Positions 1 to 64,000 of a DNA stretch of 64,000 nt are shown here, piece by piece. The stretch lies in the sequence record OZ035771.1. The stretch is one strand, 5' to 3'. This DNA comes from Phapecoctavirus DIJ07P2. Positions within the stretch are counted from its first letter, which is position 1, and each line of letters opens with the position of its first letter. The notes below the pieces were generated by a model, which worked only from the letters and a program-made list of their open reading frames with translations, was not told the origin of the DNA and made no database searches. The translations under genes were made by a program, and so were the position numbers.

Positions 1-2625
1 TACATCTTTGATAGTGCTATTGTTACGATCAATGGTGTTATTCAGGTTCTGGGGGAAGCTTTCCGTATAGAAGATAGTAAGATCATCTTATCTGAACCTT
101 TGGGACACGATCCTGCAACAGGGCTGCCAAACAAGCTTTTTGCTTATATTGGTAAAATCGTAGCTTCAGCAGATACAGATCCTAATCTAGAGAACCGTCT
201 TGTTAGTTTAGAAACAAAAACGGAAGAACTAACAGAAAGCATGGATAAAGTCCCTCTGCAAACTATTGCTCGTAAATATGGTTTGTTAGATGATGAGGTG
301 GCTTACGCAACAGCAGGTCAATCGTTAACAGGGATTAAAGCTCTGTATGATCCAGTAGCACAGTCTTCCTACACATTACCTCCTAACATCGCAGGAACTT
401 TAACATCCTTGTCTGTTTCTGGAGTAATGACTTATTCTGGGGGGTCTGTAGATCTTTCTGCACTAGCTGTTGAACGTGGACAGTTTGTTCATTTGCCTAC
501 AAGCTTTGGTAATAACGTAACTCTGACAGCTAAAAATCAGACGATTGGACGTGGTGCTGGTCGTTATCGTTGGGCTGGAAGTTTACCAAAAAGTATTTTG
601 GCCTCTGATACATTGGAGACAAGCGGTGGATTAGGTCCAAATGCATGGGTTCTGACCAATACAGAAGGACTGTTAACCCCTCGTGGTGGAACATACAACG
701 ATTTATTCGATGTTGTCTACTTGTCAGAATTTGCTAACAACACAACAACATATACCACACCAGAAGCGGCTTTCCAAGCGGCACTGTTAGCAGCAAAAGC
801 TTCGAAAAGCAAGATTCTCGATGCTTACGGTTGCGATATGACTTTCACGACAAGCTCTTTTGATATTCAAGGTATCACTTTGCGTGGGGGTGTGTTCCGT
901 GGTCAACGCGACTATCGTGTGCAAAATGCTACAGTAGAAGGCACAACTTTCCGTAACTCTCGTGTTATGTATTGGGGTGGTGCTGTGCGCATGTTCGATT
1001 GTTTGTGGGACGGTGCTCCTCGCGCAGGTCAAGTTGGTAGCTTGGTATTCCAAGGCAACCCAATATCAGGTACTTTTGAAATTGATAATTGTACTTTTAA
1101 AAATGGGTTATATGGCATCCTTCAACAAGGAACAGGGAAACCAGTAACACGCGGTGTCTTCCGTAACCTTACCTTCATGGATATGCAAGGTGATGCAATA
1201 GAACTGAACGTCATCAATAAACATTACGATGATGGTTGTGTGATTGAGAATATTTACCTGTCTAATATCGATGGGACTAACGCTCCTATTCCTCTGTCCA
1301 ACTGGGGTATCGGTATCGGTGTAGCTGGTAAAGGACCATATGGTTACGGAATCCCTGATGATCAATATTGCAAGAATATTACAATTCGTAACGTTTTTGC
1401 AAAACGTTGCCGTCAGATTGTCCACGTAGAAGTTGGTCGTAATATTTCTATCGAAAACATTCATGGCGATCCAGATCAAACCGTATCTGTTGGGACAGGT
1501 TTGGCAACTGGCGCAGTTGTAATGTATGGAAGTAAAGATTTTACGATTGACGGTGTTTATGGAGAGCCTAAAACAGACGGTAGCACACTTGCAAGTAATA
1601 TCCGTATGATTTATTTGGAGTGGGGAACTAACGCAGTTCTGGACGAAGAGGGTAATCCGGTAGTTCCGGCACAGGGCAGACCTTCAAACCCATGCTTTAA
1701 CTATTCTGTTCGTAACATTCACACCAAAACTGGGCGTGTTTTTGCAGGAGTTTCCGCTGGGCCAGGCTATGAAAACAGAGTCAGCTTTGAGAATATCCGT
1801 TGTGCTGCGTTGCAGTTGTTCGGTGTAGCTTCTTGGCTTTCAATGTCTAACATCACCTGTAATATCTTTGATTGTGTTGGTCAACCTGAATCTGGTCCAG
1901 GAACATTTTATGACGGATTCTTCCGTAGAGAAAAATCTGTTCTTGAGATGGTTAACGTAAACTGTTACCCAGATGGCAAGACGATGGTTACTGGTCGTCC
2001 ACAGTGGAGCCGTTGCCGTTACTCGGATATTCATCGTGTCAACTGTAATGTTGAAGCTAATATGTATACCAATATCGCAGGTGGTATTGGAGCTATTGTA
2101 GGGACAACGGGCAAAGTTTATTACTTAGAGCCTAATCCTAGTCGAAACATTGATGGAATGCATTTCCCAACAGGGAAAGAGTTTGACAAAGGTGATATGA
2201 TAGTCAAAGCGGATAATACGTTCTTCCTTGTAACAACAAGTGGGGCATATATTCCAGATATCCCAGCTTTCGGTATTCGAGCTACACAGGCAGGAGATAC
2301 CTTCCTGACACAGAACTTGACTCCTAACGGGACAGCAACAAATGCTTCTTGGTTGTATCATTACCCTCTGTCAGCAGGGACACGTATCCGTATTCCTGGT
2401 GCTGGCGTAGGTGGAGCAGATTTGGACACAGTTATTACTCGTGCACCTTATCAAGATAATGATACGTGGACTAACCCAGTTAAAATAGACATTGCAGATC
2501 CAATTGTAACGCCTACAAGTGCTGGAGTTAGAATTAAAACCATACCTAATGATTCCAGTAATGTTTCTGTAGGTAATACTGCGGTTATTCGCCCAACGCC
2601 AGTAGTAGATGTGCCAACAACCTAA
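1..2625 (+). CDS. tailspike/tail fibre-like protein with parallel beta-helix-type repeats; 5' end lies upstream of window
   Basis: frame open from nt 1 into track ORF 100..2625; Gly/Asn/Thr-rich; repeated rung-like motifs (NITIRNV, ISIENIHG, VRNIHTK, VSFENIRC); hairpin terminator follows. Confidence 0.5.
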   Translation, partial: YIFDSAIVTINGVIQVLGEAFRIEDSKIILSEPLGHDPATGLPNKLFAYIGKIVASADTDPNLENRLVSLETKTEELTESMDKVPLQTIARKYGLLDDEVAYATAGQSLTGIKALYDPVAQSSYTLPPNIAGTLTSLSVSGVMTYSGGSVDLSALAVERGQFVHLPTSFGNNVTLTAKNQTIGRGAGRYRWAGSLPKSILASDTLETSGGLGPNAWVLTNTEGLLTPRGGTYNDLFDVVYLSEFANNTTTYTTPEAAFQAALLAAKASKSKILDAYGCDMTFTTSSFDIQGITLRGGVFRGQRDYRVQNATVEGTTFRNSRVMYWGGAVRMFDCLWDGAPRAGQVGSLVFQGNPISGTFEIDNCTFKNGLYGILQQGTGKPVTRGVFRNLTFMDMQGDAIELNVINKHYDDGCVIENIYLSNIDGTNAPIPLSNWGIGIGVAGKGPYGYGIPDDQYCKNITIRNVFAKRCRQIVHVEVGRNISIENIHGDPDQTVSVGTGLATGAVVMYGSKDFTIDGVYGEPKTDGSTLASNIRMIYLEWGTNAVLDEEGNPVVPAQGRPSNPCFNYSVRNIHTKTGRVFAGVSAGPGYENRVSFENIRCAALQLFGVASWLSMSNITCNIFDCVGQPESGPGTFYDGFFRREKSVLEMVNVNCYPDGKTMVTGRPQWSRCRYSDIHRVNCNVEANMYTNIAGGIGAIVGTTGKVYYLEPNPSRNIDGMHFPTGKEFDKGDMIVKADNTFFLVTTSGAYIPDIPAFGIRATQAGDTFLTQNLTPNGTATNASWLYHYPLSAGTRIRIPGAGVGGADLDTVITRAPYQDNDTWTNPVKIDIADPIVTPTSAGVRIKTIPNDSSNVSVGNTAVIRPTPVVDVPTT

Positions 2626-2631
2626 TGGAGT

Positions 2632-2656
2632 AGAGGGGGATTCCCCCTCTTCTTCC
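2632..2656 (+). terminator. rho-independent terminator
   Basis: agagggggattccccctct hairpin plus T-rich tract directly after stop 2623-2625. Confidence 0.6.
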
Positions 2657-2686
2657 AATAGAATGGTCTAATGATAGGAGAGATAA

Positions 2687-4711
2687 ATGAATTTAACAAG
2701 ACCTAATAGTGCGATAGCCGATCTGGTAGAAGCTACTTATCGAAAACGTCGCAGCTTTGAGGCAGGTTTTACATTACGTAATTCCCGTGAAGTTTTGCTG
2801 TTAGCAGCAGAAGGGAATTATTACCAATGGAAAGGAACTTTTCCTAAAGTAGTTCCAGCAAACTCTACGCCAGCCACCACAGGTGGTATTTCTTCCCTTG
2901 CATGGCAAAGTGTTGGGACCGCTGATGATATAGCAATTATCAATGCCAAGTTTACGGCAATGCAGCAACAGATTGATGATCTGTCGGAAACAATACCTGA
3001 AGCTGGTAAATCGGCTTATCAGATCGCACTTGATAATGGTTTTGTTGGAACAGAAGCACAATGGCTTGCTTCTTTGAAAGGGGATACTGGTGCTCAACTT
3101 AATATTAAAGGATCATTAGCAAGCACTAGTGAACTACCATCTACAGGTAACGTAGCAGGTGATGGTTATATTGTAGGAGATGTAATCTACGCGTGGGATG
3201 GGGCTGTTTGGAAACTTATTTCTTCTCTTGGACCAGAAGGGAAATCAGCTTACGAGGTATGGTTGGCAGAGGGTAATACAGGATCTGTTTATGACTTTCT
3301 TGCCTCTATAAAAGGTGATAAAGGAGACGTTGGTCCTACAGGTCCACAGGGTGCACCTGGTGTCAACGCTAATGGTTTTGATTACCGTGGAGATTTGCCT
3401 TCTACAAGTAACTTACCACAACCTAACTCTGAAAACGTAAGCCAAGCTTATTCTATTAATGGTAATCTTTATGTCTCTAATGGGACAGCTTGGGTCAACA
3501 TGGGTAATATTGTTGGTCCTCAAGGTCCACAAGGTGAGGCAGGTAAAGACGGTCTAGATGGAACAGATGGAGACGAAGGGAAATCTGCATATCGAAGTTG
3601 GCTGGACGCTGGTAATGAAGGGACAGAAGTAGATTTTATTGCCTCGCTTAAAGGTCCAAAAGGAGACAAGGGAGAGCAAGGAGAACGAGGACCACAAGGC
3701 GAATTAGGTCCACAAGGACCAGTGGGTGCAACAGGATCAGGTTTAGAGATTATCGGGGTTCTGAACAGCGAAGCTGAACTTCCTCCGACTGGAGAAGTAG
3801 GTGATGCATATAAAATTAATAATGATTTGTATGTTTGGGTTCAAGATGCTACAGAATGGATGAATGTTGGCAGTCTTGGAGGAACATCAATTACAGCCAA
3901 AGGTCATGTTCCGAACAGCGAGGCTCTCCCTGTTTATAATAACTATGGTGATGCCTACTTAACTGAAGACACTAGTAATCTTTACATCTATACCTACGAT
4001 CAAGACACCAATTCCGCATCTTTTGTTGACATGGGAAGTATTAAAGGTGACAAAGGTGAAAAAGGGGATAAAGGAGATAAGGGTGATCCTGGAACAAACG
4101 GAACCAACGGTACTGATGGGACCAACGGTAAGGACGGCGCACAGTGGTTTGTAGCAACAACTAATCCAGTCGCAGGAGATGGTGTTATCAATGATTACGC
4201 CTTCAATACTACCACTGGGGCAGTGTTTAAGAAAACGGACTCTTCTACGTGGACACTTATAGGAACTCTTCCTAGTATACCAGAAGCTCCTCAAGACGGG
4301 TTGACTTATGGTCGCTCTGATGGAGACTGGATAGAAATATCGGGGTCAGATCCTACGGAAGCTATAACACCAACTAGAGTTACAGCAGGTTTCATGGAAC
4401 TTGAAACAACTACTGCCAACTCTGGAGCATCTTGGACTCCTTCTGGAACTTCCAATATGTATGTTGTTACAGTAACTGACGCTTTGACAGTTGGAGCATG
4501 GCCTGGTGTTACGAGTTCTACAAAACCTAAAGCATTTTCAGCAATGATTTATTTGATTCAAGATACAACGGGACACACGGTTACACTAGATGCGTCTTAT
4601 GGAGCACTGAATGATACAGAAATAGCAACTACTGCTAACGCAGTAACAATTTTGCAATTAACGTATCCTGGTGTGGGTGATATCGTGGACATGGTTGTTG
4701 TAACACGATAG
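2687..4711 (+). CDS. tail fibre protein with collagen-like Gly-X-Y tracts and internal repeats
   Basis: ATG 2687 with SD taggagag; Gly-X-Y runs (KGDKGDVGPTGPQGAPG; KGPKGDKGEQGERGPQGELGPQGPVGATG; KGDKGEKGDKGDKGDPGTNGTNGTDGTNGKDG); 3-4 repeats of GKSAY..W...G..G...F.AS.KG. Confidence 0.6.
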   Translation: MNLTRPNSAIADLVEATYRKRRSFEAGFTLRNSREVLLLAAEGNYYQWKGTFPKVVPANSTPATTGGISSLAWQSVGTADDIAIINAKFTAMQQQIDDLSETIPEAGKSAYQIALDNGFVGTEAQWLASLKGDTGAQLNIKGSLASTSELPSTGNVAGDGYIVGDVIYAWDGAVWKLISSLGPEGKSAYEVWLAEGNTGSVYDFLASIKGDKGDVGPTGPQGAPGVNANGFDYRGDLPSTSNLPQPNSENVSQAYSINGNLYVSNGTAWVNMGNIVGPQGPQGEAGKDGLDGTDGDEGKSAYRSWLDAGNEGTEVDFIASLKGPKGDKGEQGERGPQGELGPQGPVGATGSGLEIIGVLNSEAELPPTGEVGDAYKINNDLYVWVQDATEWMNVGSLGGTSITAKGHVPNSEALPVYNNYGDAYLTEDTSNLYIYTYDQDTNSASFVDMGSIKGDKGEKGDKGDKGDPGTNGTNGTDGTNGKDGAQWFVATTNPVAGDGVINDYAFNTTTGAVFKKTDSSTWTLIGTLPSIPEAPQDGLTYGRSDGDWIEISGSDPTEAITPTRVTAGFMELETTTANSGASWTPSGTSNMYVVTVTDALTVGAWPGVTSSTKPKAFSAMIYLIQDTTGHTVTLDASYGALNDTEIATTANAVTILQLTYPGVGDIVDMVVVTR

Positions 4712-4715
4712 TAGA

Positions 4716-4740
4716 AGCCCCGAAAGGGGCTTTCTTTTTA
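4716..4740 (+). terminator. rho-independent terminator
   Basis: agccccgaaaggggct hairpin followed by ttcttttta. Confidence 0.6.
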
Positions 4741-4752
4741 TGGAGGGTTTAA

Positions 4753-7425
4753 ATGTTTCCAATTCCAATATTTACTATTATGACCAGCACTGGTGTCGTT
4801 CCTCTGCCAGCGGGTATTGTTAAAAAAGTAATCACTTTAGATTACCCAGACAATGCTGGTAATTCTAACAGCAGTTTAGCAATTTTGCTTAACGATGGTA
4901 GATTGTTTACTCAAGGTGCAAACCTTTTTGGTGAGATTGCAGATGGAACTCGTAGTGCACGATGCAACAATTTCTACTTAGCTTCTACTGTAGTAGCAGA
5001 TGTGTTTACCGCAGATCGTTGTTTTGTTATTAAAACTAACAGTGGGGGATGGCAATATTCAGGACTGACAGCAGGGTTAGTAGGATCTATAGCAGCAGGT
5101 GGTACGGATGCATGTGTAACTACTTGGACCAGCTTTCCATCTGTAATAACAGGGACTATCTCTTTAGCCAATCTTAAAGAGGTTAAGGGAGGATATAACA
5201 ACACTCTCTGGTTAATGAATAGTGGTGTTCTTTATGGATCGGGTCAAAACACAGTAGGCAGTTTAGGTGCAAGCACTACTAACGAAGTTTCTACTCCTCG
5301 TCAGATAACAAGCGCAGCAGTTGCTTTTGATGCAGGTTACAACCAATGCTCTTATGTCAACAATGTGGGAACCTTGCGTGTTTGTGGAGCTAGTAAAGGT
5401 TTAGCAGGTAATAATAACACAACAAAAGCTTTTGTAAATGCTACGATATCCACTACTGAAACAGTGTATGTCAAAGATTACATCAATACCGTTTCCCAGA
5501 CAATAGTTGTAGGAGATACCTCCGGTGGAACTGGTACAACAAACTACCTTTATGTTAGATCTAATACAGAAACAACCTACACTAAGCTGGATACCTTTGC
5601 AGCAGGTTTCTCAACATGGAAGTTTCCACCGAGCCGTCACTCTTTTTTCGTTGGGATTAATAATTCCTTGTGGGCTATCGGTAAGAACTATACGGCAAAC
5701 TTAGGTCTGGGGTATGATTCTGCGAGCGGAGATCCACTCCAAGTGGGAAAACCAGTTAAACCTGAAGGAGTGGGTTCCTGGGATATAAACAAGCTCACAA
5801 GCGTTCATACGCTGAATATGGATGTTACTAACCAATTAGGTTATCAAGGAACATTTTTCGTTTATAATGGAAGTATGTATTATTCCGGTATTTGGAAAGA
5901 TGGGAAAGCGTCATATCTGTTCAATAGCGGTCTAAACTATAATAAATTCACACCAATAGCAAGCTCCGTGATTACGGGTGATGTGCTGGCAACTAGCTTA
6001 ACTACAGATTCTTTAGGAATTTGTATTGTAGGTGGAACTAAACAGTTGACACATTCTGTTAGCCCAGAAGGAGGTAAACTTTTCAATATTAAATACACTT
6101 CTTCTGCCCCTGCAAACATGACAATATCATCTACTGGCTTAATGACTTTCCAAGCAGAAGGTGGTTTTGATGCAGGTATGACAGCCTTAAACGCTGAAGG
6201 AACAACTCTATCAGATATCTCTGGAGGATATGCTTCAACATTGAGCGTTTACACCCCTAGCTTATCTGCGATGGATGTAGGAACAACACAAACAATGGTA
6301 GCAGAAATAACGCCAACAGGAGCAGCAAGCTTACCTGGTATGGTTGTTGAGTATACAACTACAGATCCTAGTGTTGCTACAGTAGATCCTACAACTGGCG
6401 TAATAACTGGAGTTGGTGATGGTGGTTGTAGAATTGGTTGCACAGCTACGTATCAAGGTGTTGTTACCGCTTCTGATAGTTCTTATTTAACGGTGAACGC
6501 TGTTGCGGGAAAGGAGTTAGCTCCATCTCCGAGTAGTAGTTTAACGGTTCTAAACGGATATTTCAACCACTCGGCAGATGGGGCGATTACGTTCCCAACT
6601 TTATCGGGTACTGTTACACCAGCTAACTTTGTAGTTAAGGTGGATGACGTTGTAGTTCCTTCAAGTAAAGTAATATTTAGAAATAAAGCTTTCTCTACAG
6701 TGGATAGTTATCCAGCAGGAGAATATAGACTGGCTATTGAATTTGCAAGTGCTTCTGTAGTTAATAATGTTGAGGTATCTATGGAAGCAAATCCAGATCT
6801 TTTAGAATTGTGGGGCGGCAACAGGATTGGTTATTCTACAAGCCCAGCCTCACAGTTCTTAAAAGGTTGTGCTAACTTAAGACGAATAACCTCTGATTGT
6901 TTTAGTAACACATCTTACACCGGAACGTCTATAAGTGGTATTTTCTCTGGCTGCACAAGTTTGACAGCTATCCCTGAAGGATTATTCAGCGATACTTTAT
7001 TTCCTTCGATGACAACAATGTCAAGCACGTTTGAAGGTTGTACGTCTTTAACATCTATTCCTTCTGATTTATTTAAAAATTTATCAAAAGTTACAAGATA
7101 CTCTTACACCTTTAAAAATTGCACCTCTCTTGCAGAAGTTCCAGCCGGAATGTTTGACAATATTCCAACGAAAGTAACCTCTTTAACAGCTACGTTCCAA
7201 GGTTGTTTAGCACTTACAGATTTTAATAAAATCTTTAATGACAACCCAGGGTTAACGGTTTGTGGTCAACGTGGAGCATTGTCTTCTTTCTTTAGTGGAT
7301 GCACAAATCTTACAGGAACAGGAGTAACATTAACAAGCACATTAGGTGGAGCAGCTAATAGTTACCTATTCAGGTATTGCACAAAACTTTCTGATTATAA
7401 CAACATTCCTTCGGGTTATAAATAA
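4753..7425 (+). CDS. tail fibre/receptor-binding protein with Ig-like segment and C-terminal BspA-type leucine-rich repeats
   Basis: ATG 4753, SD ggaggg; C-terminal repeats FSGCTSLTAIPEGLF, FEGCTSLTSIPSDLF, FKNCTSLAEVPAGMF, FQGCLALTDF; Ig-like stretch VTVDPTTGVITGVGDGG. Confidence 0.55.
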   Translation: MFPIPIFTIMTSTGVVPLPAGIVKKVITLDYPDNAGNSNSSLAILLNDGRLFTQGANLFGEIADGTRSARCNNFYLASTVVADVFTADRCFVIKTNSGGWQYSGLTAGLVGSIAAGGTDACVTTWTSFPSVITGTISLANLKEVKGGYNNTLWLMNSGVLYGSGQNTVGSLGASTTNEVSTPRQITSAAVAFDAGYNQCSYVNNVGTLRVCGASKGLAGNNNTTKAFVNATISTTETVYVKDYINTVSQTIVVGDTSGGTGTTNYLYVRSNTETTYTKLDTFAAGFSTWKFPPSRHSFFVGINNSLWAIGKNYTANLGLGYDSASGDPLQVGKPVKPEGVGSWDINKLTSVHTLNMDVTNQLGYQGTFFVYNGSMYYSGIWKDGKASYLFNSGLNYNKFTPIASSVITGDVLATSLTTDSLGICIVGGTKQLTHSVSPEGGKLFNIKYTSSAPANMTISSTGLMTFQAEGGFDAGMTALNAEGTTLSDISGGYASTLSVYTPSLSAMDVGTTQTMVAEITPTGAASLPGMVVEYTTTDPSVATVDPTTGVITGVGDGGCRIGCTATYQGVVTASDSSYLTVNAVAGKELAPSPSSSLTVLNGYFNHSADGAITFPTLSGTVTPANFVVKVDDVVVPSSKVIFRNKAFSTVDSYPAGEYRLAIEFASASVVNNVEVSMEANPDLLELWGGNRIGYSTSPASQFLKGCANLRRITSDCFSNTSYTGTSISGIFSGCTSLTAIPEGLFSDTLFPSMTTMSSTFEGCTSLTSIPSDLFKNLSKVTRYSYTFKNCTSLAEVPAGMFDNIPTKVTSLTATFQGCLALTDFNKIFNDNPGLTVCGQRGALSSFFSGCTNLTGTGVTLTSTLGGAANSYLFRYCTKLSDYNNIPSGYK

Positions 7426-7430
7426 GAAAA

Positions 7431-7457
7431 GGAGCCATTTGGCTCCTTTCTTTTATT
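7431..7457. terminator. probable bidirectional terminator between convergent genes
   Basis: ggagccatttggctcc hairpin flanked by T-rich tract on plus strand and A-rich tract upstream. Confidence 0.55.
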
Positions 7458-7489
7458 CAGCGTTCAACCTCATACACTTGAAACAAACC

Positions 7490-8422
7490 TTAGAAGCAAT
7501 GCAGGAAGTTTCTACCATATTGCAGTCCAATAGGGGCAAATGGAATATCATCGTCGAAGTCCATTGGAGGTTCTTCTTGATTACTTGGAGTTGGTTCTGG
7601 TTGTGGTTCAGGTTTCTTAACTTCTTTCTTCTCTTCTTTCTTAGGCTGTTCTGCGGAACCACGAATGGCAGCAGCAACTTTATCAGACAGAGCCAGAACT
7701 TTACGAGCAGAATCAATCAGATCTTCTACAGAGACAGTCTTAATGGTATGGTCTTTACAAGCATTGAGAATAGCGTGACCAACAGATGCCCCAAGATCAT
7801 AATCATTAATATCAACACCACGAGATTCAGCAACTTCCGATTTCAGCGTGACGGTTGCAGATTGAACAACCCCAGCGATATCGAAAGCATCGCCTTTAAC
7901 ACCATTACGAATCAGTTCCAGTGCACCATTTACTGCGTGACCAGTTTCCAGACCTACAGTATCACGTTTTTTATAGGACTGCTTAGGAGCAGCATCGTTG
8001 GAACCTTTATTGCCAGAAGATTTGTTAGACTTCTGAACACCATCGGTAGACAATACTGTAATACGAGATTTTTTAGTATTGTAGTAAGTCTTACCGCCTT
8101 TATTATCAACGCGATCAATATCAATACTTACTTCTACACCTTTTTCAATAGTGATCCAATTATCACCTTCTTTGACTTGCAGGTTTTCATAACCTTCTTT
8201 CAGTTCAATGTCACCAAGAGAAATCCAAACACCTTTCTCATCTGGTTTAGCACCTTTCTCTTTCAGAACAAGAGAAGCTCGGTGAGTTGAAACAATCGTT
8301 TTTCCTTCCCAATGAAAAGTTTTAGGTTCAGCGAATTTATCCAGTTTAACGTAGTCTACGATACCAGTTGCATAAGTTACGGTTTTGCCTTTACGATCAG
8401 TTTCAGTATTAATTACGGACAT
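7490..8422 (-). CDS. SSB-like ssDNA-binding protein candidate carrying an E. coli SSB-type acidic tail motif
   Basis: ATG 8422 with SD gaggag; Lys/Glu/Pro-rich linker then EEPPMDFDDDIPF (last 9 residues as I recall the E. coli SSB C-terminus), followed by 15 further codons before the stop. Confidence 0.45.
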   Translation of the reverse strand: MSVINTETDRKGKTVTYATGIVDYVKLDKFAEPKTFHWEGKTIVSTHRASLVLKEKGAKPDEKGVWISLGDIELKEGYENLQVKEGDNWITIEKGVEVSIDIDRVDNKGGKTYYNTKKSRITVLSTDGVQKSNKSSGNKGSNDAAPKQSYKKRDTVGLETGHAVNGALELIRNGVKGDAFDIAGVVQSATVTLKSEVAESRGVDINDYDLGASVGHAILNACKDHTIKTVSVEDLIDSARKVLALSDKVAAAIRGSAEQPKKEEKKEVKKPEPQPEPTPSNQEEPPMDFDDDIPFAPIGLQYGRNFLHCF

Positions 8423-8438
8423 TATTATCTCCTCTATA

Positions 8439-8831
8439 TTACATTAATTTTGCACAGAAAGAGCGGAGTCTTTCCATATCATCTTGCTCTAACAGGTATT
8501 TACCTTTACCTATTCCAACTCCAATTTCACCATTAGGAAAATGAACTATTTGCACTGGGAAACCTCCGAGTTTAATTGTGGCAGCTTTGCCTTCTTCGTC
8601 TATAACGTTTCGGATTGTATCTTGCAGTGAAATGAATTCTTTGTTTGTAACAGTGGTTTCAATTATTTCAGATGTTCCAACACGAGCGGTTAGCTTCTTG
8701 TCGCCACCTTGAATAACCAAAATTTGAAAATAAAAAGAGTTGTCAAGACCTACAACATTTTTCTCAACTAGTGTCAAACTGGTGTAGTTTCCATAAACAG
8801 TTTCAACAGCTATCTTAGAACGTTCAGTCAT
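8439..8831 (-). CDS. hypothetical protein (130 aa)
   Basis: track ORF; co-directional tight packing; own promoter upstream. Confidence 0.45.
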   Translation of the reverse strand: MTERSKIAVETVYGNYTSLTLVEKNVVGLDNSFYFQILVIQGGDKKLTARVGTSEIIETTVTNKEFISLQDTIRNVIDEEGKAATIKLGGFPVQIVHFPNGEIGVGIGKGKYLLEQDDMERLRSFCAKLM

Positions 8832-8839
8832 TGAATGCT

Positions 8840-8869
8840 ATCCTATCATAAAATGTTTAATATTGTCAA
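8840..8869 (-). promoter_or_regulatory. sigma70-like promoter (TTGACA-N18-TAGGAT) on minus strand
   Basis: plus-strand tgtcaa at 8864-8869 and atccta at 8840-8845, just upstream of ATG 8831. Confidence 0.4.
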
Positions 8870-8876
8870 GCTTTAA

Positions 8877-9470
8877 TTACCAAGGAATATCATCTTCTTC
8901 CAATCGGGTATCTACTTGAGGTGGACGTGGAACCTTAACCTCTTTCACAAAACGAAGATACGGGAAACGTGTAGCAATTTTAATAACGTGTTTGGCATCT
9001 TCTCTAACATCTTTGTGCAAGAAGCAGATCCCTGTTTCCAAAGTTGTTTCAAAATCTTTAGAGTAATAACAATCCTTTCCATCAAATGCAGCCTGGCAGA
9101 TGGACAGATCAAACTCATTTAGAAAGGTTGTCATTACGCTTGGTTCCATAATCATAAGGTTGCAAAGCTGACCATCACGTTCAAACTCAAAAACGTGTTT
9201 AAGACCAGTAACACCTTCATAATTGTCAGAAGCCTCTTTGTTTCCTAGTTTACGAATATTGGTTCCCATTAAAGCAGATGCAATTAATCCTTGTATTTGT
9301 TCTTCAGTCCGATGTGCAGGAAGGGACGTATAGAAATCCAGATCACGTCCAGCAATATCAAGAATACGCCAATCACGAACAGCACCGCCAGCCAAGACAG
9401 AATTAGGATCAGCGATCTTTAATACGGTAAGAATTTCTTTGGCAATATTGATTTGTTTTGATTTAGTCAT
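8877..9470 (-). CDS. Pol-beta-superfamily nucleotidyltransferase (CCA-adding/poly(A) polymerase head-like)
   Basis: motif LAGGAVRD-x9-GRDLDF (GGxVRD...DxD); C-terminus ...RLEEDDIPW resembles an SSB-type tail. Confidence 0.45.
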   Translation of the reverse strand: MTKSKQINIAKEILTVLKIADPNSVLAGGAVRDWRILDIAGRDLDFYTSLPAHRTEEQIQGLIASALMGTNIRKLGNKEASDNYEGVTGLKHVFEFERDGQLCNLMIMEPSVMTTFLNEFDLSICQAAFDGKDCYYSKDFETTLETGICFLHKDVREDAKHVIKIATRFPYLRFVKEVKVPRPPQVDTRLEEDDIPW

Positions 9471-9681
9471 TGATACGCTCCACAGTTACTTTTACAACAT
9501 CGTCCATATTAATCTCATCCCCCAAGACCTCAATAACACCTTCCTCATAAAGTCTAGCACATTCTTCCCACACTTCAGCTTCCGTCATTCCACCTGCAAT
9601 CTTATTTGCAAGACCTTTAATAACATCTTCATTTTGTTCATCAACAAGAATTGAAACATTAAAGCTCACTAATTTACGCAT
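9463..9681 (-). CDS. hypothetical protein (72 aa)
   Basis: track ORF; ATG 9681 with SD aaggag. Confidence 0.4.
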   Translation of the reverse strand: MRKLVSFNVSILVDEQNEDVIKGLANKIAGGMTEAEVWEECARLYEEGVIEVLGDEINMDDVVKVTVERIND

Positions 9682-9691
9682 TGTTTTCTCC

Positions 9692-9859
9692 TTATACTTC
9701 TAAACGGAAAGTTTCTTTAGATACAAAATCGTATCCACCTTTTTCAAGCCAATCATTGTAAACCTCATCGGCTTGAGACTCTATCATAAAATACCGAGTG
9801 GTAACTTCGTCTCCGACAATACGCACAATTTTATAGCAAATCATGATACCATTTCCCAT
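9692..9859 (-). CDS. small hypothetical protein (55 aa)
   Basis: ATG 9859 overlapping upstream stop (TAATG), SD ggagga; stop at 9692-9694; below track length cut-off. Confidence 0.3.
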   Translation of the reverse strand: MGNGIMICYKIVRIVGDEVTTRYFMIESQADEVYNDWLEKGGYDFVSKETFRLEV

Positions 9860-10050
9860 TAATCTTCCTCCAGATCAATTTCATTATAACAATGTATACA
9901 GAAACCATCATTGTGCATATGTTGTTCATAAGACATATCTTTACCACAAGACCAACAACGGATATCCCCATCGTCCCATTCACGTTCTTCTTCGCCTTCA
10001 AATTCATCTGGTAGGTAAGGCATACCAAAATAATCTAAATCGTAACTCAT
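9859..10050 (-). CDS. small zinc-ribbon protein (63 aa)
   Basis: internal ATG 10050 with SD aggagaag preferred over track start 10155 (which would overlap the polymerase 3' end); CWSCG...CIHC. Confidence 0.4.
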   Translation of the reverse strand: MSYDLDYFGMPYLPDEFEGEEEREWDDGDIRCWSCGKDMSYEQHMHNDGFCIHCYNEIDLEED

Positions 10051-10059
10051 ATCTTCTCC

Positions 10060-10080
10060 TATAAAGGGGCAGAAGCCCCT
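10060..10080 (-). terminator. terminator/attenuator-like hairpin after DNA polymerase gene
   Basis: ggggcagaagcccc hairpin between polymerase stop (10100) and next start; followed on minus strand by TTTATAGG. Confidence 0.3.
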
Positions 10081-10099
10081 TATAAAACAATACGTTAGA

Positions 10100-12697
10100 T
10101 CAATGACAGGATGCCCAGGAATTACCCACATCATATCCGGCAGTAAGCTGAACATTAAGATTGTAAAATTCTCCAGCCTTAGTAACAGCTAAGGCAGCAA
10201 GTTCACCTGCCCGACTATAGGCTGTAAACCATCCACCTTTGGGAGATTCATGAATGTTAGCCCAAATTTGCCCTGTCTCTTTTTCCTTATTATGCTTCCA
10301 TTCTTCGACTTTAGCAAGGCATTCTTTATCAATCTTCTTTTGTTCTTCAGGATCGTCTACTTTCTTCCAACCTAATGATTCAGGTGAAAACCATTTAAAT
10401 TCTACAAGGTTACGAGAAACTTCAAGCTGGGCTTCATCGTGATATGCAATCATTTGTTGCACGAAATCTTTATTCTTCCAGTCATCTTTAAAGAAGTCAA
10501 CACTTAGTCCTTCTTCTTCGATCATGTCGTCATAAATAACCATTGCACGTTTAGCACAGATAACCCCACCACTTTGGAACAGAGAGTTAAGAATCGCGTG
10601 AGCAGAACGAGTAGGAACCTTACGACCGTCAATACCCAAAACATATTGTTTACCAGTCTTAACCCAAAAATCGTTTAAACGTTCTTTAAGACGCGCCAAT
10701 GGGAATGCAGCTTCCCAGAAAGCATCAAACACCAATTGACCTGTAAACTTATCGCTACCAATTGTTTTAGCAACCTTGTCGGCTTGTGCACCATAGGTAA
10801 TACCATACTTAACAGATTTAGCAGGACTACGTTCAAATTTACGTCCAATAGTTTCAGTGATACGTTTTGCCATCATTGTGTGAACATCGTTAGGTTTCTC
10901 TAACAACAGAGCGTTACAATATTCGTGTGGCTCCGGCTCGTACCGCCAACAGTAGTGTGATTCAATTTTTGCTTCCAAAGAGTCGAAGTCGTAGCCGATC
11001 TGGAAGTATTTAGGAACCTCTACACCAAACAAGTTACGCATCTCCCATCCAAACAAAGATGTGACACGAGGGATATTGGCTACAGACCTATGCTTCATAC
11101 GAGAGGTTGCAGCATCACATGTAGCGGCTGGGGTAGGAATACGCCCATCTGCCCTTACTGCGGCTAAGAAACCTTTATCGTATTCTTGATCTTCTTCATC
11201 TTCTTCCCAATCAGCACCGCCACCTAAAATAGAGTTCCTACGATGCTTATACGTTAAGTATTCTACAATCTGAGTAGCATAAGGAAATTTCTCACCCAAA
11301 GCTTGCAGGTTAGGACAAATTTCTTTTTCCTGACCTTTGGTAAAACATGGGTTAGTCAATACTTTAAGACCGCGACCTTTACCTTTTGCTATACGCTCTT
11401 GAATCTTCCTTTCCAAGGTTTCCGGTGTGCACTCCAGATGATCACAACGATCCTGACAAAAATTAGAAGATAGAGTTTGCTCAACGTAAGCTCGAATACC
11501 TTTCTGAAGTTCTTCCTCGCTCTTTTTAATCTTGGTGCCAGATTTAAGAGTCAAGTCTTTATCTTTATATTCAGACGGTACCCAACCTAATCCTACAAGC
11601 CAGTTTTTAATATGGGTTGTATCGTTCAATGTTGCAGGGATATTAGGATCACACAAAGGCTCATCTGCTGCAACTGGCAGTTTCCACTCTTTACCCAACA
11701 TAACTAACCACCAATCGCCATCCCTCTCTTCCAAATGACCATCATGTTTCTTAGCAAAATTGATCATATGGTTAGTTGGCTCTAAGTTCTTTTTAATTTG
11801 CAACTTAGGTGGAATAAAAGCCTTAAGATAACCTTTTGTTGCTGGTTTAGGTGGCAAAATAGGCTCAACGAGTAAACGAAGACGCTCCATTTCTGCATCC
11901 AAAAAAGCAAGGTTCTCTTCTGCTTGCTTCATGTTAAAAGCAAACCCACGGTGTTCCTGGCGTGTAATAATGTCTGCTACACGTTGTTCAAGTTCAAATG
12001 GACCTTCCCATTTATCATAATCACCCCATTCTTCCATGAGGTAATTATATACACTTGTGTTGGCTTTGTTATCATAGATACAGTAATAAAGCATATCCGC
12101 AGCAAAAGTCTTAAATCGATCTTCTTCTGGAATCTCTTTACGGAAATCTATTTTTACATCACCCCCTGCCTTTCGAGAAAGTGCTGCCAAGCTATGTCCT
12201 GATTTGCCCTCAATCTTTCGATCTGGGTTTAACACTTTACTCAAAATCAAGGAGTCAATAAGTTTTACCTTATTTTTGCCCCACGTATTATATTTAACAC
12301 TGTAATCTAAGCCATAAAACAGTTTTGTAGCCAACCAGTCATAGTTGATACCGTTGTGAGCCACAGCCATTTCAACCAGATATTCAGGCTTATCTTTAAA
12401 ATAACCTTCATGATTAATAAAGTCTGGGAAATCTTTTAGTTGAAAATGTGTGTAATCTTGCGCCACATACTCTTTAAGAACATATGTGTATTTACCATCT
12501 GACTCTTCATAAGGACGCCCATCAAAGATGTATTTAGGGCCATCGTGGAAAGCTACTATTTCTCCTGTTTCATGGTTCTCTAAGACAATACAGTGCATTT
12601 GAAATGTGTCTTTGAGACGATAAGGACTAGCTAAATAATCGATAGTATCATTATTCAACAATCCATTTGCTTCAATATCCCATGTAAACTTACTCAC
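10100..12697 (-). CDS. DNA polymerase, family A, with 3'-5' exonuclease domain
   Basis: 865 aa; Exo I-like FTWDIEANGL; motif B-like RSPAKSVKYGITYGAQ; motif C-like IAYHDEAQLEV; GTG start 12697 with SD aaaggagg. Confidence 0.85.
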   Translation of the reverse strand: MSKFTWDIEANGLLNNDTIDYLASPYRLKDTFQMHCIVLENHETGEIVAFHDGPKYIFDGRPYEESDGKYTYVLKEYVAQDYTHFQLKDFPDFINHEGYFKDKPEYLVEMAVAHNGINYDWLATKLFYGLDYSVKYNTWGKNKVKLIDSLILSKVLNPDRKIEGKSGHSLAALSRKAGGDVKIDFRKEIPEEDRFKTFAADMLYYCIYDNKANTSVYNYLMEEWGDYDKWEGPFELEQRVADIITRQEHRGFAFNMKQAEENLAFLDAEMERLRLLVEPILPPKPATKGYLKAFIPPKLQIKKNLEPTNHMINFAKKHDGHLEERDGDWWLVMLGKEWKLPVAADEPLCDPNIPATLNDTTHIKNWLVGLGWVPSEYKDKDLTLKSGTKIKKSEEELQKGIRAYVEQTLSSNFCQDRCDHLECTPETLERKIQERIAKGKGRGLKVLTNPCFTKGQEKEICPNLQALGEKFPYATQIVEYLTYKHRRNSILGGGADWEEDEEDQEYDKGFLAAVRADGRIPTPAATCDAATSRMKHRSVANIPRVTSLFGWEMRNLFGVEVPKYFQIGYDFDSLEAKIESHYCWRYEPEPHEYCNALLLEKPNDVHTMMAKRITETIGRKFERSPAKSVKYGITYGAQADKVAKTIGSDKFTGQLVFDAFWEAAFPLARLKERLNDFWVKTGKQYVLGIDGRKVPTRSAHAILNSLFQSGGVICAKRAMVIYDDMIEEEGLSVDFFKDDWKNKDFVQQMIAYHDEAQLEVSRNLVEFKWFSPESLGWKKVDDPEEQKKIDKECLAKVEEWKHNKEKETGQIWANIHESPKGGWFTAYSRAGELAALAVTKAGEFYNLNVQLTAGYDVGNSWASCH

Positions 12698-13491
12698 TAT
12701 TCCTCCTTTCTAATGTTCTCCAGAACCCACTGAAGTTCTTTTAAACTTAAACTTCTTACTCCCGCAGTTTTACTAGCTTCAGTTTTAAGTAACGGGTAAG
12801 CCTCAATGATACGTGTTTTAAGATCAGAAGTCAAGGCTTTTAAAAAATAGGTAGATGCTTCAGATAAAGAATCTTCTTCTGTTAGCACTTTACCTGCGCT
12901 TGCTCCGGCTCTCCTAACGGCTATGTCGTAGTCTTTGCTGTTACCTAATACGAACAGTCGATTCTCTCCTAAAACAACGGGAGAACGCTTCTGGCTGCGT
13001 TTAATCCATATTTGGAATACACAAGGAACATCCCAAGGTTCTCCATGAAGAATAAAAGATCCTTTGGGACACTCTTCTTCGTGAAGAAGATGCATATAAG
13101 GATTTAGTTTGTGTGCAAAAAAGATTTTTTGAAATGTGCGAGGTAAGATAAAACAAATACCACCTTCGTTATCCAGCATTTCAGCGCAATGGTTAAAGAA
13201 CTTAATGGCAAGACTAGCGTTTTTTCCGAATGGAGGATTACCAACAAAAGCCGTTACACTACCAACAGACTCAACAGATTGAGCTAAAAAATCTGCCTCA
13301 ATACAATCTTCAAACTTAGGGTCAATATCAAAAGAAGTTATGTTTTTAAAGCAAGAAGAGAAAGCTCCTTCTCCCGCAGATGGTTCTACGTAGTTAGCTT
13401 CCTCTCCAAAAATTTCTTTGATCTTATCACATAAGAACCCCGCATAAGCGGGGTTAGTGTAATATTGATCAAGTGTGTTCAACTTGCTCAA
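12697..13491 (-). CDS. DNA N6-adenine methyltransferase
   Basis: motif I-like EPSAGEGAF and motif IV NPPF; TTG start 13491 with SD aaggagg. Confidence 0.55.
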   Translation of the reverse strand: MSKLNTLDQYYTNPAYAGFLCDKIKEIFGEEANYVEPSAGEGAFSSCFKNITSFDIDPKFEDCIEADFLAQSVESVGSVTAFVGNPPFGKNASLAIKFFNHCAEMLDNEGGICFILPRTFQKIFFAHKLNPYMHLLHEEECPKGSFILHGEPWDVPCVFQIWIKRSQKRSPVVLGENRLFVLGNSKDYDIAVRRAGASAGKVLTEEDSLSEASTYFLKALTSDLKTRIIEAYPLLKTEASKTAGVRSLSLKELQWVLENIRKEE

Positions 13492-13500
13492 TAGTCCTCC

Positions 13501-13932
13501 TTAGTTGTTAGCGAACTCAATAGTGAGGTCAACTTTACCATCATCAGAAATAACCATGTTTTTGGTATTTTTAAAGATGATATCTACTTTACCTTCACTT
13601 ACACGACAGAATGCAACACCATCTGCAACTTTATCGATATAATATTTGTAAGAAAGAATACCCACTTTACTACGACCAGCACCTTTTGTGAAAGAAGGGC
13701 TTACATCGAAACGGAAACCTTTAGAAGAAACAACACGGTAAGAACGTCCAGTTGGGATATGTTCAATAACAGAGACATTGTTCTCAACAACTTTTACAGC
13801 AAACTCTTCAGGATGATCCTCAACAATCATGTGTGGGATGGCAAATGCCAACGCTTGTTTGTGTTTAATAACACCAGCACCCAGAGCACCAGCAGCTTTA
13901 ACTTTTGCATTCAGATCGATTGTCATACGCAT
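13501..13932 (-). CDS. hypothetical protein (143 aa)
   Basis: track ORF; ATG 13932 with SD aagaggag; own promoter upstream. Confidence 0.45.
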   Translation of the reverse strand: MRMTIDLNAKVKAAGALGAGVIKHKQALAFAIPHMIVEDHPEEFAVKVVENNVSVIEHIPTGRSYRVVSSKGFRFDVSPSFTKGAGRSKVGILSYKYYIDKVADGVAFCRVSEGKVDIIFKNTKNMVISDDGKVDLTIEFANN

Positions 13933-13965
13933 TTTTACTTCTCCTCTTGTTTGGTTGATGAGACA

Positions 13966-13994
13966 AGTATAAGTCCCTTCCGCAAAGTTGTCAA
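13966..13994 (-). promoter_or_regulatory. sigma70-like promoter (TTGACA-N17-TATACT) on minus strand
   Basis: plus-strand tgtcaa 13989-13994 and agtata 13966-13971; lies between terminator and ATG 13932. Confidence 0.45.
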
Positions 13995-14000
13995 CAGGTA

Positions 14001-14024
14001 TTTTTAATAAAAGGGCCGAAGCCC
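14001..14024 (-). terminator. rho-independent terminator after primase-helicase gene
   Basis: gggcttcggccc hairpin immediately after stop, followed on minus strand by TTTTATTAAAAA. Confidence 0.55.
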
Positions 14025-15803
14025 TTAGTAGTTGCTATCCGTAGGCAAATTAGCAGGATTGTTGAAATACTGCTCTTTGTCATGCAGAGTTGCAGTTCTA
14101 ATGTCATAGTAAAACTGCCCTGCTGGACCAGTCTCTGAGAACTCACGGTTTTTTAGGATAAAGCAATGAGTTGTATTACGTTCTACAGGGTCTTCAGCGG
14201 CTTTATCTCGTTCCAAAGCCAAAGTAATACCAGCGCCTTTAGCCAAGAAACTACTACCCATTGCATCGTCCTCTGTTAAGTGTTCATTGCCACCATTTGC
14301 CGATTTCTTAACGTGTGAGATGACGATAATAGTTATAGCATACTCTTTCATGATGCGCTTCAACCATGTTGCTAACTCTTCCTGGGCTTGAACATCCATA
14401 CCAGAAAGCAAATCAGAATAAGGGTCGATAACAAGAATTGTTACTCCAAAATAGATGATCATCTCCAAAACTTTTTCTTTGATAGACTCCACATCTGCTC
14501 CACGATCATCACACACATAAAAACGTGGTGATCCATCTTCTCTTTCGTAAAAATCTAGGATTTTTTCTTTATTCTCTTCCAAGATTTGAAATTTCTCTTC
14601 CGGTGTTTTCCTGTGTAGAGGAATATGCAGGAACGAGGACAACAGGTTACGAGAATATTTCTTATAAGTTGCTTCCAAGGACAGAATACCTAGGGTATGT
14701 TCTGGGTGCGCAACAATAATATGTTTGGTGATCTCGTTTACCATCAAAGTTTTACCGATACTGGTCTTTGCCAGGATGACTGTAATCTCTTCCTCTACTA
14801 AACCACCACCCAGCATATTTGCAGCAACACGCATAAAAGGAGGCAAGGTAATCATCTTGGATTCCAAGCATTCTAATGCAGCTTCATACAAGACATTAGA
14901 AGCATAAACACCTGCTGGGGTGTATAGACGAGCACTCCAAAAAGCTTTTACGAAATCTTTTGCACGACCTTCTTCCAGATACTGATTGGCATCCTTAAGA
15001 TCCATCTGCATACGGTAGACTTTGTTACGAGGCAGCACCTTAACAATATTTTCAAATGCCTCATTACCTGCTTTGTCATTATCCATGCAAACAATAATCT
15101 TCTTAAATTTTTCAAAGAAAGGGTATTGTGCCTGAACTTGTTTATACATACTGGTTTCACCAGTTGTGCCACTAACTACTGCTGGAAGTTCATATTTGTT
15201 GTCCAAGTTTTCAGACAGCATTTGATAAGCTGCCAGAGCATCGTGTTCACCACCTGTAATTACCACAGTATGAGAACGGTCTGCAAAACGAATTTGTCCA
15301 AAAAGATCTACATCTTTACCTACTTGACCAATAGGTTTACTGAAATCTTTAGGATGAATACGACGCTTAAAACCAACCAATTCTTTACCGATAGTAGTTG
15401 GATATAAACAACTTTCTACTACCATCTGATCCCCTTCCTGACGGTATTCATAACGAACACCATAGAAAGATGAAACTTTTTCTTTAATGCCTCGATAACC
15501 ACGTGGGTTGGTTGATGTTTCTTGAACAATTTTACGATGAATCTGTTTATTAAATTCCGAACCCACAATCTCCTCCTCTTCTTCTAAAACTTCACCATTT
15601 TCTCGTAACCATTCTACGCTAGGAATAGTGTATTCACACGCAAAGCACTTAGCACCTTTATGCTCTCCATTAGAATCTAATCCATAAACCATCAGGTTAT
15701 TACGAGAGCGATCCTTGCCATTTTTCATGCAGCGCGGACAACCTGTATGCCCTTCCTTGCTAAGATCAACATCAAATCCATATTTAGTTATAATGTGCGA
15801 CAC
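14025..15803 (-). CDS. bifunctional primase-helicase (T7 gp4-like)
   Basis: N-terminal Cys4 zinc ribbon (CPRC...CFAC); C-terminal Walker A ILAKTSIGKTL; GTG start 15803 with SD aggag. Confidence 0.75.
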   Translation of the reverse strand: MSHIITKYGFDVDLSKEGHTGCPRCMKNGKDRSRNNLMVYGLDSNGEHKGAKCFACEYTIPSVEWLRENGEVLEEEEEIVGSEFNKQIHRKIVQETSTNPRGYRGIKEKVSSFYGVRYEYRQEGDQMVVESCLYPTTIGKELVGFKRRIHPKDFSKPIGQVGKDVDLFGQIRFADRSHTVVITGGEHDALAAYQMLSENLDNKYELPAVVSGTTGETSMYKQVQAQYPFFEKFKKIIVCMDNDKAGNEAFENIVKVLPRNKVYRMQMDLKDANQYLEEGRAKDFVKAFWSARLYTPAGVYASNVLYEAALECLESKMITLPPFMRVAANMLGGGLVEEEITVILAKTSIGKTLMVNEITKHIIVAHPEHTLGILSLEATYKKYSRNLLSSFLHIPLHRKTPEEKFQILEENKEKILDFYEREDGSPRFYVCDDRGADVESIKEKVLEMIIYFGVTILVIDPYSDLLSGMDVQAQEELATWLKRIMKEYAITIIVISHVKKSANGGNEHLTEDDAMGSSFLAKGAGITLALERDKAAEDPVERNTTHCFILKNREFSETGPAGQFYYDIRTATLHDKEQYFNNPANLPTDSNY

Positions 15804-15815
15804 TTTGTTCTCCTG

Positions 15816-16094
15816 TTAAAATGGTTCGTTAGTCTCCATCATATATTCTGCTTCTAGTTCTTCCATGTGCTTTCTAAATTGGAAAGCAATTTCTGCTACA
15901 GTTACATTTAAATCTTTTTCAAAAACTTCTGTAGATCCTTCATAAAAACGAATACCGTCAATTAAAAGCCCTCCGTGGTAATCCCAATCACTTTCACGAG
16001 AAAGCGGATTAGGTTCTTCATAATAGTAATCCACCTCCACAACCAAGGCTTTCCCGTTATGAGTGGTGTATTCAAAATCAAAAGTGTTAATCAT
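15816..16094 (-). CDS. hypothetical protein (92 aa)
   Basis: track ORF; tight packing upstream of primase-helicase. Confidence 0.45.
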   Translation of the reverse strand: MINTFDFEYTTHNGKALVVEVDYYYEEPNPLSRESDWDYHGGLLIDGIRFYEGSTEVFEKDLNVTVAEIAFQFRKHMEELEAEYMMETNEPF

Positions 16095-17038
16095 TATAGC
16101 TCCTCAAATAAAAGTCTACGACGCTCATTCAACACATCAATGTGATAATGAGTCCTGACATACTTAGCTAATGCTAATCCTTTCTCCATGCAAACATCGG
16201 GAGCACTTAATAAGTATTCCGTAATATCTTTCCACTCGGAAGGTGTTTCAGCAAAGAATAACAAATCTTTAAACTCTTGTGTATGATAATTCTCACGAGG
16301 AGAGCAGATTAAAGGTAAACCCTTAGCACCTGCCTCAAGAATTTTAAGATTGCTTTTTGCATTATTAAACACGTTATCGACCAATGGTGCAAGACTGATT
16401 TGATGACCATCGTAAGATTCCATGTAGTTGGCATATGGTCTTACACCTTCATAAACACTAGTTGGTGCTACATTTTCTCTAATTACAGACCATTCACGAC
16501 TACTTAAAACTTCAGAATCCCTACGAAAACCACATATTGTAAGATCTTTACCAAAATCGGGCAAGATAGCCAAATCTTGTTTATGTGTTTCACTTCCAGC
16601 CCAGACTAATGGAGTTTTGGAGTAGCGATCACGGGTCAACACAAATTGACCTTCATCATAAGGAAGTCCATTAGGGATTATGTGCACATTATCATTGTAT
16701 TGTGAAAGTTCAACTTGCAAGGCAGGTGTCGTAGTTGTAACAAGATCACTGTGCTCTAAAAACCATTTTAAATGTTCACGAATACCTGATTCAAAAATAC
16801 CTTCTAACATGTGTCCTTTTGGAATAACTAAAGAGTCATCCAAATCCATAACCATTTTAAAGCCCAGGTTTTTAAGGGCTAAAAAGCCCTCTTTACCTTT
16901 TGTTGGCACTCCGTTAAAAACGAAAACGTTGTGTTTAGGTTGTGAAGAGAACTGCCTTGAGTAAGGCAGCACTACCCTATGGAAATCGCAGACACTATAA
17001 TTGATTCCGTTATGATTGTCAAGAATTATTTGTCCCAT
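16094..17038 (-). CDS. glycosyltransferase, GT-B fold (GT4-like), paralogue 1
   Basis: C-terminal motif NLKILEAGAKGLPLICS (E-x7-E-like); clear paralogy with next gene. Confidence 0.45.
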   Translation of the reverse strand: MGQIILDNHNGINYSVCDFHRVVLPYSRQFSSQPKHNVFVFNGVPTKGKEGFLALKNLGFKMVMDLDDSLVIPKGHMLEGIFESGIREHLKWFLEHSDLVTTTTPALQVELSQYNDNVHIIPNGLPYDEGQFVLTRDRYSKTPLVWAGSETHKQDLAILPDFGKDLTICGFRRDSEVLSSREWSVIRENVAPTSVYEGVRPYANYMESYDGHQISLAPLVDNVFNNAKSNLKILEAGAKGLPLICSPRENYHTQEFKDLLFFAETPSEWKDITEYLLSAPDVCMEKGLALAKYVRTHYHIDVLNERRRLLFEEL

Positions 17039-17045
17039 ACTTCAC

Positions 17046-18032
17046 CTACAAACTTTCAATAACCTGGCGTCGCAATTCGTTTGCATCTGCCAGATTATAA
17101 TGTGTTCGAACATGTTCCGCTAAGAACAAGCCGCGATCTTCCCGATAGTTCGGATTTCGAAGAAGCTTAACAATTTCGTAATGCCATTCTGCTTTATTCT
17201 CTGCATAAGCAACAGCGCGAGCATCTACAGGGTTAAAATAAGGTAATACCTTAGAACAAACAATCGGAATACCTTTTGCCCCAGCTTCAAGGATTTTGAG
17301 ATTACTTTTACAATTATTAAAATCATTATCTACCAAAGGAGCTATAGCAATAGCATGACTTTCGTAAACACTCATGTAATTATCTAAATCTTTTACAGCA
17401 GCTTTATATTTGGCATTTGGTAAATTTCTACGGATTTTAATCCACTCTTGCCCTGTGATACTCTGCGAAGCTTCATACCCCGCAATAGTAAGAAGTTCAT
17501 CATCAAAAGTGTTAGAGACTAGTCGTAAATCGGGTTCGTGACTAGCACCTCCAGCCCATACAATAGGGGTACCGGATGAACGATCATTTGACAAAGTGAA
17601 TTGTCCACTATCAAAAGGAAGTGCATTTCGGATCACAACAACATTCCTATTTAAGTGACGGATCTTATATGCCAAGTATTCCGTAGTCACAATAACCACA
17701 TCAGCAAGCTTAACCATAGCCACAATAGCATGAGTGTTTGACTCGTATAAACTTGCCAAATAATGCTCTGGATTAAGTTGGTAGAAATCATCTAAATCTA
17801 CAACAATCTTAACACCTTGACGTTTCAGGGACAGAACATATTCTGCCCCTTTAGAATGAATACGGTTAAACACGACAACATCTTTCTTAGGCTGAAAATT
17901 ATTGTTGTTAAATGGTACAACAATACGATGATAATCACAACCACTGTGAGGTTTTGCATCAATTTTCAGTTTAGTCCATTTTTTATTTGACATGTGCCAG
18001 TGCCTCCTCATAAGAAATTCGGATTTTCCCAT
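17046..18032 (-). CDS. glycosyltransferase, GT-B fold (GT4-like), paralogue 2
   Basis: C-terminal motif NLKILEAGAKGIPIVCS; similar length and shared blocks with 16094..17038. Confidence 0.45.
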   Translation of the reverse strand: MGKSEFLMRRHWHMSNKKWTKLKIDAKPHSGCDYHRIVVPFNNNNFQPKKDVVVFNRIHSKGAEYVLSLKRQGVKIVVDLDDFYQLNPEHYLASLYESNTHAIVAMVKLADVVIVTTEYLAYKIRHLNRNVVVIRNALPFDSGQFTLSNDRSSGTPIVWAGGASHEPDLRLVSNTFDDELLTIAGYEASQSITGQEWIKIRRNLPNAKYKAAVKDLDNYMSVYESHAIAIAPLVDNDFNNCKSNLKILEAGAKGIPIVCSKVLPYFNPVDARAVAYAENKAEWHYEIVKLLRNPNYREDRGLFLAEHVRTHYNLADANELRRQVIESL

Positions 18033-18666
18033 TTTTAATATCTTCTAAAGACGCTTTATATTCTTCCCAGTTAATGCCAATAGCAGCTTCTTTCTCTTCT
18101 TTTGTCAGATTAGCAAAAGGCATAGGATTGTTTCCAAAAACATCGTCTGGGTGGATATAAGCCATGATACGAAGTGGACAAGGTATTGCCTGAATACCCT
18201 GATTCAAACCAGCAGCTTTCAAACGGTGTACCCATTCAGCATCTTCAAAACCATAACCGTGAGTGTAAGGGCGGAAATAACCCATCTTCTCAACAACGGC
18301 ACGAGAATACATTGCAAATTGACACATTGCAAGTTCCCAGAGAATAACTTCTCCTTTACTCCCAACAACTTTATCTTTGAAATACTCCGGCATACCAAAG
18401 AAATCCCATCCTCCAGAGACAGCTTGATCTACAAAATATGTTTCCCATCCCTCCATGATTGGGTAGCAATCGTCGTCAAAAATAAACCAATAATCATAAC
18501 CTTCTTCATAAAACTGGTGCATAAGTTCATTCCTGGCGTAAGCTACACCTTTACGATCTGGATCGTTGAATACTCGAAAATCTGCATGTGGATCTGTTAC
18601 AAGATAGTCTTTAAGTGGACGGACACCTACAGTGATAACACCCACTCCGATTTTAATATTTTCCAT
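17983..18666 (-). CDS. putative glycosyltransferase (GT-A-like, acidic DDD motif)
   Basis: WFIFDDDCYP motif; 3' end overlaps next gene start by about 50 nt. Confidence 0.3.
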   Translation of the reverse strand: MENIKIGVGVITVGVRPLKDYLVTDPHADFRVFNDPDRKGVAYARNELMHQFYEEGYDYWFIFDDDCYPIMEGWETYFVDQAVSGGWDFFGMPEYFKDKVVGSKGEVILWELAMCQFAMYSRAVVEKMGYFRPYTHGYGFEDAEWVHRLKAAGLNQGIQAIPCPLRIMAYIHPDDVFGNNPMPFANLTKEEKEAAIGINWEEYKASLEDIKNGKIRISYEEALAHVK

Positions 18667-18674
18667 TTTCTCTC

Positions 18675-19238
18675 CTAGATAGTTTTACTGTGATCGTGAC
18701 AGTGTAATAAATGATGTATAGACCGTTGAGGATTTGTTTGACCTAATCTGTAAATGTGAAACAGATACATTCCCCGCATCAATCCTAACCTCTTTCCTTT
18801 TTCATGTAAAGTGCGAGAGAAAATTAGGTCGAATTGGATAGATTTTTCTTCGAAAGGAATTTCATTCCACAATGATTTTCTAAAAAGCAAAAAGAAACCT
18901 GCCAGAGGTGTTCCGAAAGGAACTTCTTCAACACTCACTTTATGATATTCTCTTGCAATCTTAGCATATTCTATATGGTTTAGAATATCTGGATCATCGT
19001 TAATTTGGTTAGAGAAAAGCTGATAACCACTACCTAACCTGTTACAAGTTGCACCTATTACATCAAAAGGCGGGTTTGACATAACAAGCTCTTCAAGCAT
19101 AGATGGTTGATCAGGTAGGAGGAACATTGTATCGGTATCTCTTAAGCACACCCAACTATCATCTGGAAGAACGGCAATAGCTTCATTGATAGCCTTGCCG
19201 ATATTTCCTGTCAGATAGGGAGTAATATAATAAATCAT
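18675..19238 (-). CDS. putative nucleotide-sugar transferase-like protein
   Basis: CLRDTDTMF acidic motif after N-terminal YYITPYLTGNIGKAINEAI; weak assignment. Confidence 0.3.
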   Translation of the reverse strand: MIYYITPYLTGNIGKAINEAIAVLPDDSWVCLRDTDTMFLLPDQPSMLEELVMSNPPFDVIGATCNRLGSGYQLFSNQINDDPDILNHIEYAKIAREYHKVSVEEVPFGTPLAGFFLLFRKSLWNEIPFEEKSIQFDLIFSRTLHEKGKRLGLMRGMYLFHIYRLGQTNPQRSIHHLLHCHDHSKTI

Positions 19239-19254
19239 TCTCCCCTCCGTTATA

Positions 19255-19446
19255 TTAACTGTCAGCTACAATCCCACGTTTAATCATCTCTTGTTGGATC
19301 TGGATCACACGATCTCGTGCTTCCATATATTCTTTAAAAGATTCTTGGAGATGATCACGAGCTACATCCCGTAGTTTAATCAGTTTGTCGTTTGTCACTT
19401 CTTGAAGAGAGATCTCGCCAGTTTCATTGGTCCCAAGCGTTTTCAT
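19255..19446 (-). CDS. hypothetical protein (63 aa)
   Basis: track ORF in tight gene string. Confidence 0.4.
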   Translation of the reverse strand: MKTLGTNETGEISLQEVTNDKLIKLRDVARDHLQESFKEYMEARDRVIQIQQEMIKRGIVADS

Positions 19447-19654
19447 TTACAACCTCCTTAATAGCTACTGCACAGTTCTTACAAATACATTGACCTTTGT
19501 TCTTAGAAATTTCAATGTAAGGTTCATTTTCGTTTTCTCCGCGTCGTGAGTCGTATATTACTGTATTGAAGCAGACAACGCAAATGTTTTTAATAACGAC
19601 ATATTTTTGCACTTTCTGTTTAGTGCGAAAATTGACTTCAATGACTTCTCCCAT
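19424..19654 (-). CDS. small zinc-ribbon protein (76 aa)
   Basis: ATG 19654 in ATGA overlap with upstream stop, SD ggggag; CVVC...CKNC. Confidence 0.4.
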   Translation of the reverse strand: MGEVIEVNFRTKQKVQKYVVIKNICVVCFNTVIYDSRRGENENEPYIEISKNKGQCICKNCAVAIKEVVNENAWDQ

Positions 19655-19938
19655 CAATGAATCTCCCCTAAAATGTTGTTTTGAGACATTACTGCGGAGC
19701 ATTCTACAGCATCATGAGTCCTTGCAAAACGCTCCCACAACACAGCATCTACTTTAAGAACCATACAAGGATAAATACTGTCGTTGATCATGTCAATGCT
19801 ATATTTATCTACATCCTTTTCATCTTCCATAAACAAAGTAGCGTATGCTTCTAAATGCTTACGGGTGTAGTATACATCCTCTTCAGTAAGACCGACAACC
19901 AGGTAACTTGCTACAACAACAGTATTATCTTCTTGCAT
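19654..19938 (-). CDS. hypothetical protein (94 aa)
   Basis: internal ATG 19938 with SD aggggag, directly after upstream stop; preferred over overlapping track start. Confidence 0.4.
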   Translation of the reverse strand: MQEDNTVVVASYLVVGLTEEDVYYTRKHLEAYATLFMEDEKDVDKYSIDMINDSIYPCMVLKVDAVLWERFARTHDAVECSAVMSQNNILGEIH

Positions 19939-19939
19939 T

Positions 19940-20461
19940 TTAACTCCCCTTTGGTAGATAGAAACCATGCACTTTATCTCGATAAACAAGACGCATATCA
20001 CGTTCCCAGTGTGTCCTTATATTCCGTTTCTTGAAGTATAGAGCACCTTTAGTAACATCTAAAACAGACCGCAATTCAGGAAAATGTTTCTCTAAATAAA
20101 GTAAACGCTCCGCTATTGCTTTTGCTTCCTGCCACTTATCTTTCTCTGTCACGTTAAAAGTTTTCGCATATGAGAATTGCCCTTTCTGGAACAAGACTCC
20201 TCTAACTGTGTTAGGGAAGTAGGTATCATTTCTTCTGTTGATTACCACATTCCCAACGGCATTCATTCCTTTTTTACCCAGACCGCGACCTTCTGCGTAA
20301 ATTGCACAAGCTAATAGAATTTTATCATTATATTGCTTTGTACATTTGTGAACTACTTTAGCGGTTTTTACGTTTGCAGCTTCGGCTTTCGCCACAACAG
20401 GTGTAAATGTAAAAGCAGTTAAGGATAGTAACGCAACTGTTACAAAGTTTTTTATCAGCAA
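19940..20461 (-). CDS. secreted cell-wall hydrolase (SleB/Hydrolase_2-like)
   Basis: signal peptide MLIKNFVTVALLSLTAFTFTPVVAKA; LACAIYAEGRG...NVVINR block; TTG start with SD aaaggagg. Confidence 0.5.
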   Translation of the reverse strand: MLIKNFVTVALLSLTAFTFTPVVAKAEAANVKTAKVVHKCTKQYNDKILLACAIYAEGRGLGKKGMNAVGNVVINRRNDTYFPNTVRGVLFQKGQFSYAKTFNVTEKDKWQEAKAIAERLLYLEKHFPELRSVLDVTKGALYFKKRNIRTHWERDMRLVYRDKVHGFYLPKGS

Positions 20462-20493
20462 ATTTTGCCTCCTTTTTAAGTTAACGAATTTCT

Positions 20494-20544
20494 AGTATAA
20501 CACGATAGAGGCTTTATTGCAAGAGGGGGATTTCTCCCCCCCTC
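20494..20544 (-). promoter_or_regulatory. GC-rich inverted repeat followed by sigma70-like promoter (TTGCAA-N17-TATACT)
   Basis: gagggggatttctccccccctc hairpin 20523-20544 downstream of TerD-like stop; promoter elements 20494-20522. Confidence 0.4.
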
Positions 20545-20562
20545 AAAATCATTTGTTAATTA

Positions 20563-21165
20563 TTATGGACATTCATACCATTCTTTTTTACCACCGAAGG
20601 CCATCACCACATCACAAATATCCAGACCAGCTTTACCTACACCATATGCTTTCAGCTTCCATTCCCCATCTTCACGAACCAAGGAAGCCACGTGGCAGAT
20701 TGTGTTACCAGCTACTTCAGGAGCCAGGAAGTCAAAATCCAGAATTTCCACATTACGCTCGGAGTCGAAGATTTTAAGCATACCTTCAGAAGCATGACCA
20801 AAACGTTTCAGACCTGTATCATCATCAATGGTCAGAACAAAGGCAATCTCTTGTGCATCAGGAGAGATTTTAGCCAGAGTAATATCAATCTGCTCCATGC
20901 TGCCAGTCCCATCACGAACATCGTCACCAGCGAAGGTAGAACGTTCAGGATCAAACTTGTTAGCATAGCAAACCAGATGACGTGCGGACAGCATTTCAGG
21001 ATTGCCAGCGGCATTATGACGACAAACCAGTGCACTTACATCCAGATCCAGTTTAGAATCAGATTTCCAAGAGAATTCCAGGCGCAGTTCTTTCAGAGCC
21101 GGAGCAACTTTCTTCAGGGAAATTTTTTCGCTAGAGCCTTTTTTCAGGGAAATTTTATCAGTCAT
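20563..21165 (-). CDS. TerD-family protein
   Basis: 200 aa; N-terminal ISLKKGSSEKISLKK and length typical of TerD/general stress 16U family. Confidence 0.65.
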   Translation of the reverse strand: MTDKISLKKGSSEKISLKKVAPALKELRLEFSWKSDSKLDLDVSALVCRHNAAGNPEMLSARHLVCYANKFDPERSTFAGDDVRDGTGSMEQIDITLAKISPDAQEIAFVLTIDDDTGLKRFGHASEGMLKIFDSERNVEILDFDFLAPEVAGNTICHVASLVREDGEWKLKAYGVGKAGLDICDVVMAFGGKKEWYECP

Positions 21166-21180
21166 CTTTTGTCTCCTCTA

Positions 21181-21450
21181 TTATTTAAGTGTAATACCAG
21201 TTACAGTCAATTCTACTTCCAAAAGCTTAGATGTGTTTTGGATTGATACTAATTGTGCATGATGGTTTAGTTCTACAGCAGAATAATCATTTTCCCCATC
21301 ATCTACTTTTAAATAAACAATGATTTCACTAAGGTCTAAACCATTTTCGTCAAATGCATTTTCATAGACGAAAGTATCTCCTACATCCAAATCTTTAATG
21401 GTAAGGCATCGTTTATTTACTTTTTGCTCATCAATTTCGAAGTTTAACAC
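21181..21450 (-). CDS. hypothetical protein (89 aa), paralogue of 22472..22750
   Basis: shared block DLDVGDTFVYENAFDENGLD versus DLGIGDTFMYYDAYEDAGLD; SD aggagg. Confidence 0.45.
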   Translation of the reverse strand: MLNFEIDEQKVNKRCLTIKDLDVGDTFVYENAFDENGLDLSEIIVYLKVDDGENDYSAVELNHHAQLVSIQNTSKLLEVELTVTGITLK

Positions 21451-21679
21451 TTCTTCCTCCTAATGTTATCTCCGGTTTGTATATACGAAGAATTATAGCA
21501 TTTTCATTTTCTTTGTCAACCCATTCTTCATAATCGGGCCATACATGAATCTCTACTCTACTTACAATATCTTCCATTCGCACAGTCCCAATGAAATACT
21601 CTTTGAGACTGCGCATAATGAAAGCTTCTCTCTCGCGCCAATAATTTTCTACGACTTGAGAGGCAAGCTCGTCGATCAT
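21431..21679 (-). CDS. hypothetical protein (82 aa)
   Basis: track ORF; overlaps neighbours at both ends. Confidence 0.4.
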   Translation of the reverse strand: MIDELASQVVENYWREREAFIMRSLKEYFIGTVRMEDIVSRVEIHVWPDYEEWVDKENENAIILRIYKPEITLGGRSVKLRN

Positions 21680-22470
21680 TTTTTAGCACCTACTTTAACA
21701 ACCCACTCTCCGAACTCTTCAGATAAGAGTTTGTCATAAAGCTCTGAATCTGTCAAGTCTAAATCTTTAATGCCAATAAAACCAACATTATCATAAGCAT
21801 TTGCCAGTTCTTTCAGGAAGCCAAACTTCTCATTACCAACGCCAACCATGAACCAATAAATAGGTTTATTCTTATTCTCTTCAATAAGACGACGAACAGC
21901 ACTAGGATCACCATTCTCACCATCCGTCTGGAAGAATACAACACCAGGGGTAACGTCAGCACCTGGTTCAGATACAGCTACAACTTTTTCACGCTCTACA
22001 GACACTGTTTCAGTTTTACCAAGCAGACGATTAAAGAAGCCTTTCTTTGGAGCCTCCTCTTGTACCACTTGTTTAGTGGTAATATATTTGGTAACAGTGC
22101 CAAAATACTCATCGTAGATATCTGCCATTACAGGGGCGTAATTTGTTCCACCTCCGATACGAACATTGCGCATACATTTACCAACATAGTCATCGTAAAC
22201 GTCTGCTGTTGCTGGAGTAAGCTCTTGGGAACTCGTATTGAAGGCCCACATATCAATTTGTTGATTATCGTCGAACAGCATACCAAAAGGAAGCAGTTTA
22301 CCTACAAAATCACTCACTACCCCACTAGAATATAGGCCATGCATACTACCAGAAATATCTAGAGCACATGCTACACGAAGAACAATCTTACCTTCATTCA
22401 GGTTCTTATTCTTTTTCAGAGAGAAAGCAAGGTTTTCTTGACGTTTTTTCAGGCTGATTTTCTCGGACAT
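21676..22470 (-). CDS. von Willebrand factor A (vWA) domain protein, TerY-like
   Basis: MIDAS-type DxSxS motif ALDISGSMHG; N-terminus MSEKISLKK resembles the adjacent TerD-like start. Confidence 0.55.
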   Translation of the reverse strand: MSEKISLKKRQENLAFSLKKNKNLNEGKIVLRVACALDISGSMHGLYSSGVVSDFVGKLLPFGMLFDDNQQIDMWAFNTSSQELTPATADVYDDYVGKCMRNVRIGGGTNYAPVMADIYDEYFGTVTKYITTKQVVQEEAPKKGFFNRLLGKTETVSVEREKVVAVSEPGADVTPGVVFFQTDGENGDPSAVRRLIEENKNKPIYWFMVGVGNEKFGFLKELANAYDNVGFIGIKDLDLTDSELYDKLLSEEFGEWVVKVGAKK

Positions 22471-22471
22471 A

Positions 22472-22750
22472 TTATTTCTCCTTCTTAAGTGTAATATTGG
22501 TAACTTCTAAATCTACTTCCACCATATTTGTATCTGGCGGGATGCAATGAGTATAGCCTCGTTGTGCTAGTGATCCATTAATACAGATCGCACTGTTTGT
22601 GGAATTTTTAATGAACACCAAGTTACGGTAGGTATCCAACCCTGCGTCTTCATAGGCATCATAATACATGAATGTGTCCCCTATGCCAAGGTCTTCGAAA
22701 GCAATAGGTAAATCCTGACACTTTTCTTCTTGAATATTGAATCTAAACAC
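22472..22750 (-). CDS. hypothetical protein (92 aa), paralogue of 21181..21450
   Basis: GTG 22750 with SD gaggagg matches the paralogue's N-terminus; track start 22816 would overlap upstream gene by 74 nt. Confidence 0.4.
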   Translation of the reverse strand: MFRFNIQEEKCQDLPIAFEDLGIGDTFMYYDAYEDAGLDTYRNLVFIKNSTNSAICINGSLAQRGYTHCIPPDTNMVEVDLEVTNITLKKEK

Positions 22751-23306
22751 GCATACCTCCTCTACCAATTTTGAAGCCCAAATCGTAAGCTTCCTTAGTG
22801 ATCTTTTGTAACTCACTTATAGAAAGTGTTACAAGAGGATCATCTTCTTCAATTTCCATCTTGTCATCTTCTGTTTCAATGAGAGTATTATGCACTTTGT
22901 GATAAGGGTTGTCAACACGTTTAAACTTATTCTTTTCTGTGCTGAAAAAACAATCTGGATCTTCTTCACCATCACCCCAACCTTGGTTAGGATCTCCGTC
23001 AGATTGTTCTGTAGGGATTTCACCTGTAAAGTACTTTTCCAGCACCATAGCGATACCGTCTCTTGGATTTGAGGAATGCATTAAATCACAAACCTTACCC
23101 CAATCCATAGCCCATTCGAACCGTTCACGAACGCCATTTTCATCCTCCTTTCCAGAGAAAACACAACCATAACTATCATAGTTGCCATACATCTCTTCAA
23201 TAACAACACCATCCTTCAAAAGAAAGAGATAGCAAGGTGATCCGTCGAAAGAAGTAGAAAGGGCAGCTTTGCCCGATTCCTTACACAAAAAGCTAAAACA
23301 ACCCAT
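22743..23306 (-). CDS. hypothetical protein (187 aa), acidic
   Basis: track ORF; no recognisable motif. Confidence 0.45.
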   Translation of the reverse strand: MGCFSFLCKESGKAALSTSFDGSPCYLFLLKDGVVIEEMYGNYDSYGCVFSGKEDENGVRERFEWAMDWGKVCDLMHSSNPRDGIAMVLEKYFTGEIPTEQSDGDPNQGWGDGEEDPDCFFSTEKNKFKRVDNPYHKVHNTLIETEDDKMEIEEDDPLVTLSISELQKITKEAYDLGFKIGRGGMRV

Positions 23307-23503
23307 TACAAACCCTCCTTCAGATTATCAAGAGCTATAGTGGTTTCACAAAAGTCTCCATACGCTTTATGATGTTCTAGAAAAGCTTCAGGTCCACCCC
23401 AATCATTATCTTGTGTATTCCAACCATCAATAAAAGCATCTTCAATGATTGTGATCAGTTCCTGTCGAGTCAACGTAATGGTATCAGGTTTTGGATTATG
23501 CAT
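23306..23503 (-). CDS. hypothetical protein (65 aa)
   Basis: track ORF; start overlaps upstream stop. Confidence 0.35.
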   Translation of the reverse strand: MHNPKPDTITLTRQELITIIEDAFIDGWNTQDNDWGGPEAFLEHHKAYGDFCETTIALDNLKEGL

Positions 23504-23669
23504 CTTCTTCCTCCTCTAAAATACGAAACCCATAGTTACAATAGTCCTGAAAGGTTTCGTGTGCAAGATCTTCTATATCCTCTTGAGACATATCATCTTC
23601 AATTTCGATATCCACAACCTCATTGCATCCACACCAAGCAGTTTCAATATTCACTCGTAAAGTTTTCAT
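23496..23669 (-). CDS. small acidic protein (57 aa)
   Basis: ATG 23669 in ATGA overlap with upstream stop, SD gaggaag; below track cut-off. Confidence 0.3.
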   Translation of the reverse strand: MKTLRVNIETAWCGCNEVVDIEIEDDMSQEDIEDLAHETFQDYCNYGFRILEEEEDA

Positions 23670-23872
23670 TCTTCTTCCTCATTAAATTCCACATCAGAAA
23701 TAACTTTAAATCTACCAAAGTTACGACAACCTTCATAGATATATCCATCACGACAAGCTGCAAAAATATCTGGAGTTTGTAGCTGGGTCATTGGGGCAAA
23801 GCGTTTCTCTTCGTCATAACGAACACCTATTTCTCCAGCTTGTTCGTCAAGCATGTATACACGGATTCTCAT
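23666..23872 (-). CDS. hypothetical protein (68 aa)
   Basis: track ORF; acidic C-terminus. Confidence 0.35.
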   Translation of the reverse strand: MRIRVYMLDEQAGEIGVRYDEEKRFAPMTQLQTPDIFAACRDGYIYEGCRNFGRFKVISDVEFNEEEE

Positions 23873-24981
23873 TTACCCAACCCCTTCTTAACAGCGTCAA
23901 CCATCCCATCTTCGAGAGATTGAACTTCATTGATATAATCAACACGGGCAGCACGGGCTTCCGTATTGATGCGGTTAGTTTCTTCCAACATCTTAACCAA
24001 GTTTTCCTGATCGTGACGCAGAGTTTCAATATCCAACACTTGACGGTTAGCCAGTGCTGCTGCTTCGATCTGATTCTGTGTGGCAAGATCGCTACCCAGT
24101 TTAATTGCCAGGTTAAATTCATCAAGAACGTTATTCTGTGTCTCTGCGGCTTTCATTTGACGTAAGCTCTCAATATACATTGAGAAGTTAGCAGAGTAAG
24201 CAGGAATAACATTATTTACTATGTTACGCGCAGATCGCATTAAGCTTGCAGAAACTTTTTGCATACCTTGCACACGTGGTCCCATTTGGACACACAGTAG
24301 GCGCAATGCTTTTAAATCCGCAATACGAATCTCCAGAAGATCCAAAGTATCTCGGATCGCTTGTCGCTGTTCTACCGCATCTTCTGGAAGAGCAGCCAAA
24401 GCTTGTTCTTCTTTTTCATAGGTTGCTGTTAGAAGCTGCATATCTCGGTTCAAACTTGCAGCATATTGTCCAATAGCTTGATGTAGCTTTTCAAGATATA
24501 CCAAGGAATCTTCTTCTTTGCGAATATCCATTTGAAGGTTCTTTACCAACTCTTCAATACGGTTATTAACATTATCAAACTCCCCAAACAGGTCTTCTTT
24601 CATACCCATAACTTTTTTAATGAGTTTAGTAATACCTTTGCTTTGTTTAATAGAGTTTGGATCAAGTTGTTTTGCCTGTTTAATCAAAGCTGTGAGTCGT
24701 TCACTCATCTGATCGCCTTGATTACTACGTTGATGTTTTAATACCTCGGCATTCAAGGAACGCAAGGTTGTTCCTGCCTCTGCCCCGATCTCTTCGATCT
24801 CTTGTCGTGTCATAGAAGGTAAAACTGGAACTTCTTGCGGTGCCGCTGGTGCATAAACAGGACTGGCATCTAACACGCTTGGAGCGAATACAGATTTACT
24901 TGCATCTGTTGTTGCAGCAAATACGCTCATTTCAGGTTTCTTCTGACAGCCAGTAGCTGCTTTTAAAAATGGACTTGTCAT
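23869..24981 (-). CDS. TelA-like (toxic anion resistance family) coiled-coil protein
   Basis: 370 aa, predominantly helical/charged, size and genomic context (next to TerD, vWA, TerC) fit TelA/KlaA family; weak by sequence alone. Confidence 0.4.
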   Translation of the reverse strand: MTSPFLKAATGCQKKPEMSVFAATTDASKSVFAPSVLDASPVYAPAAPQEVPVLPSMTRQEIEEIGAEAGTTLRSLNAEVLKHQRSNQGDQMSERLTALIKQAKQLDPNSIKQSKGITKLIKKVMGMKEDLFGEFDNVNNRIEELVKNLQMDIRKEEDSLVYLEKLHQAIGQYAASLNRDMQLLTATYEKEEQALAALPEDAVEQRQAIRDTLDLLEIRIADLKALRLLCVQMGPRVQGMQKVSASLMRSARNIVNNVIPAYSANFSMYIESLRQMKAAETQNNVLDEFNLAIKLGSDLATQNQIEAAALANRQVLDIETLRHDQENLVKMLEETNRINTEARAARVDYINEVQSLEDGMVDAVKKGLGK

Positions 24982-25568
24982 TCTTCATTCTCCTCTTCTG
25001 CATCTCTTATATATGGTGAAACACCGTACTCTTTAGCTACTTTAACCCAATCGTCCCATTTATACAACCATAATTTTCCTTCGGTCCCTTCTTTATCTGA
25101 TTTCAACCACATATTAGGTTGCTTACCTGGGTACATGCGATTAGGTTTACGATTATAACCTCTAACACATCTTGTCGCAAACCTATCTACCAGAACAAGA
25201 ACATATTTATATTCGTGGTTCAACGGCTCTTTGGAAGTGGCTTTAGGATTAGCCCCTAACTCTGCTGCCAGTTTTTGCCAATGAGCACCGTGTCTACTAA
25301 ACTTACCCATACAACCATCAATAGCATGAGCAATTTCGTGCTTCATTGTATCCACGATCATATCTCTTGTAGAGTTCTTATGCAAGTGCCAATTTACAAC
25401 AACAATTTTATCTCGGTAATTGCACCAACCAAAAGAGTTATTCACTTTGTTTCTAACGCAAGCTTTATATCCTGCTTCACGTAACATGTTGTAGTAAACA
25501 GGAAAATCTTCTTTTATTTCCTGCATCACTTCCCACCACAAGAGTTGCAAGTCTCTCTCGGTATGCAT
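24978..25568 (-). CDS. SprT-like zinc metallopeptidase-domain protein
   Basis: HExxH motif in MKHEIAHAIDG followed by GAHWQKLAAELG. Confidence 0.4.
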   Translation of the reverse strand: MHTERDLQLLWWEVMQEIKEDFPVYYNMLREAGYKACVRNKVNNSFGWCNYRDKIVVVNWHLHKNSTRDMIVDTMKHEIAHAIDGCMGKFSRHGAHWQKLAAELGANPKATSKEPLNHEYKYVLVLVDRFATRCVRGYNRKPNRMYPGKQPNMWLKSDKEGTEGKLWLYKWDDWVKVAKEYGVSPYIRDAEEENEE

Positions 25569-25571
25569 AAC

Positions 25572-26165
25572 TTACACCTTAAAAGTGAAATGCGTGGTCG
25601 TGGCTTCAAAATCAGGACCAGATAAACGTGCACTGAAATCTGAAATATTTGTAATTAAAAAGCTTTTATGCATACCTAACACAGCCACGCTTTCAATATC
25701 TTCTACTAACATTTCAATCATGTTAGAAACATGGCTGAACGTAGGGTTTTGTTTTTTGATGGTGTAGAAAGAAAGATTCCCACCTGCTGTATAAGATACC
25801 TCTTCAAAATCTTTAATCGTATATTGTGTGCCATCAGTAAAGAAAATGGTAGCTTTATTAGTAGCACGTTTCTTGTTTTTTGGTCCTTTTTTACGTTTAC
25901 TGCGAGTAGGCAAACCGTTTGGGAACACCATAGCTACAAATTCTTCAGGAGAAACCTCCTTACCGAAATCATAACCATAAGAAACAGCGTCTATAAACTC
26001 GTCGTCTTCATTTTTAAAATAATGAAAATAGGGCCAATTTGAGAGATTATCGAGCATCTTATGCTCATCCACAGCAGAGAACGTATCCCTCAAAGCACGT
26101 GTGATTTGCAAAGCATTAGGCAAACTTTTAACACCTGTAATGGAAGTACGAATAGAAATTGTCAT
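25572..26165 (-). CDS. hypothetical protein (197 aa)
   Basis: track ORF; basic patch RSKRKKGPKNKKR. Confidence 0.45.
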   Translation of the reverse strand: MTISIRTSITGVKSLPNALQITRALRDTFSAVDEHKMLDNLSNWPYFHYFKNEDDEFIDAVSYGYDFGKEVSPEEFVAMVFPNGLPTRSKRKKGPKNKKRATNKATIFFTDGTQYTIKDFEEVSYTAGGNLSFYTIKKQNPTFSHVSNMIEMLVEDIESVAVLGMHKSFLITNISDFSARLSGPDFEATTTHFTFKV

Positions 26166-26179
26166 TGTTTTTCTCCTTA

Positions 26180-26617
26180 TTAACGTCGCTTGCTACGAGA
26201 TGAACTCTTTTTACTTAAAGGGCTATTGTAAGATTTACGAGTTGTATAGCTACTATTTGTTTTAAAAGTTTGTCTCGGCTTTTCATAAGTTTTTGTCTCT
26301 TGTTTAGGCTTACCATAAAAATTAGTTTTCGGTTTAGGTGTATTATAATGCTTATTAATAATCGTTCTGTTATCGTTATAATCCCCGCCACTACGATTAC
26401 TACCACCGCTCATCATATGCCCTAACAACATACCTGTAGCAAACTCACCAACACCGCTACTACTAGAACCGCCACCATTGTTGATAATAGTTGTATCTCC
26501 ATCAGATCCTTGTTGGGCGTATTGTTGAGGAGGTTGTTGGTATTGTGCAGGATTTGTTTCATCCTCGCAAGCTGTTAAAAAGATACAACCAATTAAAATC
26601 AGGGCTAGTTTTTTCAT
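26180..26617 (-). CDS. lipoprotein with glycine-zipper and Gly/Ser-rich region
   Basis: start moved to ATG 26617 (SD gaggaaag); signal peptide plus lipobox MKKLALILIGCIFLTAC; GVGEFATGMLLGHMMSGG. Confidence 0.5.
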   Translation of the reverse strand: MKKLALILIGCIFLTACEDETNPAQYQQPPQQYAQQGSDGDTTIINNGGGSSSSGVGEFATGMLLGHMMSGGSNRSGGDYNDNRTIINKHYNTPKPKTNFYGKPKQETKTYEKPRQTFKTNSSYTTRKSYNSPLSKKSSSRSKRR

Positions 26618-26804
26618 ATTTGCTTTCCTCATTTTGACTATTAATACATCTGTGTTTGAAATCTCCAGAGAAGCAATAAATTTGCTCTCCATCTCGGTAT
26701 AAACTCACTTTACTGCCGTTGATTACGCTTGTCAATACAAAAATTACAACAAACAACCCTATTGCAAAACAGATATTTTCAAACACAACCAACAAGTATT
26801 TCAT
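26559..26804 (-). CDS. small membrane protein candidate (81 aa)
   Basis: track ORF; hydrophobic N-terminus; ATGA overlap with upstream stop; 3' end overlaps lipoprotein start by about 59 nt, so uncertain. Confidence 0.3.
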   Translation of the reverse strand: MKYLLVVFENICFAIGLFVVIFVLTSVINGSKVSLYRDGEQIYCFSGDFKHRCINSQNEESKYEKTSPDFNWLYLFNSLRG

Positions 26805-27151
26805 TTTAAAAATACCTCATCATCAGTTTCATTATCCCAGAAGAACAAATCCCAACCATTTGGATCGTTCCATTTGGCTGCTGGAGAAGTCCATATTTGC
26901 TCGATATCAATATTCAAAACTTCACCGTTTCGTTTTGAAACAGCTTTAGTTAATTCCCAACGGGATACAGGCTCCACTTCCCCTGAACCACTCCCACAAC
27001 AAGCTACCACATTAGGAGGCAAATTAATTGGATCTTTGGTCACGATCATAACGCTTACCCCAGGGTAAACTTTTGAAAGATAATCTAAAACGTAATCCAC
27101 ATCACCAGATAAATCCCAAACAAGTTCTTGAATTTCATCAAAATTATTCAT
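26801..27151 (-). CDS. hypothetical protein (116 aa)
   Basis: track ORF; acidic, Trp-rich. Confidence 0.45.
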   Translation of the reverse strand: MNNFDEIQELVWDLSGDVDYVLDYLSKVYPGVSVMIVTKDPINLPPNVVACCGSGSGEVEPVSRWELTKAVSKRNGEVLNIDIEQIWTSPAAKWNDPNGWDLFFWDNETDDEVFLK

Positions 27152-27193
27152 AAGTCTCTCCTATAAAATAGCCTCCCGAAGGAGGCTCATCTA

Positions 27194-28168
27194 TTAAACA
27201 GCAGCTTCTTCTTTTTCAGGGAAGATAAAGCTTGCAATAACACCAAGAGCTAATGTGCCTAGAACAATCATCAGACTTACGTTAGGGGAAATATCATGCG
27301 GGAGGAATGACCACTTGGCATGAAGTGTTTCACCGAACGGGTGATACATAAGTTTAGCACCGACAAACACCAGAACCACAGCAACAGCTTTCTCTAAGTG
27401 AACCAGATATTTCACAGCTACACTTAACACAAAGAAAAGTGCACGTAAACCAAGAACAGCCATCAACATTGCAGAATAAACTAGCAGAGGTTCTTGTGTC
27501 ACACCGATCACAGCCGGAACTGAATCAAAAGAGAAGACAATATCTGTAAGCTCAATTACAAACACACAAAGAAGAGCAGGAGTTGCATATTTAATACCAT
27601 TCTTAATGGTAATGAACTTTTCACCATCCAGTGCATTGTGCACAGGCAGAACTTTACCTACTAAACGAACAGCCCAATGCTTAGAGTAATCAATATCCTC
27701 TTCTTCGTCACCACCTTTGATGATAGCCACGGCAGACCAAGCTACAATCAAACCGAACAACACTTGGACCGACCAATGAAGGTTAAACAAAGCGGTCCCT
27801 GCTGCAACAAAAATACCTCGGAAGACAATGGCTCCTGCAATCCCCCAAAGTAGAATCTTATGTTGGAGATGTGTGCTCTTAATTCCAAAGCTTGCAAAAA
27901 TTGCCATGAACACCATTAGGTTATCTACAGAAAGACTCTTTTCCAACACATAGCCACTTAGGAAAAGCGCGGCAAACTCTTTACCATGTTCTACCCAAAT
28001 GAATGCGTAATACCCTAAAGCTAAAGCAATCCAAAAAACAGACCAAAGCAAAGCAGATTTAATTCCAATTTCTTTATTCTCTTTATGACCAAAGAAATCG
28101 ATACCAATAGACAATGCTAAAATACCAACTAAAACAACTACATCAATAATTGGGAAACCGAGTTGCAT
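27194..28168 (-). CDS. TerC-family integral membrane protein
   Basis: multiple TM helices; characteristic SLSVDNLMVF and FSFDSVPAV motifs; ATG 28168 with SD gagaggag. Confidence 0.6.
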   Translation of the reverse strand: MQLGFPIIDVVVLVGILALSIGIDFFGHKENKEIGIKSALLWSVFWIALALGYYAFIWVEHGKEFAALFLSGYVLEKSLSVDNLMVFMAIFASFGIKSTHLQHKILLWGIAGAIVFRGIFVAAGTALFNLHWSVQVLFGLIVAWSAVAIIKGGDEEEDIDYSKHWAVRLVGKVLPVHNALDGEKFITIKNGIKYATPALLCVFVIELTDIVFSFDSVPAVIGVTQEPLLVYSAMLMAVLGLRALFFVLSVAVKYLVHLEKAVAVVLVFVGAKLMYHPFGETLHAKWSFLPHDISPNVSLMIVLGTLALGVIASFIFPEKEEAAV

Positions 28169-28185
28169 TCTTTTCTCCTCTCTTT

Positions 28186-28244
28186 GCGGGGAACTATTCC
28201 CCGCTTCATGTGATATATCTTACTCTTTTTAAGAACTATGTCAA
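28186..28244 (-). promoter_or_regulatory. sigma70-like promoter plus 5' GC stem-loop cassette (same design as early-gene array) upstream of TerC gene
   Basis: minus strand TTGACA-N16-TAAGAT then atatcacatgaa and stem-loop gcggggaatagttccccgc, SD, ATG 28168. Confidence 0.5.
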
Positions 28245-28247
28245 CAC

Positions 28248-28469
28248 TTATTTTGTTGAATGAGAGGAAAAGATTCCTCGTAATACCGCCAAAATAAACG
28301 AAACACAAACCACGGTCCAGAAGGTTACTGGGACAGTGATATCTGCATGACCCATAACTTCAGCAACATAGTTGTAAGCCAGCAACAGTAACCAAGCTGG
28401 AATCAAACTAAGCATAAAAGCAATAACAAAAAAGCTTACCACTGCAACAATACCTGCAAAAACACCCAT
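28248..28469 (-). CDS. small membrane protein (73 aa)
   Basis: track ORF; two hydrophobic helices. Confidence 0.45.
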   Translation of the reverse strand: MGVFAGIVAVVSFFVIAFMLSLIPAWLLLLAYNYVAEVMGHADITVPVTFWTVVCVSFILAVLRGIFSSHSTK

Positions 28470-28481
28470 ACTAATCTCCTC

Positions 28482-28955
28482 TTAAAGTTTATAAATAGTC
28501 ACATCGTGACCTGTTTTTACTAAAGTTTCTTCAATCATCACTTGGATGATAGCCCAATTACCTCCGGCATGTCCCGCTCCAATCATAGGTAAACCGATCT
28601 TACATTTTTGGTCACGGAGAAGCAAATCATTAGCCATAGCTATTAGTGCATCGTAAAGTGCATCATAGTCCAACTGACGACCTTTACTATTGTATCCATA
28701 ACGATACTGTCCATAAAGGTTGTATACCATAGGGTTAGGATAATCTTCTGGTTCCCCTAAACTAAAAGAACCAAGCTTTTTCTGGTTTCCTGCTCCTGTA
28801 GCTAAATCTGCTTCGTATGCATATGGAAACGCATATTTTATTTGTGGGGCAATACCTGCCCCCATATTACACATACAGTTGCAACAATGAGCAATAACAG
28901 TTACTTCACCTGCTTTAGCGGCATCAATAAGATTACCTGTTTTCATTTTAAGCAT
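28482..28955 (-). CDS. macro domain-like protein
   Basis: start moved to ATG 28955 (SD taaggag) to avoid 92-nt overlap; IAHCCNCMCNMGAGIA and IGLPMIGAGHAGG resemble macro-domain glycine-rich blocks. Confidence 0.4.
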   Translation of the reverse strand: MLKMKTGNLIDAAKAGEVTVIAHCCNCMCNMGAGIAPQIKYAFPYAYEADLATGAGNQKKLGSFSLGEPEDYPNPMVYNLYGQYRYGYNSKGRQLDYDALYDALIAMANDLLLRDQKCKIGLPMIGAGHAGGNWAIIQVMIEETLVKTGHDVTIYKL

Positions 28956-28968
28956 TTTTAGCTCCTTA

Positions 28969-29796
28969 TTACAGAATGTGTTGTTTTGTGTAACGATCCA
29001 AGAATTCAAAGTTTTCAGCATACTTTGAAATTCGGTTGTAACCTTCTCCCAAGCATCCAAAGAAAAGTTGCTCTACATAGTAGTGTGGCAATTGACTAAG
29101 AATGATTTTGAAGTCTTCATGATTTTGGCCCATAAGATATTTAATAGGACGAACAAGACACTGTGCATCACGTTCTTCATTAATCATTTTAACAAACGCT
29201 TCTGGTGTATTAATGTAGTTAAAATTCAGTTTAGCTTCGGTATCTGCTTGATTACCTTCATATTTTGCAAAATACAGGAAGTAAACATCATTTTTAACTT
29301 GATTTTCATCAAGGATCTCAATCAGTTTGTCTTCATGCGTTCCAGTGATATTTACATCATCAATGAATACAAGCTTCTTATCACCCCAGAATTCTTTGTT
29401 ACAGTAGAATGTATCCCCATCAATAAGTTTCTTACGACTAGCTTTATCCAAGAAGCCATAATCGTTAATATAGCTAACTTTACGATGAATAATATCCAGT
29501 TCTGCTGAACGACCTTGATTATATTGTGATTGCAACATGTTAAAGTAATTAATAAAATGATCTGTCATCATTGTTGCAGCATTATGCACATGGTTGTAAG
29601 GAGAAGGAATGATAACAAATTGTTCCCCAATATGTTTCATTGCCACTTGAGCAAAAAACTGAAGTGCCAATTCTTTACCCATACGACGCGCGGCTTGGTT
29701 ACTACCAAATTTCAATTTTGAATAATCTTGGATATCAAAAGTAGCAGTTTCCAGGTCATCAAATTTATTTGCAAAAATTTGAGTTTGATTACGCAT
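28969..29796 (-). CDS. phosphoribosyltransferase (PRTase)-like protein
   Basis: PRPP-binding-type motif KLVFIDDVNITGTHED. Confidence 0.4.
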   Translation of the reverse strand: MRNQTQIFANKFDDLETATFDIQDYSKLKFGSNQAARRMGKELALQFFAQVAMKHIGEQFVIIPSPYNHVHNAATMMTDHFINYFNMLQSQYNQGRSAELDIIHRKVSYINDYGFLDKASRKKLIDGDTFYCNKEFWGDKKLVFIDDVNITGTHEDKLIEILDENQVKNDVYFLYFAKYEGNQADTEAKLNFNYINTPEAFVKMINEERDAQCLVRPIKYLMGQNHEDFKIILSQLPHYYVEQLFFGCLGEGYNRISKYAENFEFLDRYTKQHIL

Positions 29797-30445
29797 TTAC
29801 AATTTCTCCTCTTTTAAGTTTCTCTAGTAAGTCGTTAGGGTTCTTAATATGACAGAAGTTAAATCCTAAGTCAACACATTTTCCATCATATTCTTCACTA
29901 TCGCCTACGTGCAATACTTCGTGCCCTAACAGAGGGATCGGAGAATATGTGAGCGTGCGAGCAAAGAATCGCGGATCTGGTTTACAAAGTAAAGCTTCAT
30001 CCGAGAAATGGGTGAACTCAAAACAATTCCAACTATCAAACTTACAAGCACGACGCAGGATATCCCCTGATATAAAGTTGGTATTGCTCTTAATACTCAA
30101 ATCATAACGTCCCGAAAGATACAGCAAGTACATCGGCAGATCCACGGCTACGTGTGGTGGAAACTTAAGGAACCACTGTTCACACTCGAAACGAAGCTTT
30201 GCAGACTTCCAAGGTGTTATCCCAAGTTCAGAACCAAGTCTTTCCCAGGCGTATGCTGCACACTCGGCTTTGCCTTGAAGTGCTGCATTATCCAGTTCCT
30301 TTTTGATCTTCTTATAAGCTGCTCTTGCTTCCACTTCCGTAATATCTCCATATTTTGCGATAGTCCAGGCTCGCATGTCTGCGTAATTGGAGTTTGCTGT
30401 GATCAGTGTGTTCCATACATCAAAAGAGATATGTTTAATAGTCAT
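29789..30445 (-). CDS. HAD-superfamily hydrolase (dehalogenase-like subfamily)
   Basis: motif I ISFDVWNTLI, motif III LCKPDP, motif IV HVGDSEEYD. Confidence 0.55.
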   Translation of the reverse strand: MTIKHISFDVWNTLITANSNYADMRAWTIAKYGDITEVEARAAYKKIKKELDNAALQGKAECAAYAWERLGSELGITPWKSAKLRFECEQWFLKFPPHVAVDLPMYLLYLSGRYDLSIKSNTNFISGDILRRACKFDSWNCFEFTHFSDEALLCKPDPRFFARTLTYSPIPLLGHEVLHVGDSEEYDGKCVDLGFNFCHIKNPNDLLEKLKRGEIVNA

Positions 30446-30446
30446 A

Positions 30447-31052
30447 TTAAGCCCACCATGCGTCTAAGTTAAGATTACTGTCCACTACCACTTGTTCTAT
30501 GTGGTAGCCTTTTATCTGTATCCCACTGTTCAAGAGCATATCATACGCTTCATTGAAACGCAACTTATCTTCTGCGGAATATAAGCGAGCATTATAAAAT
30601 CGGTAATCAATTTCTTCAGCATTAGAAGAAATACGGAAGAAGTTTGTTTCTACTTCGGGATCACTTGCTGAAGTCTTAATGTGAACTTCTCCATAATTTT
30701 CTTTACTTAGATCCATGAAAAGAACACAGGCAACATGTTTAAACATTCGTTCCAGTTTGTAACGAACAACATTGAAACCTGCATTCTCAAGTTTTTCTAC
30801 ACACTGCAACATTAAAGTAGTGTCGAGATCGCTTTGATACTTTGTTAACATACGATCACGTTGAGACTTTGTATCCCGATGTAAATCAATTGTTGTGCAT
30901 TTGGCACCAATAATCTTAGCTGCTTTCATCAACTCTTCAGAACTAACGTTAGATAAAGTAAGATGAAAATGGGCTTTCCACACTTTTTTAGCAGGGACAC
31001 CAAAAGATTTATCCCCATTATTCGGCATGTTGACTACTACACTATGTTGCAT
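30447..31052 (-). CDS. hypothetical protein (201 aa)
   Basis: track ORF; ATG 31052 with SD gaggag; possible HxT-type motif AHFHLTL, too weak to assign. Confidence 0.45.
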   Translation of the reverse strand: MQHSVVVNMPNNGDKSFGVPAKKVWKAHFHLTLSNVSSEELMKAAKIIGAKCTTIDLHRDTKSQRDRMLTKYQSDLDTTLMLQCVEKLENAGFNVVRYKLERMFKHVACVLFMDLSKENYGEVHIKTSASDPEVETNFFRISSNAEEIDYRFYNARLYSAEDKLRFNEAYDMLLNSGIQIKGYHIEQVVVDSNLNLDAWWA

Positions 31053-31067
31053 TACTTATCTCCTCAC

Positions 31068-31259
31068 TTAAAATGGAAGTCTTTGAAGTTCATCTCCTCC
31101 GATATCAAGTAATTTAGCAACATCTCGATCAGAAAGCAACTCTTTTCTTTGTAAAATATCCACAAGGGTTGCAAGAATCTCCTTAACGTCCCGATCACTG
31201 TTCTTCAACAGTTCTCCTGCCGTCCCTACTCTATCTCCTACAGCAAAATATGTAACCAT
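31068..31259 (-). CDS. hypothetical protein (63 aa)
   Basis: internal ATG 31259 with SD taggaggt preferred over track start that overlaps nrdG. Confidence 0.4.
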   Translation of the reverse strand: MVTYFAVGDRVGTAGELLKNSDRDVKEILATLVDILQRKELLSDRDVAKLLDIGGDELQRLPF

Positions 31260-31272
31260 GAAACCTCCTAAG

Positions 31273-31743
31273 TTAATCTGATTGCCAACCACTTGCCGTT
31301 TTGGTCCATAATCTTTGATTATCTGACCCTCTGAAAGGTTTTGTAGTTGGATTGTTTATTTCATACTTTCCGTCTACAATAATGTCAACAAGATTTTTAA
31401 TATATAAAGGCACTTCCTCAAAAGTATATCCTGTATACACCATTATATCTTTGCTTGACCCATAAACGTCTCTAACCTTTTCTATAAGGCTTTTAACATT
31501 GTAAATATTCTGCGGATCTAATGGTTCTCCTCCTAAAATTGTTAAACCTTTTACAAACGGTCTTGACAAATCTTTTAAAACTTGCTCTACATTTTCGTGA
31601 GTAAACGGTTTCCCGTAAGAATAAGACCAGGCTTTTTGGTTAAAACAGCCACGACAACCGTGGCTACAACCACTAACCCAGAGGGAGCACCTAACTCCCT
31701 CGCCATTAATAAGATCTACAGGTTCATATCCTGCAAAATTCAA
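31273..31743 (-). CDS. nrdG: anaerobic ribonucleotide reductase activating protein (radical SAM)
   Basis: CxxxCxxC cluster CSHGCRGC near N-terminus; about 156 aa; immediately downstream of nrdD; TTG start in TTGA overlap with nrdD stop. Confidence 0.8.
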   Translation of the reverse strand: MNFAGYEPVDLINGEGVRCSLWVSGCSHGCRGCFNQKAWSYSYGKPFTHENVEQVLKDLSRPFVKGLTILGGEPLDPQNIYNVKSLIEKVRDVYGSSKDIMVYTGYTFEEVPLYIKNLVDIIVDGKYEINNPTTKPFRGSDNQRLWTKTASGWQSD

Positions 31744-32711
31744 AGATGTTTCTCCCTTTGCAAAACTTCCTGCATTTTACCTTTGTTGTAAGGGCGTGAA
31801 TTAGGGGCAGAAAGATACCCTGACACACGTCTAACTACAGAAATAGTTTCTTCTTCATGGTTGCCACAATCAGGACACTCAAACCCTTTAGCCGTTGCCT
31901 TAAATTCTCCATGAAAACCACACTTAAAGCATTGATCCACGGGCTGATTAATACCAAAATAGTGAATATGTTCATAAGCGTAGTCTACTAAAGTCTCCAA
32001 AGCTTCTAAGTTATTCTTTAAGTTTGGTGTTTCGACATAACTTATGTTACCACCATTGCTAATCTGTGCAAAACCTGCTTCATAATCCCATTTTTCAAAA
32101 GGATTTGTTACCAACCATACAGGTTGGTGAAAAGAGTTGGTAAGATAATCTCTTTCTACCAAACCTGGGTATTTTTCATTTAAAGCTGTTGCAAACTTAT
32201 AGCACAAGGATTCTGCTGGAGTTCCATAAAGACTAAACGCCAAATTAGATCGTTCTTTAAACACAGCACACACATCTTTCATATGTTGCAGAATGCTTTT
32301 ACCAAGTTCCTTTTTATCTTTTTCTTCTGGATAAAGGATTTCCAAAGCTTCGGCAAGACCTACATAACCAATACTAATAGAAGCATAACCACCTTCAAAC
32401 AAAACACCAATTTCATCATTGGCATTTAAACGCGCTAAAGCCCCTTCCATGAAAAGAATAGGGTTTTCAGATGCTTTGGTATGCCTAATACGGTTTACAC
32501 GTAACATGTGAGCATCGTAGGCTATCTCCATATGTTTATTAAGGAGGTCGGTGAAAGATTCTCCTTTACTTCTCGCTTCCGCAGCAATCAGAGGTAAATT
32601 GATAGAAACTACTCCAAGGTTGAATCGTCCATCATATTTTTCTCCTTGCTCTGTTGCATAGTATGACAAGAAACTTCTACACATTATGTTCAAAGTGGCT
32701 CGCAAGGCCAC
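31740..32711 (-). CDS. nrdD: anaerobic ribonucleotide reductase, C-terminal part (glycyl-radical domain)
   Basis: C-terminal Cys4 (CFKCG...CPDCG) and glycyl-radical motif RVSGYL; separated from N-terminal part by HNH endonuclease insertion. Confidence 0.75.
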   Translation of the reverse strand: MALRATLNIMCRSFLSYYATEQGEKYDGRFNLGVVSINLPLIAAEARSKGESFTDLLNKHMEIAYDAHMLRVNRIRHTKASENPILFMEGALARLNANDEIGVLFEGGYASISIGYVGLAEALEILYPEEKDKKELGKSILQHMKDVCAVFKERSNLAFSLYGTPAESLCYKFATALNEKYPGLVERDYLTNSFHQPVWLVTNPFEKWDYEAGFAQISNGGNISYVETPNLKNNLEALETLVDYAYEHIHYFGINQPVDQCFKCGFHGEFKATAKGFECPDCGNHEEETISVVRRVSGYLSAPNSRPYNKGKMQEVLQREKHL

Positions 32712-33442
32712 TCCCGCACCATTACGTGCTGCTGCATGTCACCATGCAGATCAGACTATATCTTCATGCTTAAAGCATGTCTACCATTTGGGGTGTCATA
32801 GGCTTACACCCTACGCTGCTACATTCATCACAGCTAGTCGTTAGGCATTTCGTAACAGAACTCATAATCATAATTATTTGGTGCTCCTTGCTTTAAGATT
32901 GCAGATATTCTTTTTCTGTCCAACCCTAAAGCGTCAGCACAACATCTCAGACTTTTAAAGTAAAAAACTTCACCAGTAGCCTTATGAGTAGCTTTTACAC
33001 TGTGACACCTTGTGTAGAAAGCATAACAGTTATTATCGTAACCCTCTTGCGTGTTGTCTGGACAAGATCCCCACTCAAGATTGTATACACTGTTGTCTTT
33101 CCTATTGTCACCTTTATGCTTCACATAAGGTAAATTGTCTGGATTGGGTAAAAACGCTTCAGCTACAAGTCTGTGCACCCGAAAGCAAACAGTTTTCTTG
33201 TTTTTACGTATTCTGACAAGTTGGTATCCTGTGTTTATTTCTTCCCACGAGCGAAGGATTCTTTCATCCTTATACCTGGTACAATAAACATTTCCAAGCT
33301 CGTCAATTTCATACCCTTCAAAATCACGAATTTGTTTTCTCATATCAGTACCCCCTTCTTCTGTGTTGGGAGTTCTGTTACGTTTAGCACGGGATTGTCT
33401 CTGTTGAGAGTTCCCCCGTTTAGGCAGATTTTACATGAGCAG
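32712..33442 (-). mobile_element. intervening sequence in nrdD carrying an HNH homing endonuclease gene (group I intron or free-standing insertion)
   Basis: about 730 nt between the two NrdD reading frames; roughly 100-120 nt of non-coding flank on each side of the HNH ORF. Confidence 0.5.
32834..33343 (-). CDS. HNH homing endonuclease
   Basis: FRVHRLVAEAFLPNP...KHKGDNRKDNSVYNLEW pattern typical of phage HNH endonucleases. Confidence 0.65.
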   Translation of the reverse strand: MRKQIRDFEGYEIDELGNVYCTRYKDERILRSWEEINTGYQLVRIRKNKKTVCFRVHRLVAEAFLPNPDNLPYVKHKGDNRKDNSVYNLEWGSCPDNTQEGYDNNCYAFYTRCHSVKATHKATGEVFYFKSLRCCADALGLDRKRISAILKQGAPNNYDYEFCYEMPND

Positions 33443-34324
33443 TTATAGTTTACCCATACTCGTAACGGTACCATCTGCTGATCCCGTAACTTCTTTGTTC
33501 AAAGGGACAGAAATAAAATCTGGATAAATACGATCAGCACAACATGCCAAAGCTTGTTGCTTAAGGTCGTAGTTAGGATCACTAGGTTTCATGTTAACAC
33601 CTTCTTGTAAAAAGAAAATAACTTTAGGGAATACAGGCGTTACATGATCTTTGCCTAGACCGTTACTATGCACTTTAAGATAGTTAGCTGTGATCATTCT
33701 GCCAAAAACAGAGGTATCCAGACCCATACTGATTGTAATAAAAGGAGATTGTCCATTAACACTCATTAAAGTGTTAACCTGATACAAAAGAGTTTGCATA
33801 GCGTCATATACATCTTGTTCGGTCATTTCTAGGGCTTCTTTCCTTGCATAACAACCGTAGCGACGTTTGGTTATCTCCATGTTTTTAAGGAAACTGGCTT
33901 CAACATAAGGACTAAGACCTTTATCAATGTGCGCACACGTCTGACCTCCATACTGACTGGAGGCAACAGCTTGAATGATTTGAGTTAGCACTGTAGTAGC
34001 TACTCCAATAGATTTTGGTTTTTCTATCTGTGCAGCACCGATCTTAAAACCATTCTCTAACATATCTTGATAATTAACAAGACAACAGTTTGTAAGAGGA
34101 GAGAGTAGGTAATCCAAGTCGTGAATATGTCCAAAACCTTCTGTATGCCATTCTGACAAGTTTTTTGGCAGTATCTGTGTCATTGCCATATGTTTGCTTA
34201 AAATCCCCGCCAAGAGATCTCTATGCGTGTTAACGAGGTGGGAAGGTTTGTTTGCATTCTCTCTAGTGTATGTTTCTGAAGTGCGATCTAAAAAAGAAAA
34301 AACATCTTGGTACAAATCTTTCAT
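33443..34324 (-). CDS. nrdD: anaerobic ribonucleotide reductase, N-terminal part
   Basis: 293 aa frame immediately upstream of insertion; combined length with C-terminal part about 616 aa, as expected for NrdD; assignment rests on context and length. Confidence 0.55.
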   Translation of the reverse strand: MKDLYQDVFSFLDRTSETYTRENANKPSHLVNTHRDLLAGILSKHMAMTQILPKNLSEWHTEGFGHIHDLDYLLSPLTNCCLVNYQDMLENGFKIGAAQIEKPKSIGVATTVLTQIIQAVASSQYGGQTCAHIDKGLSPYVEASFLKNMEITKRRYGCYARKEALEMTEQDVYDAMQTLLYQVNTLMSVNGQSPFITISMGLDTSVFGRMITANYLKVHSNGLGKDHVTPVFPKVIFFLQEGVNMKPSDPNYDLKQQALACCADRIYPDFISVPLNKEVTGSADGTVTSMGKL

Positions 34325-34390
34325 TATTAATCCTTATTTTGTGAGTAGAACTATTATTCTACCTCTTCCAACCGAAAAAAGCTTTGAGGG

Positions 34391-34417
34391 AAATCAAAAA
34401 AGGCGCAAAGTGCGCCT
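34391..34417 (-). terminator. rho-independent terminator (possibly bidirectional)
   Basis: aggcgcaaagtgcgcct hairpin flanked by A-run upstream and T-rich tract downstream on plus strand. Confidence 0.5.
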
Positions 34418-34427
34418 TTAAGTTTTA

Positions 34428-35774
34428 TCATTTGGAGAGGAATTGTCTTCCCATGATCTTACCGTTCTTCACAGCAGTCCCATCGTGTCCATTGTAATCC
34501 CAGGTTCCATCGATATTACGCAAGAAGCTATCACGAACAGTATAGGCTTTACCGTTCTCTACTTTACTTTCTTCCACAATGATTGCCATAACAAGCTTAT
34601 TTTCAATTTCGGTAGTAACCGATTCTTTGATACCCTCTGTAACTTCACGATCATATTGGATATAAACTCGCTCCTCGGTTACTTGCACGTCTACCACATT
34701 TTTAAATGTGTAGGTCTGTTGCGTAGTGTAGAGGACACGAACGACACTCTTCTTACCTACTGGCGGCTTCTGACGACGCTTGCGGTAACGTGGAGACGGG
34801 TTAAGTTTAATATAACCTACAATATCTGATCCATCTCCAGAGTGGCTCCAATACAACGTCTCTGCCAACAAACCTTTTCCTTGGTCCCCATTTCGAAAAA
34901 GAACATTAACAGGACCATCACAAGGGCGTCTACCTCCGATGTGGGCTTGGTATTTTGCTGTTCTTGGGAGAACAAAATATTCTTCAATCTGCCATTCACT
35001 ATCGTATTTCTCCCATTCAAAGTGGTTGGCTTTACATACTTCTAAAACACCATTTTTGTAACGGACTTGAACAAAGTCTTCACAAGGTTGAATACCTGTA
35101 TTAGGAATATAGGTAGGCTCTGTGTCTTCTGGTTCAAAAGTCTCTTTTTGTTGTTCCACATCTTCCACTTTTCTTACATGCTTAGTATAAAACATATCTT
35201 TAAACTCCTGTGCTTCAACCTCAACTGCAAATTCATGTTCTCTGACAGCCGGAGGCACAAGGCTTCCACACTCAAGATGTAGAGCATCCAGACCTGCCAT
35301 TTTATCGTAAAAGATAACTTTTCGATACTTCTTACCGTCTTCTGGAATAGCAGGGTCTACTCGTTTAAGACGGGAAGCATCGCTTTTAGTCCAAAAACTC
35401 TTCCCTGTTGTATTATTGAAAGTAGTAATCATTTCTTCAATTTCTTCTTCAGAAAGGTTACTAGTGTCTGTGTAAACATCTTCAATTTTTAGCGTTTTAG
35501 TTTTCTTAAAAATTAAATCTAGCATTGCATCTCCTGTAAAACGTAGTTCATTATCTCCTACTGTCGGCTCTCCAGTAAATTCATCGGTCCCAACTGTGTG
35601 ACAGATGTATGGAAAATTTGTGCAACCGTGTAAAAGAGCATATTGTCCTGTAAGTTTAGGATCTGTCTCTTTAGTCCAACCATATGCAATCTCAATAGCT
35701 TTGCAAAGCCTATCAAACAAGCCACGATTGTTTGCCGCTGTTACCAAATCCTGTTTATGTGCATATACATTCAT
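34428..35774 (-). CDS. hypothetical protein (448 aa)
   Basis: track ORF; no motif recognised. Confidence 0.5.
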   Translation of the reverse strand: MNVYAHKQDLVTAANNRGLFDRLCKAIEIAYGWTKETDPKLTGQYALLHGCTNFPYICHTVGTDEFTGEPTVGDNELRFTGDAMLDLIFKKTKTLKIEDVYTDTSNLSEEEIEEMITTFNNTTGKSFWTKSDASRLKRVDPAIPEDGKKYRKVIFYDKMAGLDALHLECGSLVPPAVREHEFAVEVEAQEFKDMFYTKHVRKVEDVEQQKETFEPEDTEPTYIPNTGIQPCEDFVQVRYKNGVLEVCKANHFEWEKYDSEWQIEEYFVLPRTAKYQAHIGGRRPCDGPVNVLFRNGDQGKGLLAETLYWSHSGDGSDIVGYIKLNPSPRYRKRRQKPPVGKKSVVRVLYTTQQTYTFKNVVDVQVTEERVYIQYDREVTEGIKESVTTEIENKLVMAIIVEESKVENGKAYTVRDSFLRNIDGTWDYNGHDGTAVKNGKIMGRQFLSK

Positions 35775-36325
35775 AATAATCCTCCTCGTTTTATTGCAAT
35801 AGATGCCCTAGGCTCTGCGATACCAGTGGCGTATAAATATGGATGACCTTGTGGAGAAGTTCTCATCCCAAACGAACCTAATTCTAACCCATACATATCT
35901 TCCACGTCAAGACCAATATCTGTCTCTATGATTTGAGTTTGAACTTTGTAATACGTCCAAAAGAAATAGCGCATAGTTTCGGCATACTCTTTGATGGACG
36001 CTCCTGGATAAAACTCAATAATTTCCAACTTCAAGAAAATGTTAAAATGAACATCATCTAATTCTTCCTCTGTTCGGTAGCAAGGTGTTAGAGCCATATA
36101 AGGATGATCTGTTGAAAATTCAAAACCATCTTTCTCCATCTGGAGGAAAGACTGCTCTGCACTGGCTACGTAGAACTTACCATTAGGATGCCCCAAGGGG
36201 CGATCCTCTTTACCTTCTGGTAATGTATATGCAAGGATATCTGCATCTACAAGATAAGGGACTTCCAACATCTCCGCAAACCGTCCATAGTAATCAATAG
36301 CTTGAGCAATAACAGCTACGTTCAT
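35771..36325 (-). CDS. hypothetical protein (184 aa), weak class-II aminoacyl-tRNA synthetase-like motifs
   Basis: ALTPCYRTEE and GLELGSFGMR stretches; not sufficient for assignment. Confidence 0.4.
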   Translation of the reverse strand: MNVAVIAQAIDYYGRFAEMLEVPYLVDADILAYTLPEGKEDRPLGHPNGKFYVASAEQSFLQMEKDGFEFSTDHPYMALTPCYRTEEELDDVHFNIFLKLEIIEFYPGASIKEYAETMRYFFWTYYKVQTQIIETDIGLDVEDMYGLELGSFGMRTSPQGHPYLYATGIAEPRASIAIKRGGLL

Positions 36326-36573
36326 GATCTTCCTCCTGTGCGGAAAGCGCGTTTAGTAATGTTGGACATAATGATTAAATCTTGTAAAGTCATATCTGGG
36401 AACTGTTGTTCTAAAACTCCCTCGACAGCCCCTATAATATCTGACAATTCAACAAGTTGCATTATTTTGCAATCCTGCTCAACAGCATCAAAAAGTTCTT
36501 CTACTTCCTCTTTAATCTTTTCTATGCTGCCATAAGGTTGTTTCTTAATGTCTGTTATGTGATACCCTGCCAT
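36322..36573 (-). CDS. MazG-like all-alpha NTP pyrophosphohydrolase
   Basis: 83 aa; EEVEE-x15-ELSD pattern (E-x2-E ... E-x2-D). Confidence 0.45.
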   Translation of the reverse strand: MAGYHITDIKKQPYGSIEKIKEEVEELFDAVEQDCKIMQLVELSDIIGAVEGVLEQQFPDMTLQDLIIMSNITKRAFRTGGRS

Positions 36574-39204
36574 TTAACGATCCTCTCTGATTTGATTAAT
36601 CTTACGAGCAAGGGCAGCTATAAGCTTATCTTCTTCAGATACAGGAGCCGTGCTCTTACCTAAACGATGCATGTCTAAAATCTCTTGAACAGTTCGGTTC
36701 CATTGCAGACATTTAATACAACGTGTATGTGCAACATACAGAAGATTTCGTTCTGATTCTTCAAGACCTACCCACTCACCCTTCTTATCGTAATTAGAAG
36801 GGAAGTCATTTGCAACAATAACCTGATCCCATTCCAAACCTTTTGATTTGTGGGCTGTAGTTAAAGTAACTTTAGCCGTTGGAGAGTTACGGTGCATACG
36901 TAAAGTGTATGCAATATTATTAGCTTTACCAGAAACAACAATGTTTAAAAGTCGTTTTGCATCAGGATCTGATTCTGCACACTCTACAAATTCTTCCCAA
37001 GAAGTGTAAGGTAGAACTGTCTCATGCTTAACTTTGTCCAAATCACCTCTACGTAAAGCATTAACACTATCAACCATAGAAATGAAATCTTTGGTATCTA
37101 CGTTAATAATAATCTCTTCTCCGTTAGCGATTCGATCCATTGCCTCCATAAGCAAGGTTAAATTCTTGCGAAAGATGATAGTGTAAGGTTTTGTATAGTC
37201 TACAACATCTGATTTGTAGCTACCTACTACAGTATCAAAGCCTTTACCAACCAAAGGATGACGCAAAGGTTCTTTATCGCTTAAAATCATATTGGCAATG
37301 TTTGCCACTTTGGGGCCAAAACGGAAGCAAGCAGTTAATGGAAGCTCTGCCCCATACTTAGCTGTTTCAATCATCATATTAGAGCTACCTCTAAATTGAT
37401 AAATGCAGTTGTGGCTAAGAATTTCATTGCCAAAGAAGTTAGCAGTATCCTCTACTTCAATATCATAATAGATACCCTCACTATCTACAATGTCCACAAT
37501 CTCTTCTGCCGTTACAGTATCACCATCTTTTACCAACACAGACATGCCTTTAAACAAACCCGCTGCCGGAATTAAGTTATATTTGGCAGTGTCTACAGAG
37601 GACATGCATTCTTTTAAAGATGCAAACGGAACTATTTCAAGGATCTTTTGTGCAAAACTCAATGCTTCACAATAAGAATTGAAATATTTACGTACACGGT
37701 AACGACCTTCCAATTTAGCAACACTTACGCTTACACCTGCTTTAATGAGTGAAGCATAGATCGGCATTTCACTTTCTGTCCACTCAAAACTGACTTGTGT
37801 TCCTTTACAACCTTGTGCTCGCAAAGTCACTGTTAACATTTTTCTTTCATCTACTGCACAATTGATGCTGTGCCAATGTGGATAAGCAAAATGATAGTCT
37901 TTATCCTCTAAAAGTTTAAAACCATTCTGTCCGAATTGTTCAAAGATGTTATTGATCCTTTCTTGATTAATGCCGCGTGAACTTGCTTCAAATACACAAG
38001 TAGGAATGCCATATTGTAAACTGTATGCCATTTCTTTTTCCATAGCAGCTTCGCGATTTTCAACAATGTCCAACACCCATAATTTCTGTGCTTTTTCAGA
38101 ACGTGTACGTTGCCCCAGTTTAGAAAAACCTTCTTTATCATCGAATTTGTTAGTGATCCCTACTCGGAAACCTAAATCTTTCCTCCACATTAGGTATACC
38201 ACCATCTGGTCATCTTTCAGAACATAAGATGAAGCCCAAATACGATGGTTATGTGTCATATCTAAAGTTTTACCTGTAGCAGTAATAATATTCCTACCTT
38301 TTGTACGTGTAGATAAAGTCTTATTTGTTACTTTTCTAAATGTAACTTTACCATTAGAATAAGACTCTACCTTATCACCGATTTGCAGGTCTTTCATTGT
38401 AACCTGACCATTCTCGGTGTTAAGTACCGTGTTTTCCGACACACATTGAAATTCATCACCCACAACAACAATACGTTTAGCCGATTTAGCATTACGAAGG
38501 ATAGACAGGAATGCAGGGTTAACATCCTGGAATTCATCTCCAAAAATAATATCGTATCCTAAATCTTCTTTGCTCAATTCAAAGAGTTTCACATAGGTGT
38601 CATGAGTCATAATGGTTTCTGATTTAGGATCAATACGCTCACGCCAAAGTTGCTTCGCATATTTAACAACTTCGTTAATAAGTTTTTGTTCGTTGATGTT
38701 TTTACGTTTTAGGTCTGACATGTGCACTTTAGGAAAATGTTTATGTCCGATATGTTCATCGTCAGAAAACTCATATTTAGCTAAAGTTTGTTTTACCATT
38801 AACCCGATCATTGCACGAGTCAGTAGCACTTTACCATTCTTATCGATCAAGTTCTGAATCTTAAATTTCTTGGCAATCTCACTACCAGTTCCAGCTACGT
38901 TAACATATTGACCTTCTGGACGAGATAATTTGTGTCGAAGGTTTTGTGGAAGACGCTGGTAACAGATAGAATGTAGCGTTCGGCACATAACATTGGGCGG
39001 CATTTTACGTCGAGCTTCCTCTGCCATACTTTTGTTAAATGCCAAATATAGAATACTATCATTTGTGCCATTAGCCAACATATACAGTGTTGACGTTTTA
39101 CCTGATCCAGATTTAGCTTGAATTGTAACGAAACGATTTTCTTTATACCCGCTTTCAATAGCGTATTGTTCATCAGTAGGTGTAAAACTCAATTGTGTAG
39201 ACAC
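36574..39204 (-). CDS. SF1 (UvrD/PcrA-like) DNA helicase containing an in-frame intein
   Basis: Walker A AKSGSGKTS; motif II FGDEFQDV; motif III VVVGDEFQ / CIYQFRGS split by a 346-aa insertion. Confidence 0.7.
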   Translation of the reverse strand: MSTQLSFTPTDEQYAIESGYKENRFVTIQAKSGSGKTSTLYMLANGTNDSILYLAFNKSMAEEARRKMPPNVMCRTLHSICYQRLPQNLRHKLSRPEGQYVNVAGTGSEIAKKFKIQNLIDKNGKVLLTRAMIGLMVKQTLAKYEFSDDEHIGHKHFPKVHMSDLKRKNINEQKLINEVVKYAKQLWRERIDPKSETIMTHDTYVKLFELSKEDLGYDIIFGDEFQDVNPAFLSILRNAKSAKRIVVVGDEFQCVSENTVLNTENGQVTMKDLQIGDKVESYSNGKVTFRKVTNKTLSTRTKGRNIITATGKTLDMTHNHRIWASSYVLKDDQMVVYLMWRKDLGFRVGITNKFDDKEGFSKLGQRTRSEKAQKLWVLDIVENREAAMEKEMAYSLQYGIPTCVFEASSRGINQERINNIFEQFGQNGFKLLEDKDYHFAYPHWHSINCAVDERKMLTVTLRAQGCKGTQVSFEWTESEMPIYASLIKAGVSVSVAKLEGRYRVRKYFNSYCEALSFAQKILEIVPFASLKECMSSVDTAKYNLIPAAGLFKGMSVLVKDGDTVTAEEIVDIVDSEGIYYDIEVEDTANFFGNEILSHNCIYQFRGSSNMMIETAKYGAELPLTACFRFGPKVANIANMILSDKEPLRHPLVGKGFDTVVGSYKSDVVDYTKPYTIIFRKNLTLLMEAMDRIANGEEIIINVDTKDFISMVDSVNALRRGDLDKVKHETVLPYTSWEEFVECAESDPDAKRLLNIVVSGKANNIAYTLRMHRNSPTAKVTLTTAHKSKGLEWDQVIVANDFPSNYDKKGEWVGLEESERNLLYVAHTRCIKCLQWNRTVQEILDMHRLGKSTAPVSEEDKLIAALARKINQIREDR
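37408..38445 (-). mobile_element. intein (346 aa) within helicase motif III
   Basis: begins with Cys (CVSENTVL), block B-like DMTHNHR, ends ILSHN followed by +1 Cys; removal restores GDEFQ-CIYQFRG. Confidence 0.65.
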
Positions 39205-39218
39205 GTATTTCTCCTCTC

Positions 39219-39734
39219 TTAATAAAAACTCTTGACAATCCTCATCATTTCCTTAGCTCTGCTGGCGTAAGGTTCTTTTAGATTAGGTGGCAAATGTGCA
39301 TTAATGTACCCCATTTGTTTTTCCCATGTCCACTTATCTTTAAATCTTGGCATGGTGTCTCCTGCTAAACTGTTTTCTTTTCGTGTTTGAATAATCCAAT
39401 TACATGGAAAATGCACACCACCTTTACGGAAGGGAATATAATGTCCCAATGTGAATGCCTTATTGTTCTTTAAACGTCCAGCTAAATTAAGATTAACAAT
39501 AAGACTACGAAACACGTAGTATTGATAAAGATTGTCAACAGTATATACAGAGTAGTATGCTCTAAGTGCATTATCTCTACTAAGATTACCAACATCCAAA
39601 CTGCACCAGTTTAAATTACTTGGATCGTAGTTGTGATTATCAATCCATTCTTCTCTTTCCTCAAATTCTGCATTAACAGCAGACTGCCCTGCTGTAGATA
39701 CAAAAAGAGAATTTGCATCAAAGAACATACTCAC
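39219..39734 (-). CDS. hypothetical protein (171 aa)
   Basis: track ORF. Confidence 0.45.
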   Translation of the reverse strand: MSMFFDANSLFVSTAGQSAVNAEFEEREEWIDNHNYDPSNLNWCSLDVGNLSRDNALRAYYSVYTVDNLYQYYVFRSLIVNLNLAGRLKNNKAFTLGHYIPFRKGGVHFPCNWIIQTRKENSLAGDTMPRFKDKWTWEKQMGYINAHLPPNLKEPYASRAKEMMRIVKSFY

Positions 39735-39742
39735 TCCCCCCT

Positions 39743-40096
39743 TTAGTTTACATCGTTTAGAGCATTACCAATCTTTAAGATAATAACATCGTTAAGAGCT
39801 TCTTCTCCATTAAGGCCAGAGAAAGCAGGAGTAACGAAAGTTACCATGTAATAATGGTCTTCTTGTAGGATTGCGATAACGCCGTCTAGTTTAACATCTC
39901 CTGTGAAACGAAAAACTTTCAACTTTTGTTCTAAAGGAAGATCTCCTTCGACATTTAAAACCATATCTCCGACACCAAACTTTTCTGCCCCGATGTAGAT
40001 GTAAGCTTGGTCCTCTTTTTTATGGTAATACAATGTTGCTTGTTTGTCTTGTAGTGTTGTGATACCAAACACATCTACATCAATAATATTTTTCAA
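39743..40096 (-). CDS. hypothetical protein (117 aa)
   Basis: track ORF; TTG start with SD aagaggag. Confidence 0.45.
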   Translation of the reverse strand: MKNIIDVDVFGITTLQDKQATLYYHKKEDQAYIYIGAEKFGVGDMVLNVEGDLPLEQKLKVFRFTGDVKLDGVIAILQEDHYYMVTFVTPAFSGLNGEEALNDVIILKIGNALNDVN

Positions 40097-40209
40097 AAAA
40101 TTCTCCTCTTATTTTGTGTTGACCTTATTTCGCATTAACCTGTGGGATACAGAGTTGCGAGATCTGTTTAGAACCTTACCAATCCCTGCATGACTATACC
40201 CTTCACTAT

Positions 40210-40572
40210 TTAACCTAAACACATACGTGCGATCAGACCCTGGATGAGTTTATCTGCTTCTTCACGATCATAGTCGGTATCTTCTATACCACCATCTTCG
40301 TCACGATAAACTTTACCTTCCAGGTACCCAGCATCGATCAAACCAATAATCAAATCGAACTGCCAACAAGAATTACCGAAAGGACGTTTTCCACTGAAAC
40401 TGTCTTCTTCTTCCCAAAGTGTAGAGAGCAGTCGTCTGAAATATTCACGCACAGTAACAGTGCCAAGATCATCGTCTTCAAAAACAACATCTAAAGCATC
40501 TGGTTCAGCTTTATCTACAACAGGCACATAACGTTGACCATTAATAACAACATCTACAATCGTTTCTCTCAT
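40210..40572 (-). CDS. hypothetical protein (120 aa), acidic
   Basis: track ORF. Confidence 0.45.
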   Translation of the reverse strand: MRETIVDVVINGQRYVPVVDKAEPDALDVVFEDDDLGTVTVREYFRRLLSTLWEEEDSFSGKRPFGNSCWQFDLIIGLIDAGYLEGKVYRDEDGGIEDTDYDREEADKLIQGLIARMCLG

Positions 40573-40928
40573 TTTTCCTCCTTCTTGTATTCTAAGAACA
40601 TGTCAACTTCATAAGCTGTCCGTTCATCAAATTTGCTAGGATCTACTAAAATAAAAAGTTGTTTATTTATATCTTGAAACTCTTTTACTACAATGTAAAG
40701 GTGTTTCTTACAAGAGAAGCCTGTTGCTTGATAAGCATCACCCCAATCATCCACACCTTTTAATGTTTCTACATACTTACATTTTATTTTATCTTTACCA
40801 TCTTGGTAAAGTGCTTCACCTCCGAACCATGTGAAGAATTTAGTGCGATCTGCCCCAACCTTGAAGCCGTCACGAGCAGAAGCACTGACAGACACCGCCA
40901 ACATTAGGACAAACAGCAACTTTTTCAT
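40569..40928 (-). CDS. secreted protein (signal peptide)
   Basis: N-terminus MKKLLFVLMLAVSVSASA. Confidence 0.45.
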   Translation of the reverse strand: MKKLLFVLMLAVSVSASARDGFKVGADRTKFFTWFGGEALYQDGKDKIKCKYVETLKGVDDWGDAYQATGFSCKKHLYIVVKEFQDINKQLFILVDPSKFDERTAYEVDMFLEYKKEEK

Positions 40929-41236
40929 TACATCTCCTCGTCAGACTTTTTGTTTTTGTCGAAGACAACGTGCCACTGGCTACCACACCCATCGTTGATG
41001 TAGAACATGATGTAGTTATCATCTTCATCTACAGCATGTCGGTATTCCAATTCGTAGCTATACAGATGAACATTACCTTCGCAACTAGGAGGATTCCAAA
41101 AGTAGACTTCATCATGAGTTTCACACCACTTGTATTGGCTTAAGTCTTCAAATACCAGTGAAGAAGGGTTTGGATGATCCTTAACAGCTTCTTCGTATGC
41201 CTGGTGAACTTCCACTGCTTTCGTTAATGTGCTCAT
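40928..41236 (-). CDS. hypothetical protein (102 aa)
   Basis: track ORF; SD gaggagg. Confidence 0.45.
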   Translation of the reverse strand: MSTLTKAVEVHQAYEEAVKDHPNPSSLVFEDLSQYKWCETHDEVYFWNPPSCEGNVHLYSYELEYRHAVDEDDNYIMFYINDGCGSQWHVVFDKNKKSDEEM

Positions 41237-41409
41237 TATGCCTCCTCATAAGCCTTACAGATGACCAAACGCCAAGTCTGCTTGTAGTGTTCTCTTTTCG
41301 CAAGAGCCTCTTTGTAAGAGGGTATACGTTGCGACAGAAGCATCCATTCACAATCTGCACCCATTCTTCCATAAAGCGCGTAACGGATGTTACTTTGTTT
41401 ATCTCCCAT
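41236..41409 (-). CDS. small hypothetical protein (57 aa)
   Basis: ATG 41409 with SD aaggagg; stop overlaps next ATG (TAATG); preferred over out-of-frame track ORF 41181..41372. Confidence 0.35.
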   Translation of the reverse strand: MGDKQSNIRYALYGRMGADCEWMLLSQRIPSYKEALAKREHYKQTWRLVICKAYEEA

Positions 41410-41452
41410 AAATGCCTCCTTAATCTTGTTTACAAGTATACCCTCTAATTAG

Positions 41453-41650
41453 TTACACTTTTTCCCAAGTACCAAAAGCACAGGAAGGGTAGATTCCAAC
41501 TTGAGGGTTTCCGTTATCATCTTTGAAAGTAAAACTGTTGTTGTCTTTATCAAGAACTGTAGAATAAATCTTACCAACAGTAACGCAGTTGGAAGCTTGA
41601 CCCAGTTCAGTGAGAGTAAGACATTTCATTTTCTGTTTCTTTGTAGCCAT
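41453..41650 (-). CDS. hypothetical protein (65 aa)
   Basis: track ORF. Confidence 0.4.
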   Translation of the reverse strand: MATKKQKMKCLTLTELGQASNCVTVGKIYSTVLDKDNNSFTFKDDNGNPQVGIYPSCAFGTWEKV

Positions 41651-41680
41651 TTATAAAATCTCCTTAGTAAGTGAATCTTT

Positions 41681-41710
41681 ATTCTACACAAAGAGCTTTG
41701 CACATGTCAA
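41681..41710 (-). promoter_or_regulatory. sigma70-like promoter (TTGACA-N18-TAGAAT) on minus strand
   Basis: plus-strand tgtcaa 41705-41710 and attcta 41681-41686 upstream of ATG 41650. Confidence 0.4.
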
Positions 41711-41732
41711 GTAACTCTTTGTCAGATTAGTC

Positions 41733-42002
41733 TTAATGATTGGTGATGTTGATCACAATCTTGGTTTCAACTTTAGCCCAACAGGAGTCTGCTTCATTAA
41801 AACGACTATTCACAATGTATTCTCCTGCACGAGAACCTGTTAAACACACTGCACCTGTATCTGTAGCCAAATAGTATTCTCGTTCTTGTTCATCTACTTC
41901 TGCAATGTAATAGTAGAAAACAGACATAGGTTCAATTTCAGATAAACGGTATAACTTTGGAACAGGGGATTTCTCGATAAACTCAACAGAAGTTTTACTC
42001 AT
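41733..42002 (-). CDS. hypothetical protein (89 aa)
   Basis: track ORF. Confidence 0.4.
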   Translation of the reverse strand: MSKTSVEFIEKSPVPKLYRLSEIEPMSVFYYYIAEVDEQEREYYLATDTGAVCLTGSRAGEYIVNSRFNEADSCWAKVETKIVINITNH

Positions 42003-42235
42003 TTGTTTTCTCCTAGATCTAAACTAATTAAGAAGTCACGAAGGATGATCATTTGTTCTGTAGACAATGATAATACACCTTCTCCATAAATATCACCAGA
42101 CCATTCAGCAGTAAAATCTAACACACCAGTACCAGGGAACCAGTCTACTGTGATCTGATTACCATTAGAATCAGGTAGTACACCATTAACTAACATAACA
42201 CACTCTCCTATTATTGTTCTTGATCTTACGATCAT
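41999..42235 (-). CDS. hypothetical protein (78 aa)
   Basis: track ORF; 135-nt leader with TTGACT promoter-like site upstream. Confidence 0.4.
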   Translation of the reverse strand: MIVRSRTIIGECVMLVNGVLPDSNGNQITVDWFPGTGVLDFTAEWSGDIYGEGVLSLSTEQMIILRDFLISLDLGENK

Positions 42236-42372
42236 CTACCGATAAGAACAAGTACTTAAATCTCTGTTCTTCGAACATCTAACGATAGAGATTAATCTAT
42301 TACATAATCTACACTCGCTATCGCTCGACCCTTCGGGGTTAGGGTAGCATATTTTTTGAAAAAAGTCAACAC

Positions 42373-42723
42373 TTATTTTTTGGTAAGTAGATAAATCAAT
42401 TGTTCACCTGCTTCTGGTGCATATAGTGCTTTAGTATCGAAGTCAAAGAAGTGAGTGACCCCTGTTACTTTGGATACCCGGATAGATAATCGTGCAAGCT
42501 TAAGCAGATTATCCATTTCCGCAATCTTTGCACGAAACACTGCACGTGTAGCGTCAAAAGCTGCATGTGGCATGTATTTACGATTTAGACTACTACGTTT
42601 AAATTTACGATAATCTGCAATGATCTTGTTGCGTTCTTTGTTCAAGTGCTTTACCAGTGCAGTGTATACATGTGGTTCTTTGTTAGCCATTGTTAATCTC
42701 CTCTTCATATGTTGGTAGTGCAT
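42373..42723 (-). CDS. hypothetical protein (116 aa), basic
   Basis: track ORF. Confidence 0.45.
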   Translation of the reverse strand: MHYQHMKRRLTMANKEPHVYTALVKHLNKERNKIIADYRKFKRSSLNRKYMPHAAFDATRAVFRAKIAEMDNLLKLARLSIRVSKVTGVTHFFDFDTKALYAPEAGEQLIYLLTKK

Positions 42724-42895
42724 GGTATGCGATCACAGGTGCCAAGTCAAAATAAAAATGACCATTGATAACAGCTATCGTGCCATTGCGTGTTTTGTTA
42801 ACTTCACAGAATCCCTTCTTGCCGTTTGCCATGATTACAAGCCACTCTCCGATAGGAACATCCTCGGTACCAGATACTTTAATCCATCCACTCAC
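42683..42895 (-). CDS. hypothetical protein (70 aa)
   Basis: track ORF; 3' end overlaps next gene, start uncertain. Confidence 0.35.
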   Translation of the reverse strand: MSGWIKVSGTEDVPIGEWLVIMANGKKGFCEVNKTRNGTIAVINGHFYFDLAPVIAYHALPTYEEEINNG

Positions 42896-43149
42896 TTTAC
42901 TTCCCCTTTGTAATCGGACACTATACCAGGTCTTACTTTTGCCTTAAGATGTTTCAACTCTACCATAGGAGTTGCCACTTGTATAGGGCTAACTTCAACC
43001 TTGTAGATAGTATATTCATAAGTCGCATATTTACCGATGGAATGCAAATACTTAATTGCGTGTTCAGGGGAATCTGCTTCAACATACCCTAAATCTTTCG
43101 TAGTACGACCTTCGGTATCGCCTTCAGTGGTTACGTGATAAAGTGTCAT
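42892..43149 (-). CDS. hypothetical protein (85 aa)
   Basis: track ORF. Confidence 0.4.
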   Translation of the reverse strand: MTLYHVTTEGDTEGRTTKDLGYVEADSPEHAIKYLHSIGKYATYEYTIYKVEVSPIQVATPMVELKHLKAKVRPGIVSDYKGEVK

Positions 43150-43469
43150 AAAACCTCCTTCTGGTTGGCTGCTTCAATCATAACGTTAAGAGTCTCCATA
43201 CCGCTTTCAACTGCTTGAGCAATCTCTTGGAACACTGTTTTCTTAAAGATGTATAAAGATCCTGCCTGTAAGCGTTGCACACAGCATAAGAGGGTTTGGT
43301 GATCCATAACAAAGTCTCCATAAGCACAATCAATTTTCCCTGTGATTGGGTTGTCTCGTGAGCGAGGATCGTATTCTAATGTGATATGCGTTACACCAGG
43401 TAAAGTAACAAACTGACAACGGATGTTGACACGTGGTGCAATTGACACGCTAAACAAACTGTTTGACAT
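43146..43469 (-). CDS. hypothetical protein (107 aa)
   Basis: track ORF; SD gaggagg. Confidence 0.45.
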   Translation of the reverse strand: MSNSLFSVSIAPRVNIRCQFVTLPGVTHITLEYDPRSRDNPITGKIDCAYGDFVMDHQTLLCCVQRLQAGSLYIFKKTVFQEIAQAVESGMETLNVMIEAANQKEVL

Positions 43470-43616
43470 TTAAACCTCCTCGTAGTAAGGCAAAGCTTTG
43501 ATCAGCTGTTCTGAAGTGCCATTCTCTGTCCATGTAACCCCGTTGTCAAGAGAAACATACCCTTTCTTATCGATAAATTTACGGAGACAACCAGTGAACT
43601 TGTTTTTGTAGATCAT
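43470..43616 (-). CDS. small hypothetical protein (48 aa)
   Basis: ATG 43616 in ATGA overlap with upstream stop; own stop abuts next ATG; below track cut-off. Confidence 0.3.
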   Translation of the reverse strand: MIYKNKFTGCLRKFIDKKGYVSLDNGVTWTENGTSEQLIKALPYYEEV

Positions 43617-44047
43617 TTCTTCTTTCCTTTCTTTAATTTGTTGTGACCTTTACCCTTATAAAGCTTGTGATTACGAGCAGATGGGTTATTTTGGTTCTCC
43701 AGTCGGCTAACAGGTGTATTCCAAAGATTTCCTGCTACAAAAGATGCTGCCACAAGTTCTTCCAGGTATACGAAATCCAAAGCAGGTATCTTTGTTTCCC
43801 TCATCTTGCGTTCTACATTAGACAACACGCCTTCTTCCTTACTGTCTTCTTTTTCAATTACAGACCAACCCTCTTCCTGCCAAGCTTCCCCTCTGAACCA
43901 AGTTTCCATGTTATAACCGTGTTCGTCGAGAATAACACCATCTCGCATCTCAAACCATTCACCACCGCAAAAATAGCTGTGCTCAACACGTCTACCTTCC
44001 TTCATTGCTTCTTTAGCTTCGGTCCAAGTCAGTTTGATGTTTTGCAT
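43613..44047 (-). CDS. hypothetical protein (144 aa), first gene of leftward block
   Basis: track ORF; ATG 44047 with SD gagaggag; Lys-rich C-terminus. Confidence 0.45.
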   Translation of the reverse strand: MQNIKLTWTEAKEAMKEGRRVEHSYFCGGEWFEMRDGVILDEHGYNMETWFRGEAWQEEGWSVIEKEDSKEEGVLSNVERKMRETKIPALDFVYLEELVAASFVAGNLWNTPVSRLENQNNPSARNHKLYKGKGHNKLKKGKKK

Positions 44048-44077
44048 TTGTTTTCTCCTCTCGTTTTGTATGAGTTG

Positions 44078-44105
44078 ATCTTAACAGGACTAAAAAGCAT
44101 GTCAA
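44078..44105 (-). promoter_or_regulatory. sigma70-like promoter (TTGACA-N16-TAAGAT) for leftward gene block
   Basis: plus-strand tgtcaa 44100-44105 and atctta 44078-44083; same -10 flavour as early array. Confidence 0.45.
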
Positions 44106-44108
44106 TAC

Positions 44109-44137
44109 TTGATCTGAAATTATTTTCAGGTATCATA
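44109..44137 (+). promoter_or_regulatory. sigma70-like promoter (TTGATC-N16-TATCAT) for rightward gene block
   Basis: back-to-back with the leftward promoter in the 114-nt divergent intergenic region. Confidence 0.35.
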
Positions 44138-44161
44138 TATGAATATTAACAAGAGAGGTAG

Positions 44162-44455
44162 ATGATGAACATTACTTTAGCAACTAAGAATATTTCTGAA
44201 ACAATTAACGGTTTTGGTGTCATTGTAGCCTTACACGGTAACAACGAGAAATGGTTGGCTTCTTTTGAAGAGGATCGTCAGCACAACATTATTTTAGATG
44301 CTCCTATAAAAATTATGCATATTGTTGGTGAAAGCAAAGTGCTCACTTCCTCCCGTTCAAAAGAACAAATTACAAATGAATTAGTAAAACTGCTTGACAA
44401 TGTTCTTAACATGTTTGATAATGCACCCATCGATACAAAACGTGTCTTAATGTGA
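44162..44455 (+). CDS. hypothetical protein (97 aa)
   Basis: track ORF; SD agagagg. Confidence 0.45.
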   Translation: MMNITLATKNISETINGFGVIVALHGNNEKWLASFEEDRQHNIILDAPIKIMHIVGESKVLTSSRSKEQITNELVKLLDNVLNMFDNAPIDTKRVLM

Positions 44456-44467
44456 GAGGAGAACAAA

Positions 44468-44752
44468 ATGTACTATTCACAAGACGAAGCAGCAAACATT
44501 AAACTGGCAGTTGGCGATCTTATTGTGTCACCTAACTACCATTGGGATAACACAGATTTGGTTGAAGTAGTAACTCATGTTGGGTTTGAGGGCGTTGTGC
44601 TCTACACCCTGGGCGGAGGTGTTGTTGGGGAAATGGAACGTTATACAACAACGAAGAAACTGGTAAGCTCTTATCGCATGTTTTTACACCAAGGTTCGGA
44701 AGAGTATACAGCTTTCTTGTTGAAATTAGACGCAGATCGGGAGAAGGCATGA
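44468..44752 (+). CDS. hypothetical protein (94 aa)
   Basis: track ORF; SD gagaggag. Confidence 0.45.
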   Translation: MYYSQDEAANIKLAVGDLIVSPNYHWDNTDLVEVVTHVGFEGVVLYTLGGGVVGEMERYTTTKKLVSSYRMFLHQGSEEYTAFLLKLDADREKA

Positions 44753-45108
44753 TGAAAATTGTACACGATGAAATTCAAATAGAAGAAAGTGACCTGATGG
44801 ATTTGGATGCAGCTTTGGGGAAGGTAATCTATGCAGGAATTAAAGCCTTCCGTGAGAAGGCAAACAATAGCACGTTTGTCATGATCCCCACTAAACTGAT
44901 GCGTGTTTTGTATCCAAATAGAAGTGCGCCGTATACAGATGAAGAAGAGGAGACAGGTAGAAGGGAGTGGTTAAATATTTTAGAAAAGATGGAGAATGCT
45001 TTTATTGATAGCGGTAATCCAGAAATCGTGTATGCTGAAGATCAAAGGAAGGCACGATTAGAGGGCCGTCTTTTATTCGCTAGTTATTTTGATAATCTTT
45101 GGAGCTAA
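44749..45108 (+). CDS. hypothetical protein (119 aa)
   Basis: track ORF; ATGA overlap with upstream stop. Confidence 0.45.
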   Translation: MMKIVHDEIQIEESDLMDLDAALGKVIYAGIKAFREKANNSTFVMIPTKLMRVLYPNRSAPYTDEEEETGRREWLNILEKMENAFIDSGNPEIVYAEDQRKARLEGRLLFASYFDNLWS

Positions 45109-45110
45109 AT

Positions 45111-45287
45111 ATGTCTGAATTCTTCACAATGGCTTTCTTAGGGATCTATCTGATTATTAGTGCTGTTGGCTTAATCATGTCTCTAATAGAAGAAATGGGA
45201 ATTAATTGGAATTGTGCATTCGGTATAGCTCTTATGCTCACTCCGGTTTGGATCTACATCTGCAAAGCAGTTGAACTAATTGGTTAA
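45111..45287 (+). CDS. small membrane protein (58 aa)
   Basis: ATG 45111 with SD ggag; two hydrophobic helices. Confidence 0.4.
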   Translation: MSEFFTMAFLGIYLIISAVGLIMSLIEEMGINWNCAFGIALMLTPVWIYICKAVELIG

Positions 45288-45298
45288 TAGGGGGTAAT

Positions 45299-45550
45299 AT
45301 GATTCAGTTCCAAAAAGGTCAAAAGATGACGGTATACGACGCAAAAGATATGGAATTTGCACTTGAACTTCTCGAAGATGCAGGTTTTGTGTGGATCAAC
45401 GGCGGAGAGAAGCCTACGGCTTGGCTTCCACATGAAAAAGTAGTCAACCACACCTTTCCTGACAGTATCAACTGGCATTCTGATGGTAAGATTTGCCGTG
45501 GAAGTTACCCAACAGGTGTCGAGTGGACCATTAAATTAGGAGGGCTTTAA
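45299..45550 (+). CDS. hypothetical protein (83 aa)
   Basis: track ORF. Confidence 0.4.
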   Translation: MIQFQKGQKMTVYDAKDMEFALELLEDAGFVWINGGEKPTAWLPHEKVVNHTFPDSINWHSDGKICRGSYPTGVEWTIKLGGL

Positions 45551-45551
45551 T

Positions 45552-45890
45552 ATGTTTAGTAAAGAGATGAGAGACGTAATTGCCACTCTGGTAGTTGATC
45601 ATGGTGTTGAAGTTGAGCGTCACGTTTGGAAAGATGAGCCTCCTTTCTTTGATTTGGCATCACGGGCTAAAAGTCACATGTATCTCCTTGAAGACGATAA
45701 GGATTTTATTCTGCGTATGCGTTATGATCGAGAGTTTAGAATTCCTCTTGACACAGATCCTGATGATGTAGTATTGTGGTTGGCAGAGCATTTCGCATTT
45801 AACGCTCTACACGGAAGAAGTTTTGGTAATGAACGTTGGGATACCATTTGTCGTAAACATAATATTGAACCAGAATACGGGAGTCTTTAA
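45552..45890 (+). CDS. hypothetical protein (112 aa)
   Basis: track ORF. Confidence 0.45.
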   Translation: MFSKEMRDVIATLVVDHGVEVERHVWKDEPPFFDLASRAKSHMYLLEDDKDFILRMRYDREFRIPLDTDPDDVVLWLAEHFAFNALHGRSFGNERWDTICRKHNIEPEYGSL

Positions 45891-46141
45891 TGCTAAATAT
45901 CAAGCCTAAGATGATTACTGAAGATCAAAAAGATTACATTTATAAATGTGGTCGGGTGTGGAAAGAATACACTAAAGGTAATGAAGTTATTGTAGTTACG
46001 GAACATGCTATTTCTTTATCAGATCTTTTTGGTGATTATTTGCAAGTCATTAAAATTGGTATTGACAGAGGTTTGGTGCAGGTGTTAACATTATCCCAAG
46101 TTGAAGCAGAACACTTAGACAAAATCATTGTCGAGTTCTAA
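45890..46141 (+). CDS. hypothetical protein (83 aa)
   Basis: track ORF. Confidence 0.4.
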   Translation: MLNIKPKMITEDQKDYIYKCGRVWKEYTKGNEVIVVTEHAISLSDLFGDYLQVIKIGIDRGLVQVLTLSQVEAEHLDKIIVEF

Positions 46142-46154
46142 GAGGAGAAAGAAT

Positions 46155-46319
46155 ATGATCTCTTTAGAATCAATAGCTTTTAAGAAGGGGTATACCGCAG
46201 GGTTCAAGTTTGGTATGTTTAATAAAGTAAATCCATATTGTCCAAAGACACACAAAAAGGAATTCGAAGAATGGGAAGATGGATTTTCTAAAGGCTACCA
46301 GGCAAAGGGTTGGTTGTAA
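46155..46319 (+). CDS. small hypothetical protein (54 aa)
   Basis: ATG 46155 with SD aagaggag, preferred over track start 46128. Confidence 0.4.
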   Translation: MISLESIAFKKGYTAGFKFGMFNKVNPYCPKTHKKEFEEWEDGFSKGYQAKGWL

Positions 46320-46328
46320 GGAGAGAAT

Positions 46329-46493
46329 ATGATTTTAAACTTCATCATCAACTTGTGTTTGACATTGGGACTACTCTGTGCAATAGTATCCCCTCTGGTT
46401 GGTGAATATTTTTCTGAACTGGCGATGTTTATAGTTCTTGGTGCGGCTGTTGCTAACATGTTTGTCGCTGCGATTTGTATGTTGTGGGAATAG
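46329..46493 (+). CDS. small membrane protein (54 aa)
   Basis: ATG 46329 with SD aaggagag; hydrophobic throughout; stop TAG 46491-46493; below track cut-off. Confidence 0.4.
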   Translation: MILNFIINLCLTLGLLCAIVSPLVGEYFSELAMFIVLGAAVANMFVAAICMLWE

Positions 46494-46504
46494 GAGGGAA
46501 GTTT

Positions 46505-46861
46505 ATGAAAAAATTAATCTTAGCCACATTGCTGGCTACCGTAAGCTTCACCACTTACGCTCAAAAATTTGTAGCAGTTAAAACAGATATTGGTAAAGAT
46601 GTTGTGATCACAGGCAACAAGTTTTACTATACACCTGGGAATGGTGTTCTAGAAGAGTGCAAAGATGTTGAGGCATATACAGGAAAAGAAGATAACACGG
46701 AACGTCCTTTTTATTCGATTATAGCTACTTGCAAAAATGAAATAGTAGCTATTAAACAATACAAAGATGCACCTGGAGGAGAGTACTTATTAATCAAGAA
46801 TATTAAGAGTGAAAAAACTGCAAAGTTTACAGTAATTATTTTAAAAGGAGAAACGTTCTAA
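46505..46861 (+). CDS. secreted protein (118 aa)
   Basis: ATG 46505 with SD aggaggg; signal peptide MKKLILATLLATVSFTTYAQ. Confidence 0.45.
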   Translation: MKKLILATLLATVSFTTYAQKFVAVKTDIGKDVVITGNKFYYTPGNGVLEECKDVEAYTGKEDNTERPFYSIIATCKNEIVAIKQYKDAPGGEYLLIKNIKSEKTAKFTVIILKGETF

Positions 46862-48000
46862 TGAAATACACTATTTTTGGAGATGTGGCTGTTGTAAATA
46901 AGGAATATGGTGTTGAAGCTAATAAACTTCCTGCTGGAGTTTGGGTTGTCAACTGCGATCCGCACGGTAACTACTCTTTAGTGCGTGGCGAAAGTTTCTC
47001 TCTTCCGAACACTCTTTATGGGGAAACTAAAGACCGCGCCGCACATATTATTAAAACATTTGCTCGTCGTAGTAAAGAAGGTAAAAATACTGGGGTGTTA
47101 CTGACAGGGACAAAGGGCAGTGGTAAGACGATGTTAGCTAAACTGATTAGCATGTCCCTAATGTCCACAGAAGGTTTAGGTATTCCAACCATTTTGGTGA
47201 CACAGCCTTACACAGATGCTGGATTCTTAGAATTTATGAGTAAAATTACAGATCGTGCTGTTGTTTTATTTGACGAGTTTGATAAAGTGTACGCTAAGAA
47301 AGAAGATCAGGAAGCACTGTTGACCTTGTTGGATGGAACAGGAAGTGGAAATAAACTTTACATCCTCACTAAAAATAGTGGCTATATCTCGGAATATTTT
47401 GTAAACCGTCCTAGTCGTATCTACTACAGTTTCAATTACGATAAACTGTCTAGTGAAACTATGTTAGATTACTTGGATAAGAACTTGGTAAATAAAAAGC
47501 ACGTAGATAACTTCCAACGTTTATGGGATGTTAGCACAGAGTTGTCTTTCGATGTTATTCAAGGCATTGTAGAAGAATTGAATTTCTATCCAAAAATGAC
47601 TTTTAAAGAATGTCTGGAAATGATGGGTATTTCTTTAGGCAACGATGCTAAATGGAATGTGGCTTCTATCGTAGCTAATGGCAAAACACTGAAGGTGAAT
47701 TGGATCAATAACTGGCACGACTTCACCCCTACTAAGTTTTTGTCGGGTGCTTGTTCCCTGAACATCTATCTGCAAAGCTTGAAAGATGATGAAGTTGAAG
47801 CAATGGAAACCAACAGTTATGTTATCCTGGATGAAGATGGTGATCCACATATTGATCTATGTGCAACGGCGGATGGTCTAACTTGTGATCTGATTGAAGG
47901 TGGTAAGATTCTGGTTATGAGCACTACACCAGGAAACACTCTGCGAGTGGTGCTGGAGCCTGTAACACAACGTTCCACCACACTGGGTAGCGTGTTCTAA
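46861..48000 (+). CDS. AAA-type ATPase
   Basis: Walker A GVLLTGTKGSGKTMLAKLI and Walker B VVLFDEFDKV. Confidence 0.55.
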   Translation: MKYTIFGDVAVVNKEYGVEANKLPAGVWVVNCDPHGNYSLVRGESFSLPNTLYGETKDRAAHIIKTFARRSKEGKNTGVLLTGTKGSGKTMLAKLISMSLMSTEGLGIPTILVTQPYTDAGFLEFMSKITDRAVVLFDEFDKVYAKKEDQEALLTLLDGTGSGNKLYILTKNSGYISEYFVNRPSRIYYSFNYDKLSSETMLDYLDKNLVNKKHVDNFQRLWDVSTELSFDVIQGIVEELNFYPKMTFKECLEMMGISLGNDAKWNVASIVANGKTLKVNWINNWHDFTPTKFLSGACSLNIYLQSLKDDEVEAMETNSYVILDEDGDPHIDLCATADGLTCDLIEGGKILVMSTTPGNTLRVVLEPVTQRSTTLGSVF

Positions 48001-48015
48001 TAAGGCTACCTTATT

Positions 48016-48042
48016 AAACCCGCTTCGGCGGGTTTTGTTATA
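48016..48042 (+). terminator. rho-independent terminator
   Basis: aaacccgcttcggcgggttt hairpin plus tgttat. Confidence 0.55.
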
Positions 48043-48077
48043 TTGATTTCAGTTTAATAGGAAGAGAATTGTTAGAT

Positions 48078-49076
48078 ATGCCAGTAAAGAAGAGTATTGA
48101 AACATATATGGAAGAATGTAAGCCGATAGCTGAGGCTAAAGGGATTACCATTCTCGGCACGTATGGAGAAGATAAAGGTGTGCATACGAAGATGATCAAT
48201 AGTTGTGAGCATGGTCATGAATGGAATACTACAACGTTTCACAGTTTTAAAGATGGTCGAGGTTGTCCTAAGTGCGCCTACAGGGAACGTTCGAAAAAGA
48301 GAAGCAAAGCTATCACTATTCCAGACCAGCAACACATACAAGATTTTATGAAGGTAGGTAAATTTAAGGAAGGCACTATTTTCACCAATACAGGGGAACG
48401 TAAAGGGTGTGATATAGTATGGATGGTTGAATGTCCTGTTTGCTCTCATGATGAATATGTGGAAGCTGGGGTGTGTGATGGTAAATTCTATGCTACCGGA
48501 AGTCATCTTAAACGTGGGTGTCTCCCTTGCCGCTGTTCTACGAGTTACAAATACACAGAGGATCAGACCACCTATAGAACAAGAAAGGAAGTAGAAAGGA
48601 GAGGATATATATTGGTAGGATGGATCGGTAAACCTTCAACAATGGGTAAGTTTAAATATAGATGTAAGGAGCACGGGGAACAGATAGGGCGTGCAGATGG
48701 TTTGCTACATAAGGGGAGTGGGTGTCCGCAGTGCGGGGGCCAAAATCAACAACAATGTTACATTAATCATATTTATGATGAAGATGGTATTCTTTGTGCA
48801 CTGAAGTTTGGTATTGCCAATAGTAGTGATCGCCGTATCAAAGAACAGAATAGCCGCAATGTGTTTACTATGAGACAAGTTCAAGTGTGGCAGTTCCCCA
48901 CTGTGAAGCAGTGTAAAAATTCAGAAAAGTATTGCAAAAAGGTGTTAGACACAGAAGCAGTGAGCAAATATGCTATGCCAGACGGCTACACAGAAACAGT
49001 GGAGCTATCTTGTCTGGCATCAATACAAAACATTTATAAACTTTATGGTGGAATATTACAGGAGGAAACATGTTAG
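48078..49076 (+). CDS. zinc-ribbon-rich protein with C-terminal GIY-YIG/T5orf172-like region
   Basis: four CxxC pairs (CPKCAY, CPVCSH, CLPCRC, CPQCGG); C-terminal YINHIYDEDGILCALKFGIANSSDRRIKEQ; ATG 48078 with SD aggaagag. Confidence 0.4.
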   Translation: MPVKKSIETYMEECKPIAEAKGITILGTYGEDKGVHTKMINSCEHGHEWNTTTFHSFKDGRGCPKCAYRERSKKRSKAITIPDQQHIQDFMKVGKFKEGTIFTNTGERKGCDIVWMVECPVCSHDEYVEAGVCDGKFYATGSHLKRGCLPCRCSTSYKYTEDQTTYRTRKEVERRGYILVGWIGKPSTMGKFKYRCKEHGEQIGRADGLLHKGSGCPQCGGQNQQQCYINHIYDEDGILCALKFGIANSSDRRIKEQNSRNVFTMRQVQVWQFPTVKQCKNSEKYCKKVLDTEAVSKYAMPDGYTETVELSCLASIQNIYKLYGGILQEETC

Positions 49077-49435
49077 TTGACGTTCAAATTATGCGCAACG
49101 AAAGAATGGACTTCTTTGAAGCAGTAGAGAAACATCTGATCAGATGGGACTATGAATTTGTTCCTGCTGGATGTGGACCAGTAGAGCATTTAGCGGAAGA
49201 CGACGATGTATACATGATCATTCGTCAAGTGTACCAGACAGACCAGTGTGAAGAAACTCCCGAACTGATTTTGTTTGAGTGTAAAGATCTTGCAAAATAT
49301 TTTGACTATGGCGGAAAAGAGGGTCATAATCTCTCCAGATACAATAAACGTCTACTTATCTTAGACTACATGCGGAACAATAAACACAAACTCATCGACG
49401 CAGACGCAGTTTATGGCTACTGGTGGATGGATTAA
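49070..49435 (+). CDS. hypothetical protein (121 aa)
   Basis: track ORF; SD aggagg. Confidence 0.45.
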   Translation: MLVDVQIMRNERMDFFEAVEKHLIRWDYEFVPAGCGPVEHLAEDDDVYMIIRQVYQTDQCEETPELILFECKDLAKYFDYGGKEGHNLSRYNKRLLILDYMRNNKHKLIDADAVYGYWWMD

Positions 49436-49448
49436 CAAAGGAGAAACT

Positions 49449-49628
49449 ATGGCACGTTTAGCAGACCATGAAATCTTTAAACCTATTCTGAACCACTATG
49501 ATGAACTTAAAGCAGTGTTGGATTGTTATAGAGAGGATGAAGAACGTTTGGAAGTCAATCTTAAGATAGTTCTGATGAAAGCTTTTCAAGACGGGCAAGC
49601 TAAAGTTTTAGAAGGCATGAAAAAATGA
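49449..49628 (+). CDS. small hypothetical protein (59 aa)
   Basis: ATG 49449 with SD aaaggag, preferred over track start 49413. Confidence 0.4.
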   Translation: MARLADHEIFKPILNHYDELKAVLDCYREDEERLEVNLKIVLMKAFQDGQAKVLEGMKK

Positions 49629-50167
49629 GAATAACTGATGAATATGTATTCTTCTTTTCACATAAAGATGTGTTTAGTAATTGGTATATTGCACCCTTTA
49701 CAGAAACTGAACCAGGTTACAATGAGACTTTCTGTTGTGTTGAGCAATATATGATGTGGCGTAAGGCTTTGCTGTTCAAGGATCATGCGATTGCAGCAGC
49801 TATCCTTGATCACTCAACTATACGTGACAACGAGAGGAAACAAGCATACTACAAACGTATGGGTCGAGCGGTATCTGGTTTTAATAATGATATGTGGGAA
49901 GAGAACCGTGAGCGTATTGTTATGCGAGGTTTATGCTTGAAATATGTACAGAATCCAGATTTGTATGCAGACTTACACCTTTACCAATACAAAACGTTTG
50001 TTGAAGCAAGTCCTTACGATAAGGTTTACGGTATTGGAATGGGAATGTATGAACCAGGGGTGCTAAATCCGGTCAACTGGAAAGGGCAAAATCTTTTAGG
50101 TAAATATCATAACAAACTGATCGAAATACTTTTCCCAGACAAAATACCGCAAAGACGATATTTGTGA
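49625..50167 (+). CDS. NADAR (YbiA-like) domain protein
   Basis: FSNWYIAPF ... VEQYMMWRKALLF ... YKRMGRAV ... WEENRERIVMRGLCLKYVQNPDL ... EASPYDKVYGIGMG matches YbiA/NADAR pattern. Confidence 0.65.
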   Translation: MRITDEYVFFFSHKDVFSNWYIAPFTETEPGYNETFCCVEQYMMWRKALLFKDHAIAAAILDHSTIRDNERKQAYYKRMGRAVSGFNNDMWEENRERIVMRGLCLKYVQNPDLYADLHLYQYKTFVEASPYDKVYGIGMGMYEPGVLNPVNWKGQNLLGKYHNKLIEILFPDKIPQRRYL

Positions 50168-50222
50168 TATTTTAACTTTTTTCATTTTTAGAACAAAGGT
50201 GTCACTTTGTAGCACAGAAATA

Positions 50223-50260
50223 AGGCTCCTACAGCACCGTAGAGAGCCTATTATTTTGTC
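50223..50260 (+). terminator. rho-independent terminator after rightward early block
   Basis: aggctcctacagcaccgtagagagcct interrupted hairpin followed by attattttgtc. Confidence 0.5.
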
Positions 50261-50390
50261 CTATACAAACCCTTGTCTTTTTCAGTTTGCATCACTAGGA
50301 TTCGATCTGAGTGGGTTCCTGAAGGTCTGCCAATAAGATTAAAGGTTATCTCAAATTCCCACTACCTATTATCTCAAAAATCCCTCAAAT

Positions 50391-50596
50391 TATTTAAACT
50401 TTTTAAGAATTTACAAAAGTGAAAGTTGAAAACCAAAATTTAAAGTTTAGGAAAATTATCTTAAAATGTCAGATACAAAACAAAACTCAAAAGTCAAGGA
50501 AAATTTTAAAAATTTTGCGCGCCCACAGTATTTAAAGTTTTTTTGCTTTTACAAAAATGAAAGTACAAAAGCAAAATTTAAAGTTTACAAAAATTT
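50391..50596. repeat. AT-rich direct repeats (two ~65-bp copies plus a degenerate middle copy)
   Basis: tatttaaaCtttttaagaatttacaaaaGtgaaagt...caaaatttaaagttta versus tatttaaaGtttttttgcttttacaaaaAtgaaagt...caaaatttaaagttta. Confidence 0.6.
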
Positions 50597-50607
50597 ATGC
50601 AGATGGG

Positions 50608-50721
50608 AATGAGAAGAGTTCTCATATGGAAATGCAAATGATAATGATTCGCATTTAGGTTTATAAATGAGATTGATTCTTATTTGATAAGGTAAATGAT
50701 AATCATTCTCATTTAGAGAAT
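50608..50721. promoter_or_regulatory. cluster of palindromic TTCTCAT/ATGAGAA-type boxes resembling Fur boxes
   Basis: atgagaaGAGttctcat (perfect IR); aaatgataatgattcgcattt; aaatgataatcattctcatttagagaatg (cattctc-N5-gagaatg). Confidence 0.45.
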
Positions 50722-50972
50722 GACGCGCAGGGGCGGTGTTTGTCTCGCGCTCCCGTGTCCCCTCGCCATGTAATAAGAATAACAGATCCAGCCAGGAAAG
50801 CAAGCGATTATTTTATCTTTACATTTCTTTACAAATATATAGCGCCCAGCCTACCGGCGATCAACCTTCCAACCAGCGCCCTGGTATGTTAGCCCCGCCT
50901 TTACGCCGTGGGGGTGGCGCTTCCTCTTCTGTATGTAAAACAGTATAAGCCCGATCCCTGGGCTTGTCAAGA

Positions 50973-51239
50973 TTATTTTTTGTTTTCTTGCCAGGTTAGG
51001 ACACCTAGCCAAAAATGAATATCACCTTTTCCCCAATGTGGTATATTGCTTTCTTTCCCACCTTCACGCGCCCAGGTAAAACCGCCCGTGTAACTTTGTA
51101 ATTGATAACTATCCTCGACCTTATAATCTGATAGGTTGAGAACTGTTTCAACCTTTAAGCCCGTTGCGCTTGCTACCTGGTGCACCGTGCCGCCTTGCCA
51201 GCCCAATGAGTGCATAAGGTGTAATGTAGTATTTGTCAT
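50973..51239 (-). CDS. hypothetical protein (88 aa), isolated leftward gene
   Basis: track ORF; only weak SD; sits inside otherwise non-coding GC-rich island, so uncertain. Confidence 0.3.
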   Translation of the reverse strand: MTNTTLHLMHSLGWQGGTVHQVASATGLKVETVLNLSDYKVEDSYQLQSYTGGFTWAREGGKESNIPHWGKGDIHFWLGVLTWQENKK

Positions 51240-51348
51240 GGTGTCGCCCTTTCTTTGTTGTGCGCCCTGGTTGGCGCGGTAGAAAGATGATAGCCCTTTC
51301 CTTTATATATAGCAAGCAAAAAGAAAATAAAAAAGATTGAAAAAGTGA

Positions 51349-51406
51349 TTGACGTTCGCCAGGTGGCGGCATAATATTTACCACGTAGGGCGGCAATGGT
51401 GCCGCT
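51349..51406 (+). promoter_or_regulatory. early promoter + 5' stem-loop cassette, unit 1
   Basis: TTGACG, N16, ATAATA; ccacgtaggg then stem-loop ggcggcaATGGtgccgct; ATG 51427. Confidence 0.55.
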
Positions 51407-51426
51407 CATTATTTGGAATTAAGATC

Positions 51427-51624
51427 ATGGCAACATTGCACATTGTGGCGAAAGCTGGACAAATCAACGTAGTAGTAAACGGTTTTACTGAGTTCAGTCA
51501 TCCCCAGGATGATCATGAAACGGTTTTATCTTTCATTGATTCACTGTTAGAAATGGGAGTCATTACAGAAGACCAGCACGCTACAAAATGCAAACGCGTT
51601 AATCAGATTGCAGGAATAGAATAA
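51427..51624 (+). CDS. small early protein (65 aa)
   Basis: first ATG downstream of cassette 1; track start 51349 lies in promoter. Confidence 0.5.
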   Translation: MATLHIVAKAGQINVVVNGFTEFSHPQDDHETVLSFIDSLLEMGVITEDQHATKCKRVNQIAGIE

Positions 51625-51630
51625 AAAGTA

Positions 51631-51690
51631 TTGACAACAACCAACAACCTGATAAGATGTATCACATAAGGCGGGAAATGGTTTCCCGCT
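51631..51690 (+). promoter_or_regulatory. early promoter + 5' stem-loop cassette, unit 2
   Basis: TTGACA, N16, TAAGAT; stem-loop ggcgggaaaTGGtttcccgc; SD gagag; ATG 51714. Confidence 0.6.
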
Positions 51691-51713
51691 CACAACAGAA
51701 GAGAGAAATCATC

Positions 51714-51986
51714 ATGGCATCATATAGCGCAACAATGATCGTAGCTGGTACCACTGGTAAACCTATGAGCGGTGGCGGATCTTTCGCTAATATTAATATT
51801 GATGGGCGTTTATCCCTGGACGCAGCGATCACCGTGGCGCGGGAAACATTTAAGAAAGAATGTGATTTCAACAAGCAAGATTATTTAGGTTTTGCTATTG
51901 AAAAAACGGCGCGTTTTGTTGATTATAAAAGTCCGAAAATGGTTGATACTACACTAAAAGCGCAAGATGTAGCCTTTTTGCTTTAA
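51714..51986 (+). CDS. small early protein (90 aa)
   Basis: ATG 51714 with SD; track start 51657 lies in -10 region. Confidence 0.5.
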   Translation: MASYSATMIVAGTTGKPMSGGGSFANINIDGRLSLDAAITVARETFKKECDFNKQDYLGFAIEKTARFVDYKSPKMVDTTLKAQDVAFLL

Positions 51987-51988
51987 GG

Positions 51989-52046
51989 CTTGACATTAAC
52001 GAATAATTTGTTAATATGTTACATAAAGCGGGAACTATTCCCGCTA
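51989..52046 (+). promoter_or_regulatory. early promoter + 5' stem-loop cassette, unit 3
   Basis: TTGACA, N16, TAATAT; stem-loop agcgggaaCTAttcccgct; ATG 52063. Confidence 0.6.
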
Positions 52047-52062
52047 TTTGTAAGGTGGTAGA

Positions 52063-52320
52063 ATGTTTTACATCAAATTAAAAGGTCACGTGATCGCGTT
52101 CAAGGATAACGCTTTTTACAGATTAGCAAAATATGCGTTAATACATCCCCATTATGTTTATATAAGGGGGCGTGATGAAATAAATATCTTTGATCAAACA
52201 ACATGCGAGAACATCGAGATCCGCAAGGTTGGCGTACGTGACTATCGTACATCTTTCTACCCTTGCAAGGATTCAGCAAGTCTTTTTAAAGTATGCCAAT
52301 TGTTGAAAAAAGGTGGTTAA
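52063..52320 (+). CDS. small early protein (85 aa)
   Basis: track ORF; SD aaggtgg. Confidence 0.5.
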   Translation: MFYIKLKGHVIAFKDNAFYRLAKYALIHPHYVYIRGRDEINIFDQTTCENIEIRKVGVRDYRTSFYPCKDSASLFKVCQLLKKGG

Positions 52321-52321
52321 T

Positions 52322-52879
52322 ATGGGCCGCGAATATGTGATCCAGTCTTGGGTAAAACATGAAGCAGATGATCCGCGCATCATTCCTGATTATCTTGTCG
52401 ATGAATCCACGGGCTATAGCGGGGAGCAAATAGGTAACAGATTAGCACGTAGTAACGGCAACGTAAAAGCGCGTTATGTGCGCCCTGGCTGGCTGGCAAA
52501 TGGTAACGCTGATTTATCCAGTGCGGAAGATGCGAGCGACGGCGCGAAAGATAATCCTTTGTACAAAGTTGATCCGGCTTTTCGTGTCCTGGATGAATAC
52601 CCCAGCAAGATAGCGGCGCTCGATCAGGCCCTGGAAAGTAAGCGCATCACCTGGACCGCTTACAACATGGCAAAAAACGTACTTGATGGTAAATTGATTC
52701 AAGCTGAAAGAAAATTAGCCAAAATTGCAGCCATAGCCCAGGAGGAAGACGAGGAGACAACGGAAGAGGAAGAGTACGAAGAGATCCCGCCGTTGTTGTG
52801 TGTTGATGCTTTTCCTGATTATCAGCCGACAGAGGAAGAAAAAAGGATCGCACTAGAAAACTTTGAAAATAGTCTTTGA
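52322..52879 (+). CDS. early protein (185 aa) with acidic C-terminal region
   Basis: ATG 52322 with SD aaaggtgg; EEDEETTEEEEYEE tract; second cistron of unit 3. Confidence 0.5.
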   Translation: MGREYVIQSWVKHEADDPRIIPDYLVDESTGYSGEQIGNRLARSNGNVKARYVRPGWLANGNADLSSAEDASDGAKDNPLYKVDPAFRVLDEYPSKIAALDQALESKRITWTAYNMAKNVLDGKLIQAERKLAKIAAIAQEEDEETTEEEEYEEIPPLLCVDAFPDYQPTEEEKRIALENFENSL

Positions 52880-52934
52880 CATATCGCCGCCACTGGCATA
52901 ATATTTACCACGTAGGGCGGCAATGGTGCCGCTC
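52876..52934 (+). promoter_or_regulatory. early promoter + 5' stem-loop cassette, unit 4
   Basis: TTGACA, N16, ATAATA; stem-loop gggcggcaATGGtgccgct; ATG 52962. Confidence 0.55.
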
Positions 52935-52961
52935 ATAGTGAAATTATGCAAGAGGCTTACA

Positions 52962-53057
52962 ATGATTAATAAAGGAAATAGCTTGACGGTTGGAACGATT
53001 AACGCTATCATTCTCGCCGTTCCATTTTGGGTTGTAGTAGCGGCTATTATTTTCTAA
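52962..53057 (+). CDS. hydrophobic micro-protein (31 aa)
   Basis: only ORF between cassettes 4 and 5; SD agagg; MINKGNSLTVGTINAIILAVPFWVVVAAIIF. Confidence 0.35.
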   Translation: MINKGNSLTVGTINAIILAVPFWVVVAAIIF

Positions 53058-53066
53058 AAAATATTC

Positions 53067-53127
53067 TTGACAACGTTTTTTAATCTGATAAGATGTATCA
53101 CATAGGGCGGCGGAATACTTCCCCGCC
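53067..53127 (+). promoter_or_regulatory. early promoter + 5' stem-loop cassette, unit 5
   Basis: TTGACA, N16, TAAGAT; stem-loop ggcggcggaatacttccccgcc; ATG 53149. Confidence 0.6.
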
Positions 53128-53148
53128 AAAACAAAAAAGGGTAACACA

Positions 53149-53511
53149 ATGAGCAAGCAAATCAATACTATCATGTTTAATCTGGTATCTTTCCGCGATG
53201 ATATGAAAAATTTACCACGTGAAACGGTTGATATTCATGTTTCAGCTTATCGCGCCCTTATTGACATGTTACCGCTAAAACGTGATCAACATGCCGCTAA
53301 TATGATGCTTAATGCTATGCTTAAAAAGATGATTCAAACGGATCTCACCCTGGCATATGAGTATCAAGGGCGCTTATATGCAAATTACAACAGAGCGGTA
53401 CCTGGTCTGGGAAGTACTGAAGAGTTGCACGGCTTAAACCTGGATCAAAACACTTGGGATAGTATGCGCCGCGTTATGGTATGGGCCGAAAGCGGTAAAA
53501 TTTACGAATAA
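53149..53511 (+). CDS. small early protein (120 aa)
   Basis: track ORF; SD aaggg. Confidence 0.5.
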   Translation: MSKQINTIMFNLVSFRDDMKNLPRETVDIHVSAYRALIDMLPLKRDQHAANMMLNAMLKKMIQTDLTLAYEYQGRLYANYNRAVPGLGSTEELHGLNLDQNTWDSMRRVMVWAESGKIYE

Positions 53512-53517
53512 AAACGG

Positions 53518-53574
53518 TTGACACTGTTTTTTATTCTGGTATAGTTTATCACGTAGGGCGGCAATGGTGCCGCC
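53518..53574 (+). promoter_or_regulatory. early promoter + 5' stem-loop cassette, unit 6
   Basis: TTGACA, N16, TATAGT; stem-loop gggcggcaATGGtgccgcc; ATG 53595. Confidence 0.6.
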
Positions 53575-53594
53575 AACAATAAAAGGTTAACATC

Positions 53595-53774
53595 ATGACC
53601 ATCATTGCAAAAACTGAGATTATAGGTTTAGATTCGATCCTCCTGGCTTATGAGGAAACTTTAAAAATGTATGTAGTGACCTATGGTGATTATGTGCGTG
53701 AATACGAATACATTGATCTTGCTTTCGAATGTTACATTCGCCAGGTCAATAAAGCCTATAACGATTATCGTTAA
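53595..53774 (+). CDS. small early protein (59 aa)
   Basis: ATG 53595 with SD aaaagg; stop 53772-53774; below track cut-off. Confidence 0.45.
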   Translation: MTIIAKTEIIGLDSILLAYEETLKMYVVTYGDYVREYEYIDLAFECYIRQVNKAYNDYR

Positions 53775-53793
53775 AAGTTTTAGTCTTATACTA

Positions 53794-53846
53794 TTGACAA
53801 TGAGTGATAGTATAAGCATAATAACTTTTATCGGGAATACTTCCCA
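53794..53846 (+). promoter_or_regulatory. early promoter + short 5' stem-loop cassette, unit 7
   Basis: TTGACA, N17, CATAAT; short stem gggaaTACttccc; ATG 53871. Confidence 0.5.
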
Positions 53847-53870
53847 CTAACCAAAAAAGAGAGTAATATC

Positions 53871-54236
53871 ATGGCTATTAATATCAATGTTTCCTCTTAT
53901 GCTACCCTGGCTGACACGGCTAAAATTGAATTATCCAGCATTGAGGCGGTGCATATTAGCGCCCGTCGTTGGTTTCAACAGTCCTACGGTAACACATATT
54001 TTTCTTTAATGGTTGACGTTGAGATCGGCGGTAAACTGATCGAGGTGGTTAACGTTCCGTTTCAATATGGTTATGGTGATCATTTTGATACCGTCGCCCT
54101 GGAAGAATTTAGCAAGGTTATTAATATGGAAGGTAAAGAGTTTTCACGCGGCGCGTATCTTTCCCGTTTTTGCCGTGATAATGGGATCACTGTATACAGT
54201 CATGCGAGCGATGTTAAACGTAAAAAAGATTTATAA
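53871..54236 (+). CDS. small early protein (121 aa)
   Basis: track ORF; SD agagag. Confidence 0.5.
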   Translation: MAININVSSYATLADTAKIELSSIEAVHISARRWFQQSYGNTYFSLMVDVEIGGKLIEVVNVPFQYGYGDHFDTVALEEFSKVINMEGKEFSRGAYLSRFCRDNGITVYSHASDVKRKKDL

Positions 54237-54242
54237 AAAGCA

Positions 54243-54302
54243 TTGACAGCACGAATAAAAAGAGTAAACTGTATTACATAGAGAGCGGGAACACTTCCCG
54301 CC
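54243..54302 (+). promoter_or_regulatory. early promoter + 5' stem-loop cassette, unit 8
   Basis: TTGACA, N16, TAAACT; stem-loop gcgggaaCACttcccgc; ATG 54327. Confidence 0.6.
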
Positions 54303-54326
54303 TCACTGAAAAAAGAGATTAACATC

Positions 54327-54566
54327 ATGGCTAAATCAAAAATGTTCTTAGGTCACAAAAATAAAACTCATTGGAATGTAAGCCTTTGGATTAATAACGA
54401 TGAATCGTTATATCGGTTGGCGAAAGAATTTATCGCCGCTAATACTAATCGTAATGATGCTGCCCGTGATATGATGTTATTCCTGGAACAAACTGGACAA
54501 GATAAAACTCCAGACGGTTTCAAGTATAGCACTACAGCGATCCGCGCCGCGATGGTTGGAATGTAA
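54327..54566 (+). CDS. small early protein (79 aa)
   Basis: track ORF; SD agagat. Confidence 0.5.
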   Translation: MAKSKMFLGHKNKTHWNVSLWINNDESLYRLAKEFIAANTNRNDAARDMMLFLEQTGQDKTPDGFKYSTTAIRAAMVGM

Positions 54567-54579
54567 AGGAGATATAAAA

Positions 54580-54660
54580 ATGAAACATCGTTCTACCTAT
54601 CTAACAAAACGTTTTAGCTTAGATCATAAATTGGGCTATTACGGAAGAAATAGAAAATAA
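54580..54660 (+). CDS. basic micro-protein (26 aa)
   Basis: ATG 54580 with strong SD aaggag 7 nt upstream; MKHRSTYLTKRFSLDHKLGYYGRNRK; second cistron of unit 8. Confidence 0.3.
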   Translation: MKHRSTYLTKRFSLDHKLGYYGRNRK

Positions 54661-54661
54661 T

Positions 54662-54722
54662 TTGACAACGTTTAAAATTAGTGTAAGATGTATCACATAG
54701 GGCGGGAAGTGGTTTCCCGCCA
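54662..54722 (+). promoter_or_regulatory. early promoter + 5' stem-loop cassette, unit 9
   Basis: TTGACA, N16, TAAGAT; stem-loop ggcgggaagTGGtttcccgcc; ATG 54744. Confidence 0.6.
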
Positions 54723-54743
54723 ACAACAGAGAGATTAAAGATT

Positions 54744-54971
54744 ATGGCTATCAATATTGTTCGCGTATCCGGCACCGTTGGCACTTCCCAAGTTATTGCA
54801 GTTGTAACAAACAAAAAGATTAATGATGTATGTGAAAGCTTGAATAAGTGGGCTATTGTTAATTTTGGGGAATATGCAAGCGTCGAGTACATCGAATCCT
54901 ACCAGGTGCCAACCATCAGCCTAACCGATCTCAACGTTGATCGCTTGTTGTGCCTGGATGAATTAATCTGA
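54744..54971 (+). CDS. small early protein (75 aa)
   Basis: track ORF; SD agagat. Confidence 0.5.
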   Translation: MAINIVRVSGTVGTSQVIAVVTNKKINDVCESLNKWAIVNFGEYASVEYIESYQVPTISLTDLNVDRLLCLDELI

Positions 54972-54981
54972 AAAAAGATTG

Positions 54982-55039
54982 TTGACACCGGAAAGAAAAA
55001 GAGTAGAATATATTACATAGGGCGGCAATGGTGCCGCTC
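54982..55039 (+). promoter_or_regulatory. early promoter + 5' stem-loop cassette, unit 10
   Basis: TTGACA, N16, TAGAAT; stem-loop gggcggcaATGGtgccgct; ATG 55063. Confidence 0.6.
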
Positions 55040-55062
55040 ACAACAGAAGAGAGATTATCACG

Positions 55063-55278
55063 ATGGCTAATATCCGCACTTTACTGAAAAATGCAAGTCA
55101 AGTTTTATTTTCAGATGATGAGTATTTCAATAAAGACATTACAGGCGTGAAAAATTTAAAAGACGTGAAGGATGTTATCGGTATTCGTGGATCTTTACGT
55201 AAAGGTGACTACTATGGTAACAAGGTGCAATATAAACTGTCAAAGGATTACAATTTTACTTTGACAATTATTTCATAA
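55063..55278 (+). CDS. small early protein (71 aa)
   Basis: track ORF; SD agagag. Confidence 0.5.
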   Translation: MANIRTLLKNASQVLFSDDEYFNKDITGVKNLKDVKDVIGIRGSLRKGDYYGNKVQYKLSKDYNFTLTIIS

Positions 55279-55284
55279 AACCGC

Positions 55285-55346
55285 TTGCAATACTGCAAAA
55301 ATAAAGTAAACTGTATTCATCAAGGCGGTGGAATAGCCAACCGCCT
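55285..55346 (+). promoter_or_regulatory. early promoter + 5' stem-loop cassette, unit 11
   Basis: TTGCAA, N16, TAAACT; stem-loop aggcggtggaatagccaaccgcct; ATG 55370. Confidence 0.5.
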
Positions 55347-55369
55347 AACAAAGAGAAGAGGAAAACATC

Positions 55370-55537
55370 ATGATCACTTTCGCTACCCGTGAAGCCGCTC
55401 GCAACGTTGCACGTAAAGTTAACGCCGCCAACCTGGGCGCTACGCTTAAAGCTCCGGTAAAAGATGAATCAGGCAAATGGATCTTCCCTGGTCTGCGTCA
55501 TGCTGACAAGTTAGGTACTTTAAGCCTTAAAAAATAA
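55370..55537 (+). CDS. small early protein (55 aa), basic
   Basis: ATG 55370 with SD gaggaaaa; stop 55535-55537; shares MITFA N-terminus with next gene; below track cut-off. Confidence 0.45.
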   Translation: MITFATREAARNVARKVNAANLGATLKAPVKDESGKWIFPGLRHADKLGTLSLKK

Positions 55538-55540
55538 TCG

Positions 55541-55580
55541 TTGACTTTTCGTTATAGCGCCTTACAATGGGCGCTATAGA
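55541..55580 (+). promoter_or_regulatory. early promoter with -10 embedded in palindrome, unit 12
   Basis: TTGACT, N16, TACAAT lying in loop of agcgccTTACAATGggcgct; ATG 55613. Confidence 0.45.
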
Positions 55581-55612
55581 GAAGAGAAACCACTACTAAC
55601 AAGGAAACCATT

Positions 55613-55834
55613 ATGATCACTTTCGCTATTGTCGCCGTTGTTGCTGGTCAAGTTTACGTAAATGAGACATTTACTACAGAAGACAAGGCAGCAGGAGATA
55701 TAACCGCCGTTTACAATGAGTGCAAGGCAGTAGAAAGGATGTTAGCGCCTTGTATGCTAATGAGTGAACGCCAGGACGGAATAACAGTATTTACTAACAT
55801 TGGAACAGGGTACCAAATGGTAGTAACAAAATAA
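55613..55834 (+). CDS. small early protein (73 aa)
   Basis: track ORF; hydrophobic N-terminus MITFAIVAVVAG. Confidence 0.5.
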   Translation: MITFAIVAVVAGQVYVNETFTTEDKAAGDITAVYNECKAVERMLAPCMLMSERQDGITVFTNIGTGYQMVVTK

Positions 55835-55837
55835 AGC

Positions 55838-55896
55838 TTGACACCGATTTAATTTTTAGTAAACTGTTACACGTAGGGCGGGAATAGTTCCCGCTC
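55838..55896 (+). promoter_or_regulatory. early promoter + 5' stem-loop cassette, unit 13
   Basis: TTGACA, N16, TAAACT; stem-loop gggcgggaaTAGttcccgct; ATG 55914. Confidence 0.6.
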
Positions 55897-55913
55897 AAAA
55901 AGAGAGAAAGATC

Positions 55914-56267
55914 ATGAAAGCACAAAATGCAATTAAAGAGTACATCCTTGCCGCTATCGGTTTTAATGATTACGGTATTACAACAGAAAAAGAGAAGATC
56001 GCGGAATTGATGCGCCGTTTTAATTCCGAGTACTGGTACCCTGATAACCAATCACGTTTTAATTATAGTATTGTTAAAGCACTTGCATCATGGTTACAAG
56101 GTTTGCCATCAGATATTAATATCGCTTTCGAATATTGGGAAGTGGATCGCTTGTTAACATCCTGGGGATACATTAAAGAGAATAGCAGCGATGATAAAAT
56201 CCAACGAGAAAGGGAAAATTATTGGCTTTATATTGCAGGCGTGATCCTTGCTTGCTCTTATGAATGA
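55914..56267 (+). CDS. small early protein (117 aa)
   Basis: track ORF; SD agagag. Confidence 0.5.
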   Translation: MKAQNAIKEYILAAIGFNDYGITTEKEKIAELMRRFNSEYWYPDNQSRFNYSIVKALASWLQGLPSDINIAFEYWEVDRLLTSWGYIKENSSDDKIQRERENYWLYIAGVILACSYE

Positions 56268-56273
56268 TAAACC

Positions 56274-56327
56274 TTGACAATTTTACAAAACAGTTTAAAT
56301 TAACAATATAGCGGCAATGGTGCCGCT
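56274..56327 (+). promoter_or_regulatory. early promoter + 5' stem-loop cassette, unit 14
   Basis: TTGACA, N16, TAAATT; stem-loop agcggcaATGGtgccgct; ATG 56347. Confidence 0.5.
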
Positions 56328-56346
56328 CATATAAAGAGGAAACAAA

Positions 56347-56493
56347 ATGAATACATCTAATCGCGCAGAAAAAATTCAATCTTCCAAGATCCGCAAGGCC
56401 TGGAACGAGGAAGTGATCCGCAAAGGCGACAAGCGTAATAAAACAAAGCGCGGGAAGAGTGACAAATATAATTGGATGGATTTAGAGGATTAA
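56347..56493 (+). CDS. basic small protein (48 aa)
   Basis: ATG 56347 with SD aagagg; Lys/Arg-rich; stop 56491-56493; terminator follows. Confidence 0.45.
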   Translation: MNTSNRAEKIQSSKIRKAWNEEVIRKGDKRNKTKRGKSDKYNWMDLED

Positions 56494-56500
56494 CATAACA

Positions 56501-56528
56501 AGGGCGCACCAAGCGCCCTTTCTTTTTA
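56501..56528 (+). terminator. rho-independent terminator (conserved caagggcgcacNaagcgccc type)
   Basis: gggcgcaccaagcgccc hairpin followed by tttctttttat. Confidence 0.6.
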
Positions 56529-56548
56529 TATGCAGAGGATAAACAAAG

Positions 56549-56734
56549 ATGACTTTAAACGAGCTTAAAACAGCCTACAACGCAACATTAAAAATAGCCG
56601 TGCGTTACCGTGATGCGTATGGTTTTATCGCGCAGGGCGTGATCCTGGGCTTTTCTGACGATGGTTTGATCTATGTTGATGCACATCACAACAAGGTTAA
56701 ACCTGAAAACGTCATTAATATAAAATATCTTTAA
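56549..56734 (+). CDS. small early protein (61 aa)
   Basis: track ORF; no cassette of its own (follows terminator). Confidence 0.4.
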   Translation: MTLNELKTAYNATLKIAVRYRDAYGFIAQGVILGFSDDGLIYVDAHHNKVKPENVINIKYL

Positions 56735-56740
56735 AAATGG

Positions 56741-56800
56741 TTGACACCATAACCGGACCTGTTAAACTGTATTACATCAGGCGGGGAATAGTTCCCCACC
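56741..56800 (+). promoter_or_regulatory. early promoter + 5' stem-loop cassette, unit 15
   Basis: TTGACA, N16, TAAACT; stem-loop aggcggggaaTAGttccccacc; ATG 56820. Confidence 0.6.
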
Positions 56801-56819
56801 ATACAAAAAGGTAAATATT

Positions 56820-57026
56820 ATGATCACCGCAAAACAAGAAAAAATCATTATCGACGTTGCAGCCGTTGCCGCTATCGCTATTATTGGATCTTATTATGAT
56901 ACCCGTTTCCCGTCGGCTATGCATGAGGTCGCCGCCGTTGCATCAGTTGGCGTACTGTTTTACGTTGGTAAACGCTATTTATCACCAATGATTAACAAGC
57001 TGACACCGTGGAAAAATAAAGGTTGA
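56820..57026 (+). CDS. small membrane protein (68 aa)
   Basis: track ORF; hydrophobic VAAVAAIAIIG and VAAVASVGVLFYV segments. Confidence 0.5.
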   Translation: MITAKQEKIIIDVAAVAAIAIIGSYYDTRFPSAMHEVAAVASVGVLFYVGKRYLSPMINKLTPWKNKG

Positions 57027-57080
57027 TCCTGTTTTACATTATGTTATAGTTATCGTGTAGGGCGGCAATGGTGCCGCGCC
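57023..57080 (+). promoter_or_regulatory. early promoter + 5' stem-loop cassette, unit 16
   Basis: TTGATC, N16, TATAGT; stem-loop gggcggcaATGGtgccgcg; ATG 57098. Confidence 0.5.
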
Positions 57081-57097
57081 CCTTTGAGGATGCAATC

Positions 57098-57382
57098 ATG
57101 AGTAAAGCTAACACCGTGCTAATGTTTTCCCTGATTAATGATCTCGCTTACTTGTCCAACATGACGCAGGAGGGTAACACATTAACGGCAACATTCACCA
57201 ATAAGCTTGACCGAGTGATCATCGTCTCACTGAAAACAGTTAGTAAAGGCTTTTACTTGTTAGCTTATCATTGTATCACTGATACCGATGAGACAAGCCA
57301 GGACTATAGCGCCCCTTTCCCTGAATCAATGGCACGGGAGATCATCGCCGCCGTTGTAAATGATGGTTTGTTTACTGCATAA
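57098..57382 (+). CDS. small early protein (94 aa)
   Basis: ATG 57098 with SD gagga; track start 57068 lies within stem-loop. Confidence 0.5.
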   Translation: MSKANTVLMFSLINDLAYLSNMTQEGNTLTATFTNKLDRVIIVSLKTVSKGFYLLAYHCITDTDETSQDYSAPFPESMAREIIAAVVNDGLFTA

Positions 57383-57400
57383 AATAATTTAGAAAAAGGC

Positions 57401-57458
57401 TTGCAATCATTTTGAGATAGTGTATATTTAATTCATAGGGCGGCGGGAATAGTTCCCA
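57401..57458 (+). promoter_or_regulatory. early promoter + 5' stem-loop cassette, unit 17
   Basis: TTGCAA, N16, TATATT; stem-loop gggcggcgggaatagttccc; ATG 57481. Confidence 0.5.
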
Positions 57459-57480
57459 AAGCAAACGAGAGGATTACACG

Positions 57481-57600
57481 ATGAGCAAGTACACAGTAGA
57501 ATACACGGTAGAGAATCCGGCAGTATCCGAAGGTAAAAAGATGACATTTACCATCAGTATAATCGCTTTCGTTGTCACTATCTTATCAATCATCTTATAA
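57481..57600 (+). CDS. micro-protein (39 aa) with C-terminal transmembrane helix
   Basis: ATG 57481 with SD gagagg; MSKYTVEYTVENPAVSEGKKMTFTISIIAFVVTILSIIL; stop 57598-57600. Confidence 0.4.
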   Translation: MSKYTVEYTVENPAVSEGKKMTFTISIIAFVVTILSIIL

Positions 57601-57610
57601 GGTGCACACC

Positions 57611-57772
57611 ATGAAAACAACAGATATTATCAAAGAGATCGCCCTTGCCGCTGGCGTTGAGATCGAGGAAGTGATCGCGCTCAATCTTACAGAAAACGAT
57701 CTGCGCAACTATGAAGCGGAAAGCGTGAAAGCAAGTGGCGCGGTCCTGGCATATAATCCGGCTAACAAATAG
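57611..57772 (+). CDS. small early protein (53 aa)
   Basis: ATG 57611 with SD aaggtg, preferred over track start 57572 which overlaps previous micro-ORF. Confidence 0.4.
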   Translation: MKTTDIIKEIALAAGVEIEEVIALNLTENDLRNYEAESVKASGAVLAYNPANK

Positions 57773-57773
57773 T

Positions 57774-57830
57774 TTGACAAGCTGAATCAACCTGATAAGA
57801 TGTATCACATAGGGGCGACAAGCGCCCCGC
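57774..57830 (+). promoter_or_regulatory. early promoter + 5' stem-loop cassette, unit 18
   Basis: TTGACA, N16, TAAGAT; stem-loop ggggcgACAAgcgcccc; ATG 57850. Confidence 0.6.
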
Positions 57831-57849
57831 CTAACAGAGAGATAGAATC

Positions 57850-58128
57850 ATGACCATCGCCAAATTATCCGCCGAAGAAATCGAACAAGTGCTAACTACT
57901 AACCTGGAACAATGGAAACGTGAGGCAGATATACAATCAGCACAATGGCTTAACGAGAAGTTAACACCGGATGATCTGAGTAAGATTATAGATCCTCAAT
58001 TCTACGAAGATATTCACGACACCGTTTTAAGCGTCGAGGATGTACTTGATAAGCATTATATTGCTACTGATTTGCAGGTTTACGGGCGTAAAAACTTTAT
58101 TACTATTCACGACATTTACAATAACTAA
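57850..58128 (+). CDS. small early protein (92 aa)
   Basis: track ORF; SD agagag. Confidence 0.5.
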   Translation: MTIAKLSAEEIEQVLTTNLEQWKREADIQSAQWLNEKLTPDDLSKIIDPQFYEDIHDTVLSVEDVLDKHYIATDLQVYGRKNFITIHDIYNN

Positions 58129-58136
58129 GGGATAAC

Positions 58137-58265
58137 ATGAATCCGAAAGATATGCAAGCATGGAAAGGGTACGACGATCTAAGCGCCTTGCGCAATAAGT
58201 CAAGCCGTAACCTTAGACGGTTAGAAGCAAAGAAAAAGAAAAAACAGTTTGACAAGTCCGCTTAA
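58137..58265 (+). CDS. Lys-rich micro-protein (42 aa)
   Basis: ATG 58137 with SD aaggg; ...RNLRRLEAKKKKKQFDKSA; 3' end overlaps next -35. Confidence 0.35.
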   Translation: MNPKDMQAWKGYDDLSALRNKSSRNLRRLEAKKKKKQFDKSA

Positions 58266-58305
58266 TCTGGTAAAGTGTATCTCGTAGGGCGGCAATGATG
58301 CCGCT
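58249..58305 (+). promoter_or_regulatory. early promoter + 5' stem-loop cassette, unit 19
   Basis: TTGACA, N16, TAAAGT; stem-loop gggcggcaATGAtgccgct; ATG 58326. Confidence 0.6.
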
Positions 58306-58325
58306 CACAAGAAGAGAGAAAAATC

Positions 58326-58610
58326 ATGAAGATCACAAAAAGCCTAACTAATTATGCAGCACGTCGCGGATTATGCTTAACCGTTGAAAACTCAGGGAAA
58401 GAAGACTTTTTGTGTTTTTGGGAGCTTGAAAATGATTGCGAGTGGATGTTTTCTTATTCTATCTGCGAAGATCAAAACGGTTGTTTGTTAACCTGGCGCG
58501 GTAATATCTATTTACCGGAAGAAATTAAAGAAGAGTTACCAGGTACGATCATGACAGAGAGACAGCTTAAGGAAGTGATCAATTTTGTAGGGCAAAACAT
58601 TAAAAAATAA
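58326..58610 (+). CDS. small early protein (94 aa)
   Basis: track ORF; SD agagag. Confidence 0.5.
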   Translation: MKITKSLTNYAARRGLCLTVENSGKEDFLCFWELENDCEWMFSYSICEDQNGCLLTWRGNIYLPEEIKEELPGTIMTERQLKEVINFVGQNIKK

Positions 58611-58612
58611 TT

Positions 58613-58673
58613 TGACAGCACGCAAACAACGTAGTAAAGTTTACCACATAGGGCGGCGGAATGGTCCACCGCT
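58613..58673 (+). promoter_or_regulatory. early promoter + 5' stem-loop cassette, unit 20
   Basis: TTGACA, N17, TAAAGT; stem-loop ggcggcggaATGGtccaccgc; ATG 58696. Confidence 0.6.
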
Positions 58674-58695
58674 CACAACAGAAGAGAAACAAATC

Positions 58696-58866
58696 ATGAT
58701 CCCGACTATGTTTTATGTATCGCGCAAAGGTCACAATATTTTTTGGTCTGAAGATTTAAATGAAGCCATGACGTTTGCCCGTGATCGTGTTGCTATCGGT
58801 GGCGTTAACATCACCGTAACCGATGAAAATGGCATTGAATACTATAACGGCGACGATGAAGAGTAA
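58696..58866 (+). CDS. small early protein (56 aa)
   Basis: ATG 58696 with SD agaga; track start 58612 lies in promoter. Confidence 0.45.
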   Translation: MIPTMFYVSRKGHNIFWSEDLNEAMTFARDRVAIGGVNITVTDENGIEYYNGDDEE

Positions 58867-58871
58867 TTAAT

Positions 58872-58893
58872 AAGGCGGGGAATACTTCCCGCC
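58872..58893 (+). promoter_or_regulatory. cassette-type GC stem-loop located downstream of a gene (terminator or RNA processing/stability element)
   Basis: ggcggggaatacttcccgcc directly after stop 58864-58866, not followed by a clean T-tract. Confidence 0.35.
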
Positions 58894-58932
58894 ACGCAGT
58901 GAATTTTCCGTTTGGGAAGTAAAAAATAAATC

Positions 58933-58994
58933 TTGACGATAATTTGTTATCTGATAGAATGTATTTCGTAGGGCGGGGCAATAAGGCAAGCCCA
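58933..58994 (+). promoter_or_regulatory. early promoter cassette with weak stem-loop, unit 21
   Basis: TTGACG, N16, TAGAAT; gtatttcgtagggcgggg then weak gggc..gccc stem; ATG 59011. Confidence 0.5.
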
Positions 58995-59010
58995 CAAAGA
59001 GGAAAATAAA

Positions 59011-59379
59011 ATGAGCAAATCAGCAATTAAAGCACTTGAAAAAGCACAAGAAGTGATCGCAACGTCAACCACTGGCGCAAAGGTTAATCTCGTTTGTTAT
59101 CTGACAGATGAAACTATCCGTAAAAATTGGCGTAATGCTGATTTACTGGCTTGCTTATTGATTAATAGTGTCGCTAATGCTTTCCAGTGTGAAACAGCCG
59201 AGAGCCTGGAGGAAAACTTGTTTGATAATATGGATCAAGCCATTGAAACCTATATACAATCAAACCTGGATAGCTGGAACAGTAAAACATGGCCCGACAA
59301 TTTACGCGATACAACTGATCAACTGATCCGCCTTGCCCTGATGGTTGAACGCGATAACGTTTACAACAGCACAAAGTAA
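59011..59379 (+). CDS. small early protein (122 aa)
   Basis: track ORF; SD agagga. Confidence 0.5.
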   Translation: MSKSAIKALEKAQEVIATSTTGAKVNLVCYLTDETIRKNWRNADLLACLLINSVANAFQCETAESLEENLFDNMDQAIETYIQSNLDSWNSKTWPDNLRDTTDQLIRLALMVERDNVYNSTK

Positions 59380-59387
59380 GATTATAC

Positions 59388-59410
59388 AAGGGCGCACTAA
59401 GCGCCCTTTA
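59388..59410 (+). terminator. rho-independent terminator (conserved caagggcgcacNaagcgccc type)
   Basis: gggcgcactaagcgccc hairpin then tttaacg. Confidence 0.5.
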
Positions 59411-59443
59411 ACGTAAAGAAATGTAAATAATGCGCTATCCCTA

Positions 59444-59475
59444 TTGACAGGGGATCGGCGTTATATTATATTTAA
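59444..59475 (+). promoter_or_regulatory. early promoter without GC stem-loop, unit 22
   Basis: TTGACA, N16-18, TATATT; ATG 59518. Confidence 0.45.
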
Positions 59476-59517
59476 CTTACTGGCAGCAAACAACGAAACG
59501 AAACAAAGGACAACATC

Positions 59518-59937
59518 ATGAACATTAAATCAAATAATCCAGCTTACTCCTTCGATAACGCTTTTTGTCACGGTAGCGCCGCCAAAGGCTTCGAAATCGA
59601 TGGTAAATTGGTTATCGTGAACGTTGACGGGGAAGAGGTTGCAGTGTATCCGGTAAACGATGTTAAAAGCCGTTTACAATGCCGCATGGATGTTACCGCA
59701 TATCAGCTTGATCCGGTCCGTGTAGTTGCCCTGGTATTAGAGGAAGAGATCAAAGCAATGCATCACAGTAATAAGTTTATTGGTGACGCGCAGGATAATA
59801 TGAACGTTTGCCGCCATAAAGTTAATGAAGCATTGAAAGAATGCGGTTTTAAGGATCTGATGATTAAACGTGATGAAAAATTCCGCTTTCGTAATGACCT
59901 GGCAAACCGGATCTACTCAATCTATGAAGCTTTATAA
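59518..59937 (+). CDS. small early protein (139 aa)
   Basis: track ORF; SD aaagga. Confidence 0.5.
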   Translation: MNIKSNNPAYSFDNAFCHGSAAKGFEIDGKLVIVNVDGEEVAVYPVNDVKSRLQCRMDVTAYQLDPVRVVALVLEEEIKAMHHSNKFIGDAQDNMNVCRHKVNEALKECGFKDLMIKRDEKFRFRNDLANRIYSIYEAL

Positions 59938-59952
59938 TCGACAACAAAACAA

Positions 59953-59980
59953 GGGGCGCACAAAGCGCCCTTTCTTTTTG
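59953..59980 (+). terminator. rho-independent terminator (conserved caaggggcgcacaaagcgccc type)
   Basis: ggggcgcacaaagcgccc hairpin followed by tttctttttg. Confidence 0.6.
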
Positions 59981-60059
59981 CCCGAACAATGTTGATAGCT
60001 TTCGCCTATGAAAAACCGACACAGAACAAAACTGAATAAATCGCGGTATCGAGCTAATC

Positions 60060-60480
60060 AACCAGCAAACGAATAACCATACCTCCCAGGGTTACAGGCT
60101 GTTAGAGAGCCATTTAGAGCGGTTAAAATCGATCAACAACCAACAACAAACCATCAAAAACACCCTTTTACCTCCTTTCTAGTGCAATGATAACCATTAT
60201 CATCTACCCATGATTATCTATGCAATATAAGCGCATAATTATAATGTTGATAATAGTTCGCAACAACTAACCAACAAACAACATAAAACAATAAGCAAAC
60301 TAATCATAATCAAAGGAATAATAGCAAGATGATTGATAACGACAAACAATCGAACCATGATGAATACTAAGCAAGATAACGATAACACGACAAAACAACC
60401 AACTAACGAACAATAACAAACGAAACCATTAAAATAATAACTATTAGCAAAATAGTGCCTGAATGAAATCATTACAAAAC
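60060..60480. repeat. strand-biased A+C-rich (plus strand) non-coding tract with short caacaa/gataacga-type repeats
   Basis: plus strand nearly devoid of G and T runs, e.g. caaccaacaacaaaccatcaaaaacaccc and gataacgacaaacaatcgaacc / gataacgataacacgacaaaacaacc. Confidence 0.5.
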
Positions 60481-60507
60481 GAATCATTCACAGAGTCATC
60501 ATTAGCA

Positions 60508-60660
60508 CGCTATGCCGGACACATAGCGAGCTAATAATAAGCCAACTACACCCCAACAATCATAACCATCGGTGACGGTTATTTCTTGTTACTGCGTAGC
60601 TTGCAATAATTGCAAGCGTAATGACGCTTACACTTATTGCGCTGGCTTATTATTAGCATT
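60508..60660. repeat. nested inverted repeats (potential cruciform / large stem-loop)
   Basis: cgctatg-N7-catagcg (60508-60528); 14-bp arms gctaataataagcc (60530-60543) and ggcttattattagc (60644-60657) flanking perfect 19-bp palindrome gcttgcaataattgcaagc (60599-60617). Confidence 0.55.
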
Positions 60661-60964
60661 ATATGTAATTACCAAGATCATAACATTAGCGCAATAACAA
60701 TAGTCATTGTAATAATTACATGAGTTATCACTATCGTTCAGTGTGATCATCATTAGCACAGTGAATAATTGCACGTAGCAACATGAGCGAATAGCGACAG
60801 GTTGCATAGTGTGCACATAGTGTATAAACATACAAGAAAATAAAGGCTAATCTTTTGGGGGCGAATACTATCGCGTAGCGATATGTTGAGCACCTTCTCT
60901 TAAACGTAAATAAAATCAGAAAATTCTTGATTTATTTTAGTTTTTATGTTAATAAACGTTTAAA

Positions 60965-60983
60965 TAATAATCATTCTCATATA
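60965..60983. promoter_or_regulatory. TTCTCAT-type Fur-box-like site
   Basis: ataataatcattctcatat. Confidence 0.4.
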
Positions 60984-61140
60984 AATAATAGTCTGCTTGT
61001 CATGAGCGGGATTAGTTGACAATGTTCCGTCATATGATGAAGTTGCCAAGCCATTGATAAATAAGTGTTTGTGTGATTTATAATCAGGTGGCCCACCTTG
61101 TCGCTATGTTGGCATGAGCCTTGCATAAGTCATTGAATAC

Positions 61141-61166
61141 GAATGATAATTATTCTCATTCGCATG
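61141..61166. promoter_or_regulatory. TTCTCAT-type Fur-box-like palindromic site
   Basis: gaatgataattattctcattcgcatg (gaatga-N9-tcattc). Confidence 0.4.
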
Positions 61167-61501
61167 ATATTTGGGAATTGTCGCTGCGTGGACCTGACGG
61201 CCCGAAAATTCGCGTTAAGCACTTCTTACGTATACGCCATGATTTTTGCCATATGATATTGATTCTATTAGATATTCTTGCCATTATTGCCATGAAACAT
61301 GGTGTCCCGAAATAATCTCTCCCCGTAGATATTTTGGGTTACTTTTTATACAAGAGTGGGGTGTCAAAAATAATCAGTATATATGGGATAATTGATAGGA
61401 ATCCCCTATGATAATTCGATTGTAATTCCCTAAGATTGATCGTATGATGTTGGTGATTGATGATTGCCATGAAAGATGGCTAACGATGAGAGGAGATTGT
61501 C

Positions 61502-61876
61502 ATGCAAGAGAGTAAAAATGTTCCGTTGAGTAGTGCAACATTGCTTCGCTTCTATAAAGCATGGATTGCCAACTATCCTGCAATGAATCGCACAACGAGT
61601 GGCTTATGTGGTTGTCTGGTAGATTATGTAAATGATTTTGTTGGTGAGACAACTAGAGAAGAAGATAGAAGATGGCGGGATAGTTTGTTGGACCGTTTGA
61701 AATATGAAATGAGGAAACAATTTACATGTGCAGGGCTGGACTATAATCTTCCGTTCAATGCAGATTGCATGGATTACCTTTCAGAGTGTATAAACTTGGC
61801 GTGTCATACCAACACGTTACGTCTTCAGTGGGTGAAAGACAGAATTGAAGATGCAAATAATGCTTGCATTGAATAA
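61502..61876 (+). CDS. hypothetical protein (124 aa), Cys-rich
   Basis: track ORF; SD gagaggag. Confidence 0.5.
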   Translation: MQESKNVPLSSATLLRFYKAWIANYPAMNRTTSGLCGCLVDYVNDFVGETTREEDRRWRDSLLDRLKYEMRKQFTCAGLDYNLPFNADCMDYLSECINLACHTNTLRLQWVKDRIEDANNACIE

Positions 61877-61925
61877 AGATGTTTGTATAATGGATGACAT
61901 AACAGATAGCCAATGAGGAGATGAA

Positions 61926-62135
61926 ATGAAGAATTTGAAAACTGTCACAATGTTCTTGACTAATCCTACACGTGTGCAAGCACTGGCTAAAGCCAGCCGT
62001 GTAGCTGTAGAATTCCAAAACTTTAAGCCGTCCGTTGTGACAGGCAGTGAAACGTGTGTTATCGATTTCATTAACGAATACTTCCGAGGGAATCCGGTTG
62101 GTCGTTACTTTATTAAGGGTCTGAAGGATGCATAA
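61926..62135 (+). CDS. hypothetical protein (69 aa)
   Basis: track ORF; SD gaggag; TTGTATAAT -10-like site upstream. Confidence 0.45.
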   Translation: MKNLKTVTMFLTNPTRVQALAKASRVAVEFQNFKPSVVTGSETCVIDFINEYFRGNPVGRYFIKGLKDA

Positions 62136-62358
62136 CATGAAACGCATGAAAATTCGTATTGAGAATGATGGTGGTTATAAAGGATTGGCACATGCAAAAT
62201 TTCCACTTGTGTTGGAAGCTACGGTGGAATACAGTGGGCTTGCTCATGTGCGATTCTCGAAGATGATGGAAGTGCAGGAATGGTTTTGGGACGAGATAGA
62301 TGCACGAGAAGGAGAAGATTATGTTTTCTTTCCTCACGAATATAACATTGTCTATTAA
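62128..62358 (+). CDS. hypothetical protein (76 aa)
   Basis: track ORF; overlaps upstream gene by 8 nt. Confidence 0.45.
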   Translation: MHNMKRMKIRIENDGGYKGLAHAKFPLVLEATVEYSGLAHVRFSKMMEVQEWFWDEIDAREGEDYVFFPHEYNIVY

Positions 62359-62361
62359 AGG

Positions 62362-62610
62362 TTGTGTGCAATGATCACACCACAACAGAATGAAGCAGCA
62401 ATGGATCTTCTTGATAGTTTGTATTTCGATAATTGGTACTCTGAATGTGAATGGATGAATATGCAAACTCTGAAAGAGAAGACAAAAGCGTTGATTACAG
62501 TAGATCAATTTCTTGCAGAGACGGAAAGAATGAATTATGATATGGCATCTCGCGCACGACGCGTTTCCATTTTCAATAAAATGTTAGCATTATGGGGAGG
62601 TAGAAAATGA
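62362..62610 (+). CDS. hypothetical protein (82 aa)
   Basis: track ORF. Confidence 0.45.
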   Translation: MCAMITPQQNEAAMDLLDSLYFDNWYSECEWMNMQTLKEKTKALITVDQFLAETERMNYDMASRARRVSIFNKMLALWGGRK

Positions 62611-62834
62611 GACAATTCACTATACTGGAAGCACATGTGCAATGTGTTGCAGATTATGTCAAAGAACATTCAAGTTTGTTGGATGTAACCTGTGCAGTGC
62701 AAAATGATGTAGGTATTGTCTGTGTGCAACATATCCTATCTGAAACTCGTTACGAAGTATTCCGTGCTACCTTGTTTGGATGTGATCGTGTGAACTGGGT
62801 AAAAGAACGTGTAGCAGAAGAAATAATTGGTTGA
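62607..62834 (+). CDS. hypothetical protein (75 aa)
   Basis: track ORF; ATGA overlap with upstream stop. Confidence 0.45.
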   Translation: MRQFTILEAHVQCVADYVKEHSSLLDVTCAVQNDVGIVCVQHILSETRYEVFRATLFGCDRVNWVKERVAEEIIG

Positions 62835-62859
62835 CAGAAGGATCTGTCTTTGTCATAAT
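62831..62859 (+). promoter_or_regulatory. sigma70-like promoter (TTGACAGAAG type, N17, CATAAT)
   Basis: ttgacagaaggatctgtctttgtcataat upstream of ATG 62889; no GC stem-loop. Confidence 0.45.
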
Positions 62860-62888
62860 CATCTCATCGAAACAGAGAGGAGAAAATC

Positions 62889-63302
62889 ATGAAAAAGTTT
62901 ATTTGCACCCGTTCCACTAACAGTGATATCCTTGTAGGTAAGGTTATCAAAGGAGAACTCTTCCATGCAAACGGTAAGAAATATATTCTGCTGAAAGATT
63001 CTTTCAACGGGGAATATCCGCGCTGCACTTTCTTCAATTACAACACTCCATTTGCTTTAGAAGGAGATGCTTGGGAATGGGCTGAACTCAATCCTTGTTG
63101 TGAGGAAGAAGAATCTATGTTCTTAGGTTTAAACGTTTACCGTGTAGATTACACCATGTGCGGAGCGGAACATTCTGTTCGCGTAGAAGCCGAATCCAAA
63201 CTACAAGCACCTTTCAAGGCAGGATTGACTTTGGGTCATTGTTTGGCAAACATTGAAGATGTTGTGATCCAAAGAGTTGTTTTAGAGAAAGAGGCTATTT
63301 GA
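62889..63302 (+). CDS. hypothetical protein (137 aa)
   Basis: track ORF; SD agagaggag. Confidence 0.5.
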   Translation: MKKFICTRSTNSDILVGKVIKGELFHANGKKYILLKDSFNGEYPRCTFFNYNTPFALEGDAWEWAELNPCCEEEESMFLGLNVYRVDYTMCGAEHSVRVEAESKLQAPFKAGLTLGHCLANIEDVVIQRVVLEKEAI

Positions 63303-63327
63303 CAGAAGACGGTACAATATTTAAAAT
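63299..63327 (+). promoter_or_regulatory. sigma70-like promoter (TTGACAGAAG type, N17, TAAAAT)
   Basis: ttgacagaagacggtacaatatttaaaat overlapping upstream stop; ATG 63357. Confidence 0.45.
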
Positions 63328-63356
63328 ATAAAGATTAACCACAAAAGGAGAGAAAC

Positions 63357-63656
63357 ATGCAAGTTGAAGACCTGATCAAGATTCTGAATAAAGCCAAAGA
63401 GAAGGGTGCTATCAAAGACTGGAAACGTGAAACAAGTGAAGATTTATCTCATTGTTGTCGAGAATTTTACATTGAAGGTATTGCTAACGATCATTATACT
63501 ATTGAATGGTATATTAACTTAATGACTCTTAAACACGGTTCATTTGAGGTTTGGTTTGATGACATTGATGTAAATGGTTTTCATCCTGGCTATAAAATCG
63601 CTATGCAGTTATCTTATCGTAGAGAAGTTGTAGCACATTTGGGTTTACATAACTAA
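63357..63656 (+). CDS. hypothetical protein (99 aa)
   Basis: track ORF; SD aaaggagag. Confidence 0.5.
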   Translation: MQVEDLIKILNKAKEKGAIKDWKRETSEDLSHCCREFYIEGIANDHYTIEWYINLMTLKHGSFEVWFDDIDVNGFHPGYKIAMQLSYRREVVAHLGLHN

Positions 63657-63666
63657 GGAGAAAAGA

Positions 63667-63990
63667 ATGCAAGCAGTTGTTAACGAAGCTATTATGAACT
63701 TATCCTTCTTGTTAGCTGGTTTAGGAGGTGTTCTCATAGGTTTGGCTCTTATCTGGTGTATTCGTCGATTAATCGGGTACCGACAAAAAGGTGTTTCATG
63801 TTTTGTATCTTACAATTTTACAACTGCTTACAGCAATGAGGTTGGATCTGGTAATGCTCAAGCATTTTTACCAACATATCCTCCTACGGTGGAGGATATT
63901 CGAAACTTGGAAGTAGAACTTATGGGACTAAGTGATAACTATACATCTCTCGTTATTCAAAATATTTTTCGACTAAAACAGGAGGCGTGA
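63667..63990 (+). CDS. membrane-anchored hypothetical protein (107 aa)
   Basis: track ORF; SD aaggagaaaag; N-terminal TM helix LSFLLAGLGGVLIGLALIWCI. Confidence 0.5.
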   Translation: MQAVVNEAIMNLSFLLAGLGGVLIGLALIWCIRRLIGYRQKGVSCFVSYNFTTAYSNEVGSGNAQAFLPTYPPTVEDIRNLEVELMGLSDNYTSLVIQNIFRLKQEA

Positions 63991-64000
63991 ATGAAGGCAC

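Follow-up and report, generated by a model that had tools for sequence, protein, structure and literature searches.

The closest described relatives of the locus analyzed here are the promoter-early stem-loop (PeSL) cassettes of T4-like phages, which have been defined and whose behavior has been described (PMC2839356, PMC4122927). The authors of that work also measured terminator-like activity for one RB49 stem-loop (PMC2839356, PMC4122927). Our window, a stretch of 64,000 nucleotides from Phapecoctavirus DIJ07P2 (OZ035771.1), belongs to a phAPEC8-like Phapecoctavirus myophage and contains an array of cassettes in its variable early region. These cassettes are a variant of the PeSL kind, a precedent that the preliminary description of this DNA had missed. 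Pieces of the cassette have been labelled separately in GenBank before: the phAPEC8 record has a "host promoter" and a "PHIRE promoter", the ASO2A record a "promoter" and a "terminator".

The early array

Almost every tiny early gene in this array has its own host-type promoter and GC-rich hairpin. Between positions 51349 and 59475 we count 22 promoter units, all on the + strand, in an early array of 27 short genes of unknown function. The hairpin lies 3' of the -10 in 20 units; one unit has its -10 within the palindrome and one has no hairpin. The units and an isolated copy are as follows (for units 1–22, the first coordinate is the start of the -35).

51349–51426, +: cassette 1, TTGACG-17-TAATAT; predicted +1 about 51385; hairpin 51388–51407 GGGCGGCAatggTGCCGCTC; ATG 51427, 65 aa
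51631–51713, +: cassette 2, TTGACA-16-TAAGAT; hairpin 51670–51690 GGCGGGAAAtggTTTCCCGCT; ATG 51714, 90 aa
51990–52062, +: cassette 3, TTGACA-16-TAATAT; hairpin 52027–52045 AGCGGGAActaTTCCCGCT; two ORFs, 52063 (85 aa) and 52322 (185 aa)
52876–52961, +: cassette 4, TTGACA-17-TAATAT; hairpin 52915–52934; ATG 52962, 31 aa
53067–53148, +: cassette 5, TTGACA-16-TAAGAT; bulged hairpin 53106–53127; ATG 53149, 120 aa
53518–53594, +: cassette 6, TTGACA-16-TATAGT; hairpin core 53557–53574; ATG 53595, 59 aa
53794–53870, +: cassette 7, TTGACA-17-CATAAT; weak hairpin 53833–53845 GGGAAtacTTCCC, -5.5 kcal/mol; ATG 53871, 121 aa
54243–54326, +: cassette 8, TTGACA-16-TAAACT; hairpin 54281–54304; ATG 54327, 79 aa, DUF7249
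54662–54743, +: cassette 9, TTGACA-16-TAAGAT; hairpin 54701–54721; ATG 54744, 75 aa
54982–55062, +: cassette 10, TTGACA-16-TAGAAT; hairpin 55020–55039; ATG 55063, 71 aa
55285–55369, +: cassette 11, TTGCAA-16-TAAACT; imperfect hairpin 55323–55346; ATG 55370, 55 aa
55541–55612, +: cassette 12, TTGACT-16-TACAAT; -10 in loop of palindrome 55552–55579; ATG 55613, 73 aa
55838–55913, +: cassette 13, TTGACA-16-TAAACT; hairpin 55876–55896; ATG 55914, 117 aa
56274–56346, +: cassette 14, TTGACA-16-TAAATT; hairpin 56310–56327; ATG 56347, 48 aa
56741–56819, +: cassette 15, TTGACA-16-TAAACT; hairpin 56780–56800 with C.A mismatch, GGCGGGGAA/TTCCCCACC; ATG 56820, 68 aa
57023–57097, +: cassette 16, TTGATC-16-TATAGT; hairpin core 57062–57077; ATG 57098, 94 aa
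57401–57480, +: cassette 17, TTGCAA-16-TATATT; degenerate hairpin 57440–57462, -7.8 kcal/mol; ATG 57481, 39-aa membrane protein, then ORF 57611, 53 aa
57774–57849, +: cassette 18, TTGACA-16-TAAGAT; hairpin 57812–57828 GGGGCGacaagCGCCCC; ATG 57850, 92 aa, then ORF 58137, 42 aa
58249–58325, +: cassette 19, TTGACA-16-TAAAGT; hairpin core 58287–58306; ATG 58326, 94 aa
58612–58695, +: cassette 20, TTGACA-17-TAAAGT; hairpin 58651–58674 with C.A mismatch; ATG 58696, 56 aa
58933–59010, +: cassette 21, TTGACG-16-TAGAAT; broken hairpin 58968–58995; ATG 59011, 122 aa
59444–59517, +: unit 22, TTGACA-17-TATATT; no hairpin; ATG 59518, 139 aa
28166–28244, -: isolated TerC cassette, TTGACA-16-TAAGAT; hairpin 28204–28186 GCGGGGAAtagTTCCCCGC; ATG 28168

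About 0.1 such units would be expected by chance. A strict automatic definition of the cassette found 13 against 0.08 expected (300 dinucleotide shuffles), and exact TTGACA-N16/17-TAnnnT occurs 15 times against 0.09 in dinucleotide shuffles, with no occurrence on the - strand of the array. The preliminary description was accurate as to the 22-unit array, the order of near-consensus sigma-70 promoter, hairpin, SD and short gene, the two exceptional units (55541 and 59444), and the copy on the - strand at 28244–28186, whose 3' gene encodes TerC (PF03741, E = 3e-40). It gave a recurrence of 200–550 bp, whereas the measured spacing is 191–886 bp. Its statement that the units drive tiny ORFs holds for the 22 promoters, but five of the 27 ORFs (starts 52322, 54581, 56549, 57611 and 58137) have no cassette of their own. 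Among the 26 array ORFs scanned, 25 fall into PHROG families (24 of unknown function, one annotated only as membrane protein) and the 31-aa ORF has no match; the only Pfam family found in the array ORFs is DUF7249. The host-takeover or anti-defense role that the preliminary description suggested for these genes is speculative.

The cassette of about 80 bp has an A-rich, UP-like tract 5' of the -35, followed by near-consensus sigma-70 elements. The -35 reads TTGACA in 16 units, TTGACG and TTGCAA in two each, and TTGACT and TTGATC in one each; the spacer measures 16–17 nt, and the -10 is TAnnnT in 21 of the 22 units and CATAAT in the other, with an extended TG in nine. A putative pyrimidine-purine start motif, CAC/RTAGGG (slash: predicted start), lies 7–8 nt past the -10. 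With the start placed at the Y-R step on the 8th nucleotide past the -10, the hairpin lies at about transcript position +4. Here 59 of 78 cassettes have CAT or CGT as the -1/+1/+2 triplet, and this predicted start leaves 0–5 unpaired 5' nucleotides (mode 3). The conserved start region described earlier stands in its general form, C-R-T-A-G-G-G; exact CATAGGG is found in six units only. The 3' part of the cassette holds the GC-rich hairpin of 6–10 bp from about +4 and then an unstructured, CA/GA-rich leader with the SD, which ends at the ATG of the short gene.

The phAPEC8 record labels exactly the conserved 20-mer ATAGGGCGGCAATGGTGCCG "putative promoter determined with PHIRE", which would make it a phage-specific promoter. 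However, PHIRE detects repeated 20-mers only, and the element, variable in sequence and palindromic, always lies about 10 nt 3' of a near-consensus sigma-70 -10. Its ATAGGG part, which we take to resemble a T7-type promoter initiation region, counts in favor of this annotation, but no phage RNA polymerase is known in this phage group, and we give a phage-specific promoter almost no credence.

The promoter-proximal hairpin

In 20 units a hairpin begins about 10 nt past the -10; 18 of these are strong (-11 to -15 kcal/mol), whereas those of units 53794 and 57401 are weak. The z-scores of the examples that were folded run from -2.2 to -4.4. In folded leaders the 5' tail measures 3 nt, the hairpin has a folding energy of -12.7 to -15.3 kcal/mol, and the SD/AUG is left open. 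Among 77 distinct cassettes from eight phages the loop center lies 19.7 ± 1.9 nt from the -10, versus 28.4 ± 5.4 nt from the ATG; the hairpin is therefore tied in position to the promoter. Hairpins are degenerate or absent in units 7, 17, 21 and 22, and about eight further strong sigma-70 promoters in the window have none. Since these cassettes and promoters lack an intact hairpin, it is not essential for expression.

Structure, rather than sequence, is kept at this site, where nine or more distinct arm sequences are found, on stems of 5–10 bp with loops of 3–5 nt. The arms thus do differ while staying complementary, as first described, although the quoted stem aggcgggg/ccccacc contains a C.A mismatch. 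Compensatory stem changes had also been claimed; what relatives show at orthologous sites is mostly the swapping of whole hairpin types from a small repertoire, not independent paired mutations. These swaps reflect recombination or gene conversion between cassettes. The varied arms argue against a fixed operator sequence, in line with the preliminary description, but the RNA-level half of its claim is weaker than stated, and a role at the DNA level is conceivable, since both strands fold equally (sense -12.65, antisense -12.27 kcal/mol) and either orientation shows G.U as well as C.A mismatches within stems.

Equal folding means that the element behaves as a DNA palindrome, and roadblock operators typically lie just 3' of +1, as this element does. 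A phage or host factor could bind the palindrome or the RNA hairpin to switch off the whole early class or mark it as phage mRNA, for example a repressor acting as a roadblock at +4 to +23, or an RNA-binding regulator. In many copies the base is partly conserved (GCGG...CCGC) and the loop is AAURGU-like, and unrelated coliphages have a comparable GGGAA...TTCCC hairpin. Yet because arms, stem length and loop length vary, neither half-site identity nor spacing is conserved; some cassettes carry wholly different palindromes (GGGGCG/CGCCCC, TATAGCGCC/GGCGCTATA), and no candidate regulator was identified. We rate a binding site as improbable.

Only one of 21 cassette hairpins passed a lax T-run test, and 20 have no T-run on either strand. 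Of 99 GC hairpins in the arrays of eight phages, 83 are linked to a promoter and 16 are not; these 16 belong mostly to a separate GGGCGC...GCGCCC class past stop codons, with A/T tracts. Four hairpins that lie outside cassettes in the window are listed below.

56500–56520, +: canonical intrinsic terminator, AAGGGCGCaccaaGCGCCCTT + TCTTTTT; hairpin class distinct from the cassette hairpins
58874–58893, +: orphan hairpin of the cassette family, GGCGGGGAatacTTCCCGCC; 7 nt past a stop codon; no promoter
59388–59408, +: terminator-class hairpin, AAGGGCGCactaaGCGCCCTT; 3' of ORF 59011–59379; weak T tract
59951–59973, +: canonical intrinsic terminator closing the array, AAGGGGCGCacaaaGCGCCCTTT + CTTTTT

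With the T-run absent and a separate terminator class in use, the cassette hairpins are probably not terminators. The PeSL proposal would make them attenuators or terminators that halt or damp upstream read-through, with the gene expressed mainly from its own promoter. It draws on the role assigned in the PeSL papers, where one RB49 stem-loop reduced lacZ in a terminator-like manner, on the rho-independent calls by WebGeSTer and TransTermHP in the ASO2A record, and on the orphan hairpin right past a stop codon. In this array, however, the hairpin follows the promoter of the gene that it serves and precedes that gene, whose expression an efficient terminator would shut off, and gene ends have their own canonical class with A and T tracts. 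We consider this proposal unlikely here.

Recombination through the cassettes

The same cassettes are present throughout Phapecoctavirus and Justusliebigvirus (phi92) and in an unrelated 121Q-like jumbo coliphage; cassette 8 and its gene are also found in 121Q-like jumbo phages. Relatives and an rV5-like phage carry the promoter and 5' arm of cassette 21 with an intact hairpin and a different gene. Cross-family homology begins exactly at the -35. In phage nepoznato the entire promoter-plus-hairpin module of cassette 13 is precisely missing, and the 5' half of cassette 10 is fused to cassette 11 with deletion of the gene between them (ORF 55063). Relative to phage tuntematon, a 2.8-kb indel has its edge at the 3' end of the orphan hairpin 58874–58893. 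Homology breakpoints fall inside cassettes in 43 of 64 cases against 26.5% expected, an enrichment confounded by selection for intergenic breakpoints and drawn from relatives that are not independent. Comparison with relatives shows recombination through the cassettes: gene gains, losses and swaps break inside them. That the cassettes mark the breakpoints at which early genes are shuffled had been overlooked.

Spread or homogenization of cassettes might by itself keep a hairpin that has no role in expression, the palindrome promoting template switching and recombination. Whole hairpin types are indeed swapped at orthologous sites, the hairpins of units 15 and 20 look hybrid (C.A mismatches), the loop of cassette 3 is inverted (cta vs tag) relative to its relatives, and breakpoints lie inside hairpins. 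But stable pairing is kept across many unrelated arms and three phage groups, and the hairpin is tightly fixed relative to the promoter; in cassette 8, despite a shifted core, the stem still starts at +4 through GAG/CUC pairs that flank it. A hairpin without function is in our view very doubtful.

Proposed function and comparison with PeSL cassettes

We favor, as the probable reading, a variable early-gene array of PeSL-type cassettes that are fired by host RNA polymerase, carry a 5' RNA hairpin and serve as recombination substrate. Judging from the consensus promoters, unmodified host RNA polymerase would fire all cassettes right after infection. Each mRNA would carry the hairpin as its 5'-proximal element, and the hairpin most likely acts as RNA, stabilizing or insulating the transcript: with 0–5 unpaired 5' nucleotides it would form a stable obstacle ahead of the coding region. 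Decay that depends on the 5' end, through RppH and RNase E, would then be slower, and RNA read through from upstream would be kept away from the ribosome-binding site. Where such read-through occurs, the hairpin may also act as a 3' barrier to the benefit of the upstream cistron. Both enzymes require two or more unpaired 5' nucleotides and prefer three or more, and RppH disfavors a pyrimidine at position 2 (PMC8833179); position 2 of the predicted cassette transcripts is U. Obstacles shield downstream sites from RNase E (PMC11194081). Any protection would be partial, because a 3-nt tail still meets the minimum for both enzymes. Being conserved and present in over 20 direct repeats, the cassette is also the substrate for homologous recombination, by which, as the comparison with relatives shows, genes are deleted, inserted or swapped within the array and between phage families.

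Unlike in PeSLs, the hairpin of this array lies almost uniformly just past the predicted start, at about +4, and has no T-run, and the phage has a separate hairpin class as terminators. As in PeSLs, the breakpoints of gene gain, loss and swap lie inside the cassettes of this phage group, and cassette 12, with its -10 in the palindrome loop, has the RB49-type PeSL layout.

Layout and gene content of the promoter array

All 22 promoter units announced in the preliminary description are present between 51349 and 59475, every one on the plus strand. A unit, or cassette, begins with an A-rich tract upstream of a sigma-70-type -35 element, which reads TTGACA in 16 of the 22 cases and TTGACG, TTGACT, TTGCAA or TTGATC in the remainder. 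A spacer of 16–17 nt leads to a -10 element of the form TAnnnT (CATAAT in one unit), and nine units carry an extended TG. About 10 nt downstream of the -10 follows a GC-rich hairpin and then a CA/GA-rich leader containing the Shine–Dalgarno sequence (SD); a purine-rich SD and an ATG form the 3′ end of every unit. The hairpin lies after the -10 in 20 of the 22 units, and one more has a palindrome over the -10. This is unit 12 (-35 at 55541), in which the -10 was rightly said to fall in the palindrome loop (palindrome 55552–55579). Unit 22 (-35 at 59444) lacks a hairpin, also as described. Two details need correction: the units do recur, at intervals of 191–886 bp instead of 200–550 bp, and the supposedly conserved start region is an exact CATAGGG in only six units.

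By a strict automatic definition we counted 13 cassettes, compared with 0.08 in 300 dinucleotide-preserving shuffles. The exact pattern TTGACA-N16/17-TAnnnT occurs 15 times (0.09 in shuffles) and never on the minus strand of the array. With respect to density, the array has 22 units within 8.1 kb, and the remaining 51 kb of the window a single true copy. The cassette that had been placed before TerC is indeed found there, on the minus strand at 28244–28186, and the gene does encode TerC (PF03741, E = 3e-40). According to the annotation of the related phage tuntematon, the rest of the window consists of genes for tail fibres and a dense module for replication and nucleotide metabolism (DNA polymerase, primase/helicase, NrdD, UvrD-type helicase, TerC) that is transcribed opposite to the array. 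The TerC cassette is the only one in this module; in tuntematon, the replication region has one copy over 49.6 kb. A Macro-domain protein (PF01661, E = 4.8e-5) is encoded at 28482–29060 (minus strand), two genes upstream of TerC.

The array comprises 27 short ORFs of 26–185 aa. The idea that each cassette drives tiny ORFs has to be qualified, since 5 of the 27 do not have their own cassette. PHROG families were assigned to 25 of the 26 ORFs scanned (24 families of unknown function and one 39-aa membrane protein), which identifies these 25 as real conserved genes; a 31-aa ORF had no PHROG match, and Pfam returned nothing for the array ORFs beyond DUF7249. The region is 95–96% identical to the Phapecoctavirus phages tuntematon, Mt1B1_P17 and Ro121c4YLVW, and matches occur in at least 237 phage records. 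The type phage phAPEC8 has one of the cassettes in 100% identical form but differs from the array in gene content. Near-identical relatives have been deposited as Campylobacter phages A150, C3 and A147, Pseudomonas phage PsgM04F, Acinetobacter phage ABPW7 and Klebsiella phage ZCKP1; mistaken host labels or contamination from E. coli may lie behind these records.

The window also contains a second class of near-consensus sigma-70 promoters without a hairpin, in which a short leader with an SD starts immediately after the -10. Most of them lie in the replication module.

Near-consensus sigma-70 promoters without a hairpin
13994, minus strand, hairpin-less promoter
21519, minus strand, hairpin-less promoter
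41710, minus strand, hairpin-less promoter
42750, minus strand, hairpin-less promoter
44105, minus strand, hairpin-less promoter
59444, plus strand, hairpin-less promoter
63299, plus strand, hairpin-less promoter

Two further elements resemble parts of the cassette. What looks like a divergent cassette outside the array lies at 17022–16940 (minus strand), where a strong promoter (TTGACA-17-TATAGT) precedes CATAGGG, a hairpin less rich in GC (CTGCCTTactcAAGGCAG) and a CACAAC-type leader. A tRNA scan of the window, this site included, found no tRNA genes. At 13422–13455 (plus strand), TTATCACATAAG and the hairpin AACCCCGCataaGCGGGGTT resemble a cassette discriminator and hairpin with no -35 or -10 upstream; this element may be a relic or a chance match.

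Anatomy and possible roles of the leader hairpin

Positions were measured on 77 distinct cassettes harvested from eight phages. The -10 lies 19.7 ± 1.9 nt from the loop centre and the loop centre 28.4 ± 5.4 nt from the ATG, so the hairpin is bound more tightly to the promoter than to the start codon. A pyrimidine-purine step at -1/+1 is favoured by E. coli RNA polymerase, and 59 of 78 cassettes carry CAT or CGT as the triplet around the eighth nucleotide downstream of the -10. With +1 predicted at this nucleotide, the leaders would have 0–5 unpaired 5′ nucleotides (mode 3), a single hairpin and an open SD/AUG. Hairpin placement is almost uniform, downstream of the -10 and at about +4 of the predicted transcript. 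In cassette 8 (-35 at 54243, ahead of the DUF7249 gene) the GC core is shifted 4 nt further downstream, but flanking GAG/CUC pairs start the stem at +4.

Folding energies range from -11 to -15 kcal/mol in 18 units; the hairpins at 53833–53845 and 57440–57462 are weak and that at 58968–58995 is broken. The arms come in at least nine sequences, among them GCGGCA, GCGGGAA, GCGGGAAA, GCGGGGAA, GCGGCGGA, GGGGCG, GGGGAGAA, GGTGGGGAA and TATAGCGCC, on stems of 5–10 bp with loops of 3–5 nt. This variety argues for selection on pairing and not on one set sequence or a constant spacing of half-sites. The stems had been quoted as complementary, and one of them carries a C·A mismatch. They had also been taken to show compensatory changes. 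The arms do differ while pairing is kept, but independent compensatory mutation does not follow: at orthologous genes the hairpin type differs between phages (the gene after cassette 2, -35 at 51631, has GCGGGAAA, GCGGCA or GCGGCGGA), so that much of the apparent covariation is swapping within a small hairpin repertoire. RNAalifold gave no consensus structure for a MAFFT alignment of 21 hairpin-bearing cassettes (20 array units and the TerC copy, with units 12 and 22 omitted). Because stem and loop lengths vary, the alignment columns are out of register, and each sequence was therefore analysed separately. Rfam yielded no meaningful match in 50500–60500 at E ≤ 1. The perfectly palindromic hairpin of cassette 3 (-35 at 51990; hairpin 52027–52045) has the loop 'cta' in the window and the reverse complement 'tag' in two relatives (near position 2230 in each), which is a signature of DNA-level hairpin inversion or template switching.

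The preliminary description interpreted the hairpin as a structure of the transcript 5′ end rather than a protein operator. The variety of arms speaks against a fixed operator sequence, whereas the strand energies lend no support to structure at the RNA level: the strand asymmetry meant to separate RNA from DNA structure is absent (sense -12.65 vs antisense -12.27 kcal/mol). Internal G·U and C·A mismatches occur in both orientations. Since both strands fold equally well, an RNA and a DNA role look the same in sequence.

We considered the possibility that the cassette hairpin is an intrinsic terminator, and rejected it on sequence grounds. No T-run follows 20 of 21 hairpins. The only one to pass a lax rule (at least 5 T in 8 nt) is that at 51388–51407, and CACAACAG- or AACAAAAG-type sequence stands downstream of the others; on the minus strand, none of the cassette hairpins has a T-run. 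An efficient terminator would moreover be self-defeating, because the hairpin sits between its own promoter and its own gene. The phage also has a distinct class of hairpin, of the form AAGGGCGC-loop-GCGCCCTT between A and T tracts, located right after stop codons.

Terminator-class hairpins
56500–56520, plus strand array, hairpin after a stop codon
59388–59408, plus strand array, hairpin after a stop codon
59951–59973, hairpin after a stop codon

Of 99 GC-rich hairpins in the arrays of eight phages, 83 are linked to a promoter, and the other 16 mostly belong to the terminator class. The cassette hairpins may nevertheless weakly attenuate read-through. The ORF at 56549–56734 (61 aa, PHROG family) directly follows the canonical terminator at 56500–56520 and has no recognisable promoter of its own.

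These findings bear on existing database labels. In the phAPEC8 record (JX561091), the hexamer region is labelled "host dependent promoter determined with MEME" and the 20-mer ATAGGGCGGCAATGGTGCCG, which corresponds to the hairpin, "putative promoter determined with PHIRE". In the record of phage ASO2A (MZ726793), the same elements appear as "promoter" and "rho-independent terminator predicted by WebGeSTer", and the accompanying paper merely counts them. Both hairpin labels, PHIRE promoter and terminator, are probably wrong. In the literature searched, which did not extend to the phAPEC8 genome announcement, we found no description of the composite cassette or of transcriptomes for phAPEC8-, phi92-, rV5- or 121Q-type phages.

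A lambda-type nut site was rejected as well. The loops read AUGG, AUAG or UAG, and do not resemble a GNRA-like pentaloop. No boxA is linked to them: boxA-like motifs are neither enriched (27 matches vs 23.6 expected) nor associated with cassettes. Lambda nut sites and rrn antiterminator leaders do share with the cassettes a small hairpin that is transcribed soon after an early promoter; unlike in those systems, the array genes each have their own promoter, so antitermination is not needed.

The 5′ UTR of ompA and the T7 gene 10 leader are 5′-terminal stabilising stem-loops of E. coli and phage mRNAs. Like the cassette leaders, they combine a stable hairpin a few nucleotides from the (here predicted) 5′ end with an unstructured SD leader, and such 5′-proximal stabilising hairpins serve as a working analogy for the layout. 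Most likely, a transcribed 5′-leader hairpin would stabilise and insulate each mRNA. RppH and RNase E require at least two unpaired 5′ nucleotides and prefer at least three, and a pyrimidine at position 2 is disfavoured by RppH (PMC8833179). The predicted cassette transcripts have U at position 2, and their predicted 5′ tail, usually 3–4 nt, would still satisfy the minimum for both enzymes. Structural obstacles can also shield downstream sites from RNase E (PMC11194081).

Distribution and recombination of the cassettes

The same cassettes stand ahead of small genes in other Phapecoctavirus phages and in Justusliebigvirus (phi92, VivaForever). The rV5-like Vequintavirus EduardKellenberger has a single cassette in a 12-kb early region, on a gene shared with phi92, and the array is therefore not general to the rV5 supergroup. 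Escherichia phage WPEC3, an unrelated 121Q-like jumbo coliphage, shows the same layout at 2990–7050 before at least five small genes: a sigma-70-type promoter (AGTACTTGCA...TATAAT), about 12 nt, a GC hairpin of the GGGAA..TTCCC type, a leader and an ATG. The jumbo-phage literature searched gave no description of such a layout.

Start codons of WPEC3 small genes (WPEC3 coordinates)
3080, ATG
3760, ATG
5132, ATG
5429, ATG
7046, ATG

The DUF7249 gene moves together with its -10, discriminator and hairpin, and homology to the jumbo phage starts exactly at the -35 of cassette 8. This gene (54327–54566) has 80–88% DNA identity to copies in rV5-like phages, 121Q-like jumbo phages and siphovirus PGT2, and is an unusually mobile small gene.

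Comparison among the phages shows the repeated cassette to double as a recombination module that shuffles genes. When the array was aligned to seven relatives, 43 of 64 internal homology breakpoints fell inside cassettes, which account for 26.5% of its length (binomial p ~1e-11). The seven relatives do not count as independent, and breakpoints that leave a viable phage should fall between genes anyway, so this figure is supportive and not decisive. Individual junctions give a clearer picture. In the related phage nepoznato, the promoter-plus-hairpin module of cassette 13 (-35 at 55838) is precisely absent between stop codon and SD. The same phage has one chimeric cassette, with a 5′ half that matches cassette 10 (-35 at 54982) and a 3′ half that matches cassette 11 (-35 at 55285), and lacks the gene at 55063–55278; this is the deletion product expected of recombination between neighbouring cassettes. 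An orphan cassette-type hairpin at 58874–58893 (GGCGGGGAatacTTCCCGCC) lies 7 nt after a stop codon and has no promoter, and a 2.8-kb indel relative to tuntematon starts at its 3′ end. The promoter and 5′ arm of cassette 21 (-35 at 58933) recur in relatives and in an rV5-like phage with an intact hairpin and a different gene. Finally, units 15 (-35 at 56741) and 20 (-35 at 58612) look like hybrids of two hairpin types.

Interpretation and relation to known systems

Sequence and precedent support reading the array as a set of candidate immediate-early expression cassettes of the type called PeSL, the promoter-early stem-loop cassettes of T4-like phages. We think it fairly probable that a joint explanation applies, in which a PeSL-type early cassette array, a stabilising and insulating leader hairpin and a recombination module are combined. 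The concept has been known since PeSLs were introduced in 2010; new are its occurrence in further phage groups and a layout that calls the terminator reading into question. A bolder proposal, which we regard as unlikely, is that the leader hairpin labels immediate-early mRNAs with a 5′ tag common to several unrelated large coliphages (Stephanstirmvirinae, 121Q-like jumbo phages and, perhaps, T4-like phages of the RB49 type); it would be mobile with its promoter and read by a host or phage factor to privilege these transcripts. If true, such a tag could protect early mRNAs during host mRNA degradation, couple transcription to the translation of very short ORFs via a promoter-proximal hairpin pause, or time the collective shut-off of early mRNAs.

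In large virulent coliphages, short early genes without a known function number in the dozens and are prime candidates for host takeover and anti-defence. The cassette offers a simple signature for listing immediate-early genes and would correct hairpin labels as terminators or phage promoters. It would also account for gene turnover in this region and for single-gene hops between phage families. With more than 20 natural variants of one 5′-leader design, the array lends itself to studying the effect of 5′-proximal hairpins on the lifetime and expression of mRNAs in E. coli. The aspects of most use are the uniform leader position, the recurrence across unrelated coliphage groups and the probably wrong GenBank labels.

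Morons of lambdoid phages are promoter-gene-terminator units. Like them, the cassettes form autonomous single-gene expression units that move between phage genomes: cassette 8 with its DUF7249 gene is also found in 121Q-like jumbo phages, and the gene alone also occurs in rV5-like phages and a siphovirus. Unlike morons, the units described here form a tandem array in the early region of a lytic phage, lack a terminator of their own and share one promoter-hairpin module.

The closest precedent is the PeSL, in which an AT-rich stretch is combined with an early promoter of sigma-70 consensus, a stem-loop, an SD and an ATG; PeSLs are repeated in ORFan-rich hyperplastic regions, where they mediate deletions, insertions and mini-circles (PMC2839356, PMC4122927). 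They have been described in RB49/phi1, T4/PST and KVP40/nt-1 (Arbiol et al. 2010, PMC2839356; Comeau et al. 2014, PMC4122927). Both systems consist of many repeats of composite intergenic cassettes of about 100 bp, clustered among variable short genes of unknown function and located at the indels and replacements that separate close relatives. Unit 12 even shares the layout of RB49 PeSLs, with a stem-loop over the -10. There are also differences. The phage studied here belongs to another subfamily, Stephanstirmvirinae, and its stems are of the GCGG...CCGC type instead of polyG/polyC. The PeSL stem-loop lies upstream of the promoter in PST and nt-1 and mostly between or over the hexamers in RB49, whereas the position near +4 found here fits only the rarest PeSL subclass. 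The terminator role given to PeSL stem-loops is a poor fit in this array, given the lack of T-runs and the separate terminator class. Nevertheless, all PeSL features that could be tested were found: promoter, stem-loop, SD and ATG, clustering, and indels at cassettes.

What the first reader, a model, noticed from the sequence alone, without database searches (positions are those of the whole stretch)
52962..58265. Unannotated micro-ORFs inside the early array (26-59 aa), several membrane-targeted or highly basic
Between annotated ORFs there are SD-supported reading frames below the 60-aa track cut-off: 52962-53057 (31 aa, one TM helix), 53595-53774 (59 aa), 54580-54660 (26 aa, basic), 55370-55537 (55 aa, basic), 56347-56493 (48 aa, Lys/Arg-rich), 57481-57600 (39 aa, C-terminal TM helix), 58137-58265 (42 aa, KKKKK tract). 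Each is the only ORF following its own promoter cassette or sits between a gene and the next cassette. Very small phage proteins of this kind often act as inhibitors of host enzymes or as membrane-active peptides.
Basis: seen in the sequence. Interest (0 to 1): 0.45.

Follow-up and report, generated by a model that had tools for sequence, protein, structure and literature searches.

The report
Seven real small phage early genes
The seven tiny reading frames are genuine, conserved early genes of a phAPEC8-like E. coli phage; most are already annotated as hypothetical proteins in sequenced relatives, one belongs to the T7 gp1.1 family, and none has a known function, so the finding is correct but ordinary.

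Summary
The window is a Phapecoctavirus (phAPEC8-like myovirus). They sit in an array of about 24 near-identical sigma70 promoter + 5' hairpin cassettes. All seven are intact in relatives and under purifying selection: pooled dN/dS is 0.00-0.43 against 0.10-0.44 for their larger neighbours, and wobble-position excess gives P = 2e-6 to 0.017.

They are not new. Six of the seven are routinely annotated as hypothetical CDSs in GenBank relatives, five match PHROG families, and the 48-aa ORF is a Pfam PF08200 (T7 gene 1.1 protein) member. Only the 26-aa ORF is usually missed: it is annotated in 8 of 35 records. It is identical in 33 of those 35.

Two are single-pass membrane peptides, four are strongly basic (net +6 to +8), and one is acidic with a confident AP2/WGR-like mini-fold. 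No function could be assigned to any of them. The 42-aa form is a stop-loss variant of a 36-aa gene. Presence and absence in relatives follows clean module indels at cassette boundaries.

Verdict: real small early accessory genes, already known as a class. Low interest.

The parts
52962..53057 (+). m31: 31-aa single-pass hydrophobic peptide (MINKGNSLTVGTINAIILAVPFWVVVAAIIF), the sole ORF after the cassette whose -35 is at 52876
   Evidence: ORF and SD AAGAGG. KD mean 2.63 over residues 13-31. Intact in 15 of 17 loci, dN/dS 0.27. Wobble excess P=4e-4. tblastn finds it in 108 phage records, and it is annotated as a 96-nt CDS in many. No PHROG or Pfam hit. The window and ESCO5 have G5 where the other relatives have E5.
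53595..53774 (+). m59: 59-aa acidic (net -4), Tyr-rich mini-domain, the sole ORF after the cassette at 53518
54580..54660 (+). m26: 26-aa basic peptide (net +7), the second gene after the 79-aa gene 54327-54566, ending 1 nt before the next -35 (54662)
   Evidence: SD AAGGAG 7 nt upstream. Found in 35 phage records, 33 with the identical peptide; annotated in only 8. The Klebsiella phage copy has about 10 synonymous changes and 2 conservative changes, F12Y and R25K. dN/dS 0.00, P=1e-4. It is a clean 86-nt presence/absence module. No family hit.
55370..55537 (+). m55: 55-aa basic protein (net +7), the sole ORF after the cassette at 55285
56347..56493 (+). m48: 48-aa Lys/Arg-rich protein, a member of the T7 gene 1.1 protein family; the sole ORF after the cassette at 56274 and followed by the terminator
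   Evidence: Pfam PF08200, 49.8 bits against a cut-off of 21, E=4.9e-13. phrog_2490. 14 of 15 database homologues carry PF08200. The alignment with T7 NP_041961 shares EK..R..E..KG.K.NKTKR...K..W. 129 phage records. dN/dS 0.20, P=1e-5.
56500..56530 (+). Intrinsic terminator after m48 (8-bp GC stem plus T-run), the only canonical terminator in the stretch
   Evidence: The same site is annotated as a terminator in phage Schickermooser.
57481..57600 (+). m39: 39-aa tail-anchored membrane peptide, the first of two ORFs after the cassette at 57401
   Evidence: phrog_10979 'membrane protein', E=4.2e-22. KD mean 2.56 over residues 21-39. Always 39 aa. Only 36-39% identical in Justusliebigvirus but with the same architecture. 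dN/dS 0.43, P=1.5e-3. 66 phage records.
57611..57772 (+). c53: 53-aa gene immediately downstream of m39.
   Evidence: Annotated as a 162-nt CDS in relatives. dN/dS 0.43.
58137..58265 (+). m42: basic peptide (net +8) with a KKKKK tract, the second gene after the 92-aa gene 57850-58128. Here it is a 42-aa stop-loss form of a gene that is 36 aa in 8 of the 11 comparison loci carrying it and 43 aa in the other 3. Its last 6 codons run through the -35 of the next promoter (58249).
   Evidence: phrog_31652, E=2.6e-28 over residues 1-36. Most relatives have TAG where the window has CAG at codon 37. ORF lengths in the comparison loci are 36 or 43 aa. Only KKP 3954 shares the 42-aa form. dN/dS 0.05, P=0.017. 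59 phage records.
51349..58990 (+). Array of about 24 promoter cassettes that drive the small genes: TTGACA, a 16-17-nt spacer, TAnnnT, a GC-rich hairpin of -12 to -17 kcal/mol placed at the predicted 5' end of the mRNA, then a purine-rich SD

Best explanation
The seven frames are genuine protein-coding early genes of a phAPEC8-like (Phapecoctavirus) coliphage. Host sigma70 RNA polymerase transcribes each from one of a series of near-consensus promoters. The transcripts begin with a stable GC-rich hairpin and carry a strong purine-rich ribosome-binding site, so even a 26-59-aa frame forms a complete expression unit, either alone or as the second gene of a two-gene unit.

The products fall into three physical classes:
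- two single-pass membrane peptides (m31, m39);
- four strongly basic peptides (m26, m55, m48, m42), of which m48 is a member of the T7 gp1.1 family;
- one acidic, well-folded beta-sheet-plus-helix mini-domain (m59).

The most likely role is dispensable host-interaction (takeover or accessory) proteins that act by binding host macromolecules or membranes early in infection. The genes are gained, lost and swapped between phages as modules bounded by the cassettes.

Shown here: the frames, their expression signals, their conservation, purifying selection, family membership and module indels. Inferred: transcription timing, translation, mRNA stabilisation by the hairpin, and every functional role.
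For: The window is identified as Phapecoctavirus, 93-96% identical to many GenBank phages.

Cassettes: 27 promoter-like sites against 15.9 +/- 3.8 in shuffles, nearly all on the + strand and directly upstream of the genes; hairpins of -12 to -17 kcal/mol follow the -10.

Conservation: all seven are intact in Phapecoctavirus and/or Justusliebigvirus loci, with fixed lengths for m59, m26 and m39. Pooled NG86 dN/dS is 0.27, 0.16, 0.00, 0.08, 0.20, 0.43 and 0.05, against 0.10-0.44 for eleven neighbouring genes of 61-121 aa. Counting each variable column once gives a wobble excess of P = 4e-4, 2e-6, 1e-4, 2e-6, 1e-5, 1.5e-3 and 0.017. Negative controls are flat except where wobble positions coincide with the sense frame.

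Public annotation and families are. gp1.1 membership is. The module indels sit exactly at stop-codon/-35 boundaries.

The rV5 paper describes the same kind of region: '88 mainly small ORFs' with consensus sigma70 promoters (PMC3606486).
Against: There is no expression evidence of any kind for this phage group: no RNA-seq, Ribo-seq or mass-spectrometry data were found.

The pooled dN/dS is not corrected for phylogeny. The comparison set for m26 and m42 is shallow (6-11 loci and few substitutions).

For m55, an antisense 43-aa frame (55345-55476) shares wobble positions, so the codon-position test alone cannot exclude it. Promoter orientation, the SD and full-length conservation favour the + strand.

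No functional homologue was found for any of the seven. Even the one named family, T7 gp1.1, has no known function (PMC7064336).
Confidence: 0.85

Rival explanations
1. The frames are chance ORFs in untranslated spacers (5' leaders or 3' tails of the cassette transcripts), and their persistence reflects only the close relatedness of the compared phages.
For: The ORFs are very short, and the region holds 126 mechanical ORFs of at least 20 aa. Many Phapecoctavirus relatives are more than 93% identical, so mere intactness is weak evidence.
Against: Substitutions concentrate at wobble positions of exactly these frames, and dN/dS matches that of accepted neighbours. The frames stay intact at 36-80% amino-acid identity in Justusliebigvirus, a Klebsiella phage, rV5-like phages and jumbo phages. 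Alternative-frame controls lack the signal. Each frame fills the whole space between an SD and the next cassette.
Confidence: 0.03
2. Some of the frames are regulatory leader or coupling ORFs whose translation matters but whose peptide does not. For example, m48 followed by the terminator and the promoter-less gene 56549-56734 could act as an attenuator, and m26 and m42 could be 3' ORFs that modulate read-through into the next unit.
For: m48 is followed 6 nt later by the only canonical terminator of the array, and the next gene lacks a cassette. m26 and m42 end at or inside the next -35.
Against: The peptide sequences themselves are conserved. m48 keeps the gp1.1 motif shared with T7 in a completely different genomic context. 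m26 is identical in 33 of 35 records despite synonymous changes. m42 has dN/dS 0.05. Leader peptides normally conserve only a few codons. No alternative anti-terminator pairing was sought.
Confidence: 0.06
3. The conservation is imposed by something other than the + strand protein: an antisense gene or a structured RNA overlapping the frames.
For: Antisense ORFs of 43-92 aa overlap several of them. The one opposite m55 shows the same wobble excess, P=2e-4.
Against: That antisense frame shares third positions with m55, so the signal is expected from m55 alone. The other antisense ORFs show no excess. The 5.6-kb finding region lies in a + strand gene block (GC skew positive from about 44 kb). 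Its promoter-like matches sit almost entirely on the + strand directly upstream of the genes, and the only canonical terminator is a palindromic stem whose T-run is on the + strand. There is no Rfam match at E<=0.1.
Confidence: 0.03

Closest known systems
Orthologous 'hypothetical protein' CDSs of sequenced Phapecoctavirus and Justusliebigvirus phages (for example ESCO13_00270, _00272, _00277, _00280, _00004 and _00006; Mt1B1_P17 QNJ49204, QNJ49202, QNJ49197, QNJ49193, QNJ49189 and QNJ49186)
   Same: Same genes at the same positions, 90-100% identical, with the same cassette context.
   Different: The window carries m26, which most Phapecoctavirus lack. It has a stop-loss 42-aa form of the usually 36-aa gene. 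It has G5 instead of E5 in m31.
Bacteriophage T7 gene 1.1 protein (Pfam PF08200, NP_041961, 42 aa)
   Same: m48 scores well above the family threshold. It has the same size, the same strong basicity and the same core motif KG.K.NKTKR...K..W.
   Different: It is encoded in a myovirus early array behind a host sigma70 promoter and followed by a terminator. In T7 the gene lies behind T7 promoters between the RNA polymerase gene and gene 1.2. Pairwise BLASTP does not detect the similarity. The family has no established function.
Small-ORF early regions of rV5-like phages (Kropinski et al. 2013, PMC3606486)
   Same: A long run of mainly small ORFs with consensus sigma70 promoters. m59 is shared with rV5-like phages at about 81% identity.
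   Different: The passages retrieved from that paper do not mention a post-promoter hairpin. Most of the individual genes differ.
T4 promoter-early stem-loop (PeSL) cassettes proposed to mediate modular gene shuffling (Arbiol et al. 2010; recalled from memory, and the only retrieved paper containing the phrase was not opened)
   Same: An early promoter plus a stem-loop repeated between small non-essential early genes. Here gene modules are gained and lost exactly at cassette boundaries.
   Different: No sequence relationship to the T4 elements was tested. Recombination at the cassettes is inferred from indel boundaries only.
Characterised small phage early effectors (T7 Gp2, Gp0.4 and Gp5.7; lambda Kil; T4 Stp, 26 aa), from general knowledge
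   Same: Size range, early expression and dispensability. They act by binding a host protein.
   Different: No sequence or fold similarity to any of them was found. The comparison is an analogy, not membership.

Membership tests
Pfam PF08200 Phage_1_1 (T7 gene 1.1 protein) - m48 | Profile HMM score above the curated gathering threshold | tested here: met
   49.8 bits against a cut-off of 21, E=4.9e-13, covering model positions 2-40 of 40. 14 of 15 close homologues carry PF08200 precomputed.
Pfam PF08200 Phage_1_1 (T7 gene 1.1 protein) - m48 | About 40-50 aa, strongly basic, with the conserved C-terminal motif NKTKR...K..W shared with T7 gp1.1 itself | tested here: met
   The alignment with NP_041961 has 15 invariant columns, including KG.K.NKTKR, K and W. 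pI 10.0, net +6.
Pfam PF08200 Phage_1_1 (T7 gene 1.1 protein) - m48 | T7-like genomic context (class II region, between gene 1 and gene 1.2, T7 RNAP promoters) | tested here: not met
   Here it is a monocistronic sigma70 unit in a myovirus. Context is not part of the Pfam definition, so protein-family membership stands.
Pfam PF08200 Phage_1_1 (T7 gene 1.1 protein) - m48 | Shared biochemical function | not testable with these tools
PHROG families 9374 (m59), 13689 (m55), 10979 (m39), 31652 (m42) | Full-length profile match | tested here: met
   E = 2.8e-36, 2.9e-36, 4.2e-22 and 2.6e-28, end to end; m42 matches over residues 1-36 only. All are of unknown function except 10979, which is labelled 'membrane protein'.
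Single-pass membrane peptides (m31, m39) | A hydrophobic segment of at least 19 residues with Kyte-Doolittle mean above 1.6 | tested here: met
   2.63 (residues 13-31) and 2.56 (residues 21-39). The hydrophobic character is kept in relatives that are only 36-39% identical.
Single-pass membrane peptides (m31, m39) | Demonstrated membrane insertion and topology | not testable with these tools
   No experiment is available, and no dedicated TM predictor is among the tools.
AP2 / integrase arm-binding / WGR-type DNA-binding beta-sheet-helix fold (m59) | Structural match of the three/four-strand sheet packed on a C-terminal helix | tested here: inconclusive
AP2 / integrase arm-binding / WGR-type DNA-binding beta-sheet-helix fold (m59) | Basic DNA-contacting surface | tested here: not met
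   Net charge -4, pI 4.5. A protein-binding role is more plausible than DNA binding.
Transcription attenuator leader peptide (m48 + terminator + 56549-56734) | Terminator between the leader ORF and a promoter-less downstream gene | tested here: met
Transcription attenuator leader peptide (m48 + terminator + 56549-56734) | Peptide sequence itself unconstrained apart from a few regulatory codons | tested here: not met
   dN/dS 0.20, and a motif conserved as far as T7.
PeSL-like mobile promoter cassettes (context of the micro-ORFs) | A repeated early promoter followed by a stem-loop between small early genes, with gene-content differences bounded by the repeats | tested here: met
   About 24 cassettes. 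The indels of m26 and of [cassette+c92] lie exactly at stop-codon/-35 junctions.
PeSL-like mobile promoter cassettes (context of the micro-ORFs) | Homology to T4-type PeSL sequences, or direct evidence of recombination at them | not tested
   No T4 PeSL sequences were compared. The resemblance is recalled from the literature.

The most novel reading that the evidence does not exclude
At least one of these peptides may be an inhibitor of a host enzyme or defence system with a target not yet described. Three are the strongest candidates: the invariant 26-aa basic peptide that annotation pipelines miss; the acidic 59-aa mini-domain shared by three unrelated coliphage lineages, including jumbo phages; and the gp1.1 homologue, which now appears in myoviruses as well as T7-like podoviruses. 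The spread of the gp1.1 family across phage families could give a handle on the long-unknown function of T7 gene 1.1.
Probability: 0.3. Interest if true: 0.5.

Novelty: already known. Interest (0 to 1): 0.2.

Why it matters
The result shows that a 60-aa cut-off hides about a third of the genes in this early array: 8 of about 23 units between 52.9 and 58.3 kb. It also shows that simple comparative tests recover them reliably.

The genes themselves are already in GenBank, PHROGs and Pfam as proteins of unknown function, so no new biology is established. Three modest leads remain:
- a 26-aa peptide that is perfectly conserved yet absent from about two thirds of annotations;
- a T7 gp1.1 family member in myoviruses;
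- a well-folded acidic mini-domain exchanged among unrelated coliphages.

Each is a cheap candidate for toxicity, pull-down or anti-defence screens.

Tried and rejected
- IMG/VR scan with the central 117-aa neighbour returned only one relative, so the comparison set was built from GenBank loci instead.
- Pfam and NCBIfam scans gave nothing for six of the seven. The NCBIfam transaminase 'hits' for m48 (16 bits against a cut-off of 375) are noise.
- Searches of the 5.8-billion-protein database for m59, m55 and m48 returned only small phage proteins with no informative names and no extra domains.
- An exhaustive HMM search with the m55 profile found only 20 clusters, all standalone small proteins.
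- A PDB sequence search with the gp1.1-family profile found nothing.
- Pairwise BLASTP of m48 against T7 gp1.1 fails (E=16). This was judged uninformative given the HMM score and the motif alignment.
- Literature searches for gp1.1 function, for transcriptomics or proteomics of Phapecoctavirus/Stephanstirmvirinae, and for PeSL returned nothing useful. They yielded only the statement that gp1.1 has no known function and the rV5 description. The retron Eco2 paper was checked and is irrelevant to these genes.
- Rfam found no RNA family in the region.
- An idea that m26 resembles the 26-aa T4 Stp peptide was dropped. The recalled sequences are not similar, and nothing was tested.

Full report
**Identity of the window**

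The 5.6-kb stretch around the finding matches 213 phage records by megablast. 47 of them cover at least 80% of it, at 93-96% identity. All the best hits are Phapecoctavirus (phAPEC8-like myoviruses of about 150 kb, subfamily Stephanstirmvirinae). A more sensitive search adds Justusliebigvirus (phi92-like), rV5-like Vequintavirinae, a Klebsiella relative and, for short segments, 350-kb jumbo coliphages. GC skew shows that the region belongs to a + strand gene block beginning near 44 kb.

**Checking the observation**

All seven intervals are open reading frames on the + strand with ATG starts and TAA stops at exactly the stated coordinates. Two of them appear in the mechanical ORF list as longer frames.
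- 52923-53057 (44 aa) starts at an ATG that lies inside the promoter hairpin.
- 54556-54660 (34 aa, TTG) overlaps the end of the previous gene.

The composition claims are correct.
- m31 (52962) and m39 (57481) each carry a 19-residue segment with Kyte-Doolittle mean about 2.6.
- m26, m55, m48 and m42 have net charges of +7, +7, +6 and +8.
- m59 is acidic (net -4, pI 4.5).

**Expression context**

A consensus scan finds 27 promoter-like sites against 15.9 +/- 3.8 in shuffled sequence. Nearly all are on the + strand immediately upstream of genes. A custom scan shows about 24 cassettes between 51349 and 58933. Each consists of TTGACA, a 16-17-nt spacer and a TAnnnT -10 box. A few nucleotides later comes a GC-rich hairpin of -12 to -17 kcal/mol, followed by a purine-rich ribosome-binding site.

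- m31, m59, m55 and m48 are each the only ORF behind a cassette.
- m26 and m42 are second genes that end at or inside the next -35.
- m39 is the first of two genes.
- The only canonical intrinsic terminator lies directly after m48 (56500-56530). It is also annotated in phage Schickermooser.

That the hairpin sits at the 5' end of the mRNA and stabilises it is inference from the spacing. It rests on the established effect of 5'-terminal stem-loops on RNase E-dependent decay in E. coli (general knowledge).

**Are the frames real genes?**

I fetched 17 related loci: Phapecoctavirus, Justusliebigvirus and one IMG/VR contig. A Klebsiella relative was added later. I then located each frame by tblastn.

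Every frame is intact wherever the segment exists. m59 is always 59 aa, m26 always 26 aa and m39 always 39 aa.

| Frame | Pooled Nei-Gojobori dN/dS | Wobble excess, each variable column counted once |
|---|---|---|
| m31 | 0.27 | P = 4e-4 |
| m59 | 0.16 | P = 2e-6 |
| m26 | 0.00 | P = 1e-4 |
| m55 | 0.08 | P = 2e-6 |
| m48 | 0.20 | P = 1e-5 |
| m39 | 0.43 | P = 1.5e-3 |
| m42 | 0.05 | P = 0.017 |

Eleven neighbouring genes of 61-121 aa give dN/dS of 0.10-0.44, the same range.

Fifteen overlapping alternative-frame or antisense ORFs served as negative controls, and 13 show no excess. The two exceptions (55345-55476 and 54614-54892, both on the - strand) are frames whose third positions coincide with those of the sense gene, so the signal is expected there. 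No Rfam family overlaps the region.

It is therefore not met, and the coding interpretation is supported. Direct expression data do not exist in the searchable literature.

**Are they unannotated?**

Only with respect to a 60-aa track. Mt1B1_P17, ESCO13, tuntematon, nieznany, TSP7_1 and others annotate CDSs of 96, 180, 168, 147, 120 and 111 nt at the corresponding positions. Five of the seven match PHROG families end to end: 9374, 13689, 2490, 10979 and 31652.

tblastn against 50,697 phage records finds the following:

| Frame | Phage records |
|---|---|
| m31 | 108 |
| m59 | 235 |
| m26 | 35 |
| m55 | 129 |
| m48 | 129 |
| m39 | 66 |
| m42 | 59 |

The exception is m26. Of the 35 records that contain it, 8 annotate it, 24 do not, and 3 have no annotation at all. 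A likely reason is that its 81 nt fall below common gene-caller length limits (my knowledge). Where it is called, it is the 105-nt TTG-extended form.

**What each gene is**

*m48* is a member of Pfam PF08200, the bacteriophage T7 gene 1.1 protein family. It scores 49.8 bits against a gathering threshold of 21. Nearly all database homologues carry the same domain. An alignment with T7 NP_041961 shows the shared motif EK..R..E..KG.K.NKTKR...K..W. Pairwise BLASTP misses it, as expected for 45-residue, compositionally biased sequences. T7 gp1.1 has no established function. One paper notes that co-expression with Ocr shut down host protein synthesis effectively (PMC7064336).

*m55* is a narrow orphan family. 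It has 20 clusters among 1.84 billion representatives, all standalone proteins of 53-85 aa, and no significant fold match.

*m31 and m39* are single-pass membrane peptides. m39 retains its architecture (a polar 20-residue head and a hydrophobic tail) at only 36-39% identity in Justusliebigvirus.

*m26* is a 26-aa basic peptide that is identical in 33 of 35 records. The Klebsiella phage copy differs by about ten synonymous changes and two conservative changes, F12Y and R25K.

*m42* is a special case. In most relatives codon 37 is TAG, giving a 36-aa product; 8 of the 11 comparison loci that carry the gene have this form, and 3 have a 43-aa form. The window has CAG and reads on for six codons (QFDKSA) through the TTGACA of the next promoter. 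Only phage KKP 3954 shares this allele, and the PHROG profile ends at residue 36.

**Modularity**

Gene content differs between relatives by clean modules.
- m26 is an 86-nt insertion or deletion between the stop codon of the 79-aa gene and the next -35.
- The [cassette + 92-aa gene] unit upstream of m42 is absent in nieznany and anhysbys. There m42 directly follows the 53-aa gene, forming an m39-c53-m42 operon.
- m59 is missing in anhysbys and PHB05, m31 is missing in PHB05 and JLBYU50, and m42 is missing from all six Justusliebigvirus loci.

This resembles the modular shuffling proposed for promoter-early stem-loop cassettes in T4-type phages. I recall that work from the literature and did not test sequence homology.

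**Mechanism and rivals**

The best-supported account is this. These are real early accessory genes, expressed as tiny monocistronic or bicistronic units from strong host-type promoters. Their products act by binding host membranes (m31, m39), acidic partners such as nucleic acids or acidic proteins (m26, m55, m48, m42), or a basic or protein partner (m59). I put 0.85 on 'real translated genes' and roughly even odds on the host-interaction role.

I rate chance ORFs, purely regulatory leader ORFs, and antisense or RNA constraints at 0.03-0.06 each, for the reasons above. The m48-terminator-promoterless-gene arrangement is the one place where a regulatory reading has structural support. Even there, the conservation of the gp1.1 motif as far as T7 argues for a functional peptide.

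**Comparison with what is known, and verdict**

The genes are orthologues of already deposited hypothetical proteins. The region type was described for rV5 as '88 mainly small ORFs' with consensus sigma70 promoters (PMC3606486). One gene belongs to a named Pfam family. Nothing here lies outside known kinds, so I rate the novelty as 'already known' and the interest as low (0.2).

Residual leads are the invariant but mostly unannotated 26-aa peptide, the presence of the gp1.1 family in myoviruses, and the cross-lineage acidic mini-domain. Each is only a lead until an expression or interaction experiment is done.

Noticed in passing
window 51349-58990 (+): About 24 near-identical promoter cassettes: TTGACA, a 16-17-nt spacer, TAnnnT, a GC hairpin of -12 to -17 kcal/mol close to the predicted transcript 5' end, then a purine-rich SD. 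The cassette at 55541 differs: an inverted repeat TATAGCGCC/GGCGCTATA straddles its -10 box instead.
   Followed up: partly
window 56500-56734: The only canonical intrinsic terminator of the array sits right after the gp1.1-like gene. The next gene (56549-56734, 61 aa) has an SD but no promoter cassette, so how it is expressed is unclear (read-through or attenuation?).
   Followed up: no
window 57611-57772 (+): An eighth sub-60-aa gene (53 aa, ATG with SD, annotated as 162 nt in relatives, dN/dS 0.43).
   Followed up: partly
window 57773-58136; L013 6350-6420; L014 5361-5431: The [promoter cassette + 92-aa gene] unit is a roughly 365-nt module. It is present in the window and Mt1B1_P17 and absent in nieznany and anhysbys, where the m42 homologue directly follows the 53-aa gene. 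The 92-aa gene alleles are very divergent (dS about 2).
   Followed up: partly
L004, L005, L009, L014, L015, L017 (relatives): Probable annotation errors propagated in GenBank. The 71-aa homologue of window 55063-55278 is labelled 'phosphoribosylpyrophosphate synthetase'. In JLBYU50 the m59 homologue is labelled 'putative IS3 family transposase' and the 79-aa gene 'putative DNA polymerase III subunit alpha'.
   Followed up: no
L007 7488-7684 (phage KMB37): The annotated 144-nt CDS (7541-7684) is in a different frame from the gp1.1-family homologue (7488-7625) that tblastn detects. This is probably a wrong-frame call.
   Followed up: no
GenBank records: Records named Campylobacter, Acinetobacter and Pseudomonas phages (for example MG065650 and OP562383) are 92% or more identical to these coliphages across the array, and OR584014 carries identical or near-identical copies of several of the small genes. 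The host labels look doubtful, or the samples may have been contaminated.
   Followed up: no
window 55345-55476 (-): An antisense 43-aa TTG ORF opposite m55 shares wobble positions with it. It therefore shows the same third-position excess (P=2e-4), which illustrates a blind spot of the codon-position test.
   Followed up: yes
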